Source: Spirochaetia bacterium (GTDB lineage Bacteria; Spirochaetota; Spirochaetia; UBA9216). From it: a stretch of DNA of 64,000 nt. The DNA is taken from positions 992,001-1,056,000 of the forward strand of contig CAXXYH010000003.1 of NCBI GenBank assembly GCA_963677925.2, read 5' to 3'. Below are positions 1 through 64,000 of the stretch, piece after piece. The notes beneath the pieces were generated by a model that made no database searches, had not been told where the DNA came from, and was given only the letters and a program-made list of their open reading frames with translations. How positions within the stretch are numbered: position 1 is the stretch's first letter; each line of letters begins with the position of its first letter. A program made the position numbers and the translations under genes.

Positions 1-871
1 ATTTCAGAAAAATAATCATCCCCTGAAGCTCAGCTTCCATACGTCCAAGATCTCTGGACAGATAGATGGAAATATATTTTCGAAGCTGTACTCCGAAAAA
101 CAGGACAACTTCTCTGAAAAACTCTTCCTTGCTGCTGAAATAAATATAAAAGGTCCCTACCGCATAACCGGCAGCCCGCGTTATTTCATAGATATTGACC
201 TTATAAAAGCTGTGTTCGGCAATGAGCTTGGTCCCTGCCAGAATCAGTTTGGTCCTGGTATCACAGTCATCCATAGAATCTGCAGCGGAGGGGGCTTCAA
301 TTTTCAGGAAATCAAAGTCTGCCGGCGGATCAACCGAAAATATTCCCTGATATACAAGGTCTTTTAAAAACTCTGCCGTTACATGATCCCGTGTAAAGCA
401 GGGCCGTCTAAGAAGAAAACGGATACTCCCTACTATATAGAGGTACTCGCTGATCTTCATATCCCTGCCGTAAACAGCTTTCAGTACAGACAGGTATATA
501 TCCCTCAGTCTCCGCTCATACTCGGGAAACCGGTACTCACCTTCGCGGAAAATATTGATATAAGCGAGGTCATTGCTGTTGCTTTCAAGAATAAGACTGA
601 AAAAGGAAACAAGACGCTGTTCAACACTATCTCCGTTTAAACGGGTAAAACGCTTAGCATGAATCTCAAGAAACTCATCGAGTATGGCGGTGAATATTTC
701 TTCCTTGTTTTTAAAATATCGATAAAAAACACCGTTGGACAGCTCAGCCGAACGGCAGATCTCTGCTATTGAAATAGCATCATACCAATTCTCTGAAAAA
801 AGCATTGTAGCCGATGCTATAAGTTTTTCCCGGGTGATGGTTTTTCTGTCTTTATCTGCCGTCGAACTCAA
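1..871 (-). CDS. Tandem (two-HTH) TetR/AcrR family transcriptional regulator; 3' end runs off the window
   Basis: Not in the ORF track; translated by hand. TTG at 871 after GGAG, open frame to position 2. HTH1 TREKLIASATMLFSENWYDAISIAEICRSAELSNGVFYRYFKNKEEIF; HTH2 TRTKLILAGTKLIAEHSFYKVNIYEITRAAGYAVGTFYIYFSSKEEFF. Confidence 0.88.
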   Translation of the reverse strand, partial: MSSTADKDRKTITREKLIASATMLFSENWYDAISIAEICRSAELSNGVFYRYFKNKEEIFTAILDEFLEIHAKRFTRLNGDSVEQRLVSFFSLILESNSNDLAYINIFREGEYRFPEYERRLRDIYLSVLKAVYGRDMKISEYLYIVGSIRFLLRRPCFTRDHVTAEFLKDLVYQGIFSVDPPADFDFLKIEAPSAADSMDDCDTRTKLILAGTKLIAEHSFYKVNIYEITRAAGYAVGTFYIYFSSKEEFFREVVLFFGVQLRKYISIYLSRDLGRMEAELQGMIIFLK

Positions 872-1619
872 TAAGTATCTCCATGAAAAGCGCAGGATCT
901 TCAATCATCAGAGAGTGGCCTACATGACTGATCTCTTTGTAATCACCATGGAAAGCTTCGGCTGTCTGCCTTCCCATATCCTCAGTGATTAGAGGATCAA
1001 GTGCACCGCGTACAAATAAAACCGGCTCACTGAATTTTGATGCTTCAGTGCTGTAATCAGCACGCTCAAGGGCCCTTGGGTTTCCCGCATAGGATAATTT
1101 ATTCATTAACATAGCTTCATCTGCTAAAAGATTCAAGATATCCTCATCCTTACAGGTTGGAACCATAGCGGCGATGGCGGCCTTTATCATATCACGGTTG
1201 GTCTTATACAGTTCAATGACACTGTAATGCTCTTCCGGAGTTTTAAGACCGTATACAGGGCCGGAATCAATAAGCAGCAGTTTCCCGACCTTCTCAGGAT
1301 AATGCAGGCCGAGAGCCATGGCGACAGGACCTCCAAGTGAATGACCGACAACCAGACATCCCGAAATTTCAAGTTCATCCAGAAGATCATTCAGGTAATC
1401 TGCATATAAATTGATATCAGATTCTTCAATCTGATCCGAACGTCCGAAATTAATCATATCAGGAGCGATAGTCCGGTATCCGGGAATATCCATTACTTCC
1501 CGGAACCAGACATGGGATCCTGTATTACCATGGATATAAAGAACCGGGCTGCCCTCACCTTTTTCCTGATAATACAGTTTGTGATTCTTAATACTTATGT
1601 ATTTGCCCGGTTTATCCAT
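852..1619 (-). CDS. Alpha/beta fold hydrolase (esterase-like)
   Basis: HG oxyanion motif (IHGN), GHSLGG nucleophile elbow, G-x-x-D (GALD), C-terminal GH. Confidence 0.9.
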   Translation of the reverse strand: MDKPGKYISIKNHKLYYQEKGEGSPVLYIHGNTGSHVWFREVMDIPGYRTIAPDMINFGRSDQIEESDINLYADYLNDLLDELEISGCLVVGHSLGGPVAMALGLHYPEKVGKLLLIDSGPVYGLKTPEEHYSVIELYKTNRDMIKAAIAAMVPTCKDEDILNLLADEAMLMNKLSYAGNPRALERADYSTEASKFSEPVLFVRGALDPLITEDMGRQTAEAFHGDYKEISHVGHSLMIEDPALFMEILIEFDGR

Positions 1620-1640
1620 CTTTACATCCTTATTTGAATT

Positions 1641-2342
1641 CTATATTCCCAGATAAGCCTGCAGAACATGCGGATCGTTAGCCAGCTTTTCTGACGAATT
1701 CTCCATAATTATACTTCCGTTTTCCAGTATATACCCTCTGTCAACTGCCCGGAGGCTTTCCTTTACATTCTGCTCTGTAACCAGAACAGAAATATCCTTC
1801 TTCATGTCCTTCAGTATTGTAAATAATTCAGAAACGATCGAAGGCTGAAGCCCCAGAGAAGGTTCATCAAGGATAAGAAGCTTCGGAATCGACATAAGGG
1901 ATCGGCCGATTGCCAGCTGACGCTGCTGACCGCCGCTCATGGTCCCTGCATGCTGAGCCTTCCGCTCCTTAAGGATCGGAAAGATTGCATAAACTTTCTC
2001 AAGCATTTCTTCCTGCCTAGTCTTCGCATGCGGAATAAATGAAGAACCTAAAAGAAGGTTCTCATAAACTGAAAGAAAGGGAAAAAGCTCCCTTTCCTGG
2101 GGAACCAGGGCTATGCCCGACCGTGCAACCAGATGAGTTTCCATGCCGGTTACAGGCTTTCCGTCAAAAATAATTTCACCTGAAGCAGGCTTTACCATAC
2201 CCATAACAGCGTTAATCAGGGTTGTTTTTCCTGCACCGTTGGGGCCGAAAAGTCCGACAGATTCTTCACCGATCGACATGCTGAGATCTCTGATTACATG
2301 CAGCTTTCCGTAATAACAGTTAAGATTTTTTATTTCAAGCAT
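1641..2342 (-). CDS. livF: Branched-chain amino acid-type ABC transporter ATPase (LivF-like)
   Basis: Walker A GPNGAGKT, MSGGQQ signature, LILDEPSLGL, C-terminal AYLG. Confidence 0.9.
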   Translation of the reverse strand: MLEIKNLNCYYGKLHVIRDLSMSIGEESVGLFGPNGAGKTTLINAVMGMVKPASGEIIFDGKPVTGMETHLVARSGIALVPQERELFPFLSVYENLLLGSSFIPHAKTRQEEMLEKVYAIFPILKERKAQHAGTMSGGQQRQLAIGRSLMSIPKLLILDEPSLGLQPSIVSELFTILKDMKKDISVLVTEQNVKESLRAVDRGYILENGSIIMENSSEKLANDPHVLQAYLGI

Positions 2343-3061
2343 CAGAGTGCACCTCCGAGATAAGCTTTGATTACTTCAGGATTCTGAACAACCTTTTCGT
2401 ACGGGCCTTCTGCAATCAGTTCTCCGGAATCAAGAACAACAACCCTGGTGGTAGTTTCCTTGATAACACCCATAACATGCTCAACAACCCCTATTCCCAG
2501 ATTCTGTTCAACAGCTATCTTCTTTACAAGATCGATAACATTATGTGTTTCATCGGCATTAAGCCCTGCCATGATTTCATCAAGGAACAGAATCGTCGGA
2601 CCGGTGGAAAGTGCATGGGCAATTTCCATCATCTTTATTTCAAGAATATTAAGCTTACTGACAGGCCTTGTAATATTTTTCAGACCAAGGTAATCACAGA
2701 GTTTTTCAGTCTCTGCGGCGGCTTTACGCTGCGACATACCCTGCGCAAACACAAAACCTACCATTATATTCTCTTTTAAACTGAGATTCTCGAGCGGGTG
2801 TATAAGCTGATATGTACGGGCTATACCCATTCTTGCTCTCAGATGCGGAGCCATATAAGAGATATCCACACCGTTGAAGTGGATGGTTCCTGATGTGGGA
2901 TTTATAACTCCCGAGATCAGGTTAATAAGCGTTGTCTTACCTGCTCCGTTCGGTCCGATTATACCGACGATTTCACCGCGTGATATTGTCAGATCAACAC
3001 CGTTAACAGCCTGCAGACCGCCGAAGCGCTTGGTTAAACTTTTGATTTCGAGATCAGCCAT
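2342..3061 (-). CDS. livG: Branched-chain amino acid-type ABC transporter ATPase (LivG-like)
   Basis: KRFGGL, GPNGAGKT, LFLDE, VEH, NPEVIKAYLG. Confidence 0.9.
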   Translation of the reverse strand: MADLEIKSLTKRFGGLQAVNGVDLTISRGEIVGIIGPNGAGKTTLINLISGVINPTSGTIHFNGVDISYMAPHLRARMGIARTYQLIHPLENLSLKENIMVGFVFAQGMSQRKAAAETEKLCDYLGLKNITRPVSKLNILEIKMMEIAHALSTGPTILFLDEIMAGLNADETHNVIDLVKKIAVEQNLGIGVVEHVMGVIKETTTRVVVLDSGELIAEGPYEKVVQNPEVIKAYLGGAL

Positions 3062-3987
3062 TATTTTGCCTCCCTTGAAAATCTTGATTTAATCAGGCCG
3101 GTGATTCCGGCAGGCATAACAAGTATAACAAACACAATAATGAGTCCGTAAACAATCAGATGACCGTATGGTATATAGAGCTTTAGGTACTCCGAAACTA
3201 TTCCAAGCAGAAGGGCGCCTACAACCGGGCCCCATGTTCCGTACATTCCGCCCAGCAGCGACATGGCCAAAGGCAGAAGGGTGTAGTCAGAACTGAAGCT
3301 GCTGTCCGGAGTTACAAAACCGTACATCTGGGCATAAACACCGCCGGCAAGGCCCTGTATACCTGAAGTAATACCGAATACGACTACAAGATACATAAAG
3401 ATATTTATTCCGCTGGTTCTTGCTACAATTTCATTATTACGGATTGAAGTAAGGGCCAGGTGAAACTTTGAACGCTCAAAATACATAGATGCGGCAATGG
3501 CTCCTATAGCGAGGGCAAGGGTCAGAAAGTACATTCCGTAGGAATTACCGCCGAAGATTACATCTTTTAAAACAAGACCTTCAGGTCCTCCGGTAACATC
3601 ATTCCAGTTCCTGATGATTATTTTGAAAATTTCGGCAGCTGCAAGAGTCGTTATCGCAAAATACATACCCCGGAGCCTCAATACTATGAATCCCATACCA
3701 AATGCCACAAGACCGACAAGAACTCCACCAATCAGGATAGACGGTAAAGCTGGAATACCAAGTTTAAGACAAAGCAATGCAGAAAAATAGCTGCCGATTC
3801 CGAAAAATCCGGCAATACCGAATGACAGCTGTCCGGAACGAATCAGCATATCCCAGCTTACAGCCAGCGCCATATAAGTCATCACTGTACGTGCTATTGA
3901 CTGAGGATATGGACCTGAAAAAAGCGGAAACAGTATTGCAAACACCGCTACTAAAGCGGCAGGAATTATCATTTTCAGGTTTTTCAC
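3061..3987 (-). CDS. livM: Liv-type ABC transporter permease (LivM-like)
   Basis: Hydrophobic; GQLSFG, LRLRGMYFAITTLA, TGGPEGL motifs. Confidence 0.88.
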   Translation of the reverse strand: MKNLKMIIPAALVAVFAILFPLFSGPYPQSIARTVMTYMALAVSWDMLIRSGQLSFGIAGFFGIGSYFSALLCLKLGIPALPSILIGGVLVGLVAFGMGFIVLRLRGMYFAITTLAAAEIFKIIIRNWNDVTGGPEGLVLKDVIFGGNSYGMYFLTLALAIGAIAASMYFERSKFHLALTSIRNNEIVARTSGINIFMYLVVVFGITSGIQGLAGGVYAQMYGFVTPDSSFSSDYTLLPLAMSLLGGMYGTWGPVVGALLLGIVSEYLKLYIPYGHLIVYGLIIVFVILVMPAGITGLIKSRFSREAK

Positions 3988-4910
3988 AGTTTCCTCCCCT
4001 TTAACGAACGGCTTAGAATTACAACAACAATAAGAACAAAGAATATTATATTTGACCAGCCGCTGAAGCCTCTGAATGATGAGATGAAACTTTCAGCTAC
4101 ACCAAGTCCTATACTTCCCAGAAGTACTGCAGGAAGATTTCCTATTCCGGCCATTGCAACCAGACAGAAAGATTTCATGGTGAAGGGTCCTCCGGCTGTG
4201 GGAAATATTGACATCTTTGTGAGAAAGAATGCGCCCATGATTCCAAGAAGTGCTGATGATATTGAAAAAATAAGCATGTATGTTAAATGTACATTAATTC
4301 CGACTATTGCGGCGCCTCTTGGATTCTGGCCGACGGCAAGTGCTGCCTGACCAATCCTGGTCTTCTTAAGAAAAAGAAGGAGGCCGACAAGCATGATAAC
4401 AGCCACCGCAACAAAAATAAAATCGTAGGTACCGAAACTCAATTCACCGATTTTGGCAGAAGCCGTTACATAATCGAGTGAGAGTTTTCTCGGCTGTGAT
4501 GTTGCAAAAAGGTTGATCCCCTGACTGATGACCATTGCAATACCGAATGTAAGTATCAGCTGATTAAGCTCGGGTGCGCTTATTGCTCTTTTAATAGTAA
4601 TCTGATAAAGGATTGCTCCGATTACGAACATTACAGCTGCCGTAAGAAACATTGCAATAAGAGGATCAATACCAGTCATCCTGCTTATGTTATAGGTCAT
4701 GTAGGCCGCAAGAATCATCAGCTCGCCGTGGGCAAGGTTGACGATGTGAACAATTCCAAGGACAAGAGCCATTGGAAGAGCAATAGCCGCATACAGACCG
4801 GCTCTCTGGACACCGAATATCAGAACAGTCGGTTTCCATATAAGCAGAATCACTGCAATAATGATGGATAGCGCTACCGGTACAATTACCTTTAGCTTTC
4901 TATTCGACAT
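3984..4910 (-). CDS. livH: Liv-type ABC transporter permease (LivH-like)
   Basis: Hydrophobic; IVNLAHGE, KTRIG..A.AVGQN..A..VGIN motifs. Confidence 0.88.
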   Translation of the reverse strand: MSNRKLKVIVPVALSIIIAVILLIWKPTVLIFGVQRAGLYAAIALPMALVLGIVHIVNLAHGELMILAAYMTYNISRMTGIDPLIAMFLTAAVMFVIGAILYQITIKRAISAPELNQLILTFGIAMVISQGINLFATSQPRKLSLDYVTASAKIGELSFGTYDFIFVAVAVIMLVGLLLFLKKTRIGQAALAVGQNPRGAAIVGINVHLTYMLIFSISSALLGIMGAFFLTKMSIFPTAGGPFTMKSFCLVAMAGIGNLPAVLLGSIGLGVAESFISSFRGFSGWSNIIFFVLIVVVILSRSLKGRKL

Positions 4911-4937
4911 ATAAATTCTCCTGTGGATGGGTGAAAG

Positions 4938-4963
4938 AGGGAAACCTCAGCTGAGGTTTCCCT
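4938..4963. terminator. Perfect 26-bp palindrome after the substrate-binding protein gene (partial terminator or mRNA stabiliser)
   Basis: AGGGAAACCTCAG|CTGAGGTTTCCCT, flanked by A-rich and T-rich tracts. Confidence 0.7.
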
Positions 4964-4978
4964 TCTTTTTAAAAGATA

Positions 4979-6202
4979 TTATCTTTTGCCCCAGGGTGTA
5001 AACGGGTAAACAGGTGCGGCTGTTGCGTATTCGAACGGCCATATAACTTCCTGTGAACCATTCTGCCACTGCAGAATTTTCTGGTTTCTGATTCCCTGGT
5101 TCTGAATTACATTTGACGGGCTGAAAGTGATGGTTTCTCCAAGAGGAGATTCATAGCTTGTTTTCTTTGTAGCTGCTACGAGAGCTTCGGTATCAAGTGT
5201 ACCTGCTCTTTCAATAGCTTCTGCAACAATGTAAACAGCTGAGTATGAAAGCGGTGCAAAGTATGTAGCCGGAACATTACCGTATTTAGCCTTGTATCCT
5301 GCTGTAAAGTTTTTACTTACATCACTTACCTTGTCGATTGAAGGTGCCCACATACCGTAGAGAGTTACGTTTTCTGCAAGTGCAGAATCACCGAAGTCTG
5401 AAGGCCATCCTGGAGGAGCTCCAACGTACAGAGGAGGATTAAAATCCATGGCTTTTGACTGTTCCATCAGAGGAAGAGCGTCTGCATCATAACCTGCCCA
5501 GATGAATACATCAGGCTTGTAGGCTTTTGCATGCTCAATTACTGCACTGTAATCTCCGCCGCCTGCTGCTGCTGACTGGAATGACTCTCCGTCGATGTCC
5601 ATGTCTGCAAAAAGGTACTTGGTTGCATCAAATGAAGCCTTGCCGAAAGGACCTTCTTCATAAGCGAGGAACCATCTGTCAATTTTAATCTGGGGGAATT
5701 TTTCAGCAATTGCAGCCCAGCCTTCTACATAGCTTGCGCCCTGGTTGTAGTCCCATGGATGAAGATGGAAATACCAGTCGGCATCTGCGCCCATTGCTTC
5801 TTCTGCAGTGTGGGAAGCCGCACCTGTCCAAACGGTAAGTTTCTTATACTTTTTAAGTGTAGGAATCTGACCAAGATGAACACCGCTGGACATACCGCCG
5901 ATGAAAACATCTACATTTTCTACTGTCGCAAGTCTCTCAAGAGCTGCGGCACCCTTCTCAGGTTTGAACTCACTGTCAATTACGACCAGTTCAAGAGGTC
6001 TTCCAAGAACACCGCCGTTCTTATTGATCTCATCAACTGCGAGCTGAGCAGCCTTGCTTCCCTGATCTCCGGTTATATCAGCAAGCGGCCATACACCACC
6101 AAGCTTAATCGGATCTTTTCCACCTTCCTGTTGTCCGCCGGCAAACAGTACTGCAGTACTGAGCAGAAGAACTGCAAGAAGCATTAGCTTTCGCATTGTC
6201 AT
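4979..6202 (-). CDS. Liv-type ABC transporter substrate-binding protein
   Basis: Start moved to ATG 6202 (GGAGGT RBS); signal peptide ending FAGGQQE; AVDEINKNGGVLGRPLELVVID typical of the LivJ/LivK family. Confidence 0.9.
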   Translation of the reverse strand: MTMRKLMLLAVLLLSTAVLFAGGQQEGGKDPIKLGGVWPLADITGDQGSKAAQLAVDEINKNGGVLGRPLELVVIDSEFKPEKGAAALERLATVENVDVFIGGMSSGVHLGQIPTLKKYKKLTVWTGAASHTAEEAMGADADWYFHLHPWDYNQGASYVEGWAAIAEKFPQIKIDRWFLAYEEGPFGKASFDATKYLFADMDIDGESFQSAAAGGGDYSAVIEHAKAYKPDVFIWAGYDADALPLMEQSKAMDFNPPLYVGAPPGWPSDFGDSALAENVTLYGMWAPSIDKVSDVSKNFTAGYKAKYGNVPATYFAPLSYSAVYIVAEAIERAGTLDTEALVAATKKTSYESPLGETITFSPSNVIQNQGIRNQKILQWQNGSQEVIWPFEYATAAPVYPFTPWGKR

Positions 6203-6223
6203 ATCTACCTCCAAAAAAATGAT

Positions 6224-6329
6224 AACTGAATCTTCTCTCATTTATTATTGAATGACTATTTGCCGTTGTCAAGAAAAAACTTGCGTCAAAACTGCCCTGA
6301 TGTTAATATTTTTGAGAGGTGATTCAGTT
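6224..6329. promoter_or_regulatory. Divergent sigma70 promoter pair, each followed by a TGAGAGRWGATTCAST operator copy
   Basis: Minus: TTGACA 6272-6267, 17 nt, AATAAT 6249-6244, motif 6240-6225. Plus: TTGCGT 6281-6286, 17 nt, TGn-TAATAT 6304-6309, motif 6313-6328. Confidence 0.8.
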
Positions 6330-6344
6330 ATTAGGAGGAATTTC

Positions 6345-7166
6345 ATGTCAGAAGTGATGATAAACGGAATAAATATCTATTACGAGGAAAAGGGTGACCC
6401 GACCTCGGGCGCGGCGCTTTTCTTCCTGAACGGCGTTATGGCATCAACCGGAAGCTGGGATCTGATGCTTCCCGTTTTTGAAAAAGCTGGGTTCCGCATA
6501 ATCCTTCATGACTTTCGTGCCCAGCTTAAATCCGGAAAACCCGAACAGACGCCGACATTCGATGAACATGTTGAGGATCTCAAAGGACTGATGGATCATC
6601 TTGGAATTTCAAGAGCATCATTTATAGGAACAAGCTACGGCGGCGAGGTTTTCATGTACTTTGCGGCTAAATACCCGCAGAAATGCTCCTCAGGTGTGAT
6701 CATCGATTCTGTGAGCGAATTAAGTCCCCTGCTTGAAGCGGCTGTAGGTTCATGGCTGACAGCTGCAGAACTCGGCAATGGCGAAGCATTCTATAACATC
6801 ATGCTTCCATGGCTTTACAGCAGCAGCTATCTTAAGAATAACCGTGATTTTCTCCTGCAGAGAGGAAGTCAGATGAACAGCCTGCCCGCAGATTACTTCA
6901 GCGGACAGGCGGATCTCTACCGTACTTTTCTTACTGTGGACATCACTTCCAGACTTCATGAGATAACAGCACCAGTTCTTGTATTGTGCGGTAAAGAAGA
7001 TATACTGAAACCGCCGACCTTTTCAGAAATAATTGCTGATAATATTCCTTCGGGAGAATTTATTTTAATCCCGGACTGCGGGCATGTGGCAATATTTGAA
7101 AAAGCCCATGAACTGAACGAACTGATCATGGGCTTTTATGAAAGGAAAAGACTTATCCCATCCTGA
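6345..7166 (+). CDS. Alpha/beta fold hydrolase
   Basis: Start moved to ATG 6345 (AGGAGG RBS); GTSYGG nucleophile, GKED, CGH. Confidence 0.9.
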   Translation: MSEVMINGINIYYEEKGDPTSGAALFFLNGVMASTGSWDLMLPVFEKAGFRIILHDFRAQLKSGKPEQTPTFDEHVEDLKGLMDHLGISRASFIGTSYGGEVFMYFAAKYPQKCSSGVIIDSVSELSPLLEAAVGSWLTAAELGNGEAFYNIMLPWLYSSSYLKNNRDFLLQRGSQMNSLPADYFSGQADLYRTFLTVDITSRLHEITAPVLVLCGKEDILKPPTFSEIIADNIPSGEFILIPDCGHVAIFEKAHELNELIMGFYERKRLIPS

Positions 7167-8172
7167 TTACACAGGCAGCCCAGACAAAGCCTATACCGCC
7201 TGCAACAAAGACAACATTGTCTCCGTCTTTAATTCTGCCCAGTTTCAATCCTTCTTCAAGTGAAATCAGCTGGTCGTTCTGGCCTATATGGCCGTAATCT
7301 TCAAGATAAAAACTCTGTTCCGGTTTTAGATTGAATTCGTTTAGAAATGCTTCGTGCGTCCTGCGGTTGAAATGCAGAATACCAAGATAATCCAGACCTG
7401 AATCATCAAGCCCTGACTGCTCCAGAGACTCCCTTATAACAGCATAGAAATTGGGAACTGTTACCTCCTTGAGTTTCTCTTTAAAAAGATCATTATCCTC
7501 GATTGTGAAATACATCTTTTCTGCGTCTTCCGGCTTCATCGGCCAGTGTTTCGTGCCGCCGTATTTTACAGTACAGAGTTCAGAAAAACTTCCGTCGCCC
7601 TTGAAAGAAGATCCCATCAGGATATTCTTTTCGTAGCCGCCCTGAAGAATGGCCGCGCTTCCGCCGGCTCCAAGGTCGTACATAAAGGTAGTTTCAGAGA
7701 CCTTGTAATTAATAAAATCCCCGTTGCGGTATCCGCTGGCAAGAAGAACTGTTTTACATCGGCCTGAAGCGATAAGGCCCCTGGCTACTTCAAACCCGCT
7801 GATCATCGAACCGCACATAGCCTCCATATCGAATGACCAGGCGTTTTTAGCACCAAGCTTATCGGCAATATTAAGACCGGCAAGCCAGCAGACATAATCC
7901 TTATGCTGACCGCCGTTGTAAATAACGCAGTCAATAGCCATGGGATCTATATCCGCCATGGCTATAGCTTTTCTGGAAGCCTCCAGCGCCATAAATGCGG
8001 TTGTCTCATGCTCCTGAGCCATAGGCTTGCGTTTAAAACCCAGTTTTTCAATAACTATATTCTCGGGAACCCCGCTCTCTTCAGAGACCTTTGCCGCGTC
8101 CCAGAAAGTTTCAGGAATATACGTTCCCCATCCTCTTAATCCCACACAGGGATTATCAAATTTCATCTGCAT
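7153..8172 (-). CDS. FabH-like (KAS III fold) condensing enzyme/acyltransferase, Cys-His-His type
   Basis: DMEAMCGS (Cys), ILHFN (His), YGHIGQND (His at the usual Asn), GIGFVWAA C-terminus. Confidence 0.85.
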   Translation of the reverse strand: MQMKFDNPCVGLRGWGTYIPETFWDAAKVSEESGVPENIVIEKLGFKRKPMAQEHETTAFMALEASRKAIAMADIDPMAIDCVIYNGGQHKDYVCWLAGLNIADKLGAKNAWSFDMEAMCGSMISGFEVARGLIASGRCKTVLLASGYRNGDFINYKVSETTFMYDLGAGGSAAILQGGYEKNILMGSSFKGDGSFSELCTVKYGGTKHWPMKPEDAEKMYFTIEDNDLFKEKLKEVTVPNFYAVIRESLEQSGLDDSGLDYLGILHFNRRTHEAFLNEFNLKPEQSFYLEDYGHIGQNDQLISLEEGLKLGRIKDGDNVVFVAGGIGFVWAACVIRMG

Positions 8173-8180
8173 AGTTTCCT

Positions 8181-8978
8181 CTACTTTGCGATTTGACGGG
8201 AACCGAATGTTACGCCTCCGGTAATTTCAATGGTAGTTCCGTCAATGGCTTCATTATCAACAACATGAAGCATCAGCTTTGCAATTTCTTCAGGAGCTAT
8301 CAGTCTTCCGATATGGACATCCTTCAAAATGGCATTAAGTGCATCCTGATTCATATTTGTCAGCATCGGAGTTCCAACATATCCCGGAGCCAGACCGACT
8401 ACCCTGATATTGCTTATACCCTTCATGTGAAACTCACCTGCAAGCAGCTTCGGCCACATTCCGACTGCTGATTTGGTAGCTGAATAGTTAAGCTGCCCCA
8501 CCTGCCCGATCTTGTTGACTGATGAAATTGTAAACAGAACACCTTCCCATCCGTTATCAACCATGATTGCTGCGGCTTCTCTGAGAGTCAGGAAGGTTCC
8601 TGAAAGATTTATGTTTATTACAGACTGAAAATCATCAAAACTCATTGTCCGTTTAACCTTTCCGGTTTCCTTGTCTGTATTAATCATAAGTCCGTCACGG
8701 ATAATTCCCGCACAGGGAACAACGATATTAACTGAACCATAGGTTTCGGCTGCTTTTTTCATCAGCTCTTTAACCTGATTCTCATCAGTAACGTTTACTG
8801 TAGTACCTGCAGCCTCTCCGCCTGCAGCCTGAATGTCAGCAACAACTCGATCGATGCTCTCCTGGTTTATATCACCAAGAAATACTTTTGCCCCGGCTTT
8901 TGCTATCGTCTTTGCTACGGCCTCACCGATGCCGCTTCCACCGCCTGTAACAACCAGAACTTTTCCCTTAATATCCAT
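8181..8978 (-). CDS. SDR family oxidoreductase (3-oxoacyl/acetoacetyl-CoA reductase-like)
   Basis: TGGGSGIG, AGIIRDG, ISS, YSATK, APGY; Asp after beta2 (LGDIN) suggests NAD(H). Confidence 0.9.
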   Translation of the reverse strand: MDIKGKVLVVTGGGSGIGEAVAKTIAKAGAKVFLGDINQESIDRVVADIQAAGGEAAGTTVNVTDENQVKELMKKAAETYGSVNIVVPCAGIIRDGLMINTDKETGKVKRTMSFDDFQSVININLSGTFLTLREAAAIMVDNGWEGVLFTISSVNKIGQVGQLNYSATKSAVGMWPKLLAGEFHMKGISNIRVVGLAPGYVGTPMLTNMNQDALNAILKDVHIGRLIAPEEIAKLMLHVVDNEAIDGTTIEITGGVTFGSRQIAK

Positions 8979-8994
8979 ATAGCCTCCTGTTTAT

Positions 8995-9092
8995 ACTGAA
9001 TCACCTCTCATTATAGTGCAGTTTTTATTACTGTCAAGAAAAAAATTGACAGATAAAAGGCTTATGTTATAATAAATGAGAGATGATTCACT
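8995..9092. promoter_or_regulatory. Divergent consensus sigma70 promoter pair, each followed by a TGAGAGRWGATTCAST operator copy
   Basis: Minus: TTGACA 9037-9032, 16 nt, TATAAT 9015-9010, motif 9010-8995. Plus: TTGACA 9046-9051, 16 nt, TGn-TATAAT 9068-9073, motif 9077-9092. Confidence 0.85.
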
Positions 9093-9119
9093 TATAACTT
9101 AACAAATGGAGGTTAAAAA

Positions 9120-10376
9120 ATGAGTAAAACCTGGATCACAGGTGCCTATAACACCAAATTCGGAACATTCTCTACAAAAAACAGAGAGACCGGCGAGATT
9201 ACAGATAATTACAGTTTTTATGAACTGATTAAGGAAGCGGGTAACGGAGCCCTTGAAGATGCAGGGCTTAACCCTTCCGAAATAGATGCGATTTGGATTG
9301 GGGCCTGTTCCCCCAGTCTGTTTGTAAACCAGGAGCATATCGGCCCCCTTGGACTTGAGGTTAATCCTGATAAATTCCGCTTTCTGCCCACAACAAGAGT
9401 AGAAGGAGCCTGCGCTTCATCTTCACTTGCACTCTATAACGCAATCTACGGAATTGAATCCGGCCGGTTCAAGAGAGTCCTTGTAATCGGTGCGGAGAAG
9501 ATGTCGCTGCTGCCGACCAGGGGAGTAACACATACTCTTGCCTGTTCTTCATACTGGCCTGAGGAAGGCGCAAACGGGATGACCTTTCCAGGGCTCTTCG
9601 CTGAATATGCGAAGGGATATCGCGATCACTATAAACTGGGCGATGAGACACTTGCAGATATGCTTGCAAATGTATCTGCACTTATGTACCGCAATGCTCT
9701 TGACAACCCGCTTGCCCACTTCGGCAAAGGTGCAGTACCGGAAAAGCTGGGCCTTTTTACCGCAGAAGCCATAAAAAACCTGCCTGACGAAAAGAATCCG
9801 ATGATCGCCGAACCGCTTAGACTGCATGACTGCTCGCTGGTTACAGACGGCGCTGCAGCAGTCATTCTTACCAATGAGGAGTTCTCGAAATCTGCATCAA
9901 AGCCGGTTCATGTTGCAGGAATCGCACAGGTTACCGAAAGGCTTCCGATAAGCGTACGACCCAATATGCACGAACTGATCGCAGGGAAAAGGGCTGTAGC
10001 CCAGGCATACGGAGAAGCCGGCATCACAGCTGCTGATGTGGACATTGCCGAAGTTCATGACTGCTTTACCATCAACCAGCTGCTGTGTACCGAAGCACTG
10101 GGATTGTCTGAAGACGGCAAATCGGGTTATGAATACATGGAAGGACGCTTCGACAAGGATGACAGGTGTCCGGTGAACCTGTCCGGCGGCCTGAAGGCAA
10201 AGGGTCATCCGGTAGGGGCTACAGGAGTATCGATGCATGCACTGCTTTATAAACAGCTCTGCGGCGAACCCATCGGTGCTGCACCCTCTGCGGGTACACC
10301 TGAAACTGCTGCAGTCCTGAATGTAGGCGGTTCTGCTGTCACAAACTGTGTTACAGTACTAAGAAGGGAGAGTTAG
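9120..10376 (+). CDS. Thiolase (acetyl-CoA acetyltransferase), SCP2/HDCF-type
   Basis: RVEGACASS (Cys), DCSLVTDGAAA, EVHDCF, NLSGGLKAKGHPVGATG. Confidence 0.9.
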   Translation: MSKTWITGAYNTKFGTFSTKNRETGEITDNYSFYELIKEAGNGALEDAGLNPSEIDAIWIGACSPSLFVNQEHIGPLGLEVNPDKFRFLPTTRVEGACASSSLALYNAIYGIESGRFKRVLVIGAEKMSLLPTRGVTHTLACSSYWPEEGANGMTFPGLFAEYAKGYRDHYKLGDETLADMLANVSALMYRNALDNPLAHFGKGAVPEKLGLFTAEAIKNLPDEKNPMIAEPLRLHDCSLVTDGAAAVILTNEEFSKSASKPVHVAGIAQVTERLPISVRPNMHELIAGKRAVAQAYGEAGITAADVDIAEVHDCFTINQLLCTEALGLSEDGKSGYEYMEGRFDKDDRCPVNLSGGLKAKGHPVGATGVSMHALLYKQLCGEPIGAAPSAGTPETAAVLNVGGSAVTNCVTVLRRES

Positions 10377-10377
10377 A

Positions 10378-11388
10378 ATGGATGGAGTAATAATTGCCGG
10401 TACAGGGCTCTATGCCCCCGGTGATCCGATCTCAAATGAAGAAGTGCTTAAGCTCGCCGGTGTCGAGTTTGATGCACAGAAGATTGAAGATAAAATCGGC
10501 ATTAAAACAAGGCATATTGCACACCTCAGGGGCCTGGATGAGACTACTGCAGATTTCGCCGAAAAAGCATCAGCAAAAGCCATCGAAGCAGCAGGAATCA
10601 GTCCCGAAGATATTAATCTTTTTATAGTTGCAACAGACACCCCCGAATATATTTCGCCTGCTACTGCCATCCTTGTGCAGGGCCGGCTTCAGAAGGGACA
10701 GCGTAATACCGGAGCCTTTGATATTGCATCTTCATGCGCAAGTTTCACTTCTGCACTGGATGCTGCTGCCAGAATGACAGCCTGCGATCCTGAGATAAAA
10801 TACGCTGTTGTTGCAGGCGTGTACAATATGCCGGCTTTTTTCAGACCGGGGGACGCCTTCGGCTATTCGATTTTTGCCGACGGCGCAGGTGCAGTTGTCC
10901 TTAAAAAATGTACTGATGGTGAAGAAAACAAATATATCACCGGGCATAAACTCGCCGACGGCACCCAATGGGACTATATTGGCGTATATTCCGGCGGAAC
11001 AAGACAGCCGGTAACAAAAGAAAGACTTGATAATGATGAATGGGGGCTTCAGCTTCTTCAGCGGCTTCCGGGTGACCGTAACATAACACTCTGGCCGGAA
11101 TTCACTCTTGAGATGATTGAAAAGGCCGGATATACCGCAGATGAAATAGACCACTATATATTCACACAGATCAATGCCAGTGTGATAAAAGAAGTTATGT
11201 CCATACTTAAGCAGCCGATTGAAAAGGCTGTGATGGTGATGGATAAATACGGATATACCGGCTCCGGCTGCATTCCGATGGCTTTAGCACATGCCATATC
11301 AGAAGGAACAGTTAAACCAGGCGATAAGGTATGCACCGTAGCATCAGGCGCAGGACTCTCGGTCGCCGGGAATATTTTTGTAATCTGA
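10378..11388 (+). CDS. FabH-like (KAS III fold) protein with altered catalytic residues
   Basis: TGLYAP, DIASSCASF (Cys), FADGAGAVV, FTQIN instead of HQAN, YGYTGSG instead of GNTS, GAGL. Confidence 0.85.
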   Translation: MDGVIIAGTGLYAPGDPISNEEVLKLAGVEFDAQKIEDKIGIKTRHIAHLRGLDETTADFAEKASAKAIEAAGISPEDINLFIVATDTPEYISPATAILVQGRLQKGQRNTGAFDIASSCASFTSALDAAARMTACDPEIKYAVVAGVYNMPAFFRPGDAFGYSIFADGAGAVVLKKCTDGEENKYITGHKLADGTQWDYIGVYSGGTRQPVTKERLDNDEWGLQLLQRLPGDRNITLWPEFTLEMIEKAGYTADEIDHYIFTQINASVIKEVMSILKQPIEKAVMVMDKYGYTGSGCIPMALAHAISEGTVKPGDKVCTVASGAGLSVAGNIFVI

Positions 11389-11443
11389 CCTGAATACTTT
11401 ATTTCTGCCTTCGCGGTTCCTATAATTTAAACATCAGGAGCAA

Positions 11444-11677
11444 ATGATGGCAGACAAAAAAGATAAAGTTGTAGATAATACAGCCGGAAGGTATTATATT
11501 GATTCCGGCTGTATAGCCTGCGGCTTATGTATAAACGAAGCACCGAAGTGCTTTAAAATGACAGAAAGTGAAGACTACGCCTATGTCTGCAGGCAGCCGG
11601 AAAACGAAAAAGAAGAAGCTGACTGCGCTGCAGCGATGGAGATGTGCCCGGTTAATGCTATCGGGAATAACGGCTGA
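11444..11677 (+). CDS. Single-cluster ferredoxin
   Basis: CIACGLC...CPVNAI; AGGAG RBS. Confidence 0.9.
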   Translation: MMADKKDKVVDNTAGRYYIDSGCIACGLCINEAPKCFKMTESEDYAYVCRQPENEKEEADCAAAMEMCPVNAIGNNG

Positions 11678-11692
11678 AAGGCGGAATAATCA

Positions 11693-12442
11693 ATGTATGA
11701 ACTTATCTCACCCATTTATTCAGAACTTTTTCCTTCAGAAAATCGAAAAACTGAGTTCTGCCTTGCAGAGGCTGAACGTGCAGCAGGTGCAAGTAAGATC
11801 TGCAGAATCCTTGATGTCGGCTGCGCGGACGGAGAACTTGCAGTGCTGCTTGCAGAGGACGGACATAGAGTCACAGGGATCGACCTCAGTACCGAAATGA
11901 TTCAAGCGGCAAAGCTGAGAAAAGCAGATACAGCTGATCGGATTCGGCAACAATTAGATTTTCAAGCAGCAGGAATGAAGGATATATCCTCATTCGGAAG
12001 TTTCGGACTGATATTATGTCTTGGAAACACCCTCCCCCACCTGAGTTCTGAAGATGCAGTAAAAACTTTTTTCAAAGATACACAAAAAAGCCTTCTTACC
12101 GGAGGCATATTCATACTTCAGATTCTGAATTTTGATTTAATTTTGAAAAACAGAAATGTGTCATTTGATGAGATAAAGACAGACCGTCATATCTTCAAGC
12201 GCAGCTATGAATTTACTGCTGATGATCGTATCAACTTTCACATTTCCCTTACTGACAGAAAATCCGGAATGACAGATTCCGACAACACAAAGCTGCTGCC
12301 GTTAACCAGACAGTTTATAGAAACGGAACTTAAGGCGGCAGGCTTTGATATAATAGAAGTTTTCAGCGGTTTTGACAGAATTACAGCGGGCGGCGGTTCC
12401 GCCGGCGGGACAGAGTTTGCCAGAGTTTACCTTGCCAGATAG
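11693..12442 (+). CDS. Class I SAM-dependent methyltransferase
   Basis: ILDVGCADG, VTGIDLS, CLGNTLPHL. Confidence 0.88.
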   Translation: MYELISPIYSELFPSENRKTEFCLAEAERAAGASKICRILDVGCADGELAVLLAEDGHRVTGIDLSTEMIQAAKLRKADTADRIRQQLDFQAAGMKDISSFGSFGLILCLGNTLPHLSSEDAVKTFFKDTQKSLLTGGIFILQILNFDLILKNRNVSFDEIKTDRHIFKRSYEFTADDRINFHISLTDRKSGMTDSDNTKLLPLTRQFIETELKAAGFDIIEVFSGFDRITAGGGSAGGTEFARVYLAR

Positions 12443-12896
12443 AACTATACTCCTTCATTGCGGCGGCCTTATCAGCAATACAGACAACTAAAGCTTCTGC
12501 TGTAACTGGGGGCATAGGGGTAAGCGGAAACATATGCCGAAGAATAATATCCTTTTCAACCCTGTTAATACTGAAATATCCTGAAGCATTCCGCAGCGCA
12601 ACCATAGGGTGCCGAAAGCCGTGAAAGGGCGGGCATCCTTGATGCCAGTCATACAGATAAAAATCATGAAGCAGTGCCCCTCTGATCAGAGAAACCCGAT
12701 CAACACTGATTTTTGCGGTAATATCAAAGGCAATCTTTGCTACCTTCAGGCTGTGTGAATGACAGCTTATTGTATCATGATGCATATAATCTGCAGTCTG
12801 AAGAAAGAGCCTGTGCTCGAGTATTTCAAGGATCGACTGCTCTTCAAAAAACAACGCAGGTAATGATTTTTGTAATTCCTGGTTTCCCGCTACCAT
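12381..12896 (-). CDS. HD-domain phosphohydrolase family protein
   Basis: HSLKVA, LLHDFYLYDWH, HGFRHP, ILRHMFP, ADK. Confidence 0.85.
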   Translation of the reverse strand: MVAGNQELQKSLPALFFEEQSILEILEHRLFLQTADYMHHDTISCHSHSLKVAKIAFDITAKISVDRVSLIRGALLHDFYLYDWHQGCPPFHGFRHPMVALRNASGYFSINRVEKDIILRHMFPLTPMPPVTAEALVVCIADKAAAMKEYSSIWQGKLWQTLSRRRNRRPL

Positions 12897-13444
12897 CTGA
12901 ATATTCTGTTCAAATTCTCTTTTAACTTCTGAAGTCTCGCTTCAGTAAAAAGGGCGGAGATAACAAGATCTGTAACCATAATAAGTAAAATCATTCTGTT
13001 TAAATAGAAGGCTCCGGAATCTGCAAGTACTGATACAAAGTCTGTAAAAAACGGCAGAATGAAGCGGCTTCCGGCAATACCGATAATAACCCAGCCCATC
13101 GAATATAGAGGACAGACATAACCCATAATATTGAATCGGTTTTCGGAATAATCCCAGTACCTGCGGTCAAAAACCTTCTCAAGTAATATTCCGGCACCAA
13201 GTTCCAGCAGACTGAAGACTGTAAAATAATATACAGCAGCCGTCAGTATTCCATAATGAAAAAGAAGAACCCGGCTTAAATGCATTATCAGTCCCCCAAA
13301 ACCGTAAAGAGGCAGCCAGGGACCATGGAGCATTCCCGGATTTACAATCCTCCTTTCATACAAACTTCTGAATATAAACTCAATAATCCATCCGGTAACT
13401 GAAAACAGAAGAAAATAAATGAAAACAGAATCATCAATCCTCAT
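12890..13444 (-). CDS. Membrane protein, putative ABC permease family (DUF1113/CmpB-like)
   Basis: GWIIE, NPGMLHGPWLPLYGFG, YWDYS..FNIMGYVC motifs. Confidence 0.8.
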   Translation of the reverse strand: MRIDDSVFIYFLLFSVTGWIIEFIFRSLYERRIVNPGMLHGPWLPLYGFGGLIMHLSRVLLFHYGILTAAVYYFTVFSLLELGAGILLEKVFDRRYWDYSENRFNIMGYVCPLYSMGWVIIGIAGSRFILPFFTDFVSVLADSGAFYLNRMILLIMVTDLVISALFTEARLQKLKENLNRIFRW

Positions 13445-14020
13445 TTATTCAAAAACCTCCCGAAAACTGGAATTTCCTATAAAGGAGCGAATATAAAAAT
13501 CGATATCTGACGATACGGAATCTGAATCAAAATCAACCCCTTCTTCTGATATTTTCTTCTCAATTCCGCCTATCATGATCATAAGGCCCTCAATCAGCCT
13601 TCTCTCCTCTTCATCCCTGAGCCGTCCCCGGTCAAAAAAAGAAACAAGCCCCTTTCTGAATACAATATTCAGCTTTATTCTGAAGTCACTGATAACCGGG
13701 AGTTCTGTGCTGATTTCCTTATCTACTATAAACTTCAGCTTGTTTATAAGATTCAGTCTGGCAATAATGAGTTCTCTCAGGCTTTCAAAGAATCTGCTCT
13801 TAGCAGCGGCTTTTATCTCAATTATATGAACCATTGATTTGAGATTTTCATCCAGAACGGCCCTTATAATGCCTTCCTTGTTGCCGAAATTATTGAATAT
13901 AGTGGCACGGGAGACCGATGCTCTTGCAGCGATGTCATCGACCGCAGTTTTGGATATTCCAAACCTGTTAAAAAGATTCTCAGAGACTTTTATTACCTGT
14001 AAATAGACTTCACTCTTCAT
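13445..14020 (-). CDS. TetR/AcrR family transcriptional regulator
   Basis: LFNRFGISKTAVDDIAARASVSRATIFNNFGNKEGI HTH. Confidence 0.88.
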   Translation of the reverse strand: MKSEVYLQVIKVSENLFNRFGISKTAVDDIAARASVSRATIFNNFGNKEGIIRAVLDENLKSMVHIIEIKAAAKSRFFESLRELIIARLNLINKLKFIVDKEISTELPVISDFRIKLNIVFRKGLVSFFDRGRLRDEEERRLIEGLMIMIGGIEKKISEEGVDFDSDSVSSDIDFYIRSFIGNSSFREVFE

Positions 14021-14024
14021 ACTC

Positions 14025-14051
14025 TTAGACTAATTTAATCTAAAAGTCTAA
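14025..14051. promoter_or_regulatory. Inverted repeat just upstream of tetR, likely autoregulatory operator
   Basis: TTAGACT-N13-AGTCTAA, 4 nt from the tetR start codon. Confidence 0.5.
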
Positions 14052-14066
14052 ATAAGTAAAGTAAAA

Positions 14067-16448
14067 TTACTTCCTGTATGCCTTAATAAGTTCAGTGAAT
14101 GAATCAAAAGACAGCGGCCTGGAAAAATGGTACCCCTGGAATTCAATGTTTACACCGCTTTGTTTTATGTATTCGAATTGCTCCTCGGTCTCAACACCTT
14201 CGATTATCAGCCGCTTACCTGCGGAAATTATCATCTGTACTGCAGCATCAAAGAAACTGCAGGCTTCCGAACTCTCCGGAATTTCCAGAATAAATTCACG
14301 ATCAAGTTTTATCACCTGAAAGGGAAGCTTCCTAAGCGAGGCAAGCGAGGAATAACCGGTTCCGAAATCATCCATTGATATTATGAATCCAAGCGCCGAC
14401 AGCCGGCTTATCTTCTCAAATAAAAGATTTCGATCCCGCATAAAAGTAGTTTCAGTAATCTCAAGATGAACCTGATTAAGAGGAATACCAGCCTGCATAG
14501 CAGAATTATGAATTTTACTGATAAACGACCGGGTCTGCAGCTGAACCGGTGAAATATTGACCGAAACAAAAAGATCCGGATTCCGGCTCAGTATTTTTAC
14601 AAAATCTTCGAAGGCTTTATTGTATATCCATTCGCCGAGAACTTCCATAAGACTGGTAGTTTCTGCTATCTCAATAATATCCTGAATCGAGAATCCGCTT
14701 CCGCTGCCGTCCCATCTCAGCAGCGCCTCATATCCCGCAATTCTGTATTCCGATTCGAAGATAGGCTGATAATGAAGATAAAATTCATCCTGAACCAGTG
14801 ATTTTTTCAATGTTTCAGTTATCTGAAGTCTTACCATAGCATCTGTATTAAGTGATTCAGATGAGAAGATATAAGGTGAATCAGATTTCTTGGCATGAAT
14901 GAGGGCCAGCTCAGCATTCTTGTTCAGGACCTCTCCCGTATCACCATCGGAGGGATAAACAGCTATTCCCATATTAATTTCAATATTGATACTCATACTG
15001 TCAATTTTTAGCGGTTCTCTGAATAATCTGAGTATTTTTTCTGCAATTTTAATAACATCGCGTTCACGGCTGACTGCAGTAAGAATAACAGCAAAATTAT
15101 CGCCATTAGTTCTGAACAGTCTATCGGTTTTCCTGATCATATTTTTAATCTGGAAAAATACTATTTCAAGAACCTTATCACCCACTCTGTTTCCGTGAAC
15201 CATATTGATATCACGGAAACGGTTGATATCAATTAGCAGAAGAGAAAAGTAGACCGGCGAAGTAAATCCGCTGTAGCCCTCTGCAATAGAATCCAGAACA
15301 TCAAGATAAATCTTCCTGCTGATCACCGACAAAGCGTATTCAGGTCCGGAGAAGCGTTCATTATACCGGACCTCTGTCGTAATTTCATTTGATTCCTTGA
15401 AGATTCTCAAACTGCCGTTTGAATCACCTGTAAGCAGTGCCTTTTCCCTGATCCATTTTATGCCTTCATCTGTATTTATACGGTATTCTAATAAAAGCTC
15501 AGATTCTGGTGCAAGGCTTTTATAACTTCTGAAAACATAATCAAAATCATCTTCATGTATTGATTCCACCCAGAGTTTATATTTTTCAGCCGGCAATGTT
15601 CTGGTATTCAGCCATATTCGGTCGAAGGTGGAATTGACATATTCAATCTGTTCAGTCTCAGGATCCACGACCCAGCAGACAGCCTCTTTTTTAATGCTTG
15701 AACTTCTGAGATCAAGCTCACCTTTAATGACATTACTGAACACAGAACGTATCCACTCAACGTGTCTTCTGTGCTGGGTATGCCGGTTTCCTGTCAGTGA
15801 AAATATGATAATAAGTGCAAATGTAATAAACATTCTTATGATATTTAAAGGATTACCAAGAGGCTCAACCGTATTCAATGAAGATATAAGAAAATCATCA
15901 AAAATAAGAAAACCTGAAAAGAAAACAGATTCAACAGGAAGTTTGCCGGAATACTCGACAACCTCGAGCATATCGCTTTTTCCGCTCGATACAATTATCA
16001 GAAAGAAGGCTAAAAGAAAAAAAACATACTTAAACAGTGAGGGAATCCCCCAGCTGAGAAGAAATTCCCCGGACGGGCTGTTTGTGATGTCTACAAAATA
16101 TTGAGGTGTTAATAAAATTATCATTAAAAATGCTGCAGTCAAAGCAGAACTTATTATTTTAGCTGTTTTAATATTCGTGAAAAAAATCAGAAAAACAAGA
16201 TAACTCATAATCACAAATGATTTTATCTGATAGATATCGGGAACCGCCCATGGAGTCTCTTTAAGATAGAGCAGCGAACATGAATATACTTCCAGCAAAG
16301 AATAAACTATTGAAACAGCAAAAATTGCAATATAATGGATGTAATTCTTGTTTTTGCTTCTATAAAACAAAATTAGATATGCGGTGGCTACAAATGAAAG
16401 TATTCCAATTAAAAAAACAGGAAACAGCAAAGCAACAAGCTGGTACAT
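14067..16448 (-). CDS. Membrane-bound PAS-GGDEF-EAL protein, probable c-di-GMP phosphodiesterase
   Basis: N-terminal TM helices, PAS-like IHEDD..V, degenerate NGDNF, intact EALLRW, EITE, DDFGTGYSS, EGVE, QGY. Confidence 0.88.
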   Translation of the reverse strand: MYQLVALLFPVFLIGILSFVATAYLILFYRSKNKNYIHYIAIFAVSIVYSLLEVYSCSLLYLKETPWAVPDIYQIKSFVIMSYLVFLIFFTNIKTAKIISSALTAAFLMIILLTPQYFVDITNSPSGEFLLSWGIPSLFKYVFFLLAFFLIIVSSGKSDMLEVVEYSGKLPVESVFFSGFLIFDDFLISSLNTVEPLGNPLNIIRMFITFALIIIFSLTGNRHTQHRRHVEWIRSVFSNVIKGELDLRSSSIKKEAVCWVVDPETEQIEYVNSTFDRIWLNTRTLPAEKYKLWVESIHEDDFDYVFRSYKSLAPESELLLEYRINTDEGIKWIREKALLTGDSNGSLRIFKESNEITTEVRYNERFSGPEYALSVISRKIYLDVLDSIAEGYSGFTSPVYFSLLLIDINRFRDINMVHGNRVGDKVLEIVFFQIKNMIRKTDRLFRTNGDNFAVILTAVSRERDVIKIAEKILRLFREPLKIDSMSINIEINMGIAVYPSDGDTGEVLNKNAELALIHAKKSDSPYIFSSESLNTDAMVRLQITETLKKSLVQDEFYLHYQPIFESEYRIAGYEALLRWDGSGSGFSIQDIIEIAETTSLMEVLGEWIYNKAFEDFVKILSRNPDLFVSVNISPVQLQTRSFISKIHNSAMQAGIPLNQVHLEITETTFMRDRNLLFEKISRLSALGFIISMDDFGTGYSSLASLRKLPFQVIKLDREFILEIPESSEACSFFDAAVQMIISAGKRLIIEGVETEEQFEYIKQSGVNIEFQGYHFSRPLSFDSFTELIKAYRK

Positions 16449-16499
16449 ACTATATATTAATCAGTAATTTTATTGAGTTGTCAACTTTTTTACTTTTTT

Positions 16500-18263
16500 T
16501 TAACATTGGAGTTCAATTTTATATCTGAAAAAATCGGTATACTCAAAATCATACAAACTTCCGATCTGCTCGGATAGAATATTGACAAGCTCTATCTCCA
16601 GCAATGCCTCTGCATCGGGCTCAACTATCATCCCGCTGCTGCAGTCTGCACTTAATTCAAGAAGACACTTCCCTTCTTCTTCCATAAATTCCATTGATAT
16701 TGTAATTTTTCTGCAGGCATCCGGTTCTTTTGTTGTCTTGATGATAAGCGAAATAAGCTCATTGATAATCAATCCGCACAATATGGTTTCATTTCTGGAA
16801 AGTGAAATATCCTCAATCTTCTTGATAATCTGAATCCTGCCGGTATCAATTTTAAAAAGGCTTATAGCCGAGCTAATAAAATCATCAAGAAAACTGCTGA
16901 TATAAACCTTATCTTTTTTGAACTGCTCATTATCAACAGACAGATGAGTATAAACAATGGCCATTGCATTAATCCTGTTCTGGGTAGTGGCAAGTGCAGA
17001 ATAGGTCTCACTGGAAAGGGATTCCTGCAGCATCTGAAGATTCAATATACTGATTATTGTCTGCAGGTTATTCATTACCCGGTGCTGAATTTCAGAGAGC
17101 AGAAAGTCTTTTTCTTTTATGGACTCCGACAGCTGGAGGCTTTTTCGTTCAAGATTTTCCATAAAATGATTCAGATTTTTACCGAATTCTGCAATTTCAA
17201 GAAGCTTACCGGTCCTCACACGCAGACTTAAGTCTTCTTTATCAAGCGAATCGGACAGCATTCCTGAAAGCTGCATGATTTCATGTTCAAACAGCTTATT
17301 GGACTTGAAAATAATAATAAATATAATTGCGGCCATAATGAAGGCAACCAGGGTATCTATCATAACTACAAAGCCCAGATTACTGTTAAGTTCAGACTTA
17401 TATACCGATGTTCCGATTATCCAGTCAAAGTCCTTTACATACTTCAGGTATACTATTTTCTCACGGTATGCTGCATTTTTTGAATCACGCCACGAATACG
17501 ATGTAAATCCATCTTTTTTAGTTATAACCTCGTTTATAAAGGTTGAGAACTCCTCATCAGAGATTATCTCATCTTCCGGCTTGTCATTAAAATGGGGGTG
17601 AAAAAGGATTTTTCCTGATGAATCCAGAATATAAGGAATTACAGTACTTCCGGATATTGTAGAAAGCATAGCATTTTCTATTTCAGTAAAATCTATCATA
17701 TTGATAAACTCGTTTCGGTATCCTGATGCAGTAAGGATTAGATCAAATTCGGGCAGATACTTCATGTAAAGGCCTTTTGCCCGCGGCTCCTTCTCGTTTG
17801 TATTCCGCCAGTAATATTCGTAATACCCTTCCTTTACTGAAAGCTGATATTTAAGCGGATCTGTTTTCGACAGATCCATCCCTACGATGAAAGAGTCCGG
17901 ATGGAAGATGATGATCCCTTTAGAGTTCATTCCGTAAAAATAACCGTTTTTGCCAATATCACAGTTTAAAATACGGCTGTAAACCTTTTCCAGAGGTATG
18001 CCCTCGGCATAATCATGATAAATAACTTCTGCAGCGGAATCAACTTTGGACGCCAGATATGATCTGACTCCGGTATTAAGCATTGATTCTGTGAGGTTCT
18101 GGATAACAGTTGATGTATTCTCAATCTGCCTGATCAGGTTTCTCGCGGAGATGTTGTAAATTAATATTGTAGAGGTTGTAACGGTAATGAAAAATGGTAG
18201 AGATGCAAGAATTACAACGAGTAAAAACCTGCTCCGTATAGAATATCTGCCCTTTCCGCTCAC
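16500..18263 (-). CDS. Cache-domain sensor, HisKA_2/HWE-type histidine kinase with degenerate ATPase domain
   Basis: Two TM helices, tandem Cache motifs (GYFY..FHP, EGYYEYYW), EIQHRVMNNLQ H-box; N/G boxes eroded. Confidence 0.8.
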   Translation of the reverse strand: MSGKGRYSIRSRFLLVVILASLPFFITVTTSTILIYNISARNLIRQIENTSTVIQNLTESMLNTGVRSYLASKVDSAAEVIYHDYAEGIPLEKVYSRILNCDIGKNGYFYGMNSKGIIIFHPDSFIVGMDLSKTDPLKYQLSVKEGYYEYYWRNTNEKEPRAKGLYMKYLPEFDLILTASGYRNEFINMIDFTEIENAMLSTISGSTVIPYILDSSGKILFHPHFNDKPEDEIISDEEFSTFINEVITKKDGFTSYSWRDSKNAAYREKIVYLKYVKDFDWIIGTSVYKSELNSNLGFVVMIDTLVAFIMAAIIFIIIFKSNKLFEHEIMQLSGMLSDSLDKEDLSLRVRTGKLLEIAEFGKNLNHFMENLERKSLQLSESIKEKDFLLSEIQHRVMNNLQTIISILNLQMLQESLSSETYSALATTQNRINAMAIVYTHLSVDNEQFKKDKVYISSFLDDFISSAISLFKIDTGRIQIIKKIEDISLSRNETILCGLIINELISLIIKTTKEPDACRKITISMEFMEEEGKCLLELSADCSSGMIVEPDAEALLEIELVNILSEQIGSLYDFEYTDFFRYKIELQC

Positions 18264-18289
18264 GTTCTAATTTTAAGACCTATGTCTGC

Positions 18290-18523
18290 TTATGTAAAGC
18301 CGGTTTCTGAGGATCGGGATTTCTCAGTTCCCCCCGCTCCATCGGTGATGTAGACCGGATTGTAGCTGAATCCGGACCTGTTCATGCTGCTTATAAAACT
18401 TCGCATATGATTTCTGGAACCTTTAAGCAGAAGTCTCTCTGAAACCTTACCGGACAGCGCAGTCCCGGCGGCAGGAAATACTGTTGATATACAGATTAGC
18501 AGAAAAAAAATCCATTTCTTCAT
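18290..18523 (-). CDS. Small hypothetical protein with signal-peptide-like N-terminus
   Basis: MKKWIFFLLICISTVFPAAG; fills the gap between two same-strand genes; weak AGGT RBS. Confidence 0.4.
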   Translation of the reverse strand: MKKWIFFLLICISTVFPAAGTALSGKVSERLLLKGSRNHMRSFISSMNRSGFSYNPVYITDGAGGTEKSRSSETGFT

Positions 18524-18571
18524 ACACCTATGTATAGAAAGAAACGGATTAAAAGCAATTTAATATGTAAT

Positions 18572-19756
18572 TTATTTAACTCTGTTTCCGGCAAGCATAT
18601 TCTGGTAGCATCGTTTACAGGCAGGGAAAAGACCCTCGGGAGAATCGATAAGCTCCTTCCTGAAACGTTCGGCTTTTTCTCCATTGTAAATATCTATCAG
18701 CCTGTTATCCTTGATATTCCCTATAACATATTCAGGATAATCTGCGCAGAAATGAACATCACCGTTGTAATTGATATCACATCCGAACCAGGGATAATAA
18801 CATTTATTGCGCACAATCATATCCAGATCAGAGTAATATTTCCCGATTACCCTGTGATCGATTACAGGTACGGTAATTATAGGATATCCGGGGTCCATCC
18901 GCTGTACCTTATTAAGGATACGGGAGAAGGCTTCACCGTCTATGCCCTCATTGTATCCGCTTGTAAAACCCTTCCAGGAAACAGCATCTATATCAAGTTT
19001 CTCTTTCATATAGGCAGTATGCCGCTGACCGATTTCTTCGTTCACGTAGGTTCCCAGGTTGATTATATGCCAGGCAAGACCCATTTTACTAACGGATTCA
19101 GTCATTTTATCAAGATACATGTAGTTGAGGTTTGTTATGGTTGTTACGATACCTATAAGAGGAAAAGCTGATTTCTGCCGGGCTTTCTCACGATTGATAG
19201 CCTCAATGCCTTCCATTACCTTCCGGAAAGAGCCCTTTCCGCGAATCTGATCATTCACATCCTCAAAGGAATCGAGTGATATAAAAAGGCTGGTCCATTT
19301 ATCTGCAACTATCCGCTCAGCGTGTTTTGCAAGCAGGGTGCCGTTTGTATTTACCGAAAAGAAGGGAAGTTTCTTCTTGAAATATGCCGCAAGATCCATA
19401 AAGTTCGGATACAGCATAGGCTCACCGCCCCAGATGTATACTATAGGCTTTTTGGGAGCTATATCATCAATAAGTTTCTTATAAGTATCAATATCAATTA
19501 TTTTTTTATTTTCTTCTAATGCAAGATCGTCCTTTAGAATCCCTTTTTCACCGCGCTGTCCGCACATAACACAGCGAAGATTGCATAAAGGCGTAATCTT
19601 AAAAGTCACAAGCTTAAGCTGGCGTCCTTTGGTTCGTTTTAACCTGTAGTCCAGATGTCTGGCCTTCTGCATTCCCAGAAAACCGTTAGCAAGGTGGTAA
19701 GCACTGATTGGACTGTGCCTTAATGCTTTTCTAATAACAGCATTGTTCTTTTTCAT
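18572..19756 (-). CDS. Radical SAM protein with SPASM/twitch domain
   Basis: CNLRCVMC, GGEP, TNG, C-terminal CYYPW...GDVHFC...IGNI...CKRC. Confidence 0.9.
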   Translation of the reverse strand: MKKNNAVIRKALRHSPISAYHLANGFLGMQKARHLDYRLKRTKGRQLKLVTFKITPLCNLRCVMCGQRGEKGILKDDLALEENKKIIDIDTYKKLIDDIAPKKPIVYIWGGEPMLYPNFMDLAAYFKKKLPFFSVNTNGTLLAKHAERIVADKWTSLFISLDSFEDVNDQIRGKGSFRKVMEGIEAINREKARQKSAFPLIGIVTTITNLNYMYLDKMTESVSKMGLAWHIINLGTYVNEEIGQRHTAYMKEKLDIDAVSWKGFTSGYNEGIDGEAFSRILNKVQRMDPGYPIITVPVIDHRVIGKYYSDLDMIVRNKCYYPWFGCDINYNGDVHFCADYPEYVIGNIKDNRLIDIYNGEKAERFRKELIDSPEGLFPACKRCYQNMLAGNRVK

Positions 19757-19938
19757 TTACTGTCCTGTAAAATCGGTATTTAAGATCAAATAAATCCAAA
19801 AATATAATCAACGATACACCATAGATTATTTTTTGATTCGAGTCAAATATTCTTTGACCTACTGACGGGTGATCTTCCCGAATCAGAAATGTTCATCGAT
19901 TCTATCATAATTTAAGGAAAATCTGCAATTATTTTACA

Positions 19939-19969
19939 GATTTCTAACACTCTATATCTGTTAGAAATC
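19939..19969. promoter_or_regulatory. Perfect 11-bp inverted repeat in a divergent intergenic region
   Basis: GATTTCTAACA-N9-TGTTAGAAATC between radical SAM and MCP genes. Confidence 0.45.
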
Positions 19970-20029
19970 GATTAAACGATATATATTTACTCAATCTTAT
20001 TCAAAGACAAAGGCACCGGAGATTTACAG

Positions 20030-21907
20030 ATGAAGCGCATCAGCATCAGTCTAAAACTTATTATTCCAATGGCGGCATTATTCGCTGCATTTTCAATTAT
20101 AACTATTCTTACCTTCAGTTCACTGATTCAGAGGCTTGAATCGGCAGTCACCGACTATACAACCCAGATCATCAATGATGGATACCGACAGGAACTCAAA
20201 AGTACAACAGAATCTGCAGTAACAGCGATGCAGGCAATTTTTGAACAATCCGGATTAACCGATGACGAAAAGCTTGATCTAAGCAGGGAAATAATTGGAA
20301 AGATCAGATTCGGAACCGACGGCTACTTTTACGGATATAAAAAAGGAAACGGCATTAATGTAATTCACGGGGGAAATCCGGATAATGTCGGAAAAAATCT
20401 TTGGGATTTACAGTCTCCTGATAAAAAACAGTACATCATTAGGGAACTAGATAAAGCGGCTTCCGACGATACCATGTTTTTGGAATTCTACTGGTCAAAA
20501 CCTGGAGAGCCTCAGAATGTTGTATTCCCCAAACTCGGGACAGCCATGATGGTGCCTGGTACCGATATATGGATTGGAACCGGGGTATATACCGATGAAA
20601 TTGAGAAAGCAGTATTATCGCTTGAATCAGAGCTGGATACCCGTACCGGCTTTATTGTCAGGATTGTTTCTCTTACTCTGGCCGGAATATCACTTGTCCT
20701 GGTAATTTTTTCATTCTTCAGGATTCGCATTTCAGTAAATCCGCTGATAAAACTGTCGCATTTCATGGACAGTACCGGAGGAAGCGACTTCAGCAGAAAA
20801 ATGCCGGTTAAAAAGCACCGTATGCTGCCTGACGAAACCGACACCCTTATTATCAGCTTTGAGCAGATCATCGAATCAGTTTCAGGCCTTGTGCTTAATC
20901 TGCAGAATCAGCTTAACAGGATGAGCCTCTCCGGTAATAATCTCAACACCCAGATTGTATCTGCCAATGATGAAATAATCAAAATTATTGAGAAGACCGA
21001 TTCGATAAGAGATGTAATACTCAGTCAGTCTGCATCAACCGATCAGACAGCAGCGGCAGTAGAACAGCTTTCACGGAATGTTGACAGCCTTAAAAATACC
21101 GTATCAAGGCAGACTGACAGTATATCCGAATCAAGCAGTGCCATCGAGCAGATGATTGCCGGCATAAACTCAATTTCCGACAGACTCTCCGGTGCGGAGC
21201 AGGACGTTTCCGAGATGAATGCCAGCACCGAACTTGGGCGCCAGTCTATGCTGAATGTAATAGAGCTTATAAAAACCATAGTCGTTGAATCGGAAAAACT
21301 GATTCAGGCTAATGATCTTATATCAAACCTTTCCAGCAGAACAAACCTGCTCTCTATGAATGCGGCGATTGAGGCTGCTCACGCAGGTGAAGCCGGAAGA
21401 GGTTTCTCGGTTGTGGCAGAGGAAATAAGACTGCTTGCTGAGCAGTCAGCTGAACAGTCCAAGGGTGTTAAGCAGAACCTTAATACTATAAGACAATCGA
21501 TTGAGCAGGTTTCCGCCGCAGCCGCCGGAACGGATCGGGATTTTGAGAGAATAATCAACTCAATCAGCAATGTGAGTAATCTTTTTATGGAAATTGAAGC
21601 CGGAACCGGAGAGCTTAACGCCGGAAGCCGCCTTATCATAGACAGCCTTGATCAGCTTAAGGATACAGCGGCTTTTGTTGAATCAGCTGCCGGAGAAATG
21701 GCCGGAGGAAATTCCCAGATACTTAATGCTGTTCAGGAATTAAAATCTTCGAGCAGTATCTCAAGTGATTCAATTAAAACTATTCACAGCGGAATAAGCA
21801 GCCTGAAAGATTCGATTGATAATATACAGAAGATAGGCGAATCAAATCTGAGCGATATTCTTAAAATTGAAACAGATGCAGCGGTGTTTAAAACCGCTTC
21901 GGAATGA
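20030..21907 (+). CDS. Methyl-accepting chemotaxis protein with single Cache sensor
   Basis: TM-Cache ([16 protein letters not shown])-TM-HAMP; tip [34 protein letters not shown]. Confidence 0.92.
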
Positions 21908-21924
21908 GCAGTTCCTGATACGCT

Positions 21925-22638
21925 TTAATCCTGATTATCAAAAATATCTCTGTATTCAAATTTATGGATAATAATGGAAAGTATGCCGTCCCCGTACGGC
22001 TGCTGTCCATCAAAAAGCCATGCATTGATATGAAATCTGCTTTTGGTGTTCCTGGGAATATCAGGACCATCATACTCCCAGCTGCTGATAACCCGGCCTT
22101 TATTGTCAAGCAGTGTAAAAAGAATGAATTCACTTGTCCAGCTTATCAGCAGTCTAAACTTTTTCATTGGAGCATCCTTTGAAAAACTTATACTGTTTCC
22201 GGTTTTTTCATACGGCTGAACAGTGAACTGGCAATTATTATTTTCTGAGTTTCCCCACCGTGCTATTTCAAAATCAATTTCGTTATAGAGCGGCGGAATT
22301 TCCCTATTATATAAAAAAAGTCCGAATACAGCATTGCTGTCAATCCTGGATACTAATGAAAATTCCAGATCGAAGGTTCCATAAGAAAATGTCCCGAAGG
22401 TAAATATTTCTGCACACTGCCAATTACCGTCAATCTTTTTAATCTCAAGCTTTATTCCATCCGGTGAAGCTTGAATGCCTTCCGATCCAAAGATATTCGG
22501 CCCCGGCCCTGAAGGTCCTACGGAATTACGCTTAACCCAGCCTGTTCCTCCGAATTGAAATTCGTGACTGTTCAGGAATGCCCATGATGGTAATATGTTA
22601 ATCAGTATTAAAATCAGCACTAAAGTTATAGTCTTCAT
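21925..22638 (-). CDS. Secreted glycoside hydrolase family 16-like protein
   Basis: Signal peptide; catalytic EIDFE motif; YGTF; HINAW. Confidence 0.75.
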   Translation of the reverse strand: MKTITLVLILILINILPSWAFLNSHEFQFGGTGWVKRNSVGPSGPGPNIFGSEGIQASPDGIKLEIKKIDGNWQCAEIFTFGTFSYGTFDLEFSLVSRIDSNAVFGLFLYNREIPPLYNEIDFEIARWGNSENNNCQFTVQPYEKTGNSISFSKDAPMKKFRLLISWTSEFILFTLLDNKGRVISSWEYDGPDIPRNTKSRFHINAWLFDGQQPYGDGILSIIIHKFEYRDIFDNQD

Positions 22639-22740
22639 TCTTTGAATACTAAGATAAAACAGCTGATTTGCAATGGGTCTGCCTGCAGTTATTTAATCAC
22701 CGATTTCACGACTGAATCATTACATGATGAAAGTGAAAAG

Positions 22741-22776
22741 AACAGTACCGGTGATAAGGCTATAACCGGTACTGTT
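22741..22776 (-). terminator. Stem-loop terminator downstream of the DUF4139 gene
   Basis: AACAGTACCGGT-N12-ACCGGTACTGTT followed by CTTTT on the minus strand. Confidence 0.65.
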
Positions 22777-22795
22777 TACACAACTTTTACACCGT

Positions 22796-24805
22796 TTATA
22801 ATTTAAGCGAAGCTATATAATCCTTAAGCCTGTTCTGAGCCTGCAGAAGCTCTTCTGCAAGAGCTTCTGCTCTTGTGTTCAGCTGCTGAATGTCGGTCTC
22901 CTGCTTTTCAAGCTGTCCCGAATAACGGATATATAAATCTGAATCTTTGTCCAGCACCTTCATGTTCTCTCTAACCCTGTTCTGATCCCTTTCGAGCCTG
23001 CTCAGAGAAGATGAGTTCAGGGAAGCTTCTGAGCGGATTCTCTCAATATCTTTTTTAAGCTCAGCGATGCGCTGAAGAGCTGATTTCATGGAGGCTGATA
23101 TTTCCTTCCATTCAATCCATAACGCGATATCATTGAGACCGCTGTTCTCCAGTCCGTACTGGTAGGAAACCGGATATTCCTCGGTTACAATAACCTTGTC
23201 ATGATCGGTCCCGACAATAAAACGGTACTCGCCGCTGTTTTCTTCAAATACTTCAGGACCTTCCACCATTTTCCATCCGTAAGCTTTCGGATGAATAATG
23301 ATCAGCTTCTCTTCGTTCCCGTTTATCCGGTATTCAGTATTCTTTCTGCGGATATCAGAGCGGTACAGAATACCGTCAACGATCTTCATTGCAGATATAC
23401 GCTGTGAAATAGAGCCCTCGCTTTTTACAACCTCCGAGGTCCCGTGTACTGCATATGTAACAAGCTGGTCAGCATCAGGAATGATATCAGGAACAATAGT
23501 ATCTCCGGCATAGGCACGGCCCTCCAGAACTGTAGCCGGACCGTAAGACCAGTGTGCCCGGGTATCATTCTCAAGCATTACACCCTTGAATACAAGATCG
23601 TAGGCAGGGTCGTACACTCCAACCGGAAATCCGGCGTCGGTATCGACAATTACCGGAACCATTGCTGAAGTTCCGGCCTTCACGGTCACCGGTTTGCTCA
23701 CTTCATATCGGTAGAAGTTACCGCTTCGTTCACCGCTTGCCTGTACCGCGGCAGGCGCGGGCGCGGGCAAATATGCTTCTTCTTCAACATAATCATAAAG
23801 ATTGTCGGCAGCCATACTTCGCATCGGAGCCTCGGCATAGCTTTTAGCGGTTGCAGAAGAACCGTAAGCGCGGTCATATTCAACAGCCGCTACGGGAGCA
23901 TCGGGACGGTTGCTTATTGTCTGCCGGTCCACATAAACAGGTGTAGCAAGATCCATGATAAATGCGTTGGGGCTTCCGGCGGTAAAAGTCAGCTTTATAT
24001 CCTTCCAGTCTGAAGTGCCGGTATTCTGTACGATTGCCCAGCCTTCAAGCAGGGTACTGCCCTTTTCGTCAAGCCTGAGCCGGTAGCTGGTTTTCCAGAG
24101 AGGTACTTTTCTTATATAGCTTATACGTACATCTCTATCGCCGGTGCCCCTGAAGGAAAGGCCGACATTTCTGCGTGTGCGGACCCTTGAACCTGATATA
24201 AGCTCAAGGGCTGATTCAAGCTCCTGCTGCAGGGAATCATCTGCAAAGCTGATTCTTCGAAGCCCGCTAAGCGAAACAGGTTTCAGGCCTGAGGATGTCA
24301 TCAGATTAAGAACAGCTGAGTCCGGGCCTCCTTCATAGCCATCCTCAACGCTGAAAATTCTGCCACTGAATAACCCTGATCCGGTAATTAATGAAACTTC
24401 CTCTCCCTGAAGTTTAGACAGAAAAGAATAAAGAGAATCAGCACCCGACGGATTGATCCGCAGATCCTGCAGGGCGGCATACAGCGGTTCACTGCTGTCG
24501 AAACTGATAACATCTACATAACCGCCGCCGAGATCCTCGGCAACCAGGCTTTTCAGAATATCGTTTATATCATCAGGGTTCACATCAAGATTGATGACAG
24601 CATCACCGCTGACCCTTCCCGTCTGAACCACCTGTGCAAGTCCTGATGAGTACAGATTTACCGATGTTACCGGAAGAGAAATTTCCTCAGCAAGGGCATC
24701 AGAGGATGCGCCAGCAGCATCCAGGGTTCCGGCCGCTGAAATATTAAATGGATTAAAAAAAATGACAAGAATTACAAAAATAATAAATGAAGTATGCTTT
24801 TTCAT
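22796..24805 (-). CDS. Secreted DUF4139/DUF4140-like protein with C-terminal coiled coil
   Basis: Signal peptide; V.LYSSG, NDILKSL, WKTSYRL, GWAIVQN.G.DW motifs; heptad-rich C-terminus. Confidence 0.75.
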   Translation of the reverse strand: MKKHTSFIIFVILVIFFNPFNISAAGTLDAAGASSDALAEEISLPVTSVNLYSSGLAQVVQTGRVSGDAVINLDVNPDDINDILKSLVAEDLGGGYVDVISFDSSEPLYAALQDLRINPSGADSLYSFLSKLQGEEVSLITGSGLFSGRIFSVEDGYEGGPDSAVLNLMTSSGLKPVSLSGLRRISFADDSLQQELESALELISGSRVRTRRNVGLSFRGTGDRDVRISYIRKVPLWKTSYRLRLDEKGSTLLEGWAIVQNTGTSDWKDIKLTFTAGSPNAFIMDLATPVYVDRQTISNRPDAPVAAVEYDRAYGSSATAKSYAEAPMRSMAADNLYDYVEEEAYLPAPAPAAVQASGERSGNFYRYEVSKPVTVKAGTSAMVPVIVDTDAGFPVGVYDPAYDLVFKGVMLENDTRAHWSYGPATVLEGRAYAGDTIVPDIIPDADQLVTYAVHGTSEVVKSEGSISQRISAMKIVDGILYRSDIRRKNTEYRINGNEEKLIIIHPKAYGWKMVEGPEVFEENSGEYRFIVGTDHDKVIVTEEYPVSYQYGLENSGLNDIALWIEWKEISASMKSALQRIAELKKDIERIRSEASLNSSSLSRLERDQNRVRENMKVLDKDSDLYIRYSGQLEKQETDIQQLNTRAEALAEELLQAQNRLKDYIASLKL

Positions 24806-24835
24806 AATTACAGCATATCATCGTTTGCTGAAATT

Positions 24836-25303
24836 TCACACAAGATCTGCTATTTCTGCGGATACAGTCTCAATCAGATCACCTGGCGACAGATGAACCT
24901 GCATGCCGCGTACTCCGGCGCTGACGTACATTCGCTCATGCAGAATGCATGTTTCATCTATATATACCGGGTAATTTTTTTTCATTCCAATCGGCGAGCA
25001 GCCCCCGCGGATATAACCGGTGAGCGCAAGTATTTCTTTCATCGGAACAAGATCACATTTTTTTGAACCGGATGCTTTCGCAGCCTTTTTCAGATCAAGT
25101 TCGCTGTTTCCGGGAATTACACAGACAAAAACTTCGCCCCTGTCGGTCCGAAGGACAAGGGTTTTAAATACGGCTTCAATATCCTGCCCGAGCTTAGCCG
25201 CAACAGACTGGGCGCTGAGATCAGATTCATCTACCTCATATTCAAATATATCAAAGCCGATTTTCAGAGATTCAAGTATTCTAATCGCGTTTGTCTTTCC
25301 CAT
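24836..25303 (-). CDS. ybaK: Cys-tRNA(Pro) deacylase YbaK/EbsC
   Basis: KTNAIR, VFKTLV, ELDLKK, TGYIRGGCSPIG, SAGVRG; start moved to ATG 25303. Confidence 0.93.
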   Translation of the reverse strand: MGKTNAIRILESLKIGFDIFEYEVDESDLSAQSVAAKLGQDIEAVFKTLVLRTDRGEVFVCVIPGNSELDLKKAAKASGSKKCDLVPMKEILALTGYIRGGCSPIGMKKNYPVYIDETCILHERMYVSAGVRGMQVHLSPGDLIETVSAEIADLV

Positions 25304-25310
25304 AAACGGT

Positions 25311-25345
25311 ATTTTATTGACTGCAGAGAAACTTGTCACTATCAT
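25311..25345. promoter_or_regulatory. Overlapping divergent sigma70 promoters (apparently leaderless) for ybaK and the aldo-keto reductase
   Basis: Plus: TTGACT 25317-22, 17 nt, TATCAT 25340-45, ATG 25352. Minus: GTGACA 25339-34, 17 nt, TAAAAT 25316-11, ATG 25303. Confidence 0.6.
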
Positions 25346-25351
25346 TTAAGA

Positions 25352-26371
25352 ATGATTACAAATGATCACAAAAGAATACTCCCCTACCAGCCGTCTGATG
25401 AACGTTATTCAAAGGATATTTATCACAACTGCGGCCGAAGCGGGCTGAAACTTCCGGCACTGTCGCTTGGCCTGTGGCATAATTTCGGCGACAGCGCAGA
25501 TCTTCATAAATCAAGGCAGACACTTAGAAAGGCCTTTGACTGCGGGATAACCCATTTTGATCTTGCCAATAACTACGGACCGCCCTACGGTTCAGCTGAA
25601 GTGAATTTCGGCAAAATGTTTAAAAATGATTTTCAGCCCTACAGGGACGAACTGATAATCTCTTCCAAGGCGGGATTTGATATGTGGGACGGCCCCTACG
25701 GCAGCGGAGGTTCAAAAAAGTACATCATTGCAAGCTGCGAGCAGAGCCTGAAGCGTACAGGGCTTGAATACTTTGACATTTTCTACCACCACTGCCCCGA
25801 CCCGAATACCCCGGTTGAAGAAACTGCTGAGGCACTTGCCCAGCTTGTGAGACAGGGAAAGGCACTGTATGCCGGTATTTCAAACCGCTACGACGCGGCT
25901 TCTGCCGATGAAGCAGCAGGGCTGCTGAAATTGCATGGGATTCAGCTTCTGGTTAATCAGATTCGTTTTTCGATGTTCGATCGAAGGGCCGAAGCGCTTG
26001 CGGACAGTCCGGATAGAAACGGTTACGGTCTCATGCCCTTCAGTCCGCTTGAACAGGGAATACTTGCCGGACGATATCTTGAGGGTATACCGGAGGGTTC
26101 AAGACTTGCAGATGAGAGTTCATATCTGGATGAAAACAGTGATACGGCAGTTAAGATAAGGAAGGCAAAGGAACTTAATAAAATAGCGCAGGAGCGCGGT
26201 CAGAGCCTTGCACAGCTGTCTGTTTCGTGGCTGCTTAATAAAGCTCAGGTAGCATCTGTACTGATCGGAGCAAGTTCTCCGGAACAGATCACTGAGAACA
26301 TCTCAGCTGCACAATTCAGCCCTTTCACTGAAGATGAACTAAAAAAAATAGACCGGATCTGCGTTGAATAA
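25352..26371 (+). CDS. Aldo/keto reductase, L-glyceraldehyde 3-phosphate reductase (YghZ/Gpr)-like
   Basis: GRSGLKLPALSLGLWHNFG, ITHFDLANNYGPPYGSAE, RDELIISSKAG. Confidence 0.92.
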   Translation: MITNDHKRILPYQPSDERYSKDIYHNCGRSGLKLPALSLGLWHNFGDSADLHKSRQTLRKAFDCGITHFDLANNYGPPYGSAEVNFGKMFKNDFQPYRDELIISSKAGFDMWDGPYGSGGSKKYIIASCEQSLKRTGLEYFDIFYHHCPDPNTPVEETAEALAQLVRQGKALYAGISNRYDAASADEAAGLLKLHGIQLLVNQIRFSMFDRRAEALADSPDRNGYGLMPFSPLEQGILAGRYLEGIPEGSRLADESSYLDENSDTAVKIRKAKELNKIAQERGQSLAQLSVSWLLNKAQVASVLIGASSPEQITENISAAQFSPFTEDELKKIDRICVE

Positions 26372-26397
26372 GCGCTAATCCGGTCTCTGAAATTAAT

Positions 26398-26970
26398 TTA
26401 TCTTTTTACTGCGTCAAGTTCACCGTTGATTGTAAGAATATCTCCGTTAAGAGCTGCCTTAAGGCTGCCTTTCCAGTAGAACATAGCGTTGGGATCGGGC
26501 ATATCACCTACATCTTTTCCGTCTGTCATCTTGATGAAGGTACCGTTAGTAAGACTGATATTTCCGTTTCTGTCTGTAACAATCTTGTATTCTGATCCGC
26601 GGTGTGAATATTCAATTGTTATAACACCATTGGATGCTTTTGAAGCCTTAAGACCGTCACCCTTTGCCTGCTCGCCGCCTGCAACACCGAAAAGAAACAG
26701 ACCTCTAAGTCCGTCAGGCATTACTTTTTTTCCTTCAACATCGTTTCTGTACGGCTGAAATAGATGAGTTGAACCCTTAAGAGATGCTGATGTTGCACCA
26801 TCGTAATGATCCTGCTCTGCAGCCATGTAGCGGATAGGACCTGTGAAGGTAAAATAGCTTACTCTTGTTTTGCCTGTAACATCAACCTTGAAATCAATCT
26901 TAAGATCCTGTGCGAATGCACCTGCAGCTGATACTGCAATAATTACAAGAACTAAAATGAGTTTACGCAA
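26398..26970 (-). CDS. Secreted hypothetical protein (possible flavinylation motif)
   Basis: TTG start with AGGAG RBS; signal peptide ending AFA; DGATSAS. Confidence 0.75.
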   Translation of the reverse strand: MRKLILVLVIIAVSAAGAFAQDLKIDFKVDVTGKTRVSYFTFTGPIRYMAAEQDHYDGATSASLKGSTHLFQPYRNDVEGKKVMPDGLRGLFLFGVAGGEQAKGDGLKASKASNGVITIEYSHRGSEYKIVTDRNGNISLTNGTFIKMTDGKDVGDMPDPNAMFYWKGSLKAALNGDILTINGELDAVKR

Positions 26971-27110
26971 TGTTTTCTCCTTTGCTAATGATTAGTAATA
27001 TTATCAGGCATTAATTTCATATAGTCAAATTAATATTGATAAGAAATTCTCTATATGCACAGGAACTTATTCTGGATTTACGATACAATATACTTCAAAA
27101 GGAGATTAAT

Positions 27111-27560
27111 ATGAGTAAACAGCCAATAGTTATTCTGGCAGCAGCTCTAATGCTGATAGCCGGCTGTACAACCACATTCGAGAATATAAAATCAAAACCG
27201 GAGATTTATGCCGGAACCGACGCCAGGATACGTGCGGAAGTTGAGCTTGAGATTCCAATTCCGTTTATGAAGTATTCGGTTTACAAGCTGAATGATGACA
27301 CTGATATCATGTTCATGTTTTCTTCAAATGAATATACGATCGGTGACACTATCTCCGCTAATGTCCATGTGATTGGAATGACTGAGGCTTCAGCTGAGGG
27401 GTTTTCCAGAAGGATAATGGACCAGACTGCCGACTACCTTGTTGAAAAGGGAATTACAGAGAGAGAGAATGCTGCATCCGTCAGCCGGAAAATAGTGGCG
27501 CTGATATCCACCCTCGGCAGTCTTACCGAGGGCAGCTACTTCCTTATGGAGAATCAGTAA
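27111..27560 (+). CDS. Hypothetical lipoprotein
   Basis: ATG 27111 after AGGAG; lipobox LIAGC. Confidence 0.7.
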   Translation: MSKQPIVILAAALMLIAGCTTTFENIKSKPEIYAGTDARIRAEVELEIPIPFMKYSVYKLNDDTDIMFMFSSNEYTIGDTISANVHVIGMTEASAEGFSRRIMDQTADYLVEKGITERENAASVSRKIVALISTLGSLTEGSYFLMENQ

Positions 27561-29140
27561 ACAACCGGACAGTCAATTACTGCAGGAACAGAAAGAGAAA
27601 GTGCATCTTCAAGGACCGGCTTCAGCTCAGCAGCGGATGTAATTGAATAGCCTTTCAAACCCATACTTTCAGCCATCATCCGGAAGTCAGGGTTTGAGAA
27701 ACCAGTCATCTCGGCAGCGCCGAACTTCTCTTTCTGCTTCATTGAGATTAACCCGTATTCGTTATCCCTGAAAATTAGAGTGACAAAATTTATTCCCTCT
27801 CTTCTTGCCGTTTCAAGTTCCTGGGCATTCATCATGAAGCCGCCGTCACCTGTTACTGCAAGTATCTTTCTATCAGGATATACAATTTTCGCAGCGACCG
27901 CGCCGGGAACAGCTATCCCCATTGCAGCGAATCCGTTTGAAATAATGCAGGTATTGGGGCGGTAGCAGTGATAATACCTTGCGATTGACATTTTATGGGC
28001 TCCGACATCAGAAATCAGAATGTCATCCTCCCCGAGAACTGCCCTCACATCATACAAGATTCGCCTCGGATCCATAGGAAATGAATCTATAGCCGCTGCC
28101 GAATGATATTCTTCAAGCAGCTCTTCCTTTAACTGGTAGGCAGCCTCAGGTTTTTCGGTACGGACGGATCGCCTTATTATCTCGGTTATAGAATCAGATA
28201 TGTCTCCGATAATATTTACAATCGGCTGGTAGTACTTGTTCACTTCTGCCTCATGGGAACCTATATGTATTACATCGATATTTCTCTCTGAATTCCACAT
28301 TTTGGGTGCGTACTCAATAAAATCATAACCGATACAGATAACAAGATCGGAACTGTCAAAAAGTTTATCAATAGCCATACGGTGATTAAGACCGACACTG
28401 AACATCGAATACCTGCTGGTGAACGGTATTATCCCCTTCCCCATGAAGGTATTTACTACCGGAATCTGCAGGCTTTCAGCCATCCTTAAAACAGTTTCCC
28501 CTGCTTTACAGCGAATCACCTCATTTCCCGCCAGAATCACCGGATTTAACGCGCGGGATATGGCAACGGCCGCCTTTTCAACACTTCCGTAAGCGGCAAA
28601 ACTCTTCTCATCGGTCAATGTCTTCCTGATAGGTTCCGCCTCTGTGGTCATTGCCCCGATATTATTCGGCAGATTTATATGTACAGCACCCGGTTTTTCA
28701 CGGACTGCAAGCTTGAAAGCTTTCCGAACCACTTCCGGTGTAATATCGGGACGGACGATCTGCTTGCTCCATTTAGTGACAGGCTGAAACATGTTTACAA
28801 GATCAAGGTACTGATGCCAGGTTATATGCATCTTATCTGTTCCAACCTGGGCTGTTAATGCTATCAGCGGGGCTCCGTCGAGGTTGGCATCTGCAACTCC
28901 TGTCATCAGATTTGTCGCTCCCGGTCCCAGGGTGGAAAGACAGACGCCGGGATTTCCGGTAAGCCTGCCGTAGACATCCGCCATAAATGCCGCCCCCTGC
29001 TCGTGTCTGGTGGTTATAAACCGAATCGGAGACCGAGTAAGTGCGTGGATGATATCAATGTTCTCTTCTCCGGGAACACCGAAAATATACTCCACATCCT
29101 CCTGTTCAAGACATCTAACAAGAAGTTCTGCTGTTGTCAT
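27554..29140 (-). CDS. Acetolactate synthase large subunit-like ThDP enzyme
   Basis: FGVPGEEN, TRHEQGAAFMADVYGRLTG, TLGPGATN, GDGGF...N ThDP motif. Confidence 0.92.
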   Translation of the reverse strand: MTTAELLVRCLEQEDVEYIFGVPGEENIDIIHALTRSPIRFITTRHEQGAAFMADVYGRLTGNPGVCLSTLGPGATNLMTGVADANLDGAPLIALTAQVGTDKMHITWHQYLDLVNMFQPVTKWSKQIVRPDITPEVVRKAFKLAVREKPGAVHINLPNNIGAMTTEAEPIRKTLTDEKSFAAYGSVEKAAVAISRALNPVILAGNEVIRCKAGETVLRMAESLQIPVVNTFMGKGIIPFTSRYSMFSVGLNHRMAIDKLFDSSDLVICIGYDFIEYAPKMWNSERNIDVIHIGSHEAEVNKYYQPIVNIIGDISDSITEIIRRSVRTEKPEAAYQLKEELLEEYHSAAAIDSFPMDPRRILYDVRAVLGEDDILISDVGAHKMSIARYYHCYRPNTCIISNGFAAMGIAVPGAVAAKIVYPDRKILAVTGDGGFMMNAQELETARREGINFVTLIFRDNEYGLISMKQKEKFGAAEMTGFSNPDFRMMAESMGLKGYSITSAAELKPVLEDALSLSVPAVIDCPVVY

Positions 29141-29148
29141 GGCTTACT

Positions 29149-29313
29149 TCATTTCAGTTTTTTGGGATCACAGATTAGGTCTTTCTTCTCTGCTGTCCGG
29201 AGACACTGCTTGCAGATGAATTTTGCATTTAAGGCGTTCTCAACAAACAGTTCCTTATTTTCTTTGAAATCATCCTTGGAATATTTACACATCTTTCGTT
29301 TGAGTTCTGTCAT
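29149..29313 (-). CDS. Small Cys-rich protein (54 aa), possible metal binder
   Basis: ATG 29313 with AGGGGG RBS; MC...FICKQCLRTA..K..ICDP. Confidence 0.7.
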   Translation of the reverse strand: MTELKRKMCKYSKDDFKENKELFVENALNAKFICKQCLRTAEKKDLICDPKKLK

Positions 29314-29370
29314 ATTTCCCCCTAAGATGAGTGTAATAACAAAACTGCGGATTTCAAAATATTTTCGGTG

Positions 29371-29481
29371 AAAAAAAGAGGCTGGCCGCTGAATCACGGC
29401 AGCCTATTAAGGAATGGAATACAACCTGACAGGCTGTATTTGGTTTAACCGGTGAACTGACCGGCTAAATGGTAAATCGCA
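29371..29481 (-). ncRNA. Candidate ~110-nt structured RNA (sRNA or attenuator/riboswitch-like leader)
   Basis: Follows a near-consensus promoter; three hairpins (29469-29444, 29440-29418, 29405-29379), the last followed by C and U7. Confidence 0.55.
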
Positions 29482-29487
29482 GTACAG

Positions 29488-29516
29488 ATTATAGAGAAAG
29501 TTGTTATATATTGCAA
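29488..29516 (-). promoter_or_regulatory. Sigma70 promoter
   Basis: TTGCAA (29516-29511), 17 nt, TATAAT (29493-29488). Confidence 0.75.
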
Positions 29517-29543
29517 CTTACATATTTATAGAAAATGCCGTCA

Positions 29544-32500
29544 TTATTGTATTTGGGTATCTACTCCCAGATACACCTGTTCCGAATCCTTAATGATACC
29601 GCGTTTAAGAAACTCCCGGAAGGCATTGATATCCTCCTCAGGAATGAACTGATCAGGTATATACACTTCTCTTGTACAAATCAGCTTTTTAGACTCAAAA
29701 GTATAGCTGTATTTCATATAGCTTTCGCCATAATTATAATCAGTGCTTTCAGGGAGGCTGCTTAATGTAAAATTATCCGGAATATCAATGATAGAAGTCT
29801 GTACCTGAGGAGTTGATAATGGAGATCCGGTAATTGAGATTCCATTTGTACTTTTATTTACACCAAGCCAGGATCTTACACGCAAATCAATAATATCTTC
29901 CCATGCAGGCGATATACAGAACAGCTCATTACCGGCTGATTTAAGAACAGGAGGAACTGTGCCGGTAAAGGAGATTATAGGATCAAAGAGCAGGTCTTCG
30001 ATATTTTTAGTATTAAAATCTTTGAGCAGCATCCCGGGCATCCAGGTATTCAATGCGGCGGAATAATATTCTTTCTGCTGCTCGCTGTTCCGCCAGTTAA
30101 ACGCCGCTCTGAGATCTCCGGCTGAGCGGCCCTGATATACAGCAGTTCCTTGAATCTCGGTATTTCCTGTAATACCTGACATCTCAATTAATGTATATGT
30201 TCTGTCTGAATCATCTGCTTCATTAATTTTTACAAGATTCCCGCCCTCGGTAACCGGGAGAACCCAGGTATTATAAAGCAGTTCGGGCATTTCTCCGTAT
30301 GTATAGTTGGTACCGGTAGGATCCAGAAACTCATCCCTGTCATTAATGGGTACGGCTACAATTGCATGCGTAAACCTGGGAGACGGCAGATACGGATGTT
30401 CTCCGTAATAACCCGGAGTACTTAGGACCAGATATGAATCAATGCCTGCAGCTTTCAGCATCGACACCAGAAGTACGCTCTGATCCTTGCAGTCACCGTA
30501 ACCTTCTCTGAATATTGATTCAGCAGTCTGAGGAACAAAATTACTGTACTGAAACGAAAGATCCTCATATTCAATTTGCGCAGAAACATAATTAAATATT
30601 GCAGCGATTATATCATCGGTTTTTTCAAGGCCCGAGCATAAGTCTTTTACTTTCTGTTCAATACTGCTGTCCGGATCCGTCTGACCAAGATAAAGGGTTT
30701 TGTACCAGTCAACAATATCTGTCCACTCAGATATGGAAGATATATCAACCCATGGGGCAATATCACGCAGAGGTGGCGACATGGCATCAACCTGAATGGC
30801 CTTTGCCTGACTGACAGTAAATACTGTTCTTTTATATCCTTCAATAAAATTATCTGTTACCTTCTCAACTTCATCTTCGGCTACATTATTATAATTATAT
30901 GAAAGTTCCGTATCTTCCGGATATATCAGCTGGAACTTCATCCTGTATACGGGATAATAATTTTTCAAATATACAGATGACCATAGTTCATTATTTATCT
31001 GACCTGACATATAGCTGTTTATTCTATATTTCATTACTATAAAATCTCCGGCGCTAAGACCTGGAAATGCAAGTTTTCTGCCGGATCTTTGAGCATAGAT
31101 CTTTGTTCCGTCGTCCTTAAGGATAAAAGCCTCATCGATATCGCCGTTTCCGTATGCCGGATTAAACTCGAGGTATTGATAACGGTTATCTTCTACCCCT
31201 CTGGCACTTAATACCTTTAGAATGAAATGCTGCATCGTGAACGAAGCACCGTCACCGAAAGAGACTTCAGTCCTGTCATCAAAAACAACTACAGCATCAG
31301 CATCTTCAAAGAAAAAGCCGGACTTCCGGTAATCATCAACAACAGAATAACTGTCTGAAATCTTAAGTTCCTTTCCAAACAGGCTCTCCCCGTTCAGCTC
31401 CCTTAATTCATCCCGGGTTTCCATATCCTGAGGATAGTATTTCACCAATTTGCCAAGAGCATCACTGTAGGCGGCTTTCTCCTTGTAATACATGGATTTG
31501 AATTCACTGCTTAAACCTGTATTATTTTCCGACTTAACTGCTTCAAGCTGCCGGTAAACATATCTGGACTGGCTTTTTTCCTTTGACATAATCTCATAGG
31601 ACATGGGGAAAGTGCCTGCGACCTCTGTAGTTTTTGCTCTTATATCACTTAATTTGGCATTTCCTTCGTCAAAAAGAAGATTTATATAATCAACCCACCA
31701 GGATTCGTTAATCGGATAATGTGCCAGATATTCTGTTATATATTTCTTTGCGAGTGTAAAATTATCGCGGTTGCGGTTTACCCTGTAGTTATAGACAAGT
31801 GCAGACCGGTACCCGCCTGTCCGGCCGAGACCAGAAATAAACTTAGAGAGCTGCTCATCTGAAAGGTTATCTGCATATCTGAGCATTGTATAATAAGGCA
31901 GAGCTAAACCCGGAAACTTTTCAGTAATTTTTCCCATCAGAGATGCGGCGGCTTTAGTCTCCTTGTTGCTCAGAAGAAGCCTGAGCCTTCCCTGCTGATA
32001 ATAATACCAGTCCCTGTATTCCGGATTAAGCTGGTCAAGAAAAGCTTCGGCCTTACCGTATCTTTCATTGGAGAAAAAGTTATAGATGGCATATTCGAGT
32101 GCCGGAGCCAGATTATTTTCTTCTGCAAGCGATAGCATTTTTTTCTCATAGCCTGCAAAATTCCCCTCCGCTCTTTCCAGCATTGCCTGCTGCCATTCCA
32201 GCAGGATGCTGAAAAATTCAGGCTCAACTTCCGATAAAACCTGCCTGGCCTGTTCATTCCAGCCCTTCTTTTCCAGAGCATAGGTAAGCCAGAATCTCAA
32301 TTCCGATGATTCCGGATTATCATCAATACCGGTACATAGTTCATTTAAATACGGATCAAAGATTCTTTCATCTTTAAAAAGTTCAGAATAGAGGACTGAA
32401 CGTTCCATCCAGCGGTCGGTAGCCTTATAAAACGAGGCATTGAAAGACGACGACTCTTCCCTGCTGCTGCATTTCACCAGCAGATTATATCTGCCTGCAG

Positions 32501-33410
32501 GCAGCTCCCGGCGGAGATATATCACATTCTCACCTGAATTATAATCAGTCAATTCTACAATCTTTTCATTATCAAGCCAGGCTTCAAAGCTGCCGCTTCG
32601 ACTGAAAACAAGCTCATATTCACCGGGGGCTTCCACTTCAAGGATGCTGAATGCGTATATCGAAGCATAGCCGGGCTCACTGTAATAACTGCTCACAGGA
32701 ATTTGAAGAGAAGTATCTGTTAAGAGAGGCTTATACGGTTCCGGTTTCCAGTTATTTTTCCCGGCTGAATATTCTCCGAAACCGAAGTTTTTTTCATCTT
32801 CAATCCTAACATAATCATAGCCGATACCGCATCCTGAAACATTGGAAAAGGGTCCCAGGAACTGCCAGCCGGTAACAAGATTCATTTCAGATTTAATCTT
32901 CTCACAAACTTCAGCTTCACCGGTCGAATTATATCTGTAGTCAAAAAGCAGGGTCTGATATTCACGGGCAGCCCAGTTCGGAGTATTTCGATCGTGTATG
33001 ACTTTTTCGAGTGCATTCAAATACAGCTGATAGTCTGTATTTGAATACAGACAATAATCACTTAAAAAATTCGCAGCCGGAATAGAAACAGGATCCAGCG
33101 GAGCCTCTTGAATTGATGAAGACAGGTGGGGAAAAGCATTAAAATCATCATTCATGAAGTATTCAGCAAGGCCCCTGCCCCTTAGTGCAGCGGAATCAGG
33201 CAGCATTTCATTATAGGCAGCAGTGAAAGTCCCTGCAGCTCTGCTGAAATTACCTGCATACAGTTCCTCCCAGCCCTGATCTAACTGAAGTTTTATCGAA
33301 TTCTTCAACTGAAGCAGATCTTCGCTGTTTTCCGCGTTCTCCGGAACTCCGGCGCAGCCATACAGCATCAGCATGATAATGATCAGCAGGACAACGAATC
33401 TTTTAGACAT
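29544..33410 (-). CDS. Large lipoprotein: TPR-like repeats + DUF3857-like + transglutaminase-like domain
   Basis: Lipobox LYGC; helical repeats; GDCKD (Cys), FTHAI (His), LDPT (Asp) triad. Confidence 0.82.
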   Translation of the reverse strand: MSKRFVVLLIIIMLMLYGCAGVPENAENSEDLLQLKNSIKLQLDQGWEELYAGNFSRAAGTFTAAYNEMLPDSAALRGRGLAEYFMNDDFNAFPHLSSSIQEAPLDPVSIPAANFLSDYCLYSNTDYQLYLNALEKVIHDRNTPNWAAREYQTLLFDYRYNSTGEAEVCEKIKSEMNLVTGWQFLGPFSNVSGCGIGYDYVRIEDEKNFGFGEYSAGKNNWKPEPYKPLLTDTSLQIPVSSYYSEPGYASIYAFSILEVEAPGEYELVFSRSGSFEAWLDNEKIVELTDYNSGENVIYLRRELPAGRYNLLVKCSSREESSSFNASFYKATDRWMERSVLYSELFKDERIFDPYLNELCTGIDDNPESSELRFWLTYALEKKGWNEQARQVLSEVEPEFFSILLEWQQAMLERAEGNFAGYEKKMLSLAEENNLAPALEYAIYNFFSNERYGKAEAFLDQLNPEYRDWYYYQQGRLRLLLSNKETKAAASLMGKITEKFPGLALPYYTMLRYADNLSDEQLSKFISGLGRTGGYRSALVYNYRVNRNRDNFTLAKKYITEYLAHYPINESWWVDYINLLFDEGNAKLSDIRAKTTEVAGTFPMSYEIMSKEKSQSRYVYRQLEAVKSENNTGLSSEFKSMYYKEKAAYSDALGKLVKYYPQDMETRDELRELNGESLFGKELKISDSYSVVDDYRKSGFFFEDADAVVVFDDRTEVSFGDGASFTMQHFILKVLSARGVEDNRYQYLEFNPAYGNGDIDEAFILKDDGTKIYAQRSGRKLAFPGLSAGDFIVMKYRINSYMSGQINNELWSSVYLKNYYPVYRMKFQLIYPEDTELSYNYNNVAEDEVEKVTDNFIEGYKRTVFTVSQAKAIQVDAMSPPLRDIAPWVDISSISEWTDIVDWYKTLYLGQTDPDSSIEQKVKDLCSGLEKTDDIIAAIFNYVSAQIEYEDLSFQYSNFVPQTAESIFREGYGDCKDQSVLLVSMLKAAGIDSYLVLSTPGYYGEHPYLPSPRFTHAIVAVPINDRDEFLDPTGTNYTYGEMPELLYNTWVLPVTEGGNLVKINEADDSDRTYTLIEMSGITGNTEIQGTAVYQGRSAGDLRAAFNWRNSEQQKEYYSAALNTWMPGMLLKDFNTKNIEDLLFDPIISFTGTVPPVLKSAGNELFCISPAWEDIIDLRVRSWLGVNKSTNGISITGSPLSTPQVQTSIIDIPDNFTLSSLPESTDYNYGESYMKYSYTFESKKLICTREVYIPDQFIPEEDINAFREFLKRGIIKDSEQVYLGVDTQIQ

Positions 33411-33499
33411 ATACTCAACCTTATTTTAATTGAACTTGTTATACTATTATGTTAAAAATATATCATGTAATTAACTATTTAAAGAATAACAGGATCCAT

Positions 33500-34666
33500 A
33501 TGAAAAAAATTTTTTTTACCATTCTTTTGTTTTTTTCTGCTTTGATCTGCTCATCAGCTAAAGATTCAGCCTTTCTGGAAACAGGAGCCTTTCTATTTAT
33601 AAACCCGGGCTGGCCGGGAACAGTTTATATCGATGGAAAAACTGTCGGTGATACTCCGCTTTTCATTTCTGATCTTTCAGCCGGAGCCCGGATGCTTCAG
33701 ATTCACGGAGATAACAGATTTTGTGAGATTAAACTGAAATACAATTCGTCTATCACAGAAACCACGATTTATTCACCTTCTCCTGAAAATTATTATGGAT
33801 ATCTTTCAATTTCATCTCCTGAAAATCCTGATATATATATCGATGGAGAACCGGTTAATGATACTGAATCCTGGCTTATTAAACTTGATTCAGGTCCGCA
33901 TGAAATTACTGCAGGCGGAAAGGATTATCTTTCCCGGACCTTTAACCTTATAATACCAGAACTTGAAACAGCCTACCTGACATTCAGTTTGAAGAAAGCC
34001 CATAAACTGCAGCTTACTCCTTCACTGCCGGAAAACACAACTATCACTCTGTTTAATACAGCAGCGATGGAAAAATACAGCTTTACGGAATCTGATGAGA
34101 TTACTCTAAGCAGCGGAAAGTGGCTTGGGGAAATATATAATCCCGATTATGAGAGGGCTGAATTTTCAGTTATGGTAGCAGATAAAGACTGTGAAATTCA
34201 GGTGGAGCTGGTCCAAAGCACTCCTAAACTGAAACTATCGGGGTTAAAACCCGAAAGCAGGGTTTTTCTCAATGACATGGAAGTCACCTCTTCAGTAAAT
34301 AATGGAATCATATCCATTCAACCGGGTAAGAATCAGGTATCTATATTTCATGAAGAATTTCTTCCGATTGTATTTAGCATTTTAAGTGAAGGAAGTACCA
34401 CGACTGAATCGGTGCTTGAGTATGTCAGGAATCCCGAATACGCCAGAAAAAAAGGAATCAAAGACGGAATCATCATTGGCGGAATAGGCTCGGCTCTTGC
34501 CGCAGCAGGGCTGCTTGCAACAAATAACAGTTTCCTGTCGAGTGTTTCCCCTGACTATGAAACCTACAGGATTTTAAAATATACTACGCTGGGAACAACT
34601 TTCTCCGGCCTGATTGTTGCAGTTACCGGCGGGGTTGTGAGCGGATACACACTCCTGAAATATTAG
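33500..34666 (+). CDS. PEGA-repeat membrane-anchored protein
   Basis: Signal peptide; VYIDGKTVGDTPL, IYIDGEP..GPHEIT, VFLND repeats; two C-terminal hydrophobic helices. Confidence 0.78.
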   Translation: MKKIFFTILLFFSALICSSAKDSAFLETGAFLFINPGWPGTVYIDGKTVGDTPLFISDLSAGARMLQIHGDNRFCEIKLKYNSSITETTIYSPSPENYYGYLSISSPENPDIYIDGEPVNDTESWLIKLDSGPHEITAGGKDYLSRTFNLIIPELETAYLTFSLKKAHKLQLTPSLPENTTITLFNTAAMEKYSFTESDEITLSSGKWLGEIYNPDYERAEFSVMVADKDCEIQVELVQSTPKLKLSGLKPESRVFLNDMEVTSSVNNGIISIQPGKNQVSIFHEEFLPIVFSILSEGSTTTESVLEYVRNPEYARKKGIKDGIIIGGIGSALAAAGLLATNNSFLSSVSPDYETYRILKYTTLGTTFSGLIVAVTGGVVSGYTLLKY

Positions 34667-34682
34667 GAAGCTGGAGAACCTG

Positions 34683-36338
34683 ATGAATAAAAGAAAAAAA
34701 AGTATATTAATATTTGCTGTAATTACATGCCTGGGCGCATGCGACGGTTTAGGCATTCTGGATGAACAGGGATTTTTCGTAGAAAAATATGATCTTGCAA
34801 CCGATATTGTTTCACCCGGTATAAATAAATATACCTACAGCGCCAGACCTGAAATTAAGTGGCTTGAGTCTGATAATATTATTTCATATGACTTTCAGCT
34901 TTCAGCTTCAGAGTCTTTCGGCACTTCCCTGCTTGCTGACATAAGCGAAAGCACAGCAGGCAGCTATACTCTAAGCCGGGATCTTCCGGACTACGGCAGG
35001 TACTACTGGCGCATCAGAATGACAATGACAGACGGAACAGTAACAAGCTGGTTTAACTACGCCTTTGCCTACCTTGATGAAAGTACTTTCGAACATTTTG
35101 AAGATTTTGAAGAAGACGGATTTTCAACACAGCATTCCTGGTCCTTGTCCGGAGATACCCTCCCGTTTATCACTGATTCTACAGCATATGACGGTTTTCA
35201 CTCTGTAAAGTTTAATGAGGATGAGGCTGGTGATTCTGTTGACAACAAACTGTCGCTTGATTTTACAACTGATGAATACGGTTTCTTTTCTTTCTATTAT
35301 AAAAATATCGGAGAAGATTCCAGTCTTTATTTCTATCCGGGAAATTACACAGACAGCATTACTGTTAATGAGGAAATCACGGAATGGACCCGGTACATGG
35401 TCTATATTGAACCGGATGATTATTATTTTTACTGGAATTATGAGCAAAGCTGGAATGCAGAAGCAGGTAATGCATACCTGGACTGTATTAGACTTGATCC
35501 GGTAGAAGGCCTGAATGATGATGATTTTGAGACAAATGACGGGAAGATGTCTACACTCAATAACTGGCTGATTGACGGTGATGTACTGCCGCACATAACA
35601 TCGTCAGAAAAATATGATGGAAATTACTCGGTCGAACTGGGAGATCCTGATAACTGGGGTGAAACGAACTTAAAAACTATCGCTGATTTTGAAGAAGACA
35701 GTATTCTTGGTTTCTGCATAAAAAACAGCAATTCTTCAGATAGTTTCTATTTCGACCTGGACGGTTCGACCATGTATTCTTTAAATGAAACTTTATCAGA
35801 CTGGACCATGGTATATGTTTACATCACAGCAGGCCGGCACTCTCTGGACTGGAGTTATAATGATTACTCAAGCGTATCAGATGCTAAGGTATGGATAGAT
35901 AGTATATCAGTTATCCCTGTTCCCGGCTTCATTGATGACAGCTTTGAAAACAGCGGCTCAGTGCTTTCATCAGATAACAGGTGGACTATAGGAGGTGATG
36001 GGCTCCCCTTCCTTCAGGCTGCTGAAGCGAGTGACGGAACCCAGTCAGTAGAGTTCGGGGACATCGGGTCCTATGATCAGTGCTGGTTTGAATTACTGGC
36101 CGACTTCTCCGCTGACGGAACGATTTATTTTGATACTCTGAAAGGCGGAACCAGCGGAAGATTATATCTCTACATTGACGGTAGTCAGGAAATTTATATA
36201 TCAACATCCTACAGCAGCTGGACAACACTGAATACCGCTGTCACAGCCGGTGTACATACCGTGAAATGGAGATATTACTCGTACAGTTCAAATCCTGAAG
36301 ACTGCTACATCGATAATATTCGATATGTTCCGGATTGA
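34683..36338 (+). CDS. Acidic surface lipoprotein with an FN3-like domain and three ~140-aa beta-sandwich repeats
   Basis: Lipobox LGAC; YYWRIR; repeats D.FE...W...GD.LP...G..SV...W.Y...[LI]D.I. Confidence 0.78.
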   Translation: MNKRKKSILIFAVITCLGACDGLGILDEQGFFVEKYDLATDIVSPGINKYTYSARPEIKWLESDNIISYDFQLSASESFGTSLLADISESTAGSYTLSRDLPDYGRYYWRIRMTMTDGTVTSWFNYAFAYLDESTFEHFEDFEEDGFSTQHSWSLSGDTLPFITDSTAYDGFHSVKFNEDEAGDSVDNKLSLDFTTDEYGFFSFYYKNIGEDSSLYFYPGNYTDSITVNEEITEWTRYMVYIEPDDYYFYWNYEQSWNAEAGNAYLDCIRLDPVEGLNDDDFETNDGKMSTLNNWLIDGDVLPHITSSEKYDGNYSVELGDPDNWGETNLKTIADFEEDSILGFCIKNSNSSDSFYFDLDGSTMYSLNETLSDWTMVYVYITAGRHSLDWSYNDYSSVSDAKVWIDSISVIPVPGFIDDSFENSGSVLSSDNRWTIGGDGLPFLQAAEASDGTQSVEFGDIGSYDQCWFELLADFSADGTIYFDTLKGGTSGRLYLYIDGSQEIYISTSYSSWTTLNTAVTAGVHTVKWRYYSYSSNPEDCYIDNIRYVPD

Positions 36339-36413
36339 CAGGTTATGGTGACAGATTTTAACGGATGATGTGTTATATCTATAGCATAGTTGAATGTATT
36401 CCAAGGAGATAGC

Positions 36414-37118
36414 ATGAAATATAAATTAAAAACATCAGTACTTCTGTTACTTGCAGGACTGACCATAGCCTTCAGTTCCTGTTCAACAATAAATAATCTG
36501 GCCGACTACGATCTTACCGGGACACCGATTGCCCTTGACCTTATGGCCCCAAGCAGACCTGAGGTTGATATCAGCTCAAGCTACTACGATACTGATGATT
36601 CAGTACTCGGTGCGGCTATACAGATTGGTGCAAACCTCATTAAAGCAGACCAGGAGAAGAGAACTCAGCAGAAACTTGAATCGGCTCTTAAGGGAATGTA
36701 CCTTCCGGAAATGGTTGGAGAACTGGTACTTGCACGTACAGTGCAGACGCTGGACGCGGTCAGAGTTGATAAGGTCAAAGAATCAGACGTGGTACTTGAG
36801 GTTGACATAGACCATTACGGCATTGAATCATATTCATCCGGGGCTCATATTGAAATGGTCATAGACATGGAAGTACGTCTGTACCATAAGATGAACCGCG
36901 AGATCATCTGGCAGAGGCATGTTAATACATCAAAGGATGTTACACCCGGCTTCTTCGGACTTGATGCCGTGGTAGGAGATGTTATGACCATTGCCGTCCT
37001 TGATAAACTTGAGGAGGCTGAGCTTGCGGAAGGCTTTGAGCGGCTTATGTACGAATCAATGGATGAAACCCTTGAACTCCTGCAGAAGGACATCAGGGAA
37101 GCAAGACGACGCGATTAA
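36414..37118 (+). CDS. Hypothetical lipoprotein
   Basis: ATG 36414 after AAGGAG; lipobox FSSC. Confidence 0.75.
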   Translation: MKYKLKTSVLLLLAGLTIAFSSCSTINNLADYDLTGTPIALDLMAPSRPEVDISSSYYDTDDSVLGAAIQIGANLIKADQEKRTQQKLESALKGMYLPEMVGELVLARTVQTLDAVRVDKVKESDVVLEVDIDHYGIESYSSGAHIEMVIDMEVRLYHKMNREIIWQRHVNTSKDVTPGFFGLDAVVGDVMTIAVLDKLEEAELAEGFERLMYESMDETLELLQKDIREARRRD

Positions 37119-37124
37119 ATATAG

Positions 37125-37163
37125 AAAAAGCCGTTATGCCGCAAAACCGTATAACGGCTTTTT
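37125..37163. terminator. Bidirectional intrinsic terminator
   Basis: AAAAAGCCGTTAT-N13-ATAACGGCTTTTT between convergent genes. Confidence 0.85.
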
Positions 37164-37790
37164 TTACCATATAACTTCCATCACCAGCTCTTCAGTATTT
37201 CCAAGCATATTCATCTCGAGCGTCGGGACAGTATAAGTAACGGTTCTGCCATCGGCGGACAGTTCTCCCATATTGTAGGAAACAATTGTTTTCGGTGCAG
37301 TTACAACAAAACTGATTTCGTATCCTTCAAAGAAGGGTTTCATCTGTGCCAGCTCCTCCTCGCTGACTTGTTCATCCGACGGTTCAGTAGCATCAGCTAT
37401 CTTCTGCCTGAATATCCATCGTTTTCCTTCATGTGTCAGAACAGCGTCCCCCAAAACATCAGTCTCTTCAAGCGCCACAAAGTTTTCAAAATCAATTACA
37501 GCTCTTATCAGATTAAACTCTTCTCCGACTTCCTCACTCACTTCCCTGACAGAGACTCCGGGCTGTTCACCGAGATCTTCCCGCAGCTGATCTGCACTTA
37601 AGGGAATTGAATCACTTTTCCCTCCTTCTGCAGCTCCCATCTGATAGAAAATCTGTGAAATTTTAAACTCCATTAGAATCGATCCGCTTCCGTCACGGTT
37701 GAAACTGGTATGAATCTTTGCACCCAGACAGGAATTAAGCGTAAGTACGACGGCAACTGTAAGAAAAATACCGGCTCTGGTTTTATACAT
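37164..37790 (-). CDS. Hypothetical lipoprotein (LppM-like N-terminal pattern)
   Basis: ATG 37790 after GGAGG; lipobox LNSC followed by FNRDGSGS. Confidence 0.7.
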   Translation of the reverse strand: MYKTRAGIFLTVAVVLTLNSCLGAKIHTSFNRDGSGSILMEFKISQIFYQMGAAEGGKSDSIPLSADQLREDLGEQPGVSVREVSEEVGEEFNLIRAVIDFENFVALEETDVLGDAVLTHEGKRWIFRQKIADATEPSDEQVSEEELAQMKPFFEGYEISFVVTAPKTIVSYNMGELSADGRTVTYTVPTLEMNMLGNTEELVMEVIW

Positions 37791-37841
37791 AGTTTTCCTC
37801 CGTTCCACAGCTCAGGCTGCTTATTTAAACTATATATAAAC

Positions 37842-38726
37842 TCAGTGCAGATTCATAGTTTTAATAAGGTTTTTTAGAACGGGTCTGGAATCATTGCCTC
37901 TCCAGGCAATGCCCAGATATGCAGGAGGAGAATCAGGAATTCCGAAAGTGCATACTTCACTGTTTTTCTCCAGCCTTGTATTGTGATCAAGCAGGGTAAT
38001 TCCCAGCCCGGCTTCAACACAGAGCATCAGACTTTCAAGTGAATTAAGTTTTCTGGTAATTTTGGGAGTGAATCCGGATCGGCTGCACTCACTTATAAAA
38101 CGGCTGTAGCCCTGAGGAGATTCCTCAGGAGATATTACAACAAAGTTTTCATCTTTCAAATCTGCCAAGGTCAGGTTATCTTTTTCAGACAGGGGATTTT
38201 TATGATTGATAGCAATGACTCCGCCGCCCCGGCTAAGCAGAATATTATAATTAAATTCCTGTGTACTGGTTATATCAAAACACATGGTAATTATAGCATC
38301 ATAGCATCCCGTTGCAAGTCCGGCACGCAGTCTGCTGAATCCTGCACGTTCAAGAATAATTTCAATGTGCGGATACTGTATTTCAAAGTCTTCAAGTTTC
38401 TTAAGAAGCGCTGCTGTAAGCTCCTGTCCCTCAAGTATCCCGATTGCGATCCTGCCGTTTTCTCCACGGCCGAGAGCCCTTGCCTGCTCGAATACACTCT
38501 CAATCTGCCGGGGGATTCCGTTCAGCTCATCGAATAACATCTTTCCTGCCTCTGTAAGATTTACGCTGCGCTTGGTCCTTACAAAGAGCTGAACACCGAT
38601 CTCTTCTTCCATCTGGGCAATGTGCTTGCTTAGATTGGGCTGAGCAATAAACAGTTTTTCAGCCGCCTGGGTAAAATTCAGAGTTCGGGCAACTTCTATA
38701 AAATACTTAATTTTGCTTATTGTCAT
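37842..38726 (-). CDS. LysR family transcriptional regulator
   Basis: LNFTQAAEKLFIAQPNLSKHIAQMEEEIGVQLFVRTKRSVNLTEAG. Confidence 0.93.
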   Translation of the reverse strand: MTISKIKYFIEVARTLNFTQAAEKLFIAQPNLSKHIAQMEEEIGVQLFVRTKRSVNLTEAGKMLFDELNGIPRQIESVFEQARALGRGENGRIAIGILEGQELTAALLKKLEDFEIQYPHIEIILERAGFSRLRAGLATGCYDAIITMCFDITSTQEFNYNILLSRGGGVIAINHKNPLSEKDNLTLADLKDENFVVISPEESPQGYSRFISECSRSGFTPKITRKLNSLESLMLCVEAGLGITLLDHNTRLEKNSEVCTFGIPDSPPAYLGIAWRGNDSRPVLKNLIKTMNLH

Positions 38727-38904
38727 GTTCTTAAGGTCATAATATCACTCTAATCCATAACTCTCAAGTTATAAATTAGTCATACTTATTCCGTTTTATA
38801 TATAAAAATTACGGAAACTTATATTTCTCAGATTCAAATTACGATGTTACCCTGAATTTAACATTAAAAGAATAATAAATTATTGATAAAGGAAGGACTA
38901 TTCC

Positions 38905-39840
38905 ATGAAAATACTTGGAATCGCTGCCGGACGTAAAAACGGCAATTCTGAAATACTTATGAAAGAAGCCCTGCTCGCCGCAGAAGCACAGGGAGCAGAG
39001 ACCTCATGGTTCAATCTTCACAATGCAAAGATTATTCCCTGCACAGGATGCGAAGTCTGTACCATGCGCGTAGCAATGAAGCATGAAAGCCCCGACTGTA
39101 TCCACAAGGGTAAAGATGATATGGAAAAAATCATGACAGAACTTGCCGAGGCTGACGGTCTGGTTATATCTGTTCCTTCATTCTGCATGCAGCCCCAGGG
39201 AATCTGGCGTATTTTCACAGACAGATGGCTTCCTTATGAATGGGCCCTGCAGAAACAGGCCGGTCTTGTTGAAAAGGCTCCGGACAGGGTGGCCGGACTT
39301 ATTACCTGCGGCGGATCAACACAGAACTGGATGACAATGACGCTTGCTTCACTGAATGTTTCAATGTTCATGCAGTCAATAAAAGTCGTAGATATGATGA
39401 TGGCTACAGGTGTTGCAAGACCGGGACATGTAGTGCTCAAGGACGATTTTATAACAAAGGCTAAAAAGCTGGGAGAAAATGTTGCCGGCTCCTGCAGCAT
39501 CGAATATGACAAGGTCGAATATCTTGGAGAAGAGGAAGGCTTATGCCCTGTATGCCATCACAACCTGATCATGAAAGGAAAACCTCACTGGAACGGCCTA
39601 AAGTTCAAGTACGAATGTGCAATGTGCGGTGCCGGAGGGGATTTGACAGCTGATTCTACCAGAGAGATAAGCTTTGTACTCGCAGAGAACGGACTTGAAC
39701 ACTGCAGACTGTTCACAGAGGGCAGGGAGAATCATGGTGCAGAAATTGGACTGGTTCAGAAAACATTTTTCGAAAATATCGGCGAAGCAAAGTCAAAAAT
39801 GCCTCGCTATGAAAATTACAAGCCAAGAAAAATTCTTTAA
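38905..39840 (+). CDS. Flavodoxin-fold / iron-sulfur flavoprotein-like protein with extra C-terminal Cys motifs
   Basis: GRKNGNS FMN loop, CTGCEVC...C, C-terminal CPVC and CAMC. Confidence 0.82.
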   Translation: MKILGIAAGRKNGNSEILMKEALLAAEAQGAETSWFNLHNAKIIPCTGCEVCTMRVAMKHESPDCIHKGKDDMEKIMTELAEADGLVISVPSFCMQPQGIWRIFTDRWLPYEWALQKQAGLVEKAPDRVAGLITCGGSTQNWMTMTLASLNVSMFMQSIKVVDMMMATGVARPGHVVLKDDFITKAKKLGENVAGSCSIEYDKVEYLGEEEGLCPVCHHNLIMKGKPHWNGLKFKYECAMCGAGGDLTADSTREISFVLAENGLEHCRLFTEGRENHGAEIGLVQKTFFENIGEAKSKMPRYENYKPRKIL

Positions 39841-39886
39841 AAGAGTTTGATTTATCTTAAAAAAGACGAAACAGGAGAAGGATAGG

Positions 39887-41230
39887 ATGTCGACAAAAGA
39901 TTTATCACTGACAAAAAGCAATTTCGGTCGGAAGGGCTGGGGTATTCTGGTTCTTGCATTTTTCAGCATTCTTTTGATGAGCTCAATTATTTATGACTCG
40001 CTTAACGTAACCATTGAGGTGTTTGCACAGAAATTCGGAATGAACAATCCGGCACCGCTTTACCTTTTTTCAACGGTTGCCGCGTGGATTTCGGTAATCG
40101 GAGCAGTTATATGGGGTGCTATCTGTACAAAGAAGACAATTAAATTTGCATGGGCGATTGCATTGTTCCTTGGAACTGCAGTATGTATTCTCTGGGGTTT
40201 CGCACCAGGTCCCGTTGTTTATTTCATCAGTATTGCACTTGCAAGTGTTGCCGGTATGGGATTTGCTTATATCGCGAACCTCAATGTAATTTCCAACTGG
40301 TTTCCCCGCAAGAAGGGACTTGCAATGGGATGGGTGACGATCGCCTTCCCTCTTTCTGCTGTTGTAACAGTACCGCTGATGACAAATATTGTCAGAGCCA
40401 GCGGATTGACAAGTGTCTATATGATTTATGCCGTAGCAACATTCATCCTTGGACTTCTGGTTGTTTTCTTCGTAAAAGATTATCCTGAGCAGGCAGGAGC
40501 CTTTCCTGATAATGACAAAAACTTCGATCCTGAAGAAATGCAGAAGCAGCTTCAGGCAGGGCTTGAGTATCAGAAAAAATCGGTATGGCAGCCAAAAAAA
40601 CTTCTGAAAACAGGCAATCTTAAAAAGATTGCACTCTCTCTCGGAATAATGGAGCTGCTGTCACTTGGAATAATGACTAATTTTGTACCCAGAATGATGC
40701 AGATAGGTTTCCAGGAGAATGAAATAATTCCAATGCTGATGATGGCGGGAGTTATAGCAATGTTCGGAAGTTATCTATGCGGTATACTCGATGCAAAGGT
40801 CGGTCCCAAAAAAGCCGTCCTGATAACACTTATACTCGGGCTGTTTTCACTAATTCTAAACCTTGTAGGCGGCTACCTCAAGGTAGGCGGTAACGCAGGG
40901 GCGGCAAAGGCTTTGATGTTTGCGGCACAGCCCTTTCTGGGAGTAATGCTGGGCGGCGCTGCCAACTACCTGGTATCACTCACTACAACTATCTGGGGCA
41001 GATACGACTTTAATATGGCTTATCGGGTTTTAAAACCGCTTGTAGCAATAATCGGAGCCCTTGGTATAACTATAGTAGGCGGGCTCGGAAACACAGTAGG
41101 TTATTCATACGCTTATCTGGTTCTGGCCTTCCTTGCAGTAATTGCAATTGTATTTATTCTGATAGTAGATGATTCATATGTCGGATATTCAGAGAATAAA
41201 ACTGAAAAAGCAGTAATGGCAGAGGCCTGA
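39887..41230 (+). CDS. MFS transporter
   Basis: About 12 TM helices; NWFPRKKGLAMG; GILDAKVGPKK motif A-like. Confidence 0.88.
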   Translation: MSTKDLSLTKSNFGRKGWGILVLAFFSILLMSSIIYDSLNVTIEVFAQKFGMNNPAPLYLFSTVAAWISVIGAVIWGAICTKKTIKFAWAIALFLGTAVCILWGFAPGPVVYFISIALASVAGMGFAYIANLNVISNWFPRKKGLAMGWVTIAFPLSAVVTVPLMTNIVRASGLTSVYMIYAVATFILGLLVVFFVKDYPEQAGAFPDNDKNFDPEEMQKQLQAGLEYQKKSVWQPKKLLKTGNLKKIALSLGIMELLSLGIMTNFVPRMMQIGFQENEIIPMLMMAGVIAMFGSYLCGILDAKVGPKKAVLITLILGLFSLILNLVGGYLKVGGNAGAAKALMFAAQPFLGVMLGGAANYLVSLTTTIWGRYDFNMAYRVLKPLVAIIGALGITIVGGLGNTVGYSYAYLVLAFLAVIAIVFILIVDDSYVGYSENKTEKAVMAEA

Positions 41231-41257
41231 TTATCAGACTCGGTCATAGATTCCCCT

Positions 41258-41287
41258 CCCCCTCTATGTAAGAGGGGGCTTTTTTTT
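41258..41287 (+). terminator. Intrinsic terminator
   Basis: CCCCCTCT-N5-AGAGGGGG followed by C and T8. Confidence 0.8.
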
Positions 41288-41448
41288 GATATTTTCAGGA
41301 AAAAGTATCAAAAGAGTTCCATCTGAACAGCCGCCCCCTGTTTTACCGCGCTGAACAGCAGCCCGGCCGGACAATAATCACTCAAAGATCATTTACATCC
41401 GCATCAGCGTATCTTAACCTTTATTAGGAGCACTAATTTACCATCAGC

Positions 41449-41476
41449 TAAAGAAATAATTCAGCAGTGCCGATCC
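41449..41476 (+). promoter_or_regulatory. Putative sigma28 (FliA/SigD) promoter for the MCP
   Basis: TAAA-N16-GCCGATCC about 20 nt upstream of the MCP start. Confidence 0.55.
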
Positions 41477-41496
41477 TGTAATATAAAGGAGCCTCA

Positions 41497-43554
41497 ATGA
41501 AAACCAGTGTAATCGGGAAACTTTTCAGCGGAATGAAGATCTCTACCAAGATCATCCTCAGCAATATATTCTTTCTTATTCCGATGGGAATTATGCTTTT
41601 TATCAGTCTTACCGGAATCAATTACGACATAAGATTCTCAAGCCTTGAGCTTTACGGAAATGAGTATCAGCAGCCGCTTGAGTCGCTGCTTCAGAATATT
41701 CAGGACCACAGAATATACTCATCCGACAGCGGTTTACAAAACAGGCTCTCAGATCTTGAAAGAAAAATAGACTCCGGATTCAATAAACTGGAAGAGGTTC
41801 AGGAAAAACGCGGCGAAGATCTTCAGTTTACCTCCGATGGACTTAGAATACGCAACAGGGAACAGCTTGTCCCTGCCCTTCTGAAAACCAGATGGAATGA
41901 TATAAAGCGATCAGGAAGCAGTGCAGATTATGAATCGCTTGTTTCAGATATACGAGAAATGATTACACATTCAGGTGATACTTCAAACCTTATCCTTGAC
42001 CCGGACCTCGACAGCTACTACCTGATGGATTTAACTCTTCTTGTTCTTCCTCAGACACAGGACAGACTTGGAGAAATACTTGCTTACGGATATGAGCTTC
42101 TGAAAGATATGGAGGCCGGCGGCATAAAAGCACTCCCTGCTTCTGACAAACTTAAATTTTACGTTTACGCAAGAATGCTTGAGGAATCCGACTACAGCAG
42201 GATACTCGGAAGCACAAATACGGCGCTTAACGAAGATCAGAACTTTTACGGTACCTATGAACCCATGCAGTCAACAATACCTTCAGCATTTGAAGCCTAC
42301 AAGGTTCCGACTCTTGAGTTTATAGGCATACTCTATGATCTCGGTACATCTGATGAGATCAATTATTCCTCATCAGAGTTTCTCGATTCCGGAGAGACAG
42401 CCCGGAATCAGAGCTTTGCCTACTGGGATGATACTGTACGGATTCTGAACGATCTTCTTGAAATCAGAATTGACAGTTACCGCAGCACTTTTATTAAATA
42501 TCTGATTGCAGCAATTGCAACCATACTCTGCGCATTCCTGATCTTCCTTGCAATCAGAAAAAACATTCTTTCTTCAATAAGTTCTCTTCAGGCGGGTTTC
42601 AGGCAGGCATCTGAAAACGACCTGACAACAAGAATAGATGTTTACGGAAGGGACGAGATAGCGCTTTGCTCTAATGACTTTAATGATCTTGTAACAAAAT
42701 TTTCAGATCTGATGAATAAACTCCAGAATATGACGGCTATACTTACCGAGTCGGTTCAGAACCTGAACGTCACTTCGCAGGAGGTTTTTGCTACATCAAA
42801 TGAACAGGCTGCCGCTGTCAAGGAAATAGTAACCACAATGGAAGATTCCGACAGCATGTCAAAGTCGGTAGCCACAAGTATTGCGGAGATTTCTGCACTT
42901 GCCTCGGGAACCAACGAATCGGTGAGAAGCGGCTTTGAACTTATCACGACCATCCTTGAGAAAATGAATGAGATTCAGCTCTCCAACGGCCAGACAATAA
43001 AAGGAATAAAATTCCTTTCGGAGAAAATTGAGAATATCTGGGAAATAGTTAACCTTATCAACGGAATCGCCGACCAGACAAAGATAATTGCCTTTAATGC
43101 CGAACTTGAAGCCTCATCTGCCGGAGAAGCCGGAAAGAGTTTTCAGCTTGTTGCTACCGAAATCAGAAGGCTTGCGGACAGTACGGTTTCATCGACTTCA
43201 GAGATAAAAAACAGGATAAACGAAATCCAGCGCTCCTCCGATGCACTTATTGTTTCTTCAGAAGACGGTACAAGAAAGATAGCAGAAGGCAATGATTTGA
43301 CAGGCCGTATGAACAGCGTATTTGAAGGGATACTTTCATCAACCGAAAAGACCTCTACTTCTACAGACTCCATCTCTATCTCAATTAACCAGCAGGTCTC
43401 ATCTTTCGAGCAGATACTGCTTACACTCAGGCAGATTTCAGAGGGAATAGACAACTTTGTTGTAGCAACAAAGGCAAGTGCCACATCTGCCGAAACTCTT
43501 AAGGGCATGGCACAGGAACTTGACAGCAGAATAGAAATGTATAATGTCAATTAA
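41497..43554 (+). CDS. Methyl-accepting chemotaxis protein (same signalling subtype as the Che-operon MCP)
   Basis: TM, helical sensor (SNLILDPDLDSYYLMD), TM-HAMP; tip IADQTKIIAFNAELEASSAGEAGKSFQLVATEIRRLAD. Confidence 0.92.
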   Translation: MKTSVIGKLFSGMKISTKIILSNIFFLIPMGIMLFISLTGINYDIRFSSLELYGNEYQQPLESLLQNIQDHRIYSSDSGLQNRLSDLERKIDSGFNKLEEVQEKRGEDLQFTSDGLRIRNREQLVPALLKTRWNDIKRSGSSADYESLVSDIREMITHSGDTSNLILDPDLDSYYLMDLTLLVLPQTQDRLGEILAYGYELLKDMEAGGIKALPASDKLKFYVYARMLEESDYSRILGSTNTALNEDQNFYGTYEPMQSTIPSAFEAYKVPTLEFIGILYDLGTSDEINYSSSEFLDSGETARNQSFAYWDDTVRILNDLLEIRIDSYRSTFIKYLIAAIATILCAFLIFLAIRKNILSSISSLQAGFRQASENDLTTRIDVYGRDEIALCSNDFNDLVTKFSDLMNKLQNMTAILTESVQNLNVTSQEVFATSNEQAAAVKEIVTTMEDSDSMSKSVATSIAEISALASGTNESVRSGFELITTILEKMNEIQLSNGQTIKGIKFLSEKIENIWEIVNLINGIADQTKIIAFNAELEASSAGEAGKSFQLVATEIRRLADSTVSSTSEIKNRINEIQRSSDALIVSSEDGTRKIAEGNDLTGRMNSVFEGILSSTEKTSTSTDSISISINQQVSSFEQILLTLRQISEGIDNFVVATKASATSAETLKGMAQELDSRIEMYNVN

Positions 43555-43602
43555 ACCCGGAAGTAATTTCTAAAAATCAGCAGCAATTATTTGAGTTGAC
43601 TG

Positions 43603-45363
43603 TTATTTAAAATCAAGAGTTGCCGCTCCGTCCCAGTATTCGGGCGGAGATGCAATGTATTCTATGCATCGTTCCAGAAACTGTGACGTCGGAAAATCAT
43701 CCGGTAAGAGTTTCAATGCATTTTCCAGATAATCTTTTGCAGTATACCAGTTCCCTATCAGGTACATTTTTATTCCGTTTTCATAGAACCTGAACCACTC
43801 CTCTGAAAAGTTCTCAGGTTTGATCTCAAGAGAAAAGATTCTGGTCGGTTCAGTTTTACCCTTCACTCTGGCAATATCAACAAGTCTTGCAGTAAAATCA
43901 AGATGCAGACTGTTTTTTAAATTTTCTGAAACAAGTATGGGTGTACGGTAATGCTTTGTGAGACTTTCAAGTCTTGCGGCAAGATTAATTGTATCTCCGA
44001 TGGCGGTGAAATCGAATTTATCCGAACAGCCGATATTTCCGATGATAGCCGGCCCCTCGTTCAGGCCGACACCAATAGTAAACCCGCCCTCAGGAAGCTT
44101 CAGTCCGGAGAGATCGATCCGCTCATATTCACGAATCATTTCCATTGCCGCCTGGGCAGCTCTGTCGGCATTATCAATGTAGCTTACTGCAGCACCGAAA
44201 ATTGCGTAGATTGCATCACCAATGAATTTATCTACAGAACCGCCGTATTTTTTAATTATTGCCACCATGTTTGTGAAATGCTGATTCAGGAAATTAACTA
44301 CTGCATCCGGGGGATTATCAGCCATGATTTCATCAAAATGACGTATGTGGGAAAACATTGCTACAATCGTTCTCTTCTCACCGGTCATCAGATCCTTTTC
44401 TGTATCTTTAATCAGAAGATCATTGATTATCTCTTCGGGCAGGAATCTTGAAAATGCCGAGTAGATGGTTTTCGTCTCATTCTGCTTTCTTTCAAATTCC
44501 CGGGCAAGATAGATCATCTTCTTAATCTGATTTGAGATATTATCTGCTTCGAGGCCCTCAACCGGAACCTGCTCTCTCCGGATACAGCCCGCAACATAAT
44601 AACCGCTTAACCCAAGTTCCTCCGAATCAAGATCTATAAACAGTGTAACAAGTTTCTCAAGTTCAGGATCTCCAATACATCCGGCTTTAACTCCGGATCT
44701 GCATTTCTTCTTAAGTTCAATTTTTTGCTCATCATCAATTTCTTCATGAAACTTCAAAATCTCATATTCACTTTCCGACGAACCAACTGAGATATACGAA
44801 AACTCGGTATTGAGAATTAGAGCGATTCTTTCGAGGATATTTTCTATTACGAGTTCCATTCTTTCCGCGGTAACATCAAGACATCCAAGTTCGCTTTCGA
44901 AATACGCATCATACAGCCTGTCAAGGATCAGGCTTCTGGATGATGAGGCTGTAAAACCGGGTTTAAGCAGATCCTGCGGTTTTGGATGATTATCAGGATT
45001 CAAAAAAAATTCCGATTTACGGTGTTCATACATCAGCCTGCTTATCTTCATTCGGTTTTCCTGAGACATATTCTCGCTTCTTGGAACGACAAGGTCTACA
45101 GGTAAAATGGAAGATCGGTAATGCTCACCTATAAAGACCAAGGGTATCTGATTAATCAATTGAAGACTTTTAATTGAAAAAATAATCTCTTCGAGTTCTG
45201 TACTGAAACTGTCTCCCAGAAAAACAACATTCGGAGGAGAATTGTACATTTCATCAAGAAGTCTGTCCTTGGTACGGACTATTTCTATATCATACTCATC
45301 AAAATCAAGAAGTATAATCTTTGAAAGCAGCTCCGAGGCCTCTGCATAAAGTATCTCAGCCAT
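43603..45363 (-). CDS. Class III adenylate cyclase subunit B (pseudo-receiver, cyclase, TPR-like tail); lacks first metal Asp
   Basis: Start moved to ATG 45363 (GGGGGT RBS, 8-nt overlap with upstream gene); FSHIRHF, DKFIGDAI, FTAIGDTINLAARLE, RVKGK, PPEYWDG tail. Confidence 0.88.
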   Translation of the reverse strand: MAEILYAEASELLSKIILLDFDEYDIEIVRTKDRLLDEMYNSPPNVVFLGDSFSTELEEIIFSIKSLQLINQIPLVFIGEHYRSSILPVDLVVPRSENMSQENRMKISRLMYEHRKSEFFLNPDNHPKPQDLLKPGFTASSSRSLILDRLYDAYFESELGCLDVTAERMELVIENILERIALILNTEFSYISVGSSESEYEILKFHEEIDDEQKIELKKKCRSGVKAGCIGDPELEKLVTLFIDLDSEELGLSGYYVAGCIRREQVPVEGLEADNISNQIKKMIYLAREFERKQNETKTIYSAFSRFLPEEIINDLLIKDTEKDLMTGEKRTIVAMFSHIRHFDEIMADNPPDAVVNFLNQHFTNMVAIIKKYGGSVDKFIGDAIYAIFGAAVSYIDNADRAAQAAMEMIREYERIDLSGLKLPEGGFTIGVGLNEGPAIIGNIGCSDKFDFTAIGDTINLAARLESLTKHYRTPILVSENLKNSLHLDFTARLVDIARVKGKTEPTRIFSLEIKPENFSEEWFRFYENGIKMYLIGNWYTAKDYLENALKLLPDDFPTSQFLERCIEYIASPPEYWDGAATLDFK

Positions 45364-46951
45364 ATACACCCCCGTAGGCATCTTTTCCGGGTGTATACAG
45401 ACCGTCAGGCCATTCATCATCGGTATTCCGGTTCAAAACAGTTTCCATGGATACTTCAGTACGTACATCTTCGAATACTGCTTTTGATACAAGAACCGGT
45501 TTCTGATACTGCTTTGTTATTCCCTCAAGCTCCTCGGCAATACCAACGACATCACCTATCACCGTAAAAGCGCTTTTATCCGGAGAACCAATATTTCCAA
45601 TAATTGCTTCTCCATGATGCAGACCGATCCCTATTCTGTAATGATTGCCGGACAGAACAAGACCGGAGCAGTCAACCTTCTCAATATTGTCTATCATTCC
45701 GATTGCAGCCTTTACCGCATTCTGATTGACCTGGCCGGAATCCCCGTTCAAACCGAAAACTGCAACTATGGCATCACCGATAAATTTATCGATGGTTCCT
45801 CCGTATTTTTTTATGATACCTACCATCATATCAAAATGCCGGTTCAGAAAATCAACAACCTGCTGAGCATTATTTTCTTCGGTTATTGTTGTAAATGATC
45901 TTATATCGGAAAACAGGATTGTCACATTCTTTTTCTGCACACTGTTTTTCTCTCTGTTTATTTCCTGGAAAATAAGGTCGGGAATTATCTCTGGAGGAAC
46001 AAATTTCGAAAAGATGTTGAAGATCTTACCCTGCCTGAGAATGTTCTGGCTTGTTTTAAGAGAAAGATAGAGGGGCGGTTCAATTCTGTTTACAAGTTCA
46101 CTGATAAGCTCCGGGTATATTCCTTCAAAATAATTATTACTCAGATGGCCGAAGTGTATTGTCCCCACAGCATTCCCATCCGGGCTTTTAAGTGGCAGAT
46201 AAAAATAAGAACTTAATTTTCTTGTCCCGATTTTCATCCTGCTGAATTCTTCCGAATCTTCGGTGAAGAATACTTCATGAGGATTTTCCATATCCAGCCC
46301 CTTGAAGTGTGCAAAAAAATCGTTCAGACAGAAATTAAGAAAATCCCTGTAATCTTCCCGGAATATCCCCTTGGAAGGCATGACATAGGATTCAACACTC
46401 TGGTTGTTGTTAATCAGTACAACGGATAAATGAATTTTTATTATCTGGTGAAGATACTGAAGAAGGTATTCAACTGTCTTTGATAAAACTTCAGTTTTCC
46501 CTGATACCGATGCAATATCACGCTTTACTGTCTGCTTTTGAAGATTATCAAGCAGGCGTCTGACGCTCTCCCCCTGTGAGAGACTCATTCTGATTGGAAA
46601 GTTCAAACCTGCTGCCCGGTTCCCGGTTTCAGAGTCGGGTATTTCAGACAATGTGTATACGGTTCCGGTTCCTCCGCAGGCGATAAACAGATTGCGCAGC
46701 CGGATATCATCCTTAGCCAGATAGCCGTAAACCGGAAGAGCCTCCGAATCAAGATGTTCCCTGAGAGCACAGATAATATCAAAACTCTCGGGCTGCAGCA
46801 GGTCAAGCAGTAGACAGTCAGGGACATCACGGATGTCTTTGAAACTGATGCTGTTTTTCCAGCTGATGAACCTCAGTTCAGGATTTTCAGGAGAAAGAAT
46901 TAGTTTTGAGAGTGATGCTGAAACGGCAATATCTTTCAATGATCTATCCAA
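45356..46951 (-). CDS. Class III adenylate cyclase subunit A (receiver-like, GAF-like, cyclase); lacks transition-state Asn/Arg
   Basis: TTG start overlapping cheA stop; PDCLLLD receiver-like; FSDIRSFT, DKFIGDAI, FTVIGDVVGIAEELE. Confidence 0.88.
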   Translation of the reverse strand: MDRSLKDIAVSASLSKLILSPENPELRFISWKNSISFKDIRDVPDCLLLDLLQPESFDIICALREHLDSEALPVYGYLAKDDIRLRNLFIACGGTGTVYTLSEIPDSETGNRAAGLNFPIRMSLSQGESVRRLLDNLQKQTVKRDIASVSGKTEVLSKTVEYLLQYLHQIIKIHLSVVLINNNQSVESYVMPSKGIFREDYRDFLNFCLNDFFAHFKGLDMENPHEVFFTEDSEEFSRMKIGTRKLSSYFYLPLKSPDGNAVGTIHFGHLSNNYFEGIYPELISELVNRIEPPLYLSLKTSQNILRQGKIFNIFSKFVPPEIIPDLIFQEINREKNSVQKKNVTILFSDIRSFTTITEENNAQQVVDFLNRHFDMMVGIIKKYGGTIDKFIGDAIVAVFGLNGDSGQVNQNAVKAAIGMIDNIEKVDCSGLVLSGNHYRIGIGLHHGEAIIGNIGSPDKSAFTVIGDVVGIAEELEGITKQYQKPVLVSKAVFEDVRTEVSMETVLNRNTDDEWPDGLYTPGKDAYGGVYG

Positions 46952-49124
46952 TCAGCTCCCGCACCCGTTCGAGCAGGCTGCCCCGGTCAAAATCATTTTT
47001 GTTTATGATTGCATTCCCGCCTGCGGCTTTGACTTTATCTTCGAGTTCGCTTCGCTCATTGGAGCTTATTACGATAACAGGGGTTTTTTTGTATTTCTCC
47101 TGCCTTCTGACATTCTCTATCAGCGTAATACCATCCATTCTGGGCATCTGAACATCGGTGATGATAAGATGAAAGTACTGCTCCTTCATTTTATCAAGAG
47201 CGTCAATACCGTCTACAGCAAGCGAGACATTGAAGTTCTCAAGCTCAAGAATTGATTTTTCTATTTCACGCGTTGATAAAGAGTCATCAACAACAAGAAT
47301 CTGCTTATACTGCTTGTCTTCCGGAGAATACCGTTCCTTGAACTCTATATTTCTTATGCCCTTGAACCTTGATATAAGTTCGGGAACAAACAGAATATTT
47401 ATAATCTCAAAGTTCTCATCAAAAACTATCCCTTGTATAACTTTCAGTTTCGACAGCCGTCCCGGGAGAGGTTTATATATTAACGATGAGAACTGAATTA
47501 CAGAATCAACTGTAATACCGATTATATCTCCGAGAGACTCGACAACAACTACAGAGAGTTTCTCGGATACGGATGTATTCTCTTTTCCAAGAAGGGCTGC
47601 AAGGGGATATACAGGAATTATCATCTCTCGAAGGCGTATGACATTCTTGTTGAGCACTGAAACTATTTCATCTCTTTTGATGATTAAAATTTCCTTCACG
47701 AAAGCAGTTGGAATAAGGAATTTTTTACCCTGAGCCTTAACAAAAAATCCGTCGACAGTAGCAAGGGAAAGAGGCAGTGACATTTCAAACAATGTCCCCT
47801 CACCGGTTTTACTGTCTATGATAATCTTTCCTTTAATTTTCTCAATATTTGTTTTTACAATATCAAGTCCTACCCCTCTGCCTGAAAGGTTGGTTATCTT
47901 CTTTGTGGTGGTAAACCCGGACTGAAAAAGAAAGGAGGAAAGACTTCCGTTATCCATCTTTCGAATCTCGTCCTCCATCTCAGGATTAAGCTCTATTGCC
48001 TTAGCCCGTATAGAATCATAATTTATACCTCGGCCGTCATCCCTTATTCTTATATTTATCCGTCCGCTCTCGGATGTACACTGAATAAGGATGCTTCCCT
48101 GGGAATCCTTGCCGGCTTCAGCCCTTTCCTGCGGACTTTCAATACCGTGATCAACCGCGTTACGGATAAGATGTATGATTGGATCATTAATGTTTTCAAG
48201 GATCGTTTTATCTATCAGCAAATTCGAACCAGTAATCTGAAAATCGATCTCCTTCTCAAGCAGCAGTGAAGTTTCTTCAACCATCTTTTTCAGCGGATTA
48301 AGAACCAGATTAAGAGGCAGCATCTGAAGTCCAAGAATTTCCTCCTGCAGCTCAAAACTGATATGCTCAAGCTGTGCCATTTCATCCGAATAGGTCTTCC
48401 TGATCTTCTGGGTCATCTTGGTCAGTTCCCCGAGTGAATCGGAAACAGGCTCAAGCCCGGGCTGATTGGCTGCAAAGTTTTTTACCTTCGCAAGAACACC
48501 CCGAAGACCTTCTTCAAGTTCGCTTAGAGTCTCATTTTCTCTCTTGAACTGGAACTGCTGTATAATCAGGCTGTTAAGCTGTTTTACTATTTCATCAATT
48601 TTTGTAATCTTAACCCTTATCGATTCATAATTCGACAGAGCTGAAGAGTCTTTCACTGAATCCGGAACAGGGCTGTCGTCAACACCATCCTTTCTGTTCT
48701 GGTTATGATCTCCTTCAAGCTCCTCCACTGTGAAAGCAAGGCCGGACTCCGCTTTTCTGAAGACATTCTGAAGGTTCGTCATTTCAATAGTGTCGGTACC
48801 AAGCGATTTAACCCGGTCCAGACCTTCCTCAAGATACCCGATGGAACTGTAGATCAGCTGAAGGAGATTCCGTGTAAGCGGATACCGCTTTTCCTTGACA
48901 CCCTTGAAAATGTTTTCAAGTTCATGGTTAATGGCTTCAAGATTCCTGAAATCCATCATCCGGGAAGAACCTTTGAGGGTGTGAAGCAGCCTGAGAAGTT
49001 CGGACAATTTCTCGTTGTTGTCCGGTTCCTTTCTCAGGGCAATGATGATATCACCCATGGTGACAATATTCTCTCTTGATTCCACTAAGAAGTTATCAAT
49101 AAATGATTTCTTGTCAATTGCCAT
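46944..49124 (-). CDS. cheA: Hybrid CheA histidine kinase with C-terminal receiver (WspE-like)
   Basis: HPt LHTLKGSS, HLIRNAVDHGIE, DDGRG, SGRGVGLD, CheW domain, receiver VVDDS...ITDVQMPRMDG. Confidence 0.95.
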   Translation of the reverse strand: MAIDKKSFIDNFLVESRENIVTMGDIIIALRKEPDNNEKLSELLRLLHTLKGSSRMMDFRNLEAINHELENIFKGVKEKRYPLTRNLLQLIYSSIGYLEEGLDRVKSLGTDTIEMTNLQNVFRKAESGLAFTVEELEGDHNQNRKDGVDDSPVPDSVKDSSALSNYESIRVKITKIDEIVKQLNSLIIQQFQFKRENETLSELEEGLRGVLAKVKNFAANQPGLEPVSDSLGELTKMTQKIRKTYSDEMAQLEHISFELQEEILGLQMLPLNLVLNPLKKMVEETSLLLEKEIDFQITGSNLLIDKTILENINDPIIHLIRNAVDHGIESPQERAEAGKDSQGSILIQCTSESGRINIRIRDDGRGINYDSIRAKAIELNPEMEDEIRKMDNGSLSSFLFQSGFTTTKKITNLSGRGVGLDIVKTNIEKIKGKIIIDSKTGEGTLFEMSLPLSLATVDGFFVKAQGKKFLIPTAFVKEILIIKRDEIVSVLNKNVIRLREMIIPVYPLAALLGKENTSVSEKLSVVVVESLGDIIGITVDSVIQFSSLIYKPLPGRLSKLKVIQGIVFDENFEIINILFVPELISRFKGIRNIEFKERYSPEDKQYKQILVVDDSLSTREIEKSILELENFNVSLAVDGIDALDKMKEQYFHLIITDVQMPRMDGITLIENVRRQEKYKKTPVIVISSNERSELEDKVKAAGGNAIINKNDFDRGSLLERVRELIG

Positions 49125-50520
49125 ACCTGACTCCCTCTTTCAGATTATCTAATCTAGCCCTGCATATCTCCCTGAAATACTTGGCGTTAAACCCTTCAAG
49201 CAGGAACTGGTAATCTATTCTTTTATCACTTATATAACGATCGATATCCCTTGTCAGAATTCCAAGATGTATCTCTTCGCCCGCGGATGAGGTTCCGCAG
49301 CTGAAAGTAATGTAATATCTTGCCGGCCAGAATGCCGGATTGGCATCAAGCACTTTCTGAAAAGCAGAAAGTGCTGCAGATTTGTCCCCCTTCTGCAGAG
49401 GGATAAACCCGCCGAAAAAGCTGTAAAGACTCTGAGGATGTTCATTGGGTTTCAGCTGTGCAAACAGAACTTCGGCTTTTTTAAGGTTGTTTCTGCCAAG
49501 CTCGGAAAGAATATCAGCAAATTTTTCAGCCGATCTCAAGGCCGGGGAATCATCATCTGTAAAAATAGGGTTGTTAAGAATATTTGTGATAAACAGACAA
49601 ACCTGCTTTTCATCAGGAGGAGCCTGAAGCTCGGCTTTATGGATAACTTTTTTTACCGGCTCAGCAGATATGATATGACTGGGCACCGGCTGAATATTTG
49701 CCGGCTCCATATGAAGAGGATCTTTCTTCCTTAAAAAATAACAGTAGTCACTGGAAATAACTTCAAGCTGGGGATGTGATATGTGTGCAACCTCAGAAGC
49801 CGACAGAATCAGAATTCCTCTGTTTTTTAGCTTCTCGGTAATTTTGTTGATAACCTTCTGTTTATTTTCAAGATTCATATAGATCAGTGTATTCCTGAGA
49901 AAAACACAGTCCATCATGGGAAGATCGGCAAGGCTGTCATTATAAAGATTGATTTCCCGGATATCTATTTTATTCATGACATCTTCTTTAATAGATAGTT
50001 CTTCAGAGCCTTCAGATCGGGATGAAACCTCATCAAGCAGTTCATGAAAAAGCTTCCCGTCGGTTCGGAGTGCTCCCTTACGGAATATTCCTTTCCGGAA
50101 TTTATTCAAAATATGAGCGTTAATATCACTCGCATAAACCTTAAACGGCAGCCTGAGCTTTCCGTTCATCAGTGCATATAATGAAACAGGTTCTTCACCT
50201 GATGAACAGCTTGCACTCCAAATATTAATTGAGCCGCCTTCATTGTTCTTTTCAGGTATAAATACATCCCTGAGATATTTGAATTGTTTTTCTTCTCTGA
50301 AAAAATAGGTTTCATTTATAGTAACATGATCAAGTAAGCGTTCGTATTCTTCCTTTACTGTCTTAAGGATATTGAGATATACCTGTGCAGATCCGTTGAA
50401 ATCCTTTAACCGGTCATCAAGGTAGCCGTTGAAACTCATCATGTTTACAGGCTTCAGGTCAATCCCTGTGTGATATTCAATAAACCTTATTATTTCTGCG
50501 TATGAACTCATAGGCCGCAC
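49114..50520 (-). CDS. cheR: CheR methyltransferase with C-terminal TPR-like region (WspC-like)
   Basis: TINETYFFRE, IWSASCSSGEEP, ASDIN, FLRNTLIYM; helical C-terminal extension. Confidence 0.92.
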   Translation of the reverse strand: MRPMSSYAEIIRFIEYHTGIDLKPVNMMSFNGYLDDRLKDFNGSAQVYLNILKTVKEEYERLLDHVTINETYFFREEKQFKYLRDVFIPEKNNEGGSINIWSASCSSGEEPVSLYALMNGKLRLPFKVYASDINAHILNKFRKGIFRKGALRTDGKLFHELLDEVSSRSEGSEELSIKEDVMNKIDIREINLYNDSLADLPMMDCVFLRNTLIYMNLENKQKVINKITEKLKNRGILILSASEVAHISHPQLEVISSDYCYFLRKKDPLHMEPANIQPVPSHIISAEPVKKVIHKAELQAPPDEKQVCLFITNILNNPIFTDDDSPALRSAEKFADILSELGRNNLKKAEVLFAQLKPNEHPQSLYSFFGGFIPLQKGDKSAALSAFQKVLDANPAFWPARYYITFSCGTSSAGEEIHLGILTRDIDRYISDKRIDYQFLLEGFNAKYFREICRARLDNLKEGVRYGN

Positions 50521-51563
50521 ATTTCTTTTAATTCGGATGATATTTTCTGCAGCGGCAGAATTTTTGTTGCTGCATTAAGTTCCGCGGCGGCCTTGGGCAT
50601 TCCGTATATCAGCGATGTTTCACGGTCCTGAACAAGGGTTCGGCCTCCGGACTGTAAAATCTTAAGACAGCCGTCAGCTCCGTCCCGGCCCATTCCCGTA
50701 AGCAGAACACCTATTACGCCGCTGCCGTGACTGGCTGCCGCCGAGAAAAACATTTTGTCAACCGAAGGCTTCTGGTTCTGCAGTTTAGGAGAATCATCCC
50801 AGTATGCCTTCTGTTTCGTACAGCAGAGATGATAGGTTGACGGAGCCACAAGTACAGTACCAGGCTGAATTGTGTCATTTTCCTCTGAGATTCTGACGGT
50901 AAGCTCGGTGCCCTCATCCAGCCAGCGTGCGTAGCCCTCATCATAGCCCTCTTCTATATGCTGGCTCAGCAGTATGCCGACAGGGAAATTCCCCGGCAGT
51001 CCTTTTAAGACCTCACGTACAGCCGACGGTCCTCCGGTAGAGGCCCCTATTACAACGAGGGTGCAGGCCTTCCCTCCTGATAAACCTGGAGACGGTTTTA
51101 CGGACAAAGATGAAAAATCTCCTGCGGGGGGGGTAAGTTCCGTCTTCTCAATAATCATTTTTTTATTAAGTCTGAAACTTCCGAACCGTCCGGTATTTTC
51201 AAGAACTGTTTTGAAGGAAGCAGCAAACTCAGGGTCATTCATTTTACTTACTGCCGGCTTCGGAATAACTTCAAGTGCGCCCTTATTAAGGGCATTGAAT
51301 CCGACCTCGGAAATATCTTCACTTGTAAGAATCACTATCGGCAGAGGAGTGTTCTGCATAATTATCTCTGTGGCTGTAATGCCGTCCATAAGCGGCATAT
51401 TGACATCCATCAGAAGAAGGTCGGGCTTGAGTGATTTAACAAGCTCAATGGCCTGCTGACCGTTACTGCCTTCTCCTACTACTTCAAAACCGCCTAGTGA
51501 CTCAAGCAGCTGCTTTATAATTGAGCGTACCAGGTATGAATCATCAACCAATACTATTTTCAT
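50508..51563 (-). CDS. cheB: CheB methylesterase / response regulator
   Basis: Start moved to ATG 51563; receiver VDDS..LMDVNMP..KP; GASTGGP, QH, LLTGMGRDG, YGMP. Confidence 0.95.
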   Translation of the reverse strand: MKIVLVDDSYLVRSIIKQLLESLGGFEVVGEGSNGQQAIELVKSLKPDLLLMDVNMPLMDGITATEIIMQNTPLPIVILTSEDISEVGFNALNKGALEVIPKPAVSKMNDPEFAASFKTVLENTGRFGSFRLNKKMIIEKTELTPPAGDFSSLSVKPSPGLSGGKACTLVVIGASTGGPSAVREVLKGLPGNFPVGILLSQHIEEGYDEGYARWLDEGTELTVRISEENDTIQPGTVLVAPSTYHLCCTKQKAYWDDSPKLQNQKPSVDKMFFSAAASHGSGVIGVLLTGMGRDGADGCLKILQSGGRTLVQDRETSLIYGMPKAAAELNAATKILPLQKISSELKEMCGL

Positions 51564-52098
51564 TGTTTTTTCCTGTAAGAATATTCCTGATATTTGTTTC
51601 AATATCTATGAAGAACTGGATACGTGATTCATTGCTGAAACGGCAGCCAAGCAGTCCGTTTCGAAGAAGAAGACCATCAAGTCCGGGGGGATTAACATAA
51701 AATTCGTTCAAAGACAGTGTCTTTATCTCGACCTGGCTTGAAACAATCAGACCGATACTGTCTATATGGACATCCTCATGCAGATCGGTAATCTTCATTA
51801 CCCGCTGAATTGTTTCATTGTTATAATCCGCTATATTCACTATGAGGCAGAGTTTGAGCCGTGAAGGATTTTTACATTTATAATTGTCCATCAGGAACTG
51901 ATCAAAATCACAGAGGACAAGATTTCTGCTGTTATAATCAGTGTATTTATCAAAATAGTCAGGACAGCCTGAATGAACTTCATAAAGTTCATTCAGGGAG
52001 GAGCTGCCTGTAAACTGGCTGCGATGGATTAGAAAATCAATTTCACGGTACTGCAGAACCAGAAAATCAGCACTGCTTCCATCGGAATTAATAGGCAC
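51544..52098 (-). CDS. Divergent CheW-like coupling protein
   Basis: Lies between cheW and cheB; weak CheW pattern (FLVL, IGLIVSS, IQFFIDIE). Confidence 0.55.
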   Translation of the reverse strand: MPINSDGSSADFLVLQYREIDFLIHRSQFTGSSSLNELYEVHSGCPDYFDKYTDYNSRNLVLCDFDQFLMDNYKCKNPSRLKLCLIVNIADYNNETIQRVMKITDLHEDVHIDSIGLIVSSQVEIKTLSLNEFYVNPPGLDGLLLRNGLLGCRFSNESRIQFFIDIETNIRNILTGKNNENSIG

Positions 52099-52627
52099 TG
52101 ATATCGCCCTCCATCTTCTTTATCAGTGTGTTAAGATCAAATACAAAGATTTCTTCTGTATCAGTCGGGTTTATAGTGCCTATAAAATAGTCCTCATCCG
52201 GAATGGTGGATGTTATCCTGTGCAGTTCACTTTCCGGCAGATTTACAATCTCGACTACATCCGAAATAAGAATGGCAAGCTGATCATCCGCCCTGTTTAA
52301 AATCAGAAAGGTTGAAGAATCAAGCTTCTCTCCCTCCAGTATCACAGTCATGTCAATAACAGTATAGGGTTCACCATGCCGGTTAATAAAACCGCTGATA
52401 TACGGAGGTGTAAAGGGGACATAGAATACCGGCGTATTTCCGATTATCTCCTTTACTTCATCTGCAAACAATGCAAATTTTTTATCCTTGATTCCAATAA
52501 TCATATACTTGTTGTATTTCTGCGAGATTATAGCGGCTTTACCGTCTTTTTCGCTTCTAATCCGGCTTATCCTGTTCAGGATTTCCCTGGTCTCATTCGT
52601 CCGGCTGCTTTCTTCATTCTGCATCAT
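52088..52627 (-). CDS. cheW: CheW coupling protein
   Basis: FAL..DEVKEI, VPFTPPYISGFINRHGEPYTVID, AILISDV. Confidence 0.9.
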   Translation of the reverse strand: MMQNEESSRTNETREILNRISRIRSEKDGKAAIISQKYNKYMIIGIKDKKFALFADEVKEIIGNTPVFYVPFTPPYISGFINRHGEPYTVIDMTVILEGEKLDSSTFLILNRADDQLAILISDVVEIVNLPESELHRITSTIPDEDYFIGTINPTDTEEIFVFDLNTLIKKMEGDISAY

Positions 52628-52646
52628 TCACCTCCAGTCAGGGTTC

Positions 52647-53054
52647 TCAATAAAAATCTTCACTGAAAAGTCCGCGCCGTGCCTTCTTTTCACCATCACT
52701 GAACCCAATCTTGGCAATAAGAACCGCTACAGCCTTTTCAAGCTCGAGTGTTTTTCCAGTAAATTCCATTCCATAGTAATGATGTCCGGTCTTTCTATCC
52801 TGTTTATTCCATCTTGTTTCTACTGTTATCGGAGGCAGAGGCACACTTATAAATCCTTCAAAGGGTATCTTTATCTCTATCGTTCCCTTAAAGCCGGAAT
52901 CGATAGGCTGCTCAGCCAGAAGAAGGACTCCATTGGAACTGATGTCTGCCAGCTTACCGATCATATTCCCGGTTTCGGTATCCTCTATATCAAGATAGTA
53001 AACAAGATTTCTTCTTTTTATTTCGCGCACTGTATCACCTTTATCTGCATGCAA
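52647..53054 (-). CDS. Single-domain PilZ protein (c-di-GMP receptor)
   Basis: RxxxR (REIKR) and DxSxxG (DISSNG); TRW...YGMEF. Confidence 0.85.
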   Translation of the reverse strand: MHADKGDTVREIKRRNLVYYLDIEDTETGNMIGKLADISSNGVLLLAEQPIDSGFKGTIEIKIPFEGFISVPLPPITVETRWNKQDRKTGHHYYGMEFTGKTLELEKAVAVLIAKIGFSDGEKKARRGLFSEDFY

Positions 53055-53056
53055 TT

Positions 53057-55051
53057 TTATTCGATGTCACTTACATTATACTTATCAACCAGTTCCTTAA
53101 GTCCGTCGGCCATGGCTTTCAGATTTTCGGTTGATGCTGATGTTGACCTGGTGGAAACAACAAAATTATCTATACCGCCTGATATCTGCCTTAATGTCAG
53201 AAGAATCTGCTCAAACGCAGAAACCTGCTGATTGATAGATACGTTTATCTGCTGTGCCGATTCCGCTGATATTTCCGCAGAGCTTAAAACATCCTCGAAT
53301 ATTTTTCGGAGAGCACCTGAAAGCTCACCGCCTTCCCTGATATGTTCAGTTCCCTCTTCAGAAGCAATAATGAGGTTATCTGAAGAATGCTGAATTTCGT
53401 TAATCTTTCCCTTTATTTCACTTGTGGAAGACATCGTAATATCAGCAAGACGTCTGATTTCTGTTGCAACTATCTGAAAATTCTTTCCTGCTTCACCTGC
53501 GGCAGAAGCCTCCAGTTCCGCATTGAATGCAATAATTTTAGTCTGATCGGCAATCCCGTTAATTATATTTACAATCTCCCAGATGCTGTCTATCTTTTCG
53601 CTTAGTGCTTTTATTCCGTCGATAGTCTCCGAGTTTGATTTTTTAATTTCATCCATCTTTTCCAGGGTGCCCTGAACTGTTGAAAAGCCTGTCTGCACGA
53701 CCTCTCTTGTATTATCAGAAATTCTGGTCACCTCTTCGATCCTGTTTGCTATATTCTTTGACAGCTGATCAGAATCCTCCATGGTCGTAACTATTTCTTT
53801 TACTGCTGCAGCCTGCTCATTTGATGTTGCAGTAATCTGCTGGGATGATACCGAGAGATTCTGAACCGATTCAAAAAGCTCTGCAGAGGTAGATTTTATC
53901 CTTCTGAGCATATCCTCAACTGTATCAATCAAAGCGTTAAAATGAATTGATACTGTTCCTATTTCATCATGGCTTTTCTGCTCTACCCGTCCGGTCAAAT
54001 CGCCGGCGGCAATATTCTCAGTAAGTATTTTAATCTGTATCAGAGGCTTCAGGATACGTTTGAGAATAAGGGCAATAAGGTAATTGGCAAAAATAAAGGC
54101 GACAAAAAGAATAATTACACTGATAATTTTTATTTTATTCAGAAGACCGAACATATCGCTTGTATATGCCTTGGTAACAATGATTAGATCCAGGTCGGGA
54201 TAGGCTCTGAAAATTGCGATAGAATCTGAATCAATTTTATCACCAAGCATTCTGTAGGTTATCGAACCGTTCTGCTTCTTGATGATATCCCTTATAAAAT
54301 AGCTTCCATCTTCAGCCTGGTTATCATAAAGGCTTTCACCCTTAAGTGTTGGATGAATAAGAAGTTTGCCCTCATTATTCATGATATACGGATATCCGTT
54401 TTCACCTATTTTTATGCTCAGAATCCTTTTTTCAAGCTCGCCCAGATCAACCAGTTTATGGAATTCCGATTTATAAGATGAGGCCCAAATTATAAGATCC
54501 CAGGGTTTAAAATATGCCATACCGCCCGCTTTTGAGCGTGGTTTATCTTCATTCTTGTTCTGCCACTCATATTCCAGATACCCTTCCTTCATTGAAGTAG
54601 CTCTTTTCATAAAATCATAACCGCTTGCATCCGCCCCTTCCGAAAGAGGATGTATTACAAGAACACCCTTTCCGTCCACTCCGGCAAGATACCCGGTTTC
54701 ACCGATCTTTCCGATATCAGGATCAAGGATGATATTTTTTACATTCTGCCATGCCCGGGCTTCTGTCTGCCGTCCGGCTTTAAATTGATCATATTCATGT
54801 TCCACCAGCCGTTTTACCATTTCAGCTGTGCTGATAAGATAATTCTGAACGCTGGCATCCACATAGCTGTCGGTAAGCTGGTAAATCAATTCCGTTGTAT
54901 TTGAAAGCTCGTTCCGGTACTGCTTATCAAGACCGGATGTAAGATTTACAAAAATTCCAACCCCAAGCCCTGCCAGAACTATAACGAAAAGAACTCCGAA
55001 CACAGCCTGGATTTTTACACTGACACTTGAAAGTAATCTCCTAATATCCAT
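53057..55051 (-). CDS. Methyl-accepting chemotaxis protein with tandem Cache sensor; first gene of the Che operon
   Basis: TM-Cache-Cache-TM-HAMP; tip IADQTKIIAFNAELEASAAGEAGKNFQIVATEIRRLAD. Confidence 0.93.
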   Translation of the reverse strand: MDIRRLLSSVSVKIQAVFGVLFVIVLAGLGVGIFVNLTSGLDKQYRNELSNTTELIYQLTDSYVDASVQNYLISTAEMVKRLVEHEYDQFKAGRQTEARAWQNVKNIILDPDIGKIGETGYLAGVDGKGVLVIHPLSEGADASGYDFMKRATSMKEGYLEYEWQNKNEDKPRSKAGGMAYFKPWDLIIWASSYKSEFHKLVDLGELEKRILSIKIGENGYPYIMNNEGKLLIHPTLKGESLYDNQAEDGSYFIRDIIKKQNGSITYRMLGDKIDSDSIAIFRAYPDLDLIIVTKAYTSDMFGLLNKIKIISVIILFVAFIFANYLIALILKRILKPLIQIKILTENIAAGDLTGRVEQKSHDEIGTVSIHFNALIDTVEDMLRRIKSTSAELFESVQNLSVSSQQITATSNEQAAAVKEIVTTMEDSDQLSKNIANRIEEVTRISDNTREVVQTGFSTVQGTLEKMDEIKKSNSETIDGIKALSEKIDSIWEIVNIINGIADQTKIIAFNAELEASAAGEAGKNFQIVATEIRRLADITMSSTSEIKGKINEIQHSSDNLIIASEEGTEHIREGGELSGALRKIFEDVLSSAEISAESAQQINVSINQQVSAFEQILLTLRQISGGIDNFVVSTRSTSASTENLKAMADGLKELVDKYNVSDIE

Positions 55052-55162
55052 CCTTGTATCTCCTACATTTAATTTTCGGCAAAATCAGAGGCAATTTCCA
55101 ATCATTATTCAAGTATCCGGAAAACCTGTACAAAAAGAGTCAAAAGTAGTAATTTCTGGAGT

Positions 55163-55366
55163 ATGGAAGATAGAATAATATCTCTTGAAACTAAACTTGC
55201 TTTTGCAGAAGACAGCATTCAGGAATTGAACAAAACGGTACTTTCCCAGGAGAAGGATATACAGAAGCTTCGGGCTTTCTGTCTGGAGCTGCAGAAGAAA
55301 TTAAACGATCTGGCAGAATCTGATAACTCAGATTTCAGTGCTGATCAGAGACCGCCGCATTATTAA
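55163..55366 (+). CDS. slyX: SlyX family protein
   Basis: RIISLETKLAFAEDSIQELN...RPPHY. Confidence 0.92.
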   Translation: MEDRIISLETKLAFAEDSIQELNKTVLSQEKDIQKLRAFCLELQKKLNDLAESDNSDFSADQRPPHY

Positions 55367-55372
55367 TACTAA

Positions 55373-55421
55373 AAGACCTGCAGAAAATAGTTGAAATACT
55401 CCAATTATCACTGCAGGTCTT
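55373..55421. terminator. Long hairpin between convergent genes
   Basis: AAGACCTGCAG...CTGCAGGTCTT with inner ATAGTTG/CAATTAT pairing. Confidence 0.6.
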
Positions 55422-55459
55422 AATCTTTAAACTGTTTTAATAAACAATGTATGGTCTTT

Positions 55460-56170
55460 CTACTCGCTCCAGGTTCCGCTTCTGGATTCTCCTGTTAATG
55501 AAGGAATTTCAAGCTTCATGCCGGGAATTATCAAATCTGGATTGTCGGGATCCGGCATTGAAGATTTATTCTTTTCGTAGATAAGCCTCCAGAGAGTCGG
55601 ATCTCCGTATATGAAGCTGTAGCCTGCAATATTCCACAAACAGTCTGCATTTCCGGGAAGCAGCCTAACAGTATAGTATCGCGGTTTTGATACTGTTTTT
55701 TCAGGTTCAGCCTCCGGCGCTGCTCCGCTTCCGATATAATGGATGACTTTCATGACCTCAAGAGCCTGTTTTGAGCTGTCAATACTTCCTTCATAGTCCT
55801 CGGTTTTATACTGCTCAACAGCAGTATTATAAAGATTCTTTCCTTCCGCAAACTCTGCAGGGAAGTTCTTTTCAGCCTGCCAGAGTGAGGCAGTCTGTAT
55901 TCTGTCTTTTGTCAGTACAATATAGCTGTTTGCCCTGTACTGAAGCAGCTTTTTCTGTACATATTCATCGGCTAATTCAGCGTAATGACGCGACTCTTCC
56001 GCAAGCTGTCTGGCAAGATCGTAATCGCCCTCATCGAAGGCTGCTTCACTCTGCTTTTTCAGCTGCACCGAGCGGTTATAATCCGGATTATCCCGCAGGG
56101 ACTGGGAAAACAAGGTTTCCCCTGAAATTAAAACCAGTATCGTAAGAAGAAAAATTATCTTTTTGATCAT
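55460..56170 (-). CDS. Secreted helical protein with C-terminal LysM domain
   Basis: Signal peptide; YTVR...DCLWNIAG..IYGDP.LW.LIY..N...NPDLIIPGMKLEIP. Confidence 0.88.
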   Translation of the reverse strand: MIKKIIFLLTILVLISGETLFSQSLRDNPDYNRSVQLKKQSEAAFDEGDYDLARQLAEESRHYAELADEYVQKKLLQYRANSYIVLTKDRIQTASLWQAEKNFPAEFAEGKNLYNTAVEQYKTEDYEGSIDSSKQALEVMKVIHYIGSGAAPEAEPEKTVSKPRYYTVRLLPGNADCLWNIAGYSFIYGDPTLWRLIYEKNKSSMPDPDNPDLIIPGMKLEIPSLTGESRSGTWSE

Positions 56171-56631
56171 TCATCTCCTCCGGTTTCCTCAAGAGCATCC
56201 TCACTGTTTTTTTCTGTTTTGGATATAGCATCATCTGCTGCCTTCATTGCAGCAAGGGCTTCTTCCCTCTTTTTGAGAGCAATATCGGCCGATTCATCAA
56301 ACTTCTCAGAGGCAAGACTGTACAGTTCAAAAGCATCGGAATAATTTTCATCGGCAAAGGCATCATCGGCATGTTCATAGTACTCCATAGCCTTGATGTA
56401 TTCATCAGGTGCAGCTTTTGGAGCCTTTAGTTCAACGGCCTTCTCCTGCGAGGTTCCAGCCAGTTTTTTTGCATCTTCGGCCTCGGTTTTTCCTGCTTTT
56501 ACGGTAACGACAGGAGTTTCAGACCGCCCGGATTCCGGGTCAGGACTTATCGTTTCTTCCGGCGTAGTAGCACATGAAAATGAAATAAGTAGAATTAATG
56601 TAATTAAAATTGGAAATAATAACTTACGCAT
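56167..56631 (-). CDS. Helical lipoprotein, cotranscribed with the LysM gene
   Basis: Lipobox SFSC; Ala-rich helices; 4-nt overlap with LysM gene. Confidence 0.78.
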   Translation of the reverse strand: MRKLLFPILITLILLISFSCATTPEETISPDPESGRSETPVVTVKAGKTEAEDAKKLAGTSQEKAVELKAPKAAPDEYIKAMEYYEHADDAFADENYSDAFELYSLASEKFDESADIALKKREEALAAMKAADDAISKTEKNSEDALEETGGDE

Positions 56632-56734
56632 ATTTTACCTTCTCCAGAAAGAATAATATCTCAAATTCCGCATAATTCATATACTAACTGATATTTCATT
56701 GCAATTGAGAACTGTTTCACTATATTATCCTTGT

Positions 56735-58243
56735 ATGAGGCTTAATTACTACCTTAGCATCATGATAATCATTGTTTCATCCCTGATGCTCTTTATTGGC
56801 ATCTGGTGTGCAAGAAAAAGAGAAGTAAAAGGTGCACGGACTTTTTCATTACTGATACTTGCAATGGTTATTCATTCCTTCGGTTATGCCTTTGAGCTTA
56901 TTGGCAGCAGTCTGAGCCGGATGTTTCTCTGTATCAGAATTGAGTATATAGGAGTTGCATTCTACCCCTATCTTCTGCTGCTGTTTACAAGCGAATACAC
57001 TGATGAAAGAAAGATAGCAAACAGGGTGGTCAGGGCAATAATTCTATCCCTCAATATCGCCACATTCTTTATTGTCCAGACAAACAGCGCACACCTTCTT
57101 TACTATCGATCAGTAACTGCCGGCAGTCCATATGGATTTCCGCTTCTTATTCTTGAACCCGGTCCATGGTATGCAGTACAAACGCTGCTGCTGTTTTCTA
57201 CCGCCCTGTACAGTGTAATTATATTCATCTACCGGATGAGGCGGCTCGACAGAAATGCACGTAAGCGCGCCGGGTTTCTTTTGATAGGAATTCTCATTCC
57301 CTGTATTGCAACAGTTCTCGCGATTACAGGTGTACTCCCAAGTCATATTGATTTTTCACCAATCAGCTATTTTCTGCTTGTTATTAATTATATAACCGGG
57401 CTGTTCAGGTACAGGCTGTTTCTGGTCAGTGAACTGTCGCACGAAATGATTCTTGATACTATCGAGGAAGCTGTCATAGTAATTTCGGATGACGGAATCG
57501 TGATAAATACAAATTCAGCTGTTACGGAGTATTTTCCGCCTCTTAACAATATATCAGTAGGTGATCGGCTGGCTGATTATCCGGAACTCTCAGGAATTCT
57601 TGAAAAAGAAAGGACTGATGAGATCAGCATTGGAGAAGACTTCTACCAGCTGAAAGTAATCCCCTATCAGAAACAGCATTGTACATTATACGTATTCAGC
57701 AATATTACACAGCGTACCGCAGCCAGGATCAAACTTGAAAAACTGGCGGTTACAGACCCGCTTACAGGGGTCTATAATAGAAGATACTTTATGACTGAAT
57801 GTGAAAAGGAAATAAAGGAAGCTCTGCGTTATCATTATCCTGTTTCAGCGATAATGCTTGATATTGATGATTTTAAAATTATTAATGACCAATACGGACA
57901 TAAATCAGGTGATGAGGCACTATGCCGGCTGACGGAAATATGCCTGAACCAACTGAGAGAAATTGATATTCTTGCCAGATACGGGGGTGAGGAATTTGTG
58001 ATTATGCTGCCTCATACTGAATGCCGTGAAGCCGTTGAAATAGCGGAAAGACTAAGGGAAGCCGTTGCAGGCGATAATGCCACGAATTTCACGATCAGTC
58101 TGGGAGTAAGCTGTCTCAGCGACAGTGAGATAAGTGATGTAGATCATCTTATAAACAACTCTGACACAGCCATGTATTTCTCAAAAAGAACCGGAAAAAA
58201 CAAAACCTCAGCCTTCAGCAATTTACCGCAATCTGCAGAATAA
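56735..58243 (+). CDS. 7TM (HisKA_7TM-like) PAS diguanylate cyclase
   Basis: Seven hydrophobic helices, PAS-like, DPLTGVYNRR, DIDDFK, RxxD I-site (REID), GGEEF. Confidence 0.92.
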   Translation: MRLNYYLSIMIIIVSSLMLFIGIWCARKREVKGARTFSLLILAMVIHSFGYAFELIGSSLSRMFLCIRIEYIGVAFYPYLLLLFTSEYTDERKIANRVVRAIILSLNIATFFIVQTNSAHLLYYRSVTAGSPYGFPLLILEPGPWYAVQTLLLFSTALYSVIIFIYRMRRLDRNARKRAGFLLIGILIPCIATVLAITGVLPSHIDFSPISYFLLVINYITGLFRYRLFLVSELSHEMILDTIEEAVIVISDDGIVINTNSAVTEYFPPLNNISVGDRLADYPELSGILEKERTDEISIGEDFYQLKVIPYQKQHCTLYVFSNITQRTAARIKLEKLAVTDPLTGVYNRRYFMTECEKEIKEALRYHYPVSAIMLDIDDFKIINDQYGHKSGDEALCRLTEICLNQLREIDILARYGGEEFVIMLPHTECREAVEIAERLREAVAGDNATNFTISLGVSCLSDSEISDVDHLINNSDTAMYFSKRTGKNKTSAFSNLPQSAE

Positions 58244-58283
58244 TTATTTGACTCACAGATAGAACTGATTCATAATTATCTGT

Positions 58284-58673
58284 ATGCACAGGTTATCGTA
58301 TAAACTGATGCTGCTTGCATCCCTGCTGATTACTGCTGGGGGAATTTTCACCCTGATTCCGAGGGCTGCCGCCGGCTATCCGAATATTCTGGGTTACAGG
58401 TCTGTATGCACTTTTGCTCCTTCTGCAACATTATTCTGCTTTTTTACAGCCGGCACCATCTGCTTCTTCAGAGCCGCGTTTATCAAAGACCAGTCCGGTA
58501 CAGCTGCAGAAAGATTTAAAAAACACCGGAAATTTCTTTTTCTGCCGGGTATAGTACTTGGCGCGGCGATAATCACTGCAATATATTTTGCAGATATCAA
58601 ATCAGAATACACTGACGGAACAACATCCGCAACAGTGATGGAGAGTACAGATGAGCCAGAGAGAACAGATTGA
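58284..58673 (+). CDS. Small membrane protein with Cys residues and C-terminal DGTTSAT
   Basis: Three hydrophobic segments; LGYRSVCTFAP; promoter TTGACT-17-CATAAT upstream. Confidence 0.7.
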   Translation: MHRLSYKLMLLASLLITAGGIFTLIPRAAAGYPNILGYRSVCTFAPSATLFCFFTAGTICFFRAAFIKDQSGTAAERFKKHRKFLFLPGIVLGAAIITAIYFADIKSEYTDGTTSATVMESTDEPERTD

Positions 58674-59103
58674 TCAAGTAATAGGTTCTGAGACTATAGC
58701 CGTTGCAGGGGTTTCGAAAAACCCTAATAAATTCGGCAGTGCGGTATACAGGGATCTGAAATCAAAGGGGTATAAGGTAGTCGGACTGAATCCGGTTATG
58801 GATAGTTTTGAGGGAGATCCCTGCTATAAGGCTCTCGCAGATATTCCCGAAAAACCTTCAGCCTTAATTTGTGTTGTGAAACCTGAAGTAACAGAAGTAC
58901 TTGTTCGTGAAGCTCACGGGCTGGGAATAGACAAGGTTTGGATGCAGCAGGGAGCTGAATCTGAAGAAGCGGTTAAATTCTGCAGAGATAACGGGATGAG
59001 TGTTGTATCAAATGCCTGTGTTATGATGTACGCAGAGCCGGTCAATTCAATACACAAATTTCACCGGGGACTTTCAAAACTTTTCGGAAAATACCAGAAA
59101 TAA
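58651..59103 (+). CDS. CoA-binding domain protein (YccU-like)
   Basis: IAVAGVS..P.KFG, LNP, VWMQQGAES, C. Confidence 0.88.
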   Translation: MSQREQIDQVIGSETIAVAGVSKNPNKFGSAVYRDLKSKGYKVVGLNPVMDSFEGDPCYKALADIPEKPSALICVVKPEVTEVLVREAHGLGIDKVWMQQGAESEEAVKFCRDNGMSVVSNACVMMYAEPVNSIHKFHRGLSKLFGKYQK

Positions 59104-59108
59104 ACAAA

Positions 59109-59136
59109 GCCCTTTGAAACCAAGGCGTCAAAGGGC
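59109..59136. terminator. Stem-loop between convergent genes
   Basis: GCCCTTTGA-N10-TCAAAGGGC. Confidence 0.55.
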
Positions 59137-59166
59137 CGCTTAAATATTTTGTAATCGTAAATATTA

Positions 59167-59973
59167 TTAGCTTCTATAGTTCTCCGGCAGCCAGTATCCG
59201 CTCATATCTTCAGTTGATCTGAAGGCAGTCTGTACTTCAAAACCGTTTTCACTGCTGCTGATTGTTCCTTCGAGAACCGCACCTGTAGCATACAGCTGCT
59301 TCCCGTCAAAACTGTAGGTAACAGTTTCAGTATAGCTGATATCACTGTTATTATTATTCAGTTCAAGTTTTCTCATGATACCTTCATCATCAAGCCATAC
59401 TCTGCCTGATAATTTGGCATAAGCATCTGTGGTTGATGAATCTACATCACTTACTGAAAGTCCAAGACTCTTCTCGAAACTGTATTCAAGTGAGGAGGCA
59501 GGGCAGTACATAACATATTCATATACTGTACATTCGTTTCCATTTACCGTTTCTGTAATCCCGGTATTATTAATCTTTGTATCTGCATAACTGTCAAATG
59601 GTGTGGTTCCGAGACTGTTATTTACTGACAATCTCTTCATAAGTGCATCAGAACTGCCGGCATAGCTTAACGCTAGAGCCTTTCCTTTAACAAGGTTTCC
59701 GCTTGCATTATCGATCGCCATTGAATCATTTTCATCATACCAGATGGTCAGAACCTCAGAGCTTACTGTATCACCGGAAGGACTCAGCTCTTCCCATACT
59801 ATCTTTTTTTCTTCAGGAAGGATTCCCGAACTTGCTTTTACGATTTCAGAAGCTTTCACCCATATATCATCACTTCCGGCAGAAGTATATTCGCCGCTGC
59901 CGGCTGCGAACACCTGCATTCCTGAAATCACGGTCATTACTACAGCTGCTGCTGCAATCATCTTTCTTTTCAT
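59167..59973 (-). CDS. Secreted hypothetical protein
   Basis: ATG 59973 after AGGAG; signal peptide ending VFAAGSGE. Confidence 0.72.
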   Translation of the reverse strand: MKRKMIAAAAVVMTVISGMQVFAAGSGEYTSAGSDDIWVKASEIVKASSGILPEEKKIVWEELSPSGDTVSSEVLTIWYDENDSMAIDNASGNLVKGKALALSYAGSSDALMKRLSVNNSLGTTPFDSYADTKINNTGITETVNGNECTVYEYVMYCPASSLEYSFEKSLGLSVSDVDSSTTDAYAKLSGRVWLDDEGIMRKLELNNNNSDISYTETVTYSFDGKQLYATGAVLEGTISSSENGFEVQTAFRSTEDMSGYWLPENYRS

Positions 59974-60160
59974 TTTAGAACTCCTGTTCAATAAGTTATG
60001 TAAATAACATAAGCCTCTATTGTCAGGATTATAAATTCGGGGAATGAAAGCTTGGTGGATTTATGCACACATGAAATTCATATTAGAGCTGAATTTGTGC
60101 AGGGGATATAATTTGTTGCTGCAGTGTAAACCGGTTGTAAACTGTTTAAGGCAGCGGATA

Positions 60161-61824
<1,664 letters not shown>

Positions 61825-62721
61825 TTATCCCTTTAATGCTTCCTTGCCGGAGACTATCTCTATCAGCTCATTGGTTATGGTTGCCTGTCTGGCATGGTTC
61901 TGCATTGTCACATACTTGTTAATAAGATCTTCCGAATTGTTTGTTGCATTTTCCATTGCAGTCATTCTTGATGAATGCTCGCTTAAAAGAGAATGCAGCA
62001 GATATGAATTGAGCCTGTATTTAAACATCAGATAACCCGCTGATACGGCCAGTTCATCACCGGAGGGTTCAATCTGTATCGGGCCTGCAGAGGCTTCTGA
62101 TTCTGCACCATCTGCACCATCTCCTGACTCAGACTTCTCCATAATTACCGGAAATACCTGTTTAAGCTCTGTCTCCTGCTGGAGAGCAGAATAGAAAATA
62201 TTACCTATAATATAGATCTTCTGAACATCACCTTTCATGAAACGTTCAAAAATATCCGACGCCATCTTATTGAGACGATCTTTTGTAAAGGTCTTCTCGG
62301 CTATCTCTGATTTTTGATAAACATCGTATTCTTTCCTGCGGCAGAAGGCAGTCCCCTTATTACCGATACTGGTCAACTCGACTTCGATGTCCTGCTCCTG
62401 CTTTTCACTGACAAATCTTTCTACGGCCTTTGTTACTGAACTGTTATGAGTTCCGCACAGGCCCTTATCTGCTGTAAACATTATTAAATGCACACGCTTT
62501 ACTTCCGGATATCCGCTAACAACAGGATGCACCAGCCCCTGCAGTGAAGCCATGAGTTCATTTGAGAATTCTCCTGCCTTTGCATGGAAGGTATTCAGGG
62601 CTGACTGAAGTCCATAGAGTTTCCGAAGCTTGATAGAGGAGATCATATTCATGGCCTTGGTGACCTTCTGCATATTCTGCAGCGAGCCGATTTTCCTTCC
62701 CAGGTCTCTTACATTACTCAT
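61825..62721 (-). CDS. atpG: F1 ATP synthase gamma subunit
   Basis: KVTKAMNMI, DKGLCG, SEHSSRMTAMENATNN, RQATITNELIEIVSG. Confidence 0.97.
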   Translation of the reverse strand: MSNVRDLGRKIGSLQNMQKVTKAMNMISSIKLRKLYGLQSALNTFHAKAGEFSNELMASLQGLVHPVVSGYPEVKRVHLIMFTADKGLCGTHNSSVTKAVERFVSEKQEQDIEVELTSIGNKGTAFCRRKEYDVYQKSEIAEKTFTKDRLNKMASDIFERFMKGDVQKIYIIGNIFYSALQQETELKQVFPVIMEKSESGDGADGAESEASAGPIQIEPSGDELAVSAGYLMFKYRLNSYLLHSLLSEHSSRMTAMENATNNSEDLINKYVTMQNHARQATITNELIEIVSGKEALKG

Positions 62722-62731
62722 AATAAACCGT

Positions 62732-64000
62732 TTACTTGCCTATGCTTCTTTTAATATCAATAATCAGTTTTCTGATATCATCAGCACCGTCTACTTCCAG
62801 CCAGTTCTTCTCAAATGCCGGATTCTGAACTATTTGAGCAAGAGAAGATATTACAACCAGGTGAAAGTGCCGCTGGTCCTGCGAGCCCGCAAGGAAAAAG
62901 ATTGAATGAACCTCAGACATCTGATCGTTAAACTTTATGCCCTTCTTTGAGCGGACAATCAGCATCTTGAAGATATTCTCGCCCTCAACAACAATGTGAG
63001 GTATTGCAAAGTAAGGACTTAGGGCAGTAGAGGAAGATTCTTCGCGTGCTATGAGTTTCTTATTAATATCAGACTTACTCATCTGCTCATATTGAAGGTG
63101 TTCTGAAGCGGTAGCGAACAGCTTCTTGAGATCATTGTTCCTATCATAATCGATAATCTCACAGGAAAGCACAAGGTCTTCAAAACGATCAGTCTCAACC
63201 TGATCTTTTCCGGTCATAATTTCTTCAAGTTCAGTTTCAAGCGAAGGTGATGCAAGCTCCCTTGCTGTAAGCCTCTCTACAAGCTTGAACATATCTCTGC
63301 TGATTCTGGAAGTACGCTGACTCAGGGCCATAGAGAGGTTAAGTGTATAACCGGAATCAATGTCGCTGTCAGCGGAATCCTCTCTGAATTTCTCTTCAAA
63401 TTTATCAAAGATCTTTTCAACCTCAGTTTCAAGTTCTTTTGAAAACGCCTTTTCACTCCGGAGTTTCTCCATAAAATCCGAGCCTTCGGAATCCAGAAAA
63501 TCAAAGAGCTCAGCCTGATAATTAAGAAGCTTCGCAGTCTTGTATTTATCAAGCCTGCCGGATGTACCGGCTTTCAGTATCATAATCTGTTTAAATACAT
63601 CAATAGGTGCGTACTGGTGCTGCTTGAGGATCTCGGTCAGTCTTTCACCGCGGTTAAGCTGCTGCTTTGTTGAGGCATCGAGGTCTGATGAAAACTGCAT
63701 GAAGGCTGCAAGTTCTCTGAACTGAGCAAGATCTATACGAAGCGAACTGGCAGTCTGCTTCATGGCCTTAAGCTGAGCATCACCGCCGACACGGGAAACC
63801 GAGATTCCAACGTTAATTGCCGGACGGAGTCCCGAGTTAAACAGATCCGCTTCAAGAAAGATCTGTCCGTCAGTGATTGAAATAATATTGGTAGGAATGT
63901 ATGCCGAAACATCGCCTTCCTGTGTTTCAACGATTGGAAGCGCTGTAAGTGAACCGCCGCCGAGTTCATCGCTCATCTTTGCCGCTCGTTCAAGAAGTCT
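62732..64000 (-). CDS. atpA: F1 ATP synthase alpha subunit (5' part outside window) fused to a C-terminal PTS EIIA-like domain
   Basis: Frame open to the window edge (RLLERAAK); [42 protein letters not shown]; ~215-aa extension with REESSST...AIPH. Confidence 0.93.

What the first reader, a model, noticed from the sequence alone, without database searches (positions are those of the whole stretch)
43603..46951. Two adjacent class III adenylate cyclases with complementary dead half-sites: predicted obligate bacterial heterodimer resembling eukaryotic C1/C2
Seen: subunit A (45356-46951) keeps both metal-binding Asp (FSDIR, IGDA) but the N-x-x-x-R transition-state pair reads G-I-A-E-E. Subunit B (43603-45363) keeps Lys, Thr, Asn and Arg (DKF, FTAIGDTINLAAR) but its first metal Asp is His (FSHIRHF). 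The genes overlap by 8 nt. Established: class III cyclase active sites form at a dimer interface, with the Asp pair from one chain and K, D/T, N, R from the other; mammalian membrane ACs and soluble guanylyl cyclase divide the residues this way, while characterised bacterial enzymes are mostly homodimers. Inference: neither homodimer is active; A:B forms one complete ATP-specific site (Lys + Thr, class IIIb) and one degenerate pocket analogous to the forskolin site, possibly allosteric. Caveat: GAC to CAC is one base, but the Asn and Arg losses in A each need several changes.
Basis: partly seen in the sequence, partly recalled or inferred. Interest (0 to 1): 0.92.

Follow-up and report, generated by a model that had tools for sequence, protein, structure and literature searches.

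The report
Two-gene split adenylate cyclase in spirochetes
Two neighbouring cyclase genes each lack a different half of the catalytic site, the same split is kept in dozens of related bacteria, and together they probably form one cAMP-making enzyme built like animal adenylate cyclases.

Summary
Gene A (45356-46951, minus strand) keeps both metal Asp, Lys and Thr, but has Gly and Glu in place of the transition-state Asn and Arg. Gene B (43603-45363) keeps Lys, Asp2, Thr, Asn and Arg, but has His in place of metal Asp1. All 34 A-type relatives keep both Asp and lack the Arg; 33 of the 34 also lack the Asn. All 36 B-type relatives carry His. In 15 of 15 other loci where the neighbourhood can be read, A is directly followed by B. 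In 11 of those 15 the fetched DNA reaches upstream of A, and CheA lies there in all 11. In eight loci where the whole operon could be read, as in the window, the order is MCP-CheW-X-CheB-CheR-CheA-A-B. In relatives, a single canonical REC-GAF-cyclase-TPR gene (DKDTNR) holds the same operon slot (9 of 9 loci). On a tree, the A and B types are each one clade nested inside that canonical family. A also lacks the VKGK motif. A fold model supports an A:B catalytic dimer, but this may only reflect likeness to solved homodimers. Best reading: an obligate heterodimeric class III adenylate cyclase, with one active site and one conserved degenerate site, acting as the output of a chemotaxis-like pathway. 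No activity or binding has been measured. My literature searches found no bacterial precedent.

The parts
45356..46951 (-). Gene A, 531 aa: degenerate REC-like, then GAF-like, then a class III cyclase domain. It plays the 'C1-like' role (both metal Asp kept; Asn, Arg and VKGK lost; no TPR tail).
   Evidence: ORF; Pfam PF00211; residues; N-terminal fold; C-terminus.
43603..45363 (-). Gene B, 586 aa: REC-like, then GAF-like, then a class III cyclase domain, then a TPR-like tail. It plays the 'C2-like' role (Lys, Thr, Asn, Arg and VKGK kept; metal Asp1 is His).
   Evidence: ORF; Pfam; residues; start supported by alignment A2; N-terminal fold; tail.
45356..45363 (-). 8-nt overlap ATGGCTGA between the A stop and the B start, suggesting translational coupling.
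   Evidence: Sequence read.
45905..45907 (-). A D349 (GAT), metal Asp 1. Kept in all 35 A-type rows.
45773..45775 (-). A D393 (GAT), metal Asp 2.
45530..45544 (-). A G470...E474 (G-I-A-E-E), sitting where N-x-x-x-R is in canonical cyclases. Glu is found in 30 of 35 A-type rows.
44347..44349 (-). B H339 (CAC), in place of metal Asp 1. His is found in 35 of 35 B-type rows.
43972..44007 (-). B T453, N460, R464 (FTAIGDTINLAAR): the substrate Thr and the transition-state Asn and Arg.
43855..43863 (-). B K501-G502-K503 (the VKGK motif). Kept in B-type and canonical rows, absent in A-type rows.
45473..45937 (-). A cyclase domain as matched by Pfam (aa 339-493, profile positions 5-152 of 183; the end of the profile is not matched).
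43846..44373 (-). B cyclase domain as matched by Pfam (aa 331-506 in 586-aa numbering, profile positions 7-176 of 183).
46944..49124 (-). CheA with Hpt, HATPase, CheW-like and C-terminal REC domains. Its stop overlaps the start of A.
49114..55051 (-). Upstream genes of the same operon: MCP with Cache sensor (53057-55051), CheW (52088-52627), conserved unknown X184 (51544-52098), CheB (50508-51602), CheR (49114-50520).
   Evidence: The same order is seen in 8 of 8 complete A-B loci.
41497..43554 (+). Convergent MCP (HAMP plus MCP signalling domain) downstream of B. A convergent MCP follows B in 5 of 8 related loci, a same-strand MCP in 1, and none was detected in 2.

Best explanation
A and B are the two subunits of an obligate heterodimeric class III adenylate cyclase. 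The catalytic domains pair head-to-tail, as in all class III cyclases. That gives one complete ATP site, built from A's two metal Asp (D349, D393) and phosphate loop together with B's Lys379, Thr453, Asn460, Arg464 and VKGK Lys. It also gives one degenerate site, built from B's His339 and Asp383 together with A's Lys389, Thr463, Gly470 and Glu474. The pair arose by duplication of a single REC-GAF-cyclase-TPR response-regulator cyclase that is the last gene of a chemotaxis-like operon, followed by reciprocal loss. The heterodimer is therefore the cAMP-producing output of that MCP/CheA pathway. Shown here: the residues, their conservation, gene adjacency, synteny, phylogeny and domain folds. Inferred: physical heterodimerisation (supported by a model only), inactivity of the homodimers, cAMP as the product, and control by CheA.
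For: Residue mapping against solved cyclases gives A = DKDTGE and B = HKDTNR. Conservation: 34 of 34 A-type relatives keep both Asp and the Thr and lack the Arg, and 33 of 34 also lack the Asn; 36 of 36 B-type relatives have His with K, D, T, N, R. Adjacency: in 15 of 15 other loci where it can be read, A is directly followed by B. These are L034-L036, L118-L122, and 7 new metagenome loci found through a B-type motif. In 11 of these 15 loci the fetched DNA reaches upstream of A, and CheA lies there in all 11. In G008 the pair is split over two contig ends, with CheA-A on one and B on the other. Genome survey: of 401 Spirochaetia genomes, A orthologues (over most of the query's length) occur in 7; full-length B occurs in 6 of those 7, with partial B copies in G008 and in the fragmentary G384, where A was not found. 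Third reciprocal mark: VKGK and the TPR tail are kept in B (33 rows) and canonical (38 rows) but absent in A (35 rows). Segment retention relative to the canonical consensus: beta1-alpha1 A 0.90 vs B 0.59; beta5-alpha4 A 0.65 vs B 0.88. Ancestral state: a single canonical ~620-aa REC-GAF-cyclase-TPR gene (DKDTNR) follows CheA in 9 of 9 related operons, including the same-genus genome G001. Tree with the trait columns removed: the A-type is one clade (35 rows, SH-aLRT 94), the B-type is one clade (35 rows, 94), both are nested in the canonical family, and their sub-topologies match. Complex model of A295-531 with B285-520, ATP and 2 Mg: ipSAE 0.78 against a best control of 0.00, runs agreeing in at least 91% of contacts, partner pLDDT at least 81. 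That mark was reached by 58 of 80 solved complexes and 2 of 110 mismatched pairs in the tool's calibration. The genome also has 16 cNMP-binding domain matches, so cyclic nucleotide receivers exist.
Against: No biochemical data exist. His can bind metals, so a B homodimer might keep some activity, for example with Mn or another metal. The strict conservation of His, rather than drift, shows a function but not which one. The complex model may pass only because solved class III homodimers look alike; A:A and B:B were not modelled, so no preference for the heterodimer is shown. The REC-like domains of both subunits are divergent. Pfam finds no REC in either. A lacks a conserved acidic residue after beta1. 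In B the usual phospho-Asp column holds Gly, with Asp one position later. How CheA would control the enzyme is therefore open. The tree is a quick search, and the two key branches have SH-aLRT 94, below the starred level. The genome survey scored only 3 candidates per genome.
Confidence: 0.7

Rival explanations
1. B is the enzyme on its own: a B homodimer uses His339 as a metal ligand and has two working sites. A is a non-catalytic regulatory paralogue that modulates B, for example by forming less active mixed dimers.
For: B keeps 5 of 6 catalytic residues plus VKGK. His is invariant rather than random (35 of 35), as expected for a residue that still does something, and His side chains can bind divalent metals (general chemistry, not a call).
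Against: The phosphate-loop segment around His is relaxed in B: retention 0.59 against 0.90 in A. That argues that B's Asp-side half-site is no longer under catalytic constraint. A keeps exactly the Asp-side elements that B has relaxed, which is hard to explain if A never contributes to catalysis. B was never seen without A where the neighbourhood could be read (15 of 15 other loci).
Confidence: 0.13
2. Neither the homodimers nor the heterodimer make cyclic nucleotide. The pair is a pseudo-enzyme module that binds nucleotide or another ligand and signals through protein contacts within the Che-like pathway.
For: Both subunits have lost canonical residues and both REC domains are divergent. Degenerate cyclase-type domains used as sensors are known in other second-messenger families (recalled, not from a call).
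Against: The losses are exactly complementary, so one full set of six residues plus VKGK survives in trans in every pair examined. General decay would not spare precisely one complete site across about 35 diverged pairs. The pair also replaces a fully canonical cyclase in the same operon slot.
Confidence: 0.07
3. The heterodimer is catalytic but makes a product other than cAMP, or uses another NTP.
For: No substrate assay exists. Class III domains include guanylate, cytidylate and uridylate cyclases (recalled).
Against: The site that is complete in trans uses B's Lys379 and Thr453. That is the same Lys/Thr pair as in the canonical relatives and, as I recall, in adenylate cyclases of the IIIb type. 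The best PDB matches are all adenylate cyclases: bPAC, OaPAC, CyaB, CyaC.
Confidence: 0.05

Closest known systems
Mammalian membrane adenylate cyclases (C1/C2 pseudo-heterodimer) and soluble guanylate cyclase alpha/beta
   Same: One class III domain supplies the two metal Asp, and the other supplies the base-recognising Lys and Asp/Thr, the transition-state Asn and Arg, and a C-terminal Lys. The result is one active site and one degenerate site at the same interface. This role assignment is recalled from the literature; the residue pattern in A and B was tested.
   Different: Here the two halves are separate, overlapping bacterial genes, not one fused chain and not unlinked eukaryotic genes. 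They are of the Lys/Thr type. They carry REC-like and GAF-like N-termini and sit in a Che-like operon. The degenerate site keeps Lys and Thr on A and has an invariant His on B and Glu on A. No fused A-B protein was found (weak evidence).
Canonical REC-GAF-cyclase-TPR response-regulator cyclase of spirochete Che-like operons (~620 aa, DKDTNR)
   Same: Same operon position after CheA (9 of 9 loci) and same domain order. It is 46-55% identical to B over the cyclase domain and tail. A and B branch from inside this family.
   Different: It is a single gene with all six catalytic residues, so presumably a homodimer, and it has a REC domain that Pfam detects (E about 1e-24). A and B each lack part of the site, and their REC domains fall below Pfam detection.
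Characterised bacterial class III homodimers (Rv1625c/Cya, CyaC of Spirulina, CyaB of P. aeruginosa, bPAC/OaPAC)
   Same: Same fold and catalytic motifs; these are the best PDB sequence matches. As I recall, engineered Rv1625c mutants with complementary defects reconstitute activity (Guo et al. 2001). I saw that paper only as a citation in PMC9552081.
   Different: Those enzymes are natural homodimers with two equivalent sites. Passages of a 2022 review state that bacterial class III cyclases homodimerise and that a fused dimeric bacterial form is unknown (PMC9552081). The window's pair is a natural, conserved version of the engineered complementation.
Chemosensory pathways with alternative cellular functions (for example Pseudomonas Chp, which influences cAMP through CyaB, and Wsp with a REC-GGDEF output)
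   Same: A full MCP/CheW/CheA/CheB/CheR set whose last genes encode a second-messenger cyclase rather than a flagellar CheY.
   Different: The output here is a class III cyclase pair encoded within the operon. Chp acts on a separately encoded CyaB and Wsp makes c-di-GMP (recalled; only listings were seen).

Membership tests
Class III nucleotidyl cyclase catalytic domain (Pfam PF00211) | Domain match above the curated cut-off | tested here: met
   A 75.5 bits and B 77.7 bits, against a cut-off of 21.9. PDB matches to bPAC, OaPAC, CyaB and CyaC have E values of 1e-18 to 1e-24.
Class III nucleotidyl cyclase, catalytically self-sufficient homodimer | All six residues in one chain (two metal Asp, Lys, Asp/Thr, Asn, Arg) | tested here: not met
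   A = D K D T G E and B = H K D T N R. The canonical relatives are D K D T N R.
Heterodimeric class III cyclase (C1/C2 or sGC type) | Complementary half-sites, so that one complete site forms only in trans | tested here: met
   Asp1 and Asp2 are intact in A; Lys, Thr, Asn, Arg and VKGK are intact in B. This is conserved in 34 A-type and 36 B-type relatives.
Heterodimeric class III cyclase (C1/C2 or sGC type) | The two chains physically form the head-to-tail catalytic dimer | tested here: inconclusive
   Model only: ipSAE 0.78 against a best control of 0.00. The pass may reflect likeness to solved homodimers, and A:A and B:B were not modelled.
Heterodimeric class III cyclase (C1/C2 or sGC type) | Activity requires both chains | not testable with these tools
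   Needs expression and enzyme assays.
Adenylate-specific class IIIb (Lys plus Thr substrate pair; definition recalled) | Lys and Thr at the two base-recognising positions of the complete site | tested here: met
   B K379 and T453 are invariant in alignment A2. The meaning of the pair is recalled, not tested.
Response-regulator receiver (REC) domain | (beta-alpha)5 receiver fold at the N-terminus | tested here: met
   B: AF2 model pLDDT 79.9, receiver domains matched at TM (target) about 0.74, REC-GAF kinase 6ob8 E 5.5e-8, hhalign to canonical REC probability 95%. A: weaker, with helices alpha1 and alpha2 missing in the model, receivers at TM about 0.5, hhalign 33%.
Response-regulator receiver (REC) domain | Phospho-acceptor Asp after beta3, acidic pair after beta1, conserved Lys after beta5 | tested here: inconclusive
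   A: D50 is invariant at the end of beta3, but there is no conserved acidic residue after beta1. B: E8 is invariant after beta1; D51 lies one residue past the aligned Asp column, which holds G50; Arg sits near the Lys position. Pfam REC is not detected in either.
Che-like chemosensory pathway (non-flagellar output) | MCP, CheW, CheA, CheB and CheR encoded together with the output gene | tested here: met
   Pfam domains. The same gene order is seen in 8 of 8 complete A-B loci and 9 of 9 canonical loci.

The most novel reading that the evidence does not exclude
The second, non-catalytic pocket of the A:B dimer is not a decayed remnant. It is a rebuilt, selected site: an invariant His (B) and a conserved Glu-Glu (A) sit opposite a retained Lys, Thr (A) and Asp (B). 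It may act as a ligand- or metal-sensing allosteric site, as a charge-swap lock (Asp to His on one chain, Arg to Glu on the other) that enforces heterodimer formation over homodimers, or both. If so, this operon family records, with living intermediates, how a homodimeric bacterial cyclase became an asymmetric regulated heterodimer, independently of the eukaryotic C1/C2 and sGC cases.
Probability: 0.35. Interest if true: 0.85.

Novelty: new variant of a known kind. Interest (0 to 1): 0.78.

Why it matters
Bacterial class III cyclases are described as homodimers with two equivalent sites. The asymmetric design, with one catalytic site and one regulatory site, is treated as a eukaryotic innovation that followed gene duplication. 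This operon family would be a natural bacterial case of the same transition. The ancestral single-gene form still occupies the same operon slot in close relatives, including a species of the same genus, so the steps from homodimer to obligate heterodimer can be compared and reconstructed at the bench. It also gives a compact soluble two-protein system for asking what the second site of asymmetric cyclases is for. Finally, it links a complete chemotaxis-like receptor pathway to cAMP synthesis in free-living spirochetes.

Tried and rejected
Sequencing error at His339: rejected. His is present in 35 of 35 B-type rows, and a separately assembled contig of run X1 matches the stretch with 0 differences. 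X1 may be the source sample, so this is not independent support.

Pseudogene or decay: rejected. Both ORFs are intact, and orthologues 40-72% identical keep the same substitutions.

Chance juxtaposition of two unrelated cyclases: rejected by the synteny and the tree.

It returned mostly canonical cyclases; only 3 of 80 loci carried the pair.

The first attempt to align those loci with MAFFT timed out and was redone with hmmalign.

Fused A-B proteins: a search among longer proteins gave 1 unrelated hit of 1027 aa. The tool itself calls such a blank weak evidence.

In G155, A and B lie in one frame separated by a single TGA. I treated them as two adjacent genes and did not follow this up.

RNA evidence: no RNA holder was listed.

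Pfam did not detect REC in either N-terminus, even at E up to 10; fold and profile comparisons were needed.

X184 against CheW by BLASTP gave only a weak local match, E 0.045; Pfam found nothing significant.

Literature: eight full-text searches found no paper describing a natural two-gene bacterial class III cyclase heterodimer or a Che operon ending in such a pair. I read passages of PMC9552081 and PMC9433096. For PMC2447327 only the abstract and references are held. The index counts one use of 'heterodimeriz' in its body, which I could not see, so a passing earlier suggestion of heterodimers among mycobacterial cyclases cannot be excluded. Subscription reviews (Linder and Schultz 2003; Bassler et al. 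2018) were not available. Supplements are closed.

A:A and B:B models could not be run because the cap is one complex job.


Full report
WHAT IS THERE. The stretch holds two overlapping minus-strand ORFs. A is 45356-46951 (531 aa, TTG start overlapping the stop of the upstream CheA). B is 43603-45363 (586 aa, ATG overlapping the stop of A by 8 nt). Both match Pfam PF00211 well above the cut-off. Their cyclase regions are 43% identical. Their best matches among solved structures are bacterial adenylate cyclases: bPAC, OaPAC, CyaB and CyaC.

THE RESIDUES. Alignment to those structures and to about 220 relatives fixes the six catalytic positions. A reads D349, K389, D393, T463, G470, E474. B reads H339, K379, D383, T453, N460, R464.

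CONSERVATION ELSEWHERE. A search of the large protein collection with A gave 120 listed proteins. Of these, 85 are canonical (DKDTNR) and 34, besides the window's own copy, are A-type. All 34 keep both Asp and the Thr and lack the Arg; Glu replaces the Arg in most. 33 of 34 keep the Lys. 33 of 34 have Gly, Ser, Ala, Glu or Thr in place of the Asn; one keeps the Asn. The search with B gave 102 further proteins: 63 are canonical, 2 are DKDSNR, and 36, besides the window's own, are B-type. All 36 have His at Asp1 and K, D, T, N, R intact. Source names place these in Spirochaetia (Spirochaeta isovalerica, Oceanispirochaeta and several MAGs). Many A-type and B-type proteins report the same longest-contig length, for example 10093, 137205, 11683 and 59100, which hints that they share contigs.

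ADJACENCY. Direct reading confirms this hint.
- Three GTDB loci carry an A-type ORF immediately followed by a B-type ORF (L034-L036).
- Five genomes found by a class-wide search do the same (L118-L122).
- A scan of metagenome contigs for a B-type-specific motif gave 11 loci. In 8 of them A-type lies directly upstream; one of these duplicates L036, leaving 7 new. Two are cut at the contig start and one has no cyclase ORF.
- Together, in 15 of 15 other loci where the neighbourhood is readable, A is directly followed by B. In 11 of these 15 the fetched DNA reaches upstream of A, and CheA lies there in all 11.
- In G008 the pair is split across two contig ends.
- Among 401 Spirochaetia genomes, A orthologues matching over most of the query's length were found in 7. 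Full-length B was found in 6 of those 7, with partial B copies in G008 and in one fragmentary genome (G384, 74% complete) where A was not found. Only three candidates per genome were scored in those two searches.

MORE THAN SIX RESIDUES.
- A-type proteins (35 rows) have also lost the VKGK motif and the TPR-like tail. B-type (33 rows) and canonical proteins (38 rows) keep both. From memory, this Lys contacts the triphosphate from the same chain that gives Asn and Arg in mammalian C2.
- I measured retention of the canonical consensus over whole segments. In the Asp1/phosphate-loop segment it is 0.90 in A and 0.59 in B. In the Thr-Asn-Arg helix segment it is 0.65 in A and 0.88 in B.
- Each paralogue therefore keeps under constraint the half-site that the other has relaxed.
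- His (35 of 35 rows) and Glu (30 of 35 rows) are themselves conserved. The second pocket is under selection, not simply decaying.

WHERE THE PAIR CAME FROM.
- The window's operon reads, on the minus strand: MCP (Cache sensor), CheW, a conserved 184-aa unknown, CheB, CheR, CheA (with a C-terminal REC), A, B. A convergent MCP follows. The same order is found in 8 of 8 complete A-B loci.
- In nine related genomes, including one of the same genus (G001), the same operon ends in a single ~620-aa gene (9 of 9 loci fetched). That gene carries all six catalytic residues in all seven of the nine that were checked. Family members have a REC domain that Pfam detects, plus weak GAF and TPR matches.
- The window's genome shows no such canonical copy (all candidates scored). 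G001 shows no A orthologue. The two forms look like alternatives for one role.
- A maximum-likelihood tree of the cyclase domain had 118 rows and 191 columns, with the three trait columns removed, from a quick search. It puts all A-type rows in one clade (35 rows, SH-aLRT 94) and all B-type rows in one clade (35 rows, 94). Both are nested in the canonical Che-linked family. B is sister to a canonical subgroup that includes G001 (95). The sub-topologies of the two clades match.
- The simplest history is one duplication of the terminal cyclase gene, reciprocal loss, and then co-inheritance of the pair.

DOMAINS OUTSIDE THE CYCLASE. AlphaFold models of the N-terminal 292-300 residues used shallow alignments of 8-9 sequences (pLDDT 79.9 for B, 77.6 for A). 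Both show a receiver-like domain followed by a GAF-like domain. Both models hit a solved REC-GAF sensor kinase first. B's receiver is well formed (receiver domains at TM about 0.74; hhalign to the canonical REC 95%). A's is eroded. Neither passes Pfam REC. The usual phosphorylation residues are only partly present: A has D50 but no acidic residue after beta1, and B has E8 and D51 but Gly in the aligned Asp column. Whether CheA phosphorylates either subunit cannot be decided here.

DO A AND B BIND? A complex model of the two catalytic regions with ATP and Mg gave ipSAE 0.78, 0.78 and 0.77 in three runs, against 0.00 for all three controls. The runs agreed in at least 91% of contacts, and the partner pLDDT was at least 81. 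The contacts are those of the usual head-to-tail dimer. In the tool's calibration this mark was reached by 58 of 80 solved complexes and 2 of 110 mismatched pairs. That calibration used no riding ligand and no user-supplied alignments. Because class III homodimers have been solved, the pass shows that the interface is intact. It does not show that the heterodimer is preferred over A:A or B:B.

MECHANISM PROPOSED. The A:B dimer has one ATP site: A's Asp pair and phosphate loop, with B's Lys, Thr, Asn, Arg and Lys-Gly-Lys. It has one non-catalytic pocket lined by B's His339 and Asp383 and A's Lys389, Thr463 and Glu473/474. The 8-nt overlap would favour equimolar synthesis. The enzyme would be the output of the MCP/CheA pathway and make cAMP. 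The genome encodes 10 class III cyclase domains and 16 cNMP-binding domain matches. I put this reading at about 0.7.

RIVALS. The main rival is that B alone works, with His as a metal ligand, and that A only modulates it (about 0.13). Less likely are a wholly non-catalytic pair (0.07) or a different nucleotide product (0.05).

NOVELTY. Passages of a 2022 review by a leading group state that bacterial class III cyclases homodimerise and that no fused dimeric bacterial form is known (PMC9552081). Eight full-text searches found no description of a natural two-gene bacterial heterodimer or of this operon type. One 2004 survey uses the word 'heterodimeriz' once, in text I could not read. Key subscription reviews were not searchable. 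I therefore rate this a new variant of a known kind: the C1/C2 principle, arising independently in bacteria, as separate genes, with the ancestral homodimeric form still present in sister lineages.

LIMITS. Everything functional is inferred from sequence, conservation, context and models. The sample of genomes is a subset, related genomes are not independent observations, and the tree was a quick search.

Noticed in passing
window 51544-52098 (-): A 184-aa ORF between CheW and CheB has no significant Pfam match. It is conserved at this position in 8 of 8 A-B operons and in 8 of 9 canonical operons. It shows only a faint local likeness to CheW (E 0.045).
   Followed up: partly
window 49114-50520 (-): CheR is long (468 aa). 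The Pfam CheR domain covers residues 69-251 only, leaving about 215 C-terminal residues unassigned. This is reminiscent of the CheR-TPR fusions reported for non-motility chemosensory pathways (title and abstract of PMC3447774, seen in listings only).
   Followed up: no
L118 (G155:C19) 10798-14124: In this relative, A and B lie in the same reading frame separated by a single TGA; the genome search reported one 1109-aa open frame with 1 TGA. It is probably just two adjacent genes, but it is the arrangement closest to a fusion.
   Followed up: no
G000 versus G001 (L123): The window's genome has the A-B form of the operon, while a genome of the same genus has the single canonical cyclase. The window's CheA scores higher against operons of another family (L118, 1062 bits) than against its congener (L123, 781 bits). 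This suggests that the whole operon was exchanged or sorted as a unit.
   Followed up: partly
window 41497-43554 (+): A convergent MCP with a large N-terminal region of unknown type (residues 1-340, no Pfam match) lies just downstream of B. A convergent MCP follows B in 5 of 8 related loci, a same-strand MCP in 1, and none was detected in 2.
   Followed up: no
L140 (metagenome contig), B-type ORF: A high-GC B-type protein begins with a receiver-like L-L-V-L-D-D-S motif, that is, with the acidic pair that the window's B lacks. The receiver domain has therefore eroded to different degrees within the B clade.
   Followed up: no
whole genome G000: The genome has 10 class III cyclase domain matches and 16 cNMP-binding domain matches. 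This is a large cyclic-nucleotide signalling repertoire for a 5-Mb spirochete genome.
   Followed up: no

Follow-up and report, generated by a model that had tools for sequence, protein, structure and literature searches.

A Wsp-like chemosensory operon in a Spirochaetia bacterium with a predicted two-subunit adenylate cyclase as its probable output

In Pseudomonas, the Wsp system consists of WspA to WspF and an output protein, WspR, in which a receiver is joined to a GGDEF domain. The Pil-Chp system of the same genus, likewise chemosensory, is described as increasing cAMP by way of the class III cyclase CyaB; the gene for this cyclase lies elsewhere, its control is indirect, and type IV pili are also governed by the system. 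Methyltransferases of the CheR-TPR type have been tied to ACF systems (PMC3447774), and one row in Table S2 of that 2012 catalogue lists a regulator combining a receiver (REC) with a mononucleotidyl cyclase in a cheR-TPR cluster of the delta proteobacterium NaphS2. Receivers on CheA are reported to be common in F3, F5, ACF and Tfp systems, and are thus not exclusive to ACF (PMC10782961). Among cyclases, the mammalian C1/C2 enzymes are described as dividing their labour, with one chain providing the pair of metal-binding aspartates and the other the substrate and transition-state residues, so that one site is active and the other a pseudo-site (PMC4174876); chytrid rhodopsin cyclases likewise function as heterodimers (PMC8815786, PMC10622942). 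Finally, the single-domain PilZ adaptor MapZ of P. aeruginosa is reported to bind CheR1 and so to tie c-di-GMP to chemoreceptor methylation (PMC6370697). The locus described here has something in common with each of these systems.

Within the 64-kb stretch of DNA analysed (the window), open reading frame calls and Pfam matches delineate nine closely spaced minus-strand genes between 43603 and 55051 in a predicted operon (Table 1): MCP, PilZ, CheW, a small ORF, CheB, CheR, a hybrid CheA with a receiver and, last, the class III cyclases CycA and CycB. MCP, CheW, CheA, CheB and CheR, each with a Pfam match, fall in this one run of genes. The genes cheA and cycA share 8 nt, at the cheA stop and the TTG start of cycA. 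An overlap of equal size joins the cycA stop to an internal ATG of cycB at 45363, which is preceded by a GGGGG stretch and agrees in position with the starts of its orthologues; this ATG is the probable start of a CycB of 586 aa. Pfam found no stand-alone receiver gene in the operon, and Pfam and receiver searches found no CheY, CheX or CheZ in the operon or the window. Searching the window with the CheA receiver returned a further receiver only in CheB, and the rest of the window yielded no ORF made up of a receiver alone. A sequence-only reading of the window had proposed this packed minus-strand operon and its gene order, a cyclase starting within the cheA stop region, the lack of stand-alone CheY, CheX and CheZ, and a hybrid CheA without an obvious P2 domain, and in all of these it was borne out. 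Promoter-like matches (37, against 28.2, sd 5.8, in shuffles) and terminator-like matches (14, against 11.6, sd 3.9) were both near expectation.

Table 1. Genes of the predicted operon and the convergent receptor gene, with positions in the window
Feature	Position	Strand	Length	Domains and remarks
MCP	53057..55051	-	664 aa	First operon gene; periplasmic double-Cache sensor, HAMP, MCP signalling domain
PilZ protein	52647..53054	-	135 aa	Single-domain; Pfam PilZ 23.3 bits (cut-off 22.5)
CheW coupling protein	52088..52627	-	179 aa	Pfam CheW E 1.8e-15, 57.2 bits
Conserved ORF	51544..52098	-	184 aa	At second-coupling-protein position; position kept in relatives
CheB	50508..51602	-		N-terminal receiver and methylesterase (adaptation); Pfam CheB_methylest E 3.9e-55, Response_reg E 2.1e-23
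CheR methyltransferase	49114..50520	-		Pfam CheR E 2.9e-35, residues 69-251
Hybrid CheA	46944..49124	-	726 aa	Pfam Hpt 9-106, HATPase_c 314-453, CheW 459-586, Response_reg 609-721
CycA	45356..46951	-	531 aa	Degenerate receiver-like N-terminus, GAF-like middle, class III cyclase domain
CycB	43603..45420	-	605 aa (longest ORF)	Strongly degenerate receiver-like and GAF-like regions, class III cyclase domain
Second MCP	41497..43554	+	685 aa	Convergent on operon end; Pfam HAMP, MCPsignal

Like Wsp, the locus has no CheY; its set comprises an MCP, two small genes in coupling-protein positions, a CheB, a CheR that is extended at its C-terminus and a CheA fused to a receiver. The operon MCP, matched in Pfam by Cache_3-Cache_2 (E 2.2e-37), dCache_2 (E 1.5e-30), HAMP (E 1.7e-10) and MCPsignal (E 8.3e-26), has an orthologue at the same operon position in relatives. 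The signalling domain of the second MCP is about 54% identical to orthologues of the operon MCP, and a convergent MCP also follows cycB directly in the related loci L127-L131 (70% identical in L127); the second MCP is probably an additional receptor of the same system. Two CheW proteins had been read from the sequence, and one of them stands, with orthologues of 40-62% identity in relatives. The other, the conserved ORF, has no match in Pfam or NCBIfam; a CheW match was returned by one of ten orthologues, and weakly (E 0.075), and hhalign against a CheW alignment gave a probability of 8.4%. In a language-model Atlas, CheW clusters ranked highest for this ORF (26 of 30 hits; 0.92, 176 shared features), and its CheW-like nature is only a lead. 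The claim of a CheR-TPR fared similarly, in that an extension of about 215 aa does follow the CheR domain, while TPR_19, TPR_8 and TPR_Slam match the C-terminal 228 aa weakly (E 0.04-0.18), leaving the repeats without Pfam support. This extension is present in most relatives and missing in G342, G360, G169 and G114, where matches stop at query residue ~266. CheB falls in the NCBIfam CheB subfamily at E 2.4e-95. The CheA translation holds an HxxKG motif and the receiver residues DD/D/S/K, and so has a canonical C-terminal receiver; no CheY-binding P2 domain was matched in Pfam at E <= 0.01.

RxxxR and (D/N)xSxxG are the c-di-GMP-binding motifs of PilZ, and the operon PilZ has both (REIKR and DISSNG). 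Homologues lie in or beside the operon in many related loci, L127-L131 among them, and the protein is likely to be a c-di-GMP-binding adaptor of the array. It resembles MapZ, as that protein is described, in being a single-domain PilZ protein, and differs from it in being encoded inside the operon.

The likeness to Wsp extends to the end of the operon, where a second-messenger enzyme is encoded last, with a canonical N-terminal receiver in relatives. Here, however, a class III adenylate cyclase that includes a GAF-like domain takes the place of a GGDEF protein as the predicted output, and is split into two subunits with degenerate receivers; the gene order also differs and a PilZ gene is included. 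In contrast to Pil-Chp, the cyclase genes here are joined to cheA by an overlap at its end, and pilus genes are absent from the operon. The cheA gene lies directly upstream of a homologous cyclase, on the same strand, in 8/8 larger loci of relatives, in 18/18 cyclase-bearing loci from a contig scan (L022-L036, L038, L043 and L055, five of them on the same contigs as G-labelled loci), in all nine paired-cyclase loci and in all 21 short loci. Because this adjacency held without exception in the related loci examined, it is not a matter of chance, and the synteny test suggested in the sequence-only reading strongly supports the proposal made there, that the output position of a Wsp-like system is here filled by cyclases. 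That reading knew of no characterised system of this architecture. None with a REC-cyclase output in a cheR-TPR cluster was found experimentally characterised in the literature, but the combination itself had already been listed: going by its table description, the NaphS2 cluster is likewise chemosensory, with a CheR-TPR and a receiver-cyclase regulator, although its cyclase is of the single, unsplit form and the row holds no cyclase analysis.

Among 401 genomes sampled from the class, 38 contained the family, whose single-cyclase form also occurs on two contigs labelled Desulfobacteraceae (L032 and L043). Most relatives have one REC-GAF-cyclase with a canonical receiver after cheA; the duplicated pair is found in the present genome and at least 11 others. 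The junction between cycA and cycB is an overlap or a gap of no more than 11 nt in the window and in eight of the nine paired loci L127-L135 (L134, with an uncertain CycB start, left out). On the tree (a quick IQ-TREE search under LG+G4 with 45 rows, 12 of them flagged for odd composition and L055_cycA on a long branch), the CycA clade (98) and the CycB clade (99) group as sisters (96), are nested within the single-cyclase family and mirror each other in internal topology. The pair thus has a single origin on the tree and arose by one duplication.

What the two copies became is best seen in their catalytic residues, which were anchored to solved enzymes through phmmer alignments, their roles, including those of the two metal-binding aspartates, being taken from the account in PMC4174876. 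Both proteins match Guanylate_cyc well above the Pfam cut-off of 21.9 bits (CycA 75.5, CycB 77.7). CycA has both metal aspartates (D349 and D393), Lys389 and Thr463, with Gly470 and Glu474 where the transition-state Asn and Arg belong (N to G and R to E in its alignment with bPAC). CycB has Lys398, Asp402, Thr472, Asn479 and Arg483, with His358 at the position of the first metal Asp, where it aligns with D156 of OaPAC; its C-terminal tail, conserved, TPR-like and ending in WDGxxxLDFK, has no counterpart in CycA. Since histidine can bind metals, a CycB homodimer might keep some activity. Neither chain holds all six catalytic residues, as homodimeric bacterial enzymes do; jointly they make up the full set for one site. 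The pattern is conserved: D, K, D and T are present in 12/12 CycA orthologues, Asn and Arg in 0/12 each and the Glu replacement in 9/12, while CycB orthologues have His at the first metal position and retain K, D, T, N and R in 12/12. In the single cyclases of relatives, all six residues are present in 18/18. Weaker PDB matches include C1 and sGC alpha chains for CycA and C2 regions for CycB. This complementary split predicts a C1-like half, CycA, and a C2-like half, CycB, as in the mammalian enzyme, and an obligate heterodimer that has a single active site; the two cyclases are probably complementary halves of one enzyme, not parallel outputs. The pair is thereby likened to the class of heterodimers that includes soluble guanylate cyclase alpha/beta and chytrid RGC/NeoR. 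It differs from these enzymes in being an independent bacterial duplication within one REC-GAF-cyclase family, as the tree has it, in being encoded by separate genes and not as a fusion, and in being split by three residues only, CycA still having its Lys and Thr and CycB its second Asp.

Alternatively, the real enzyme could be a CycB homodimer that binds metal through His358 and Asp402, perhaps with an altered metal preference, with CycA as a dead regulatory or inhibitory partner that titrates it. CycB does retain five of the six catalytic residues, the replacement is invariably His and never a random residue, and it is CycA that has lost two catalytic residues and is without the tail. A dead subunit, however, would hardly have kept its metal Asp pair, Lys and Thr in every orthologue over a long divergence, and what CycA has retained is exactly what complementation demands; we regard this alternative as unlikely. 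Structural modelling is consistent with complementary halves, in that a complex of CycA 290-531 with CycB 300-605 scored 0.69 (best of three controls 0.00), a score that does not separate a heterodimer from homodimers in a family known to dimerise. The mark applied to such scores is reached by 116/157 solved complexes and 2/215 mismatched pairs; as class III cyclase dimers have already been solved, passing it may reflect likeness to known structures. Three runs shared at least 86% of contacts, with partner pLDDT of at least 82, and the modelled interface includes the KFIGD and TxIGD segments from both chains.

The substrate of class III cyclases follows a simple rule, with Lys plus Thr or Asp specifying ATP and Glu plus Cys or Gly specifying GTP, and the Lys/Thr pair marks class IIIb adenylate cyclases. 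Lys and Thr occupy these positions in both chains and in all 42 tabulated members of the family, predicting ATP as the substrate and supporting the earlier assignment as adenylate cyclases. The closest sequence matches are the adenylate cyclases OaPAC, bPAC, CyaB and CyaC, with P. aeruginosa CyaB (3r5g) among those of both CycA and CycB, and the cyclase domains match OaPAC, bPAC, CyaC and CyaB in fold. That the product is instead cGMP or a pyrimidine cNMP might be argued from the guanylate cyclases that class III includes and from the presence of Cya2 among the structural matches, but it would contradict both the invariant Lys/Thr pair and the top sequence matches, and appears highly improbable.

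The sequence-only reading had called the cyclases receiver-bearing, a description that fits the relatives and not clearly this copy, in which both receivers appear degenerate. Response_reg is matched in eight of eight single-cyclase orthologues (GAF_2 in 3/8) and in neither CycA nor CycB by Pfam or NCBIfam. CycA keeps the central Asp (D50) of the receiver columns and has lost the acidic pair, Thr and Lys; the five columns of CycB read E, A, G, - and R, with Gly69 at the phospho-acceptor position. With hhalign, CycA residues 40-327 aligned to orthologue N-termini at 99.9% (E 5.9e-31), and a model of the CycA N-terminus (pLDDT 56-83, from an input alignment that included canonical orthologues) matched a REC-GAF kinase (6oap, E 2.9e-6), the YycF receiver (3f6p, 5e-4) and the DosS GAF domain (1.2e-3). 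In an AF2 model of CycB, residues 20-132 follow a beta-alpha pattern (pLDDT about 60-80), residues 196-310 fall below a pLDDT of 50, and the cyclase and tail reach 85-97. As both receivers have lost key phospho-acceptor residues, Wsp-type phosphotransfer to the cyclases is doubtful here. One might go further and regard the cyclases as mere neighbours, uncoupled by the loss of their receivers and taking their input through the GAF-like region, whose motif is conserved in CycA in 12/12, or otherwise, while CheA signals to its own receiver and CheB only. Yet the pair directly follows cheA in all 12 genomes that have it, with frames that overlap or abut in this one, the early-branching pair members L055, L134 and L135 encode a CycB with a near-canonical receiver, and CheA, CycA and CycB of G000 all have their closest relatives in G008 and G155. 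We therefore judge uncoupling to be quite improbable, and control of the cyclases by CheA is retained in what follows.

Taken together, we think it likely that the locus encodes a Wsp-like alternative-function chemosensory pathway whose output is cAMP synthesis by a split CycA/CycB enzyme. The double-Cache chemoreceptor, probably together with the convergent MCP, would control the hybrid CheA kinase, to which CheW and the second small conserved protein would couple it; CheR and CheB would provide methylation-based adaptation, and the PilZ protein, its binding motifs intact, would probably relay c-di-GMP status to the array. Wsp logic would hold in most relatives, with phosphorylated CheA passing its phosphate to the cyclase receiver and so activating a homodimeric enzyme. 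The single cyclase gene would have duplicated once, in a common ancestor of the present genome and at least 11 others, and the copies would have split the work, CycA giving the two metal-binding aspartates and retaining the GAF-like sensor motif, CycB giving the substrate Lys/Thr and transition-state Asn/Arg and retaining the TPR-like tail. Encoded by overlapping genes, the two would pair head to tail, as in mammalian C1/C2, into a heterodimer in which one ATP site is competent and the other a dead pseudo-site, and which would produce cAMP under the control of CheA. How CheA would reach this enzyme is a guess: the pseudo-receivers may dock on the phosphorylated CheA receiver, or residual phosphorylation of Asp50 in CycA may suffice. 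Receivers for the cAMP exist in the genome, as 16 cNMP-binding domain matches are encoded.

A more daring version, which we offer tentatively and consider possible though doubtful, makes the dead site a conserved regulatory pocket and has the pseudo-receivers dock on the phosphorylated CheA receiver, so that a chemoreceptor array that adapts by methylation and is tuned by c-di-GMP through PilZ directly gates a single-site adenylate cyclase. The dead site is read as regulatory and not as debris because its replaced residues are themselves conserved (the His of CycB and, mostly, the Glu of CycA). If this is true, bacteria would have re-invented the regulated C1/C2 enzyme and wired it to a receptor array of the chemotaxis type. 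That the chemotaxis-like cluster of this spirochaete ends in cyclase genes, and not in a motor switch, probably means that a chemical signal is turned into cAMP.

Nine minus-strand genes lie between 43603 and 55051 according to an open reading frame (ORF) listing and Pfam searches, with NCBIfam concurring on CheA, CheB, CheR and MCP, which bears out the packed operon described in the sequence-only reading. Their reading frames overlap or almost touch: there is an 8-nt overlap between the TTG start of cycA and the end of cheA, as had been proposed, and one of the same length between the cycA stop and an ATG of cycB at 45363, a probable start, which follows a G-rich stretch and agrees with the starts of orthologues. 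Because the genes are so tightly packed they are predicted as likely to be co-transcribed; a scan for promoter-like and terminator-like matches returned roughly the number expected from shuffled sequence, and so no usable signal. There is no separate CheY-type gene in the operon, in line with the earlier claim: a query with the CheA receiver matched only CheA's own and CheB's receivers across the whole window, and no receiver-only protein was found among the window's other ORFs. Judged by its genes, the operon is best described as a chemosensory system of the alternative-function (ACF) type combined with a class III cyclase.

The pair of CheW proteins and the CheR-TPR fusion proposed for this operon hold in part. 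The first CheW stands and the TPR matches behind CheR are weak, while the CheW-likeness of the 184-aa ORF is only a lead: the ORF is kept at its operon position in relatives, but its comparison with CheW reaches E 0.045 by BLASTP and 8.4% probability by hhalign, its profile found no match in the PDB, and Pfam on ten orthologues gave a single match (CheW, E 0.075). In four more distant paired operons (loci L132-L135, from genomes G342, G360, G169 and G114), CheR lacks the C-terminal extension, with matches that stop near query residue 266, and CheA is matched from residue ~40-68 on or at just 32-35% identity.

Features of the operon and its surroundings in the window, followed by three loci from other genomes
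Feature	Position (strand)	Length	Content
MCP	53057-55051 (-)		first gene of operon; double-Cache sensor, HAMP, signalling domain (ORF listing, Pfam)
PilZ		135 aa	Pfam 23.3 bits (cut-off 22.5)
CheW			Pfam match
184-aa ORF		184 aa	no family match
CheB			Pfam; NCBIfam agrees
CheR			Pfam and NCBIfam; then ~215 further residues with weak TPR matches (E 0.04-0.18)
CheA		726 aa	Hpt, kinase, CheW-like, C-terminal receiver; no P2 (Pfam)
CycA		531 aa	class III cyclase domain, 75.5 bits (cut-off 21.9)
CycB	longest ORF 43603-45420 (-)	605 aa	class III cyclase domain, 77.7 bits (cut-off 21.9)
GGDEF-EAL protein	14067-18263 (-)		beside dCache-HisKA_2 kinase
Two ORFs	55460-56631 (-)	236 and 154 aa	upstream of operon; weak DUF1771 and DUF4398 matches, no clear family
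7TM-GGDEF protein	56699-58243 (+)		just upstream of operon region, opposite strand
ATP synthase-PTS ORF	62732-63976 (-)		ATP-synt_ab_C (residues 68-193), then PTS_EIIA_2 (275-406); N-terminus extends beyond window end
G007 MCP (L014)	18096-20000		79% identical to window MCP
L037	10476-12578		receiver-GAF locus, another phylum
L040	10418-15648		receiver-GAF locus, another phylum

The genome (5.04 Mb, 4 contigs, the window being C3:992001-1056000) contains ten class III cyclase domains, about four further CheA homologues (at most 35% identity) and 16 matches to cNMP-binding domains, and in a genome so rich in cyclases one could come to lie beside cheA by chance. This explanation is rejected because of the synteny counts; the related contigs are mostly metagenome-assembled genomes. 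After a CycA search of 41 relatives, larger regions were compared by tblastn with every operon protein, and the order MCP - cheW - (small ORF) - cheB - cheR - cheA - cyclase was recovered in all eight of those regions, which span the same genus, its family and five families beyond it. An alignment of the N-terminal (receiver and GAF-like) part, used to scan a single genome of each species, gave 80 loci, and in each of the 18 with a homologous cyclase (L022-L036, L038, L043 and L055, five of them the same contigs as relatives found before) cheA was directly upstream on the same strand; the cheA 3' end likewise directly preceded the cyclase in 21/21 further short loci. The cyclase family was present in 38 of 401 sampled genomes of the class (E <= 1e-45). 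The adjacency of cheA and cyclase, which the sequence-only reading had put forward for a synteny check, is thus meaningful.

In most relatives cheA is followed by a single cyclase of ~615 aa, whose N-terminus matched Response_reg in 8/8 orthologues scanned and GAF_2 in 3/8; among 18 tabulated single cyclases the receiver residues D-D-D-T-K are complete in 13, degenerate in four and cut at the start in one. By analogy, this single form is Wsp logic with a cyclase replacing GGDEF. Outside this phylum, a receiver-GAF module also comes immediately behind cheA (or cheB), with different effectors (L037, L040, L049-L052, L057, L058). A Candidatus Vecturithrix contig carries a REC-GAF-HATPase (histidine-kinase ATPase) after cheA; an Anaerolineaceae contig has a separate REC-GAF protein, then a 1354-aa protein with two matched cyclase-domain stretches and AAA_16; and Actinomycetota contigs encode a homologous receiver protein between cheB and cheR, without a cyclase match.

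The sequence-only reading, in which a Wsp-like system has cAMP synthesis as its apparent output, survives in outline; it missed a complementary split between the two cyclases of the window. Aligned with orthologues and solved enzymes, CycB has His358 at the column of the first metal-binding Asp (OaPAC D156), which is Asp in all others, and retains Lys398, Asp402, Thr472, Asn479 and Arg483, while CycA retains Asp349, Lys389, Asp393 and Thr463 and has Gly470 and Glu474 at the columns of the transition-state Asn and Arg (residue roles as given in the accessible part of PMC4174876). According to the same part of that source, C1 of the mammalian cyclases supplies the metal Asp and C2 the substrate and transition-state residues, giving one active site and one pseudo-site, and bacterial class III enzymes are homodimers with two sites in which each chain has the complete residue set. 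A head-to-tail CycA/CycB dimer would have one complete site, built from the Asp pair of CycA and the Lys, Thr, Asn and Arg of CycB, and a second site defective on both sides. On these residues, CycA and CycB are probably halves of one enzyme.

The pair follows cheA in 12 genomes: the one under study, its relative G008, a divergent metagenome-assembled genome (L055) and nine from two further families. Single cyclases keep all six catalytic residues (D, K, D, T, N, R) in 18/18 cases; the GAF-like motif and the C-terminal tail are also retained in this form. CycA keeps both Asp, Lys, Thr and the GAF-like motif in 12/12, has Asn or Arg in 0/12 and has lost the tail in 12/12; CycB has His at the first Asp and the other five residues in 12/12, a degenerate GAF-like motif and a TPR-like tail ending WxGxxxLxFK. 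The two genes overlap or are separated by at most 11 nt both in the window and in eight of the nine further paired loci, a count that leaves out L134, where the high-GC CycB ORF has a spurious N-terminal extension. A complex model of CycA 290-531 with CycB 300-605 scored 0.69 (best of three controls, 0.00; reached by 116/157 solved complexes and 2/215 mismatched pairs), a value which solved cyclase dimers may drive and which, because class III cyclases are known dimers, speaks for likeness and not for heterodimer preference, heterodimer and homodimer being indistinguishable in this prediction. At least 86% of contacts are shared among its runs, partner pLDDT is 82 or higher, and the KFIGD and TxIGD segments are part of the predicted interface.

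The receivers that had been assigned to the window's cyclases did not hold up, as Pfam and NCBIfam found none in CycA or CycB. Residues 40-327 of CycA align with the receiver-GAF region of its orthologues at 99.9% probability, and a model of this N-terminus (mean pLDDT 75.8) matches a REC-GAF kinase (6oap, E 2.9e-6), receivers (3f6p, 5e-4) and GAF (2y79, 1.2e-3), with a possible bias from the canonical receivers in its input alignment; D50 aligns with the phospho-acceptor Asp, and the acidic pair, Thr and Lys are absent. The CycB N-terminus matches the orthologue profile weakly (64.8% probability over residues 251-317) and has Gly69 at the phospho-acceptor column, and the fold matches of the complete CycB model were cyclases only. 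A receiver and GAF ancestry for CycB would rest on its position, the full-length alignment and a medium-confidence model with a beta-alpha pattern at residues 20-132. A near-canonical receiver persists in CycB of the early-branching pairs L055, L134 and L135. Taken across single cyclases, early-branching pairs and the window's pair, the receiver pattern therefore makes a three-step history likely, in which a homodimer with phosphorylatable receivers would have given way to a heterodimer whose one good receiver sat on CycB, and then, in the clade of the genome under study, to two pseudo-receivers.

A quick maximum-likelihood tree (short search, LG+G4) was built from 45 rows, comprising 18 single cyclases, 12 CycA, 12 CycB and three paralogues as outgroup, with L103_out excluded (branch 4.6 long). 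Both clades are nested inside the single-cyclase family with mirrored internal branching, and SH-aLRT values are 98 for CycA, 99 for CycB and 96 for the two as sisters, in a tree with unusual composition in 12 rows and a long branch in one; this fits a single duplication followed by joint inheritance. The operons nearest to that of the genome under study are those of G008, from another genus (CheA 82%, CycA 65%), and G155, from another family (CheA 67%), whereas in the congener G001 the operon is of the single-cyclase type (CheA 51%); a transfer of the operon variant from one lineage to another is therefore probable. The G007 MCP closely resembles that of the window, the rest of the G007 operon reaching just 33-50%, which suggests that operon variants have swapped the receptor gene. 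Two loci labelled uncultured Desulfobacteraceae (L032 and L043) have the single-cyclase operon and are nested among spirochaete sequences on the tree. The accessible part of PMC3447774 gives a mononucleotidyl cyclase among the receiver-fused domains in cheR-TPR clusters, in one case, delta proteobacterium NaphS2; together with the two loci, this entry speaks for a transfer between phyla and not for mis-binning alone.

The PilZ translation shows RxxxR and DxSxxG motifs, and PilZ heads the operon in five paired relatives (L127-L131) and is found close by in many loci of the single type; that a PilZ protein can act on receptor methylation is known from MapZ-CheR1 (PMC6370697, accessible part). 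The GGDEF-EAL and 7TM-GGDEF proteins of the window are possible sources of c-di-GMP read by this PilZ. In the window, as in L127-L131, the gene after cycB is a convergent MCP, and the two ORFs upstream of the operon are not conserved beside it in relatives. Towards the window end, the ATP synthase-PTS ORF adjoins ATP synthase gamma and beta genes and may be a fusion of an F-type ATP synthase alpha subunit with a regulatory domain of the PTS EIIA type.

Heterodimers go unmentioned in PMC2447327, and PMC8396549 and PMC10622942 held nothing further on mechanism. In literature coverage largely without subscription journals, we found no characterised chemosensory system whose output is a neighbouring cyclase, and no class III cyclase that is naturally a heterodimer in bacteria. 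Genomes commonly encode chemotaxis-like systems with outputs other than motility, Wsp and c-di-GMP being the model case, and to our knowledge few of these outputs are understood. Across a conserved spirochaete family, cAMP levels appear, from gene content and order, to be set by a receptor array with adaptation via an enzyme encoded beside cheA, so that what such systems control becomes directly testable. A split into two complementary subunits is the defining architecture of animal adenylate and guanylate cyclases, which the proposed CycA/CycB pair resembles. With single and split forms side by side, this one cyclase family is therefore a natural experiment on the evolution of one-site cyclases and pseudo-receivers.
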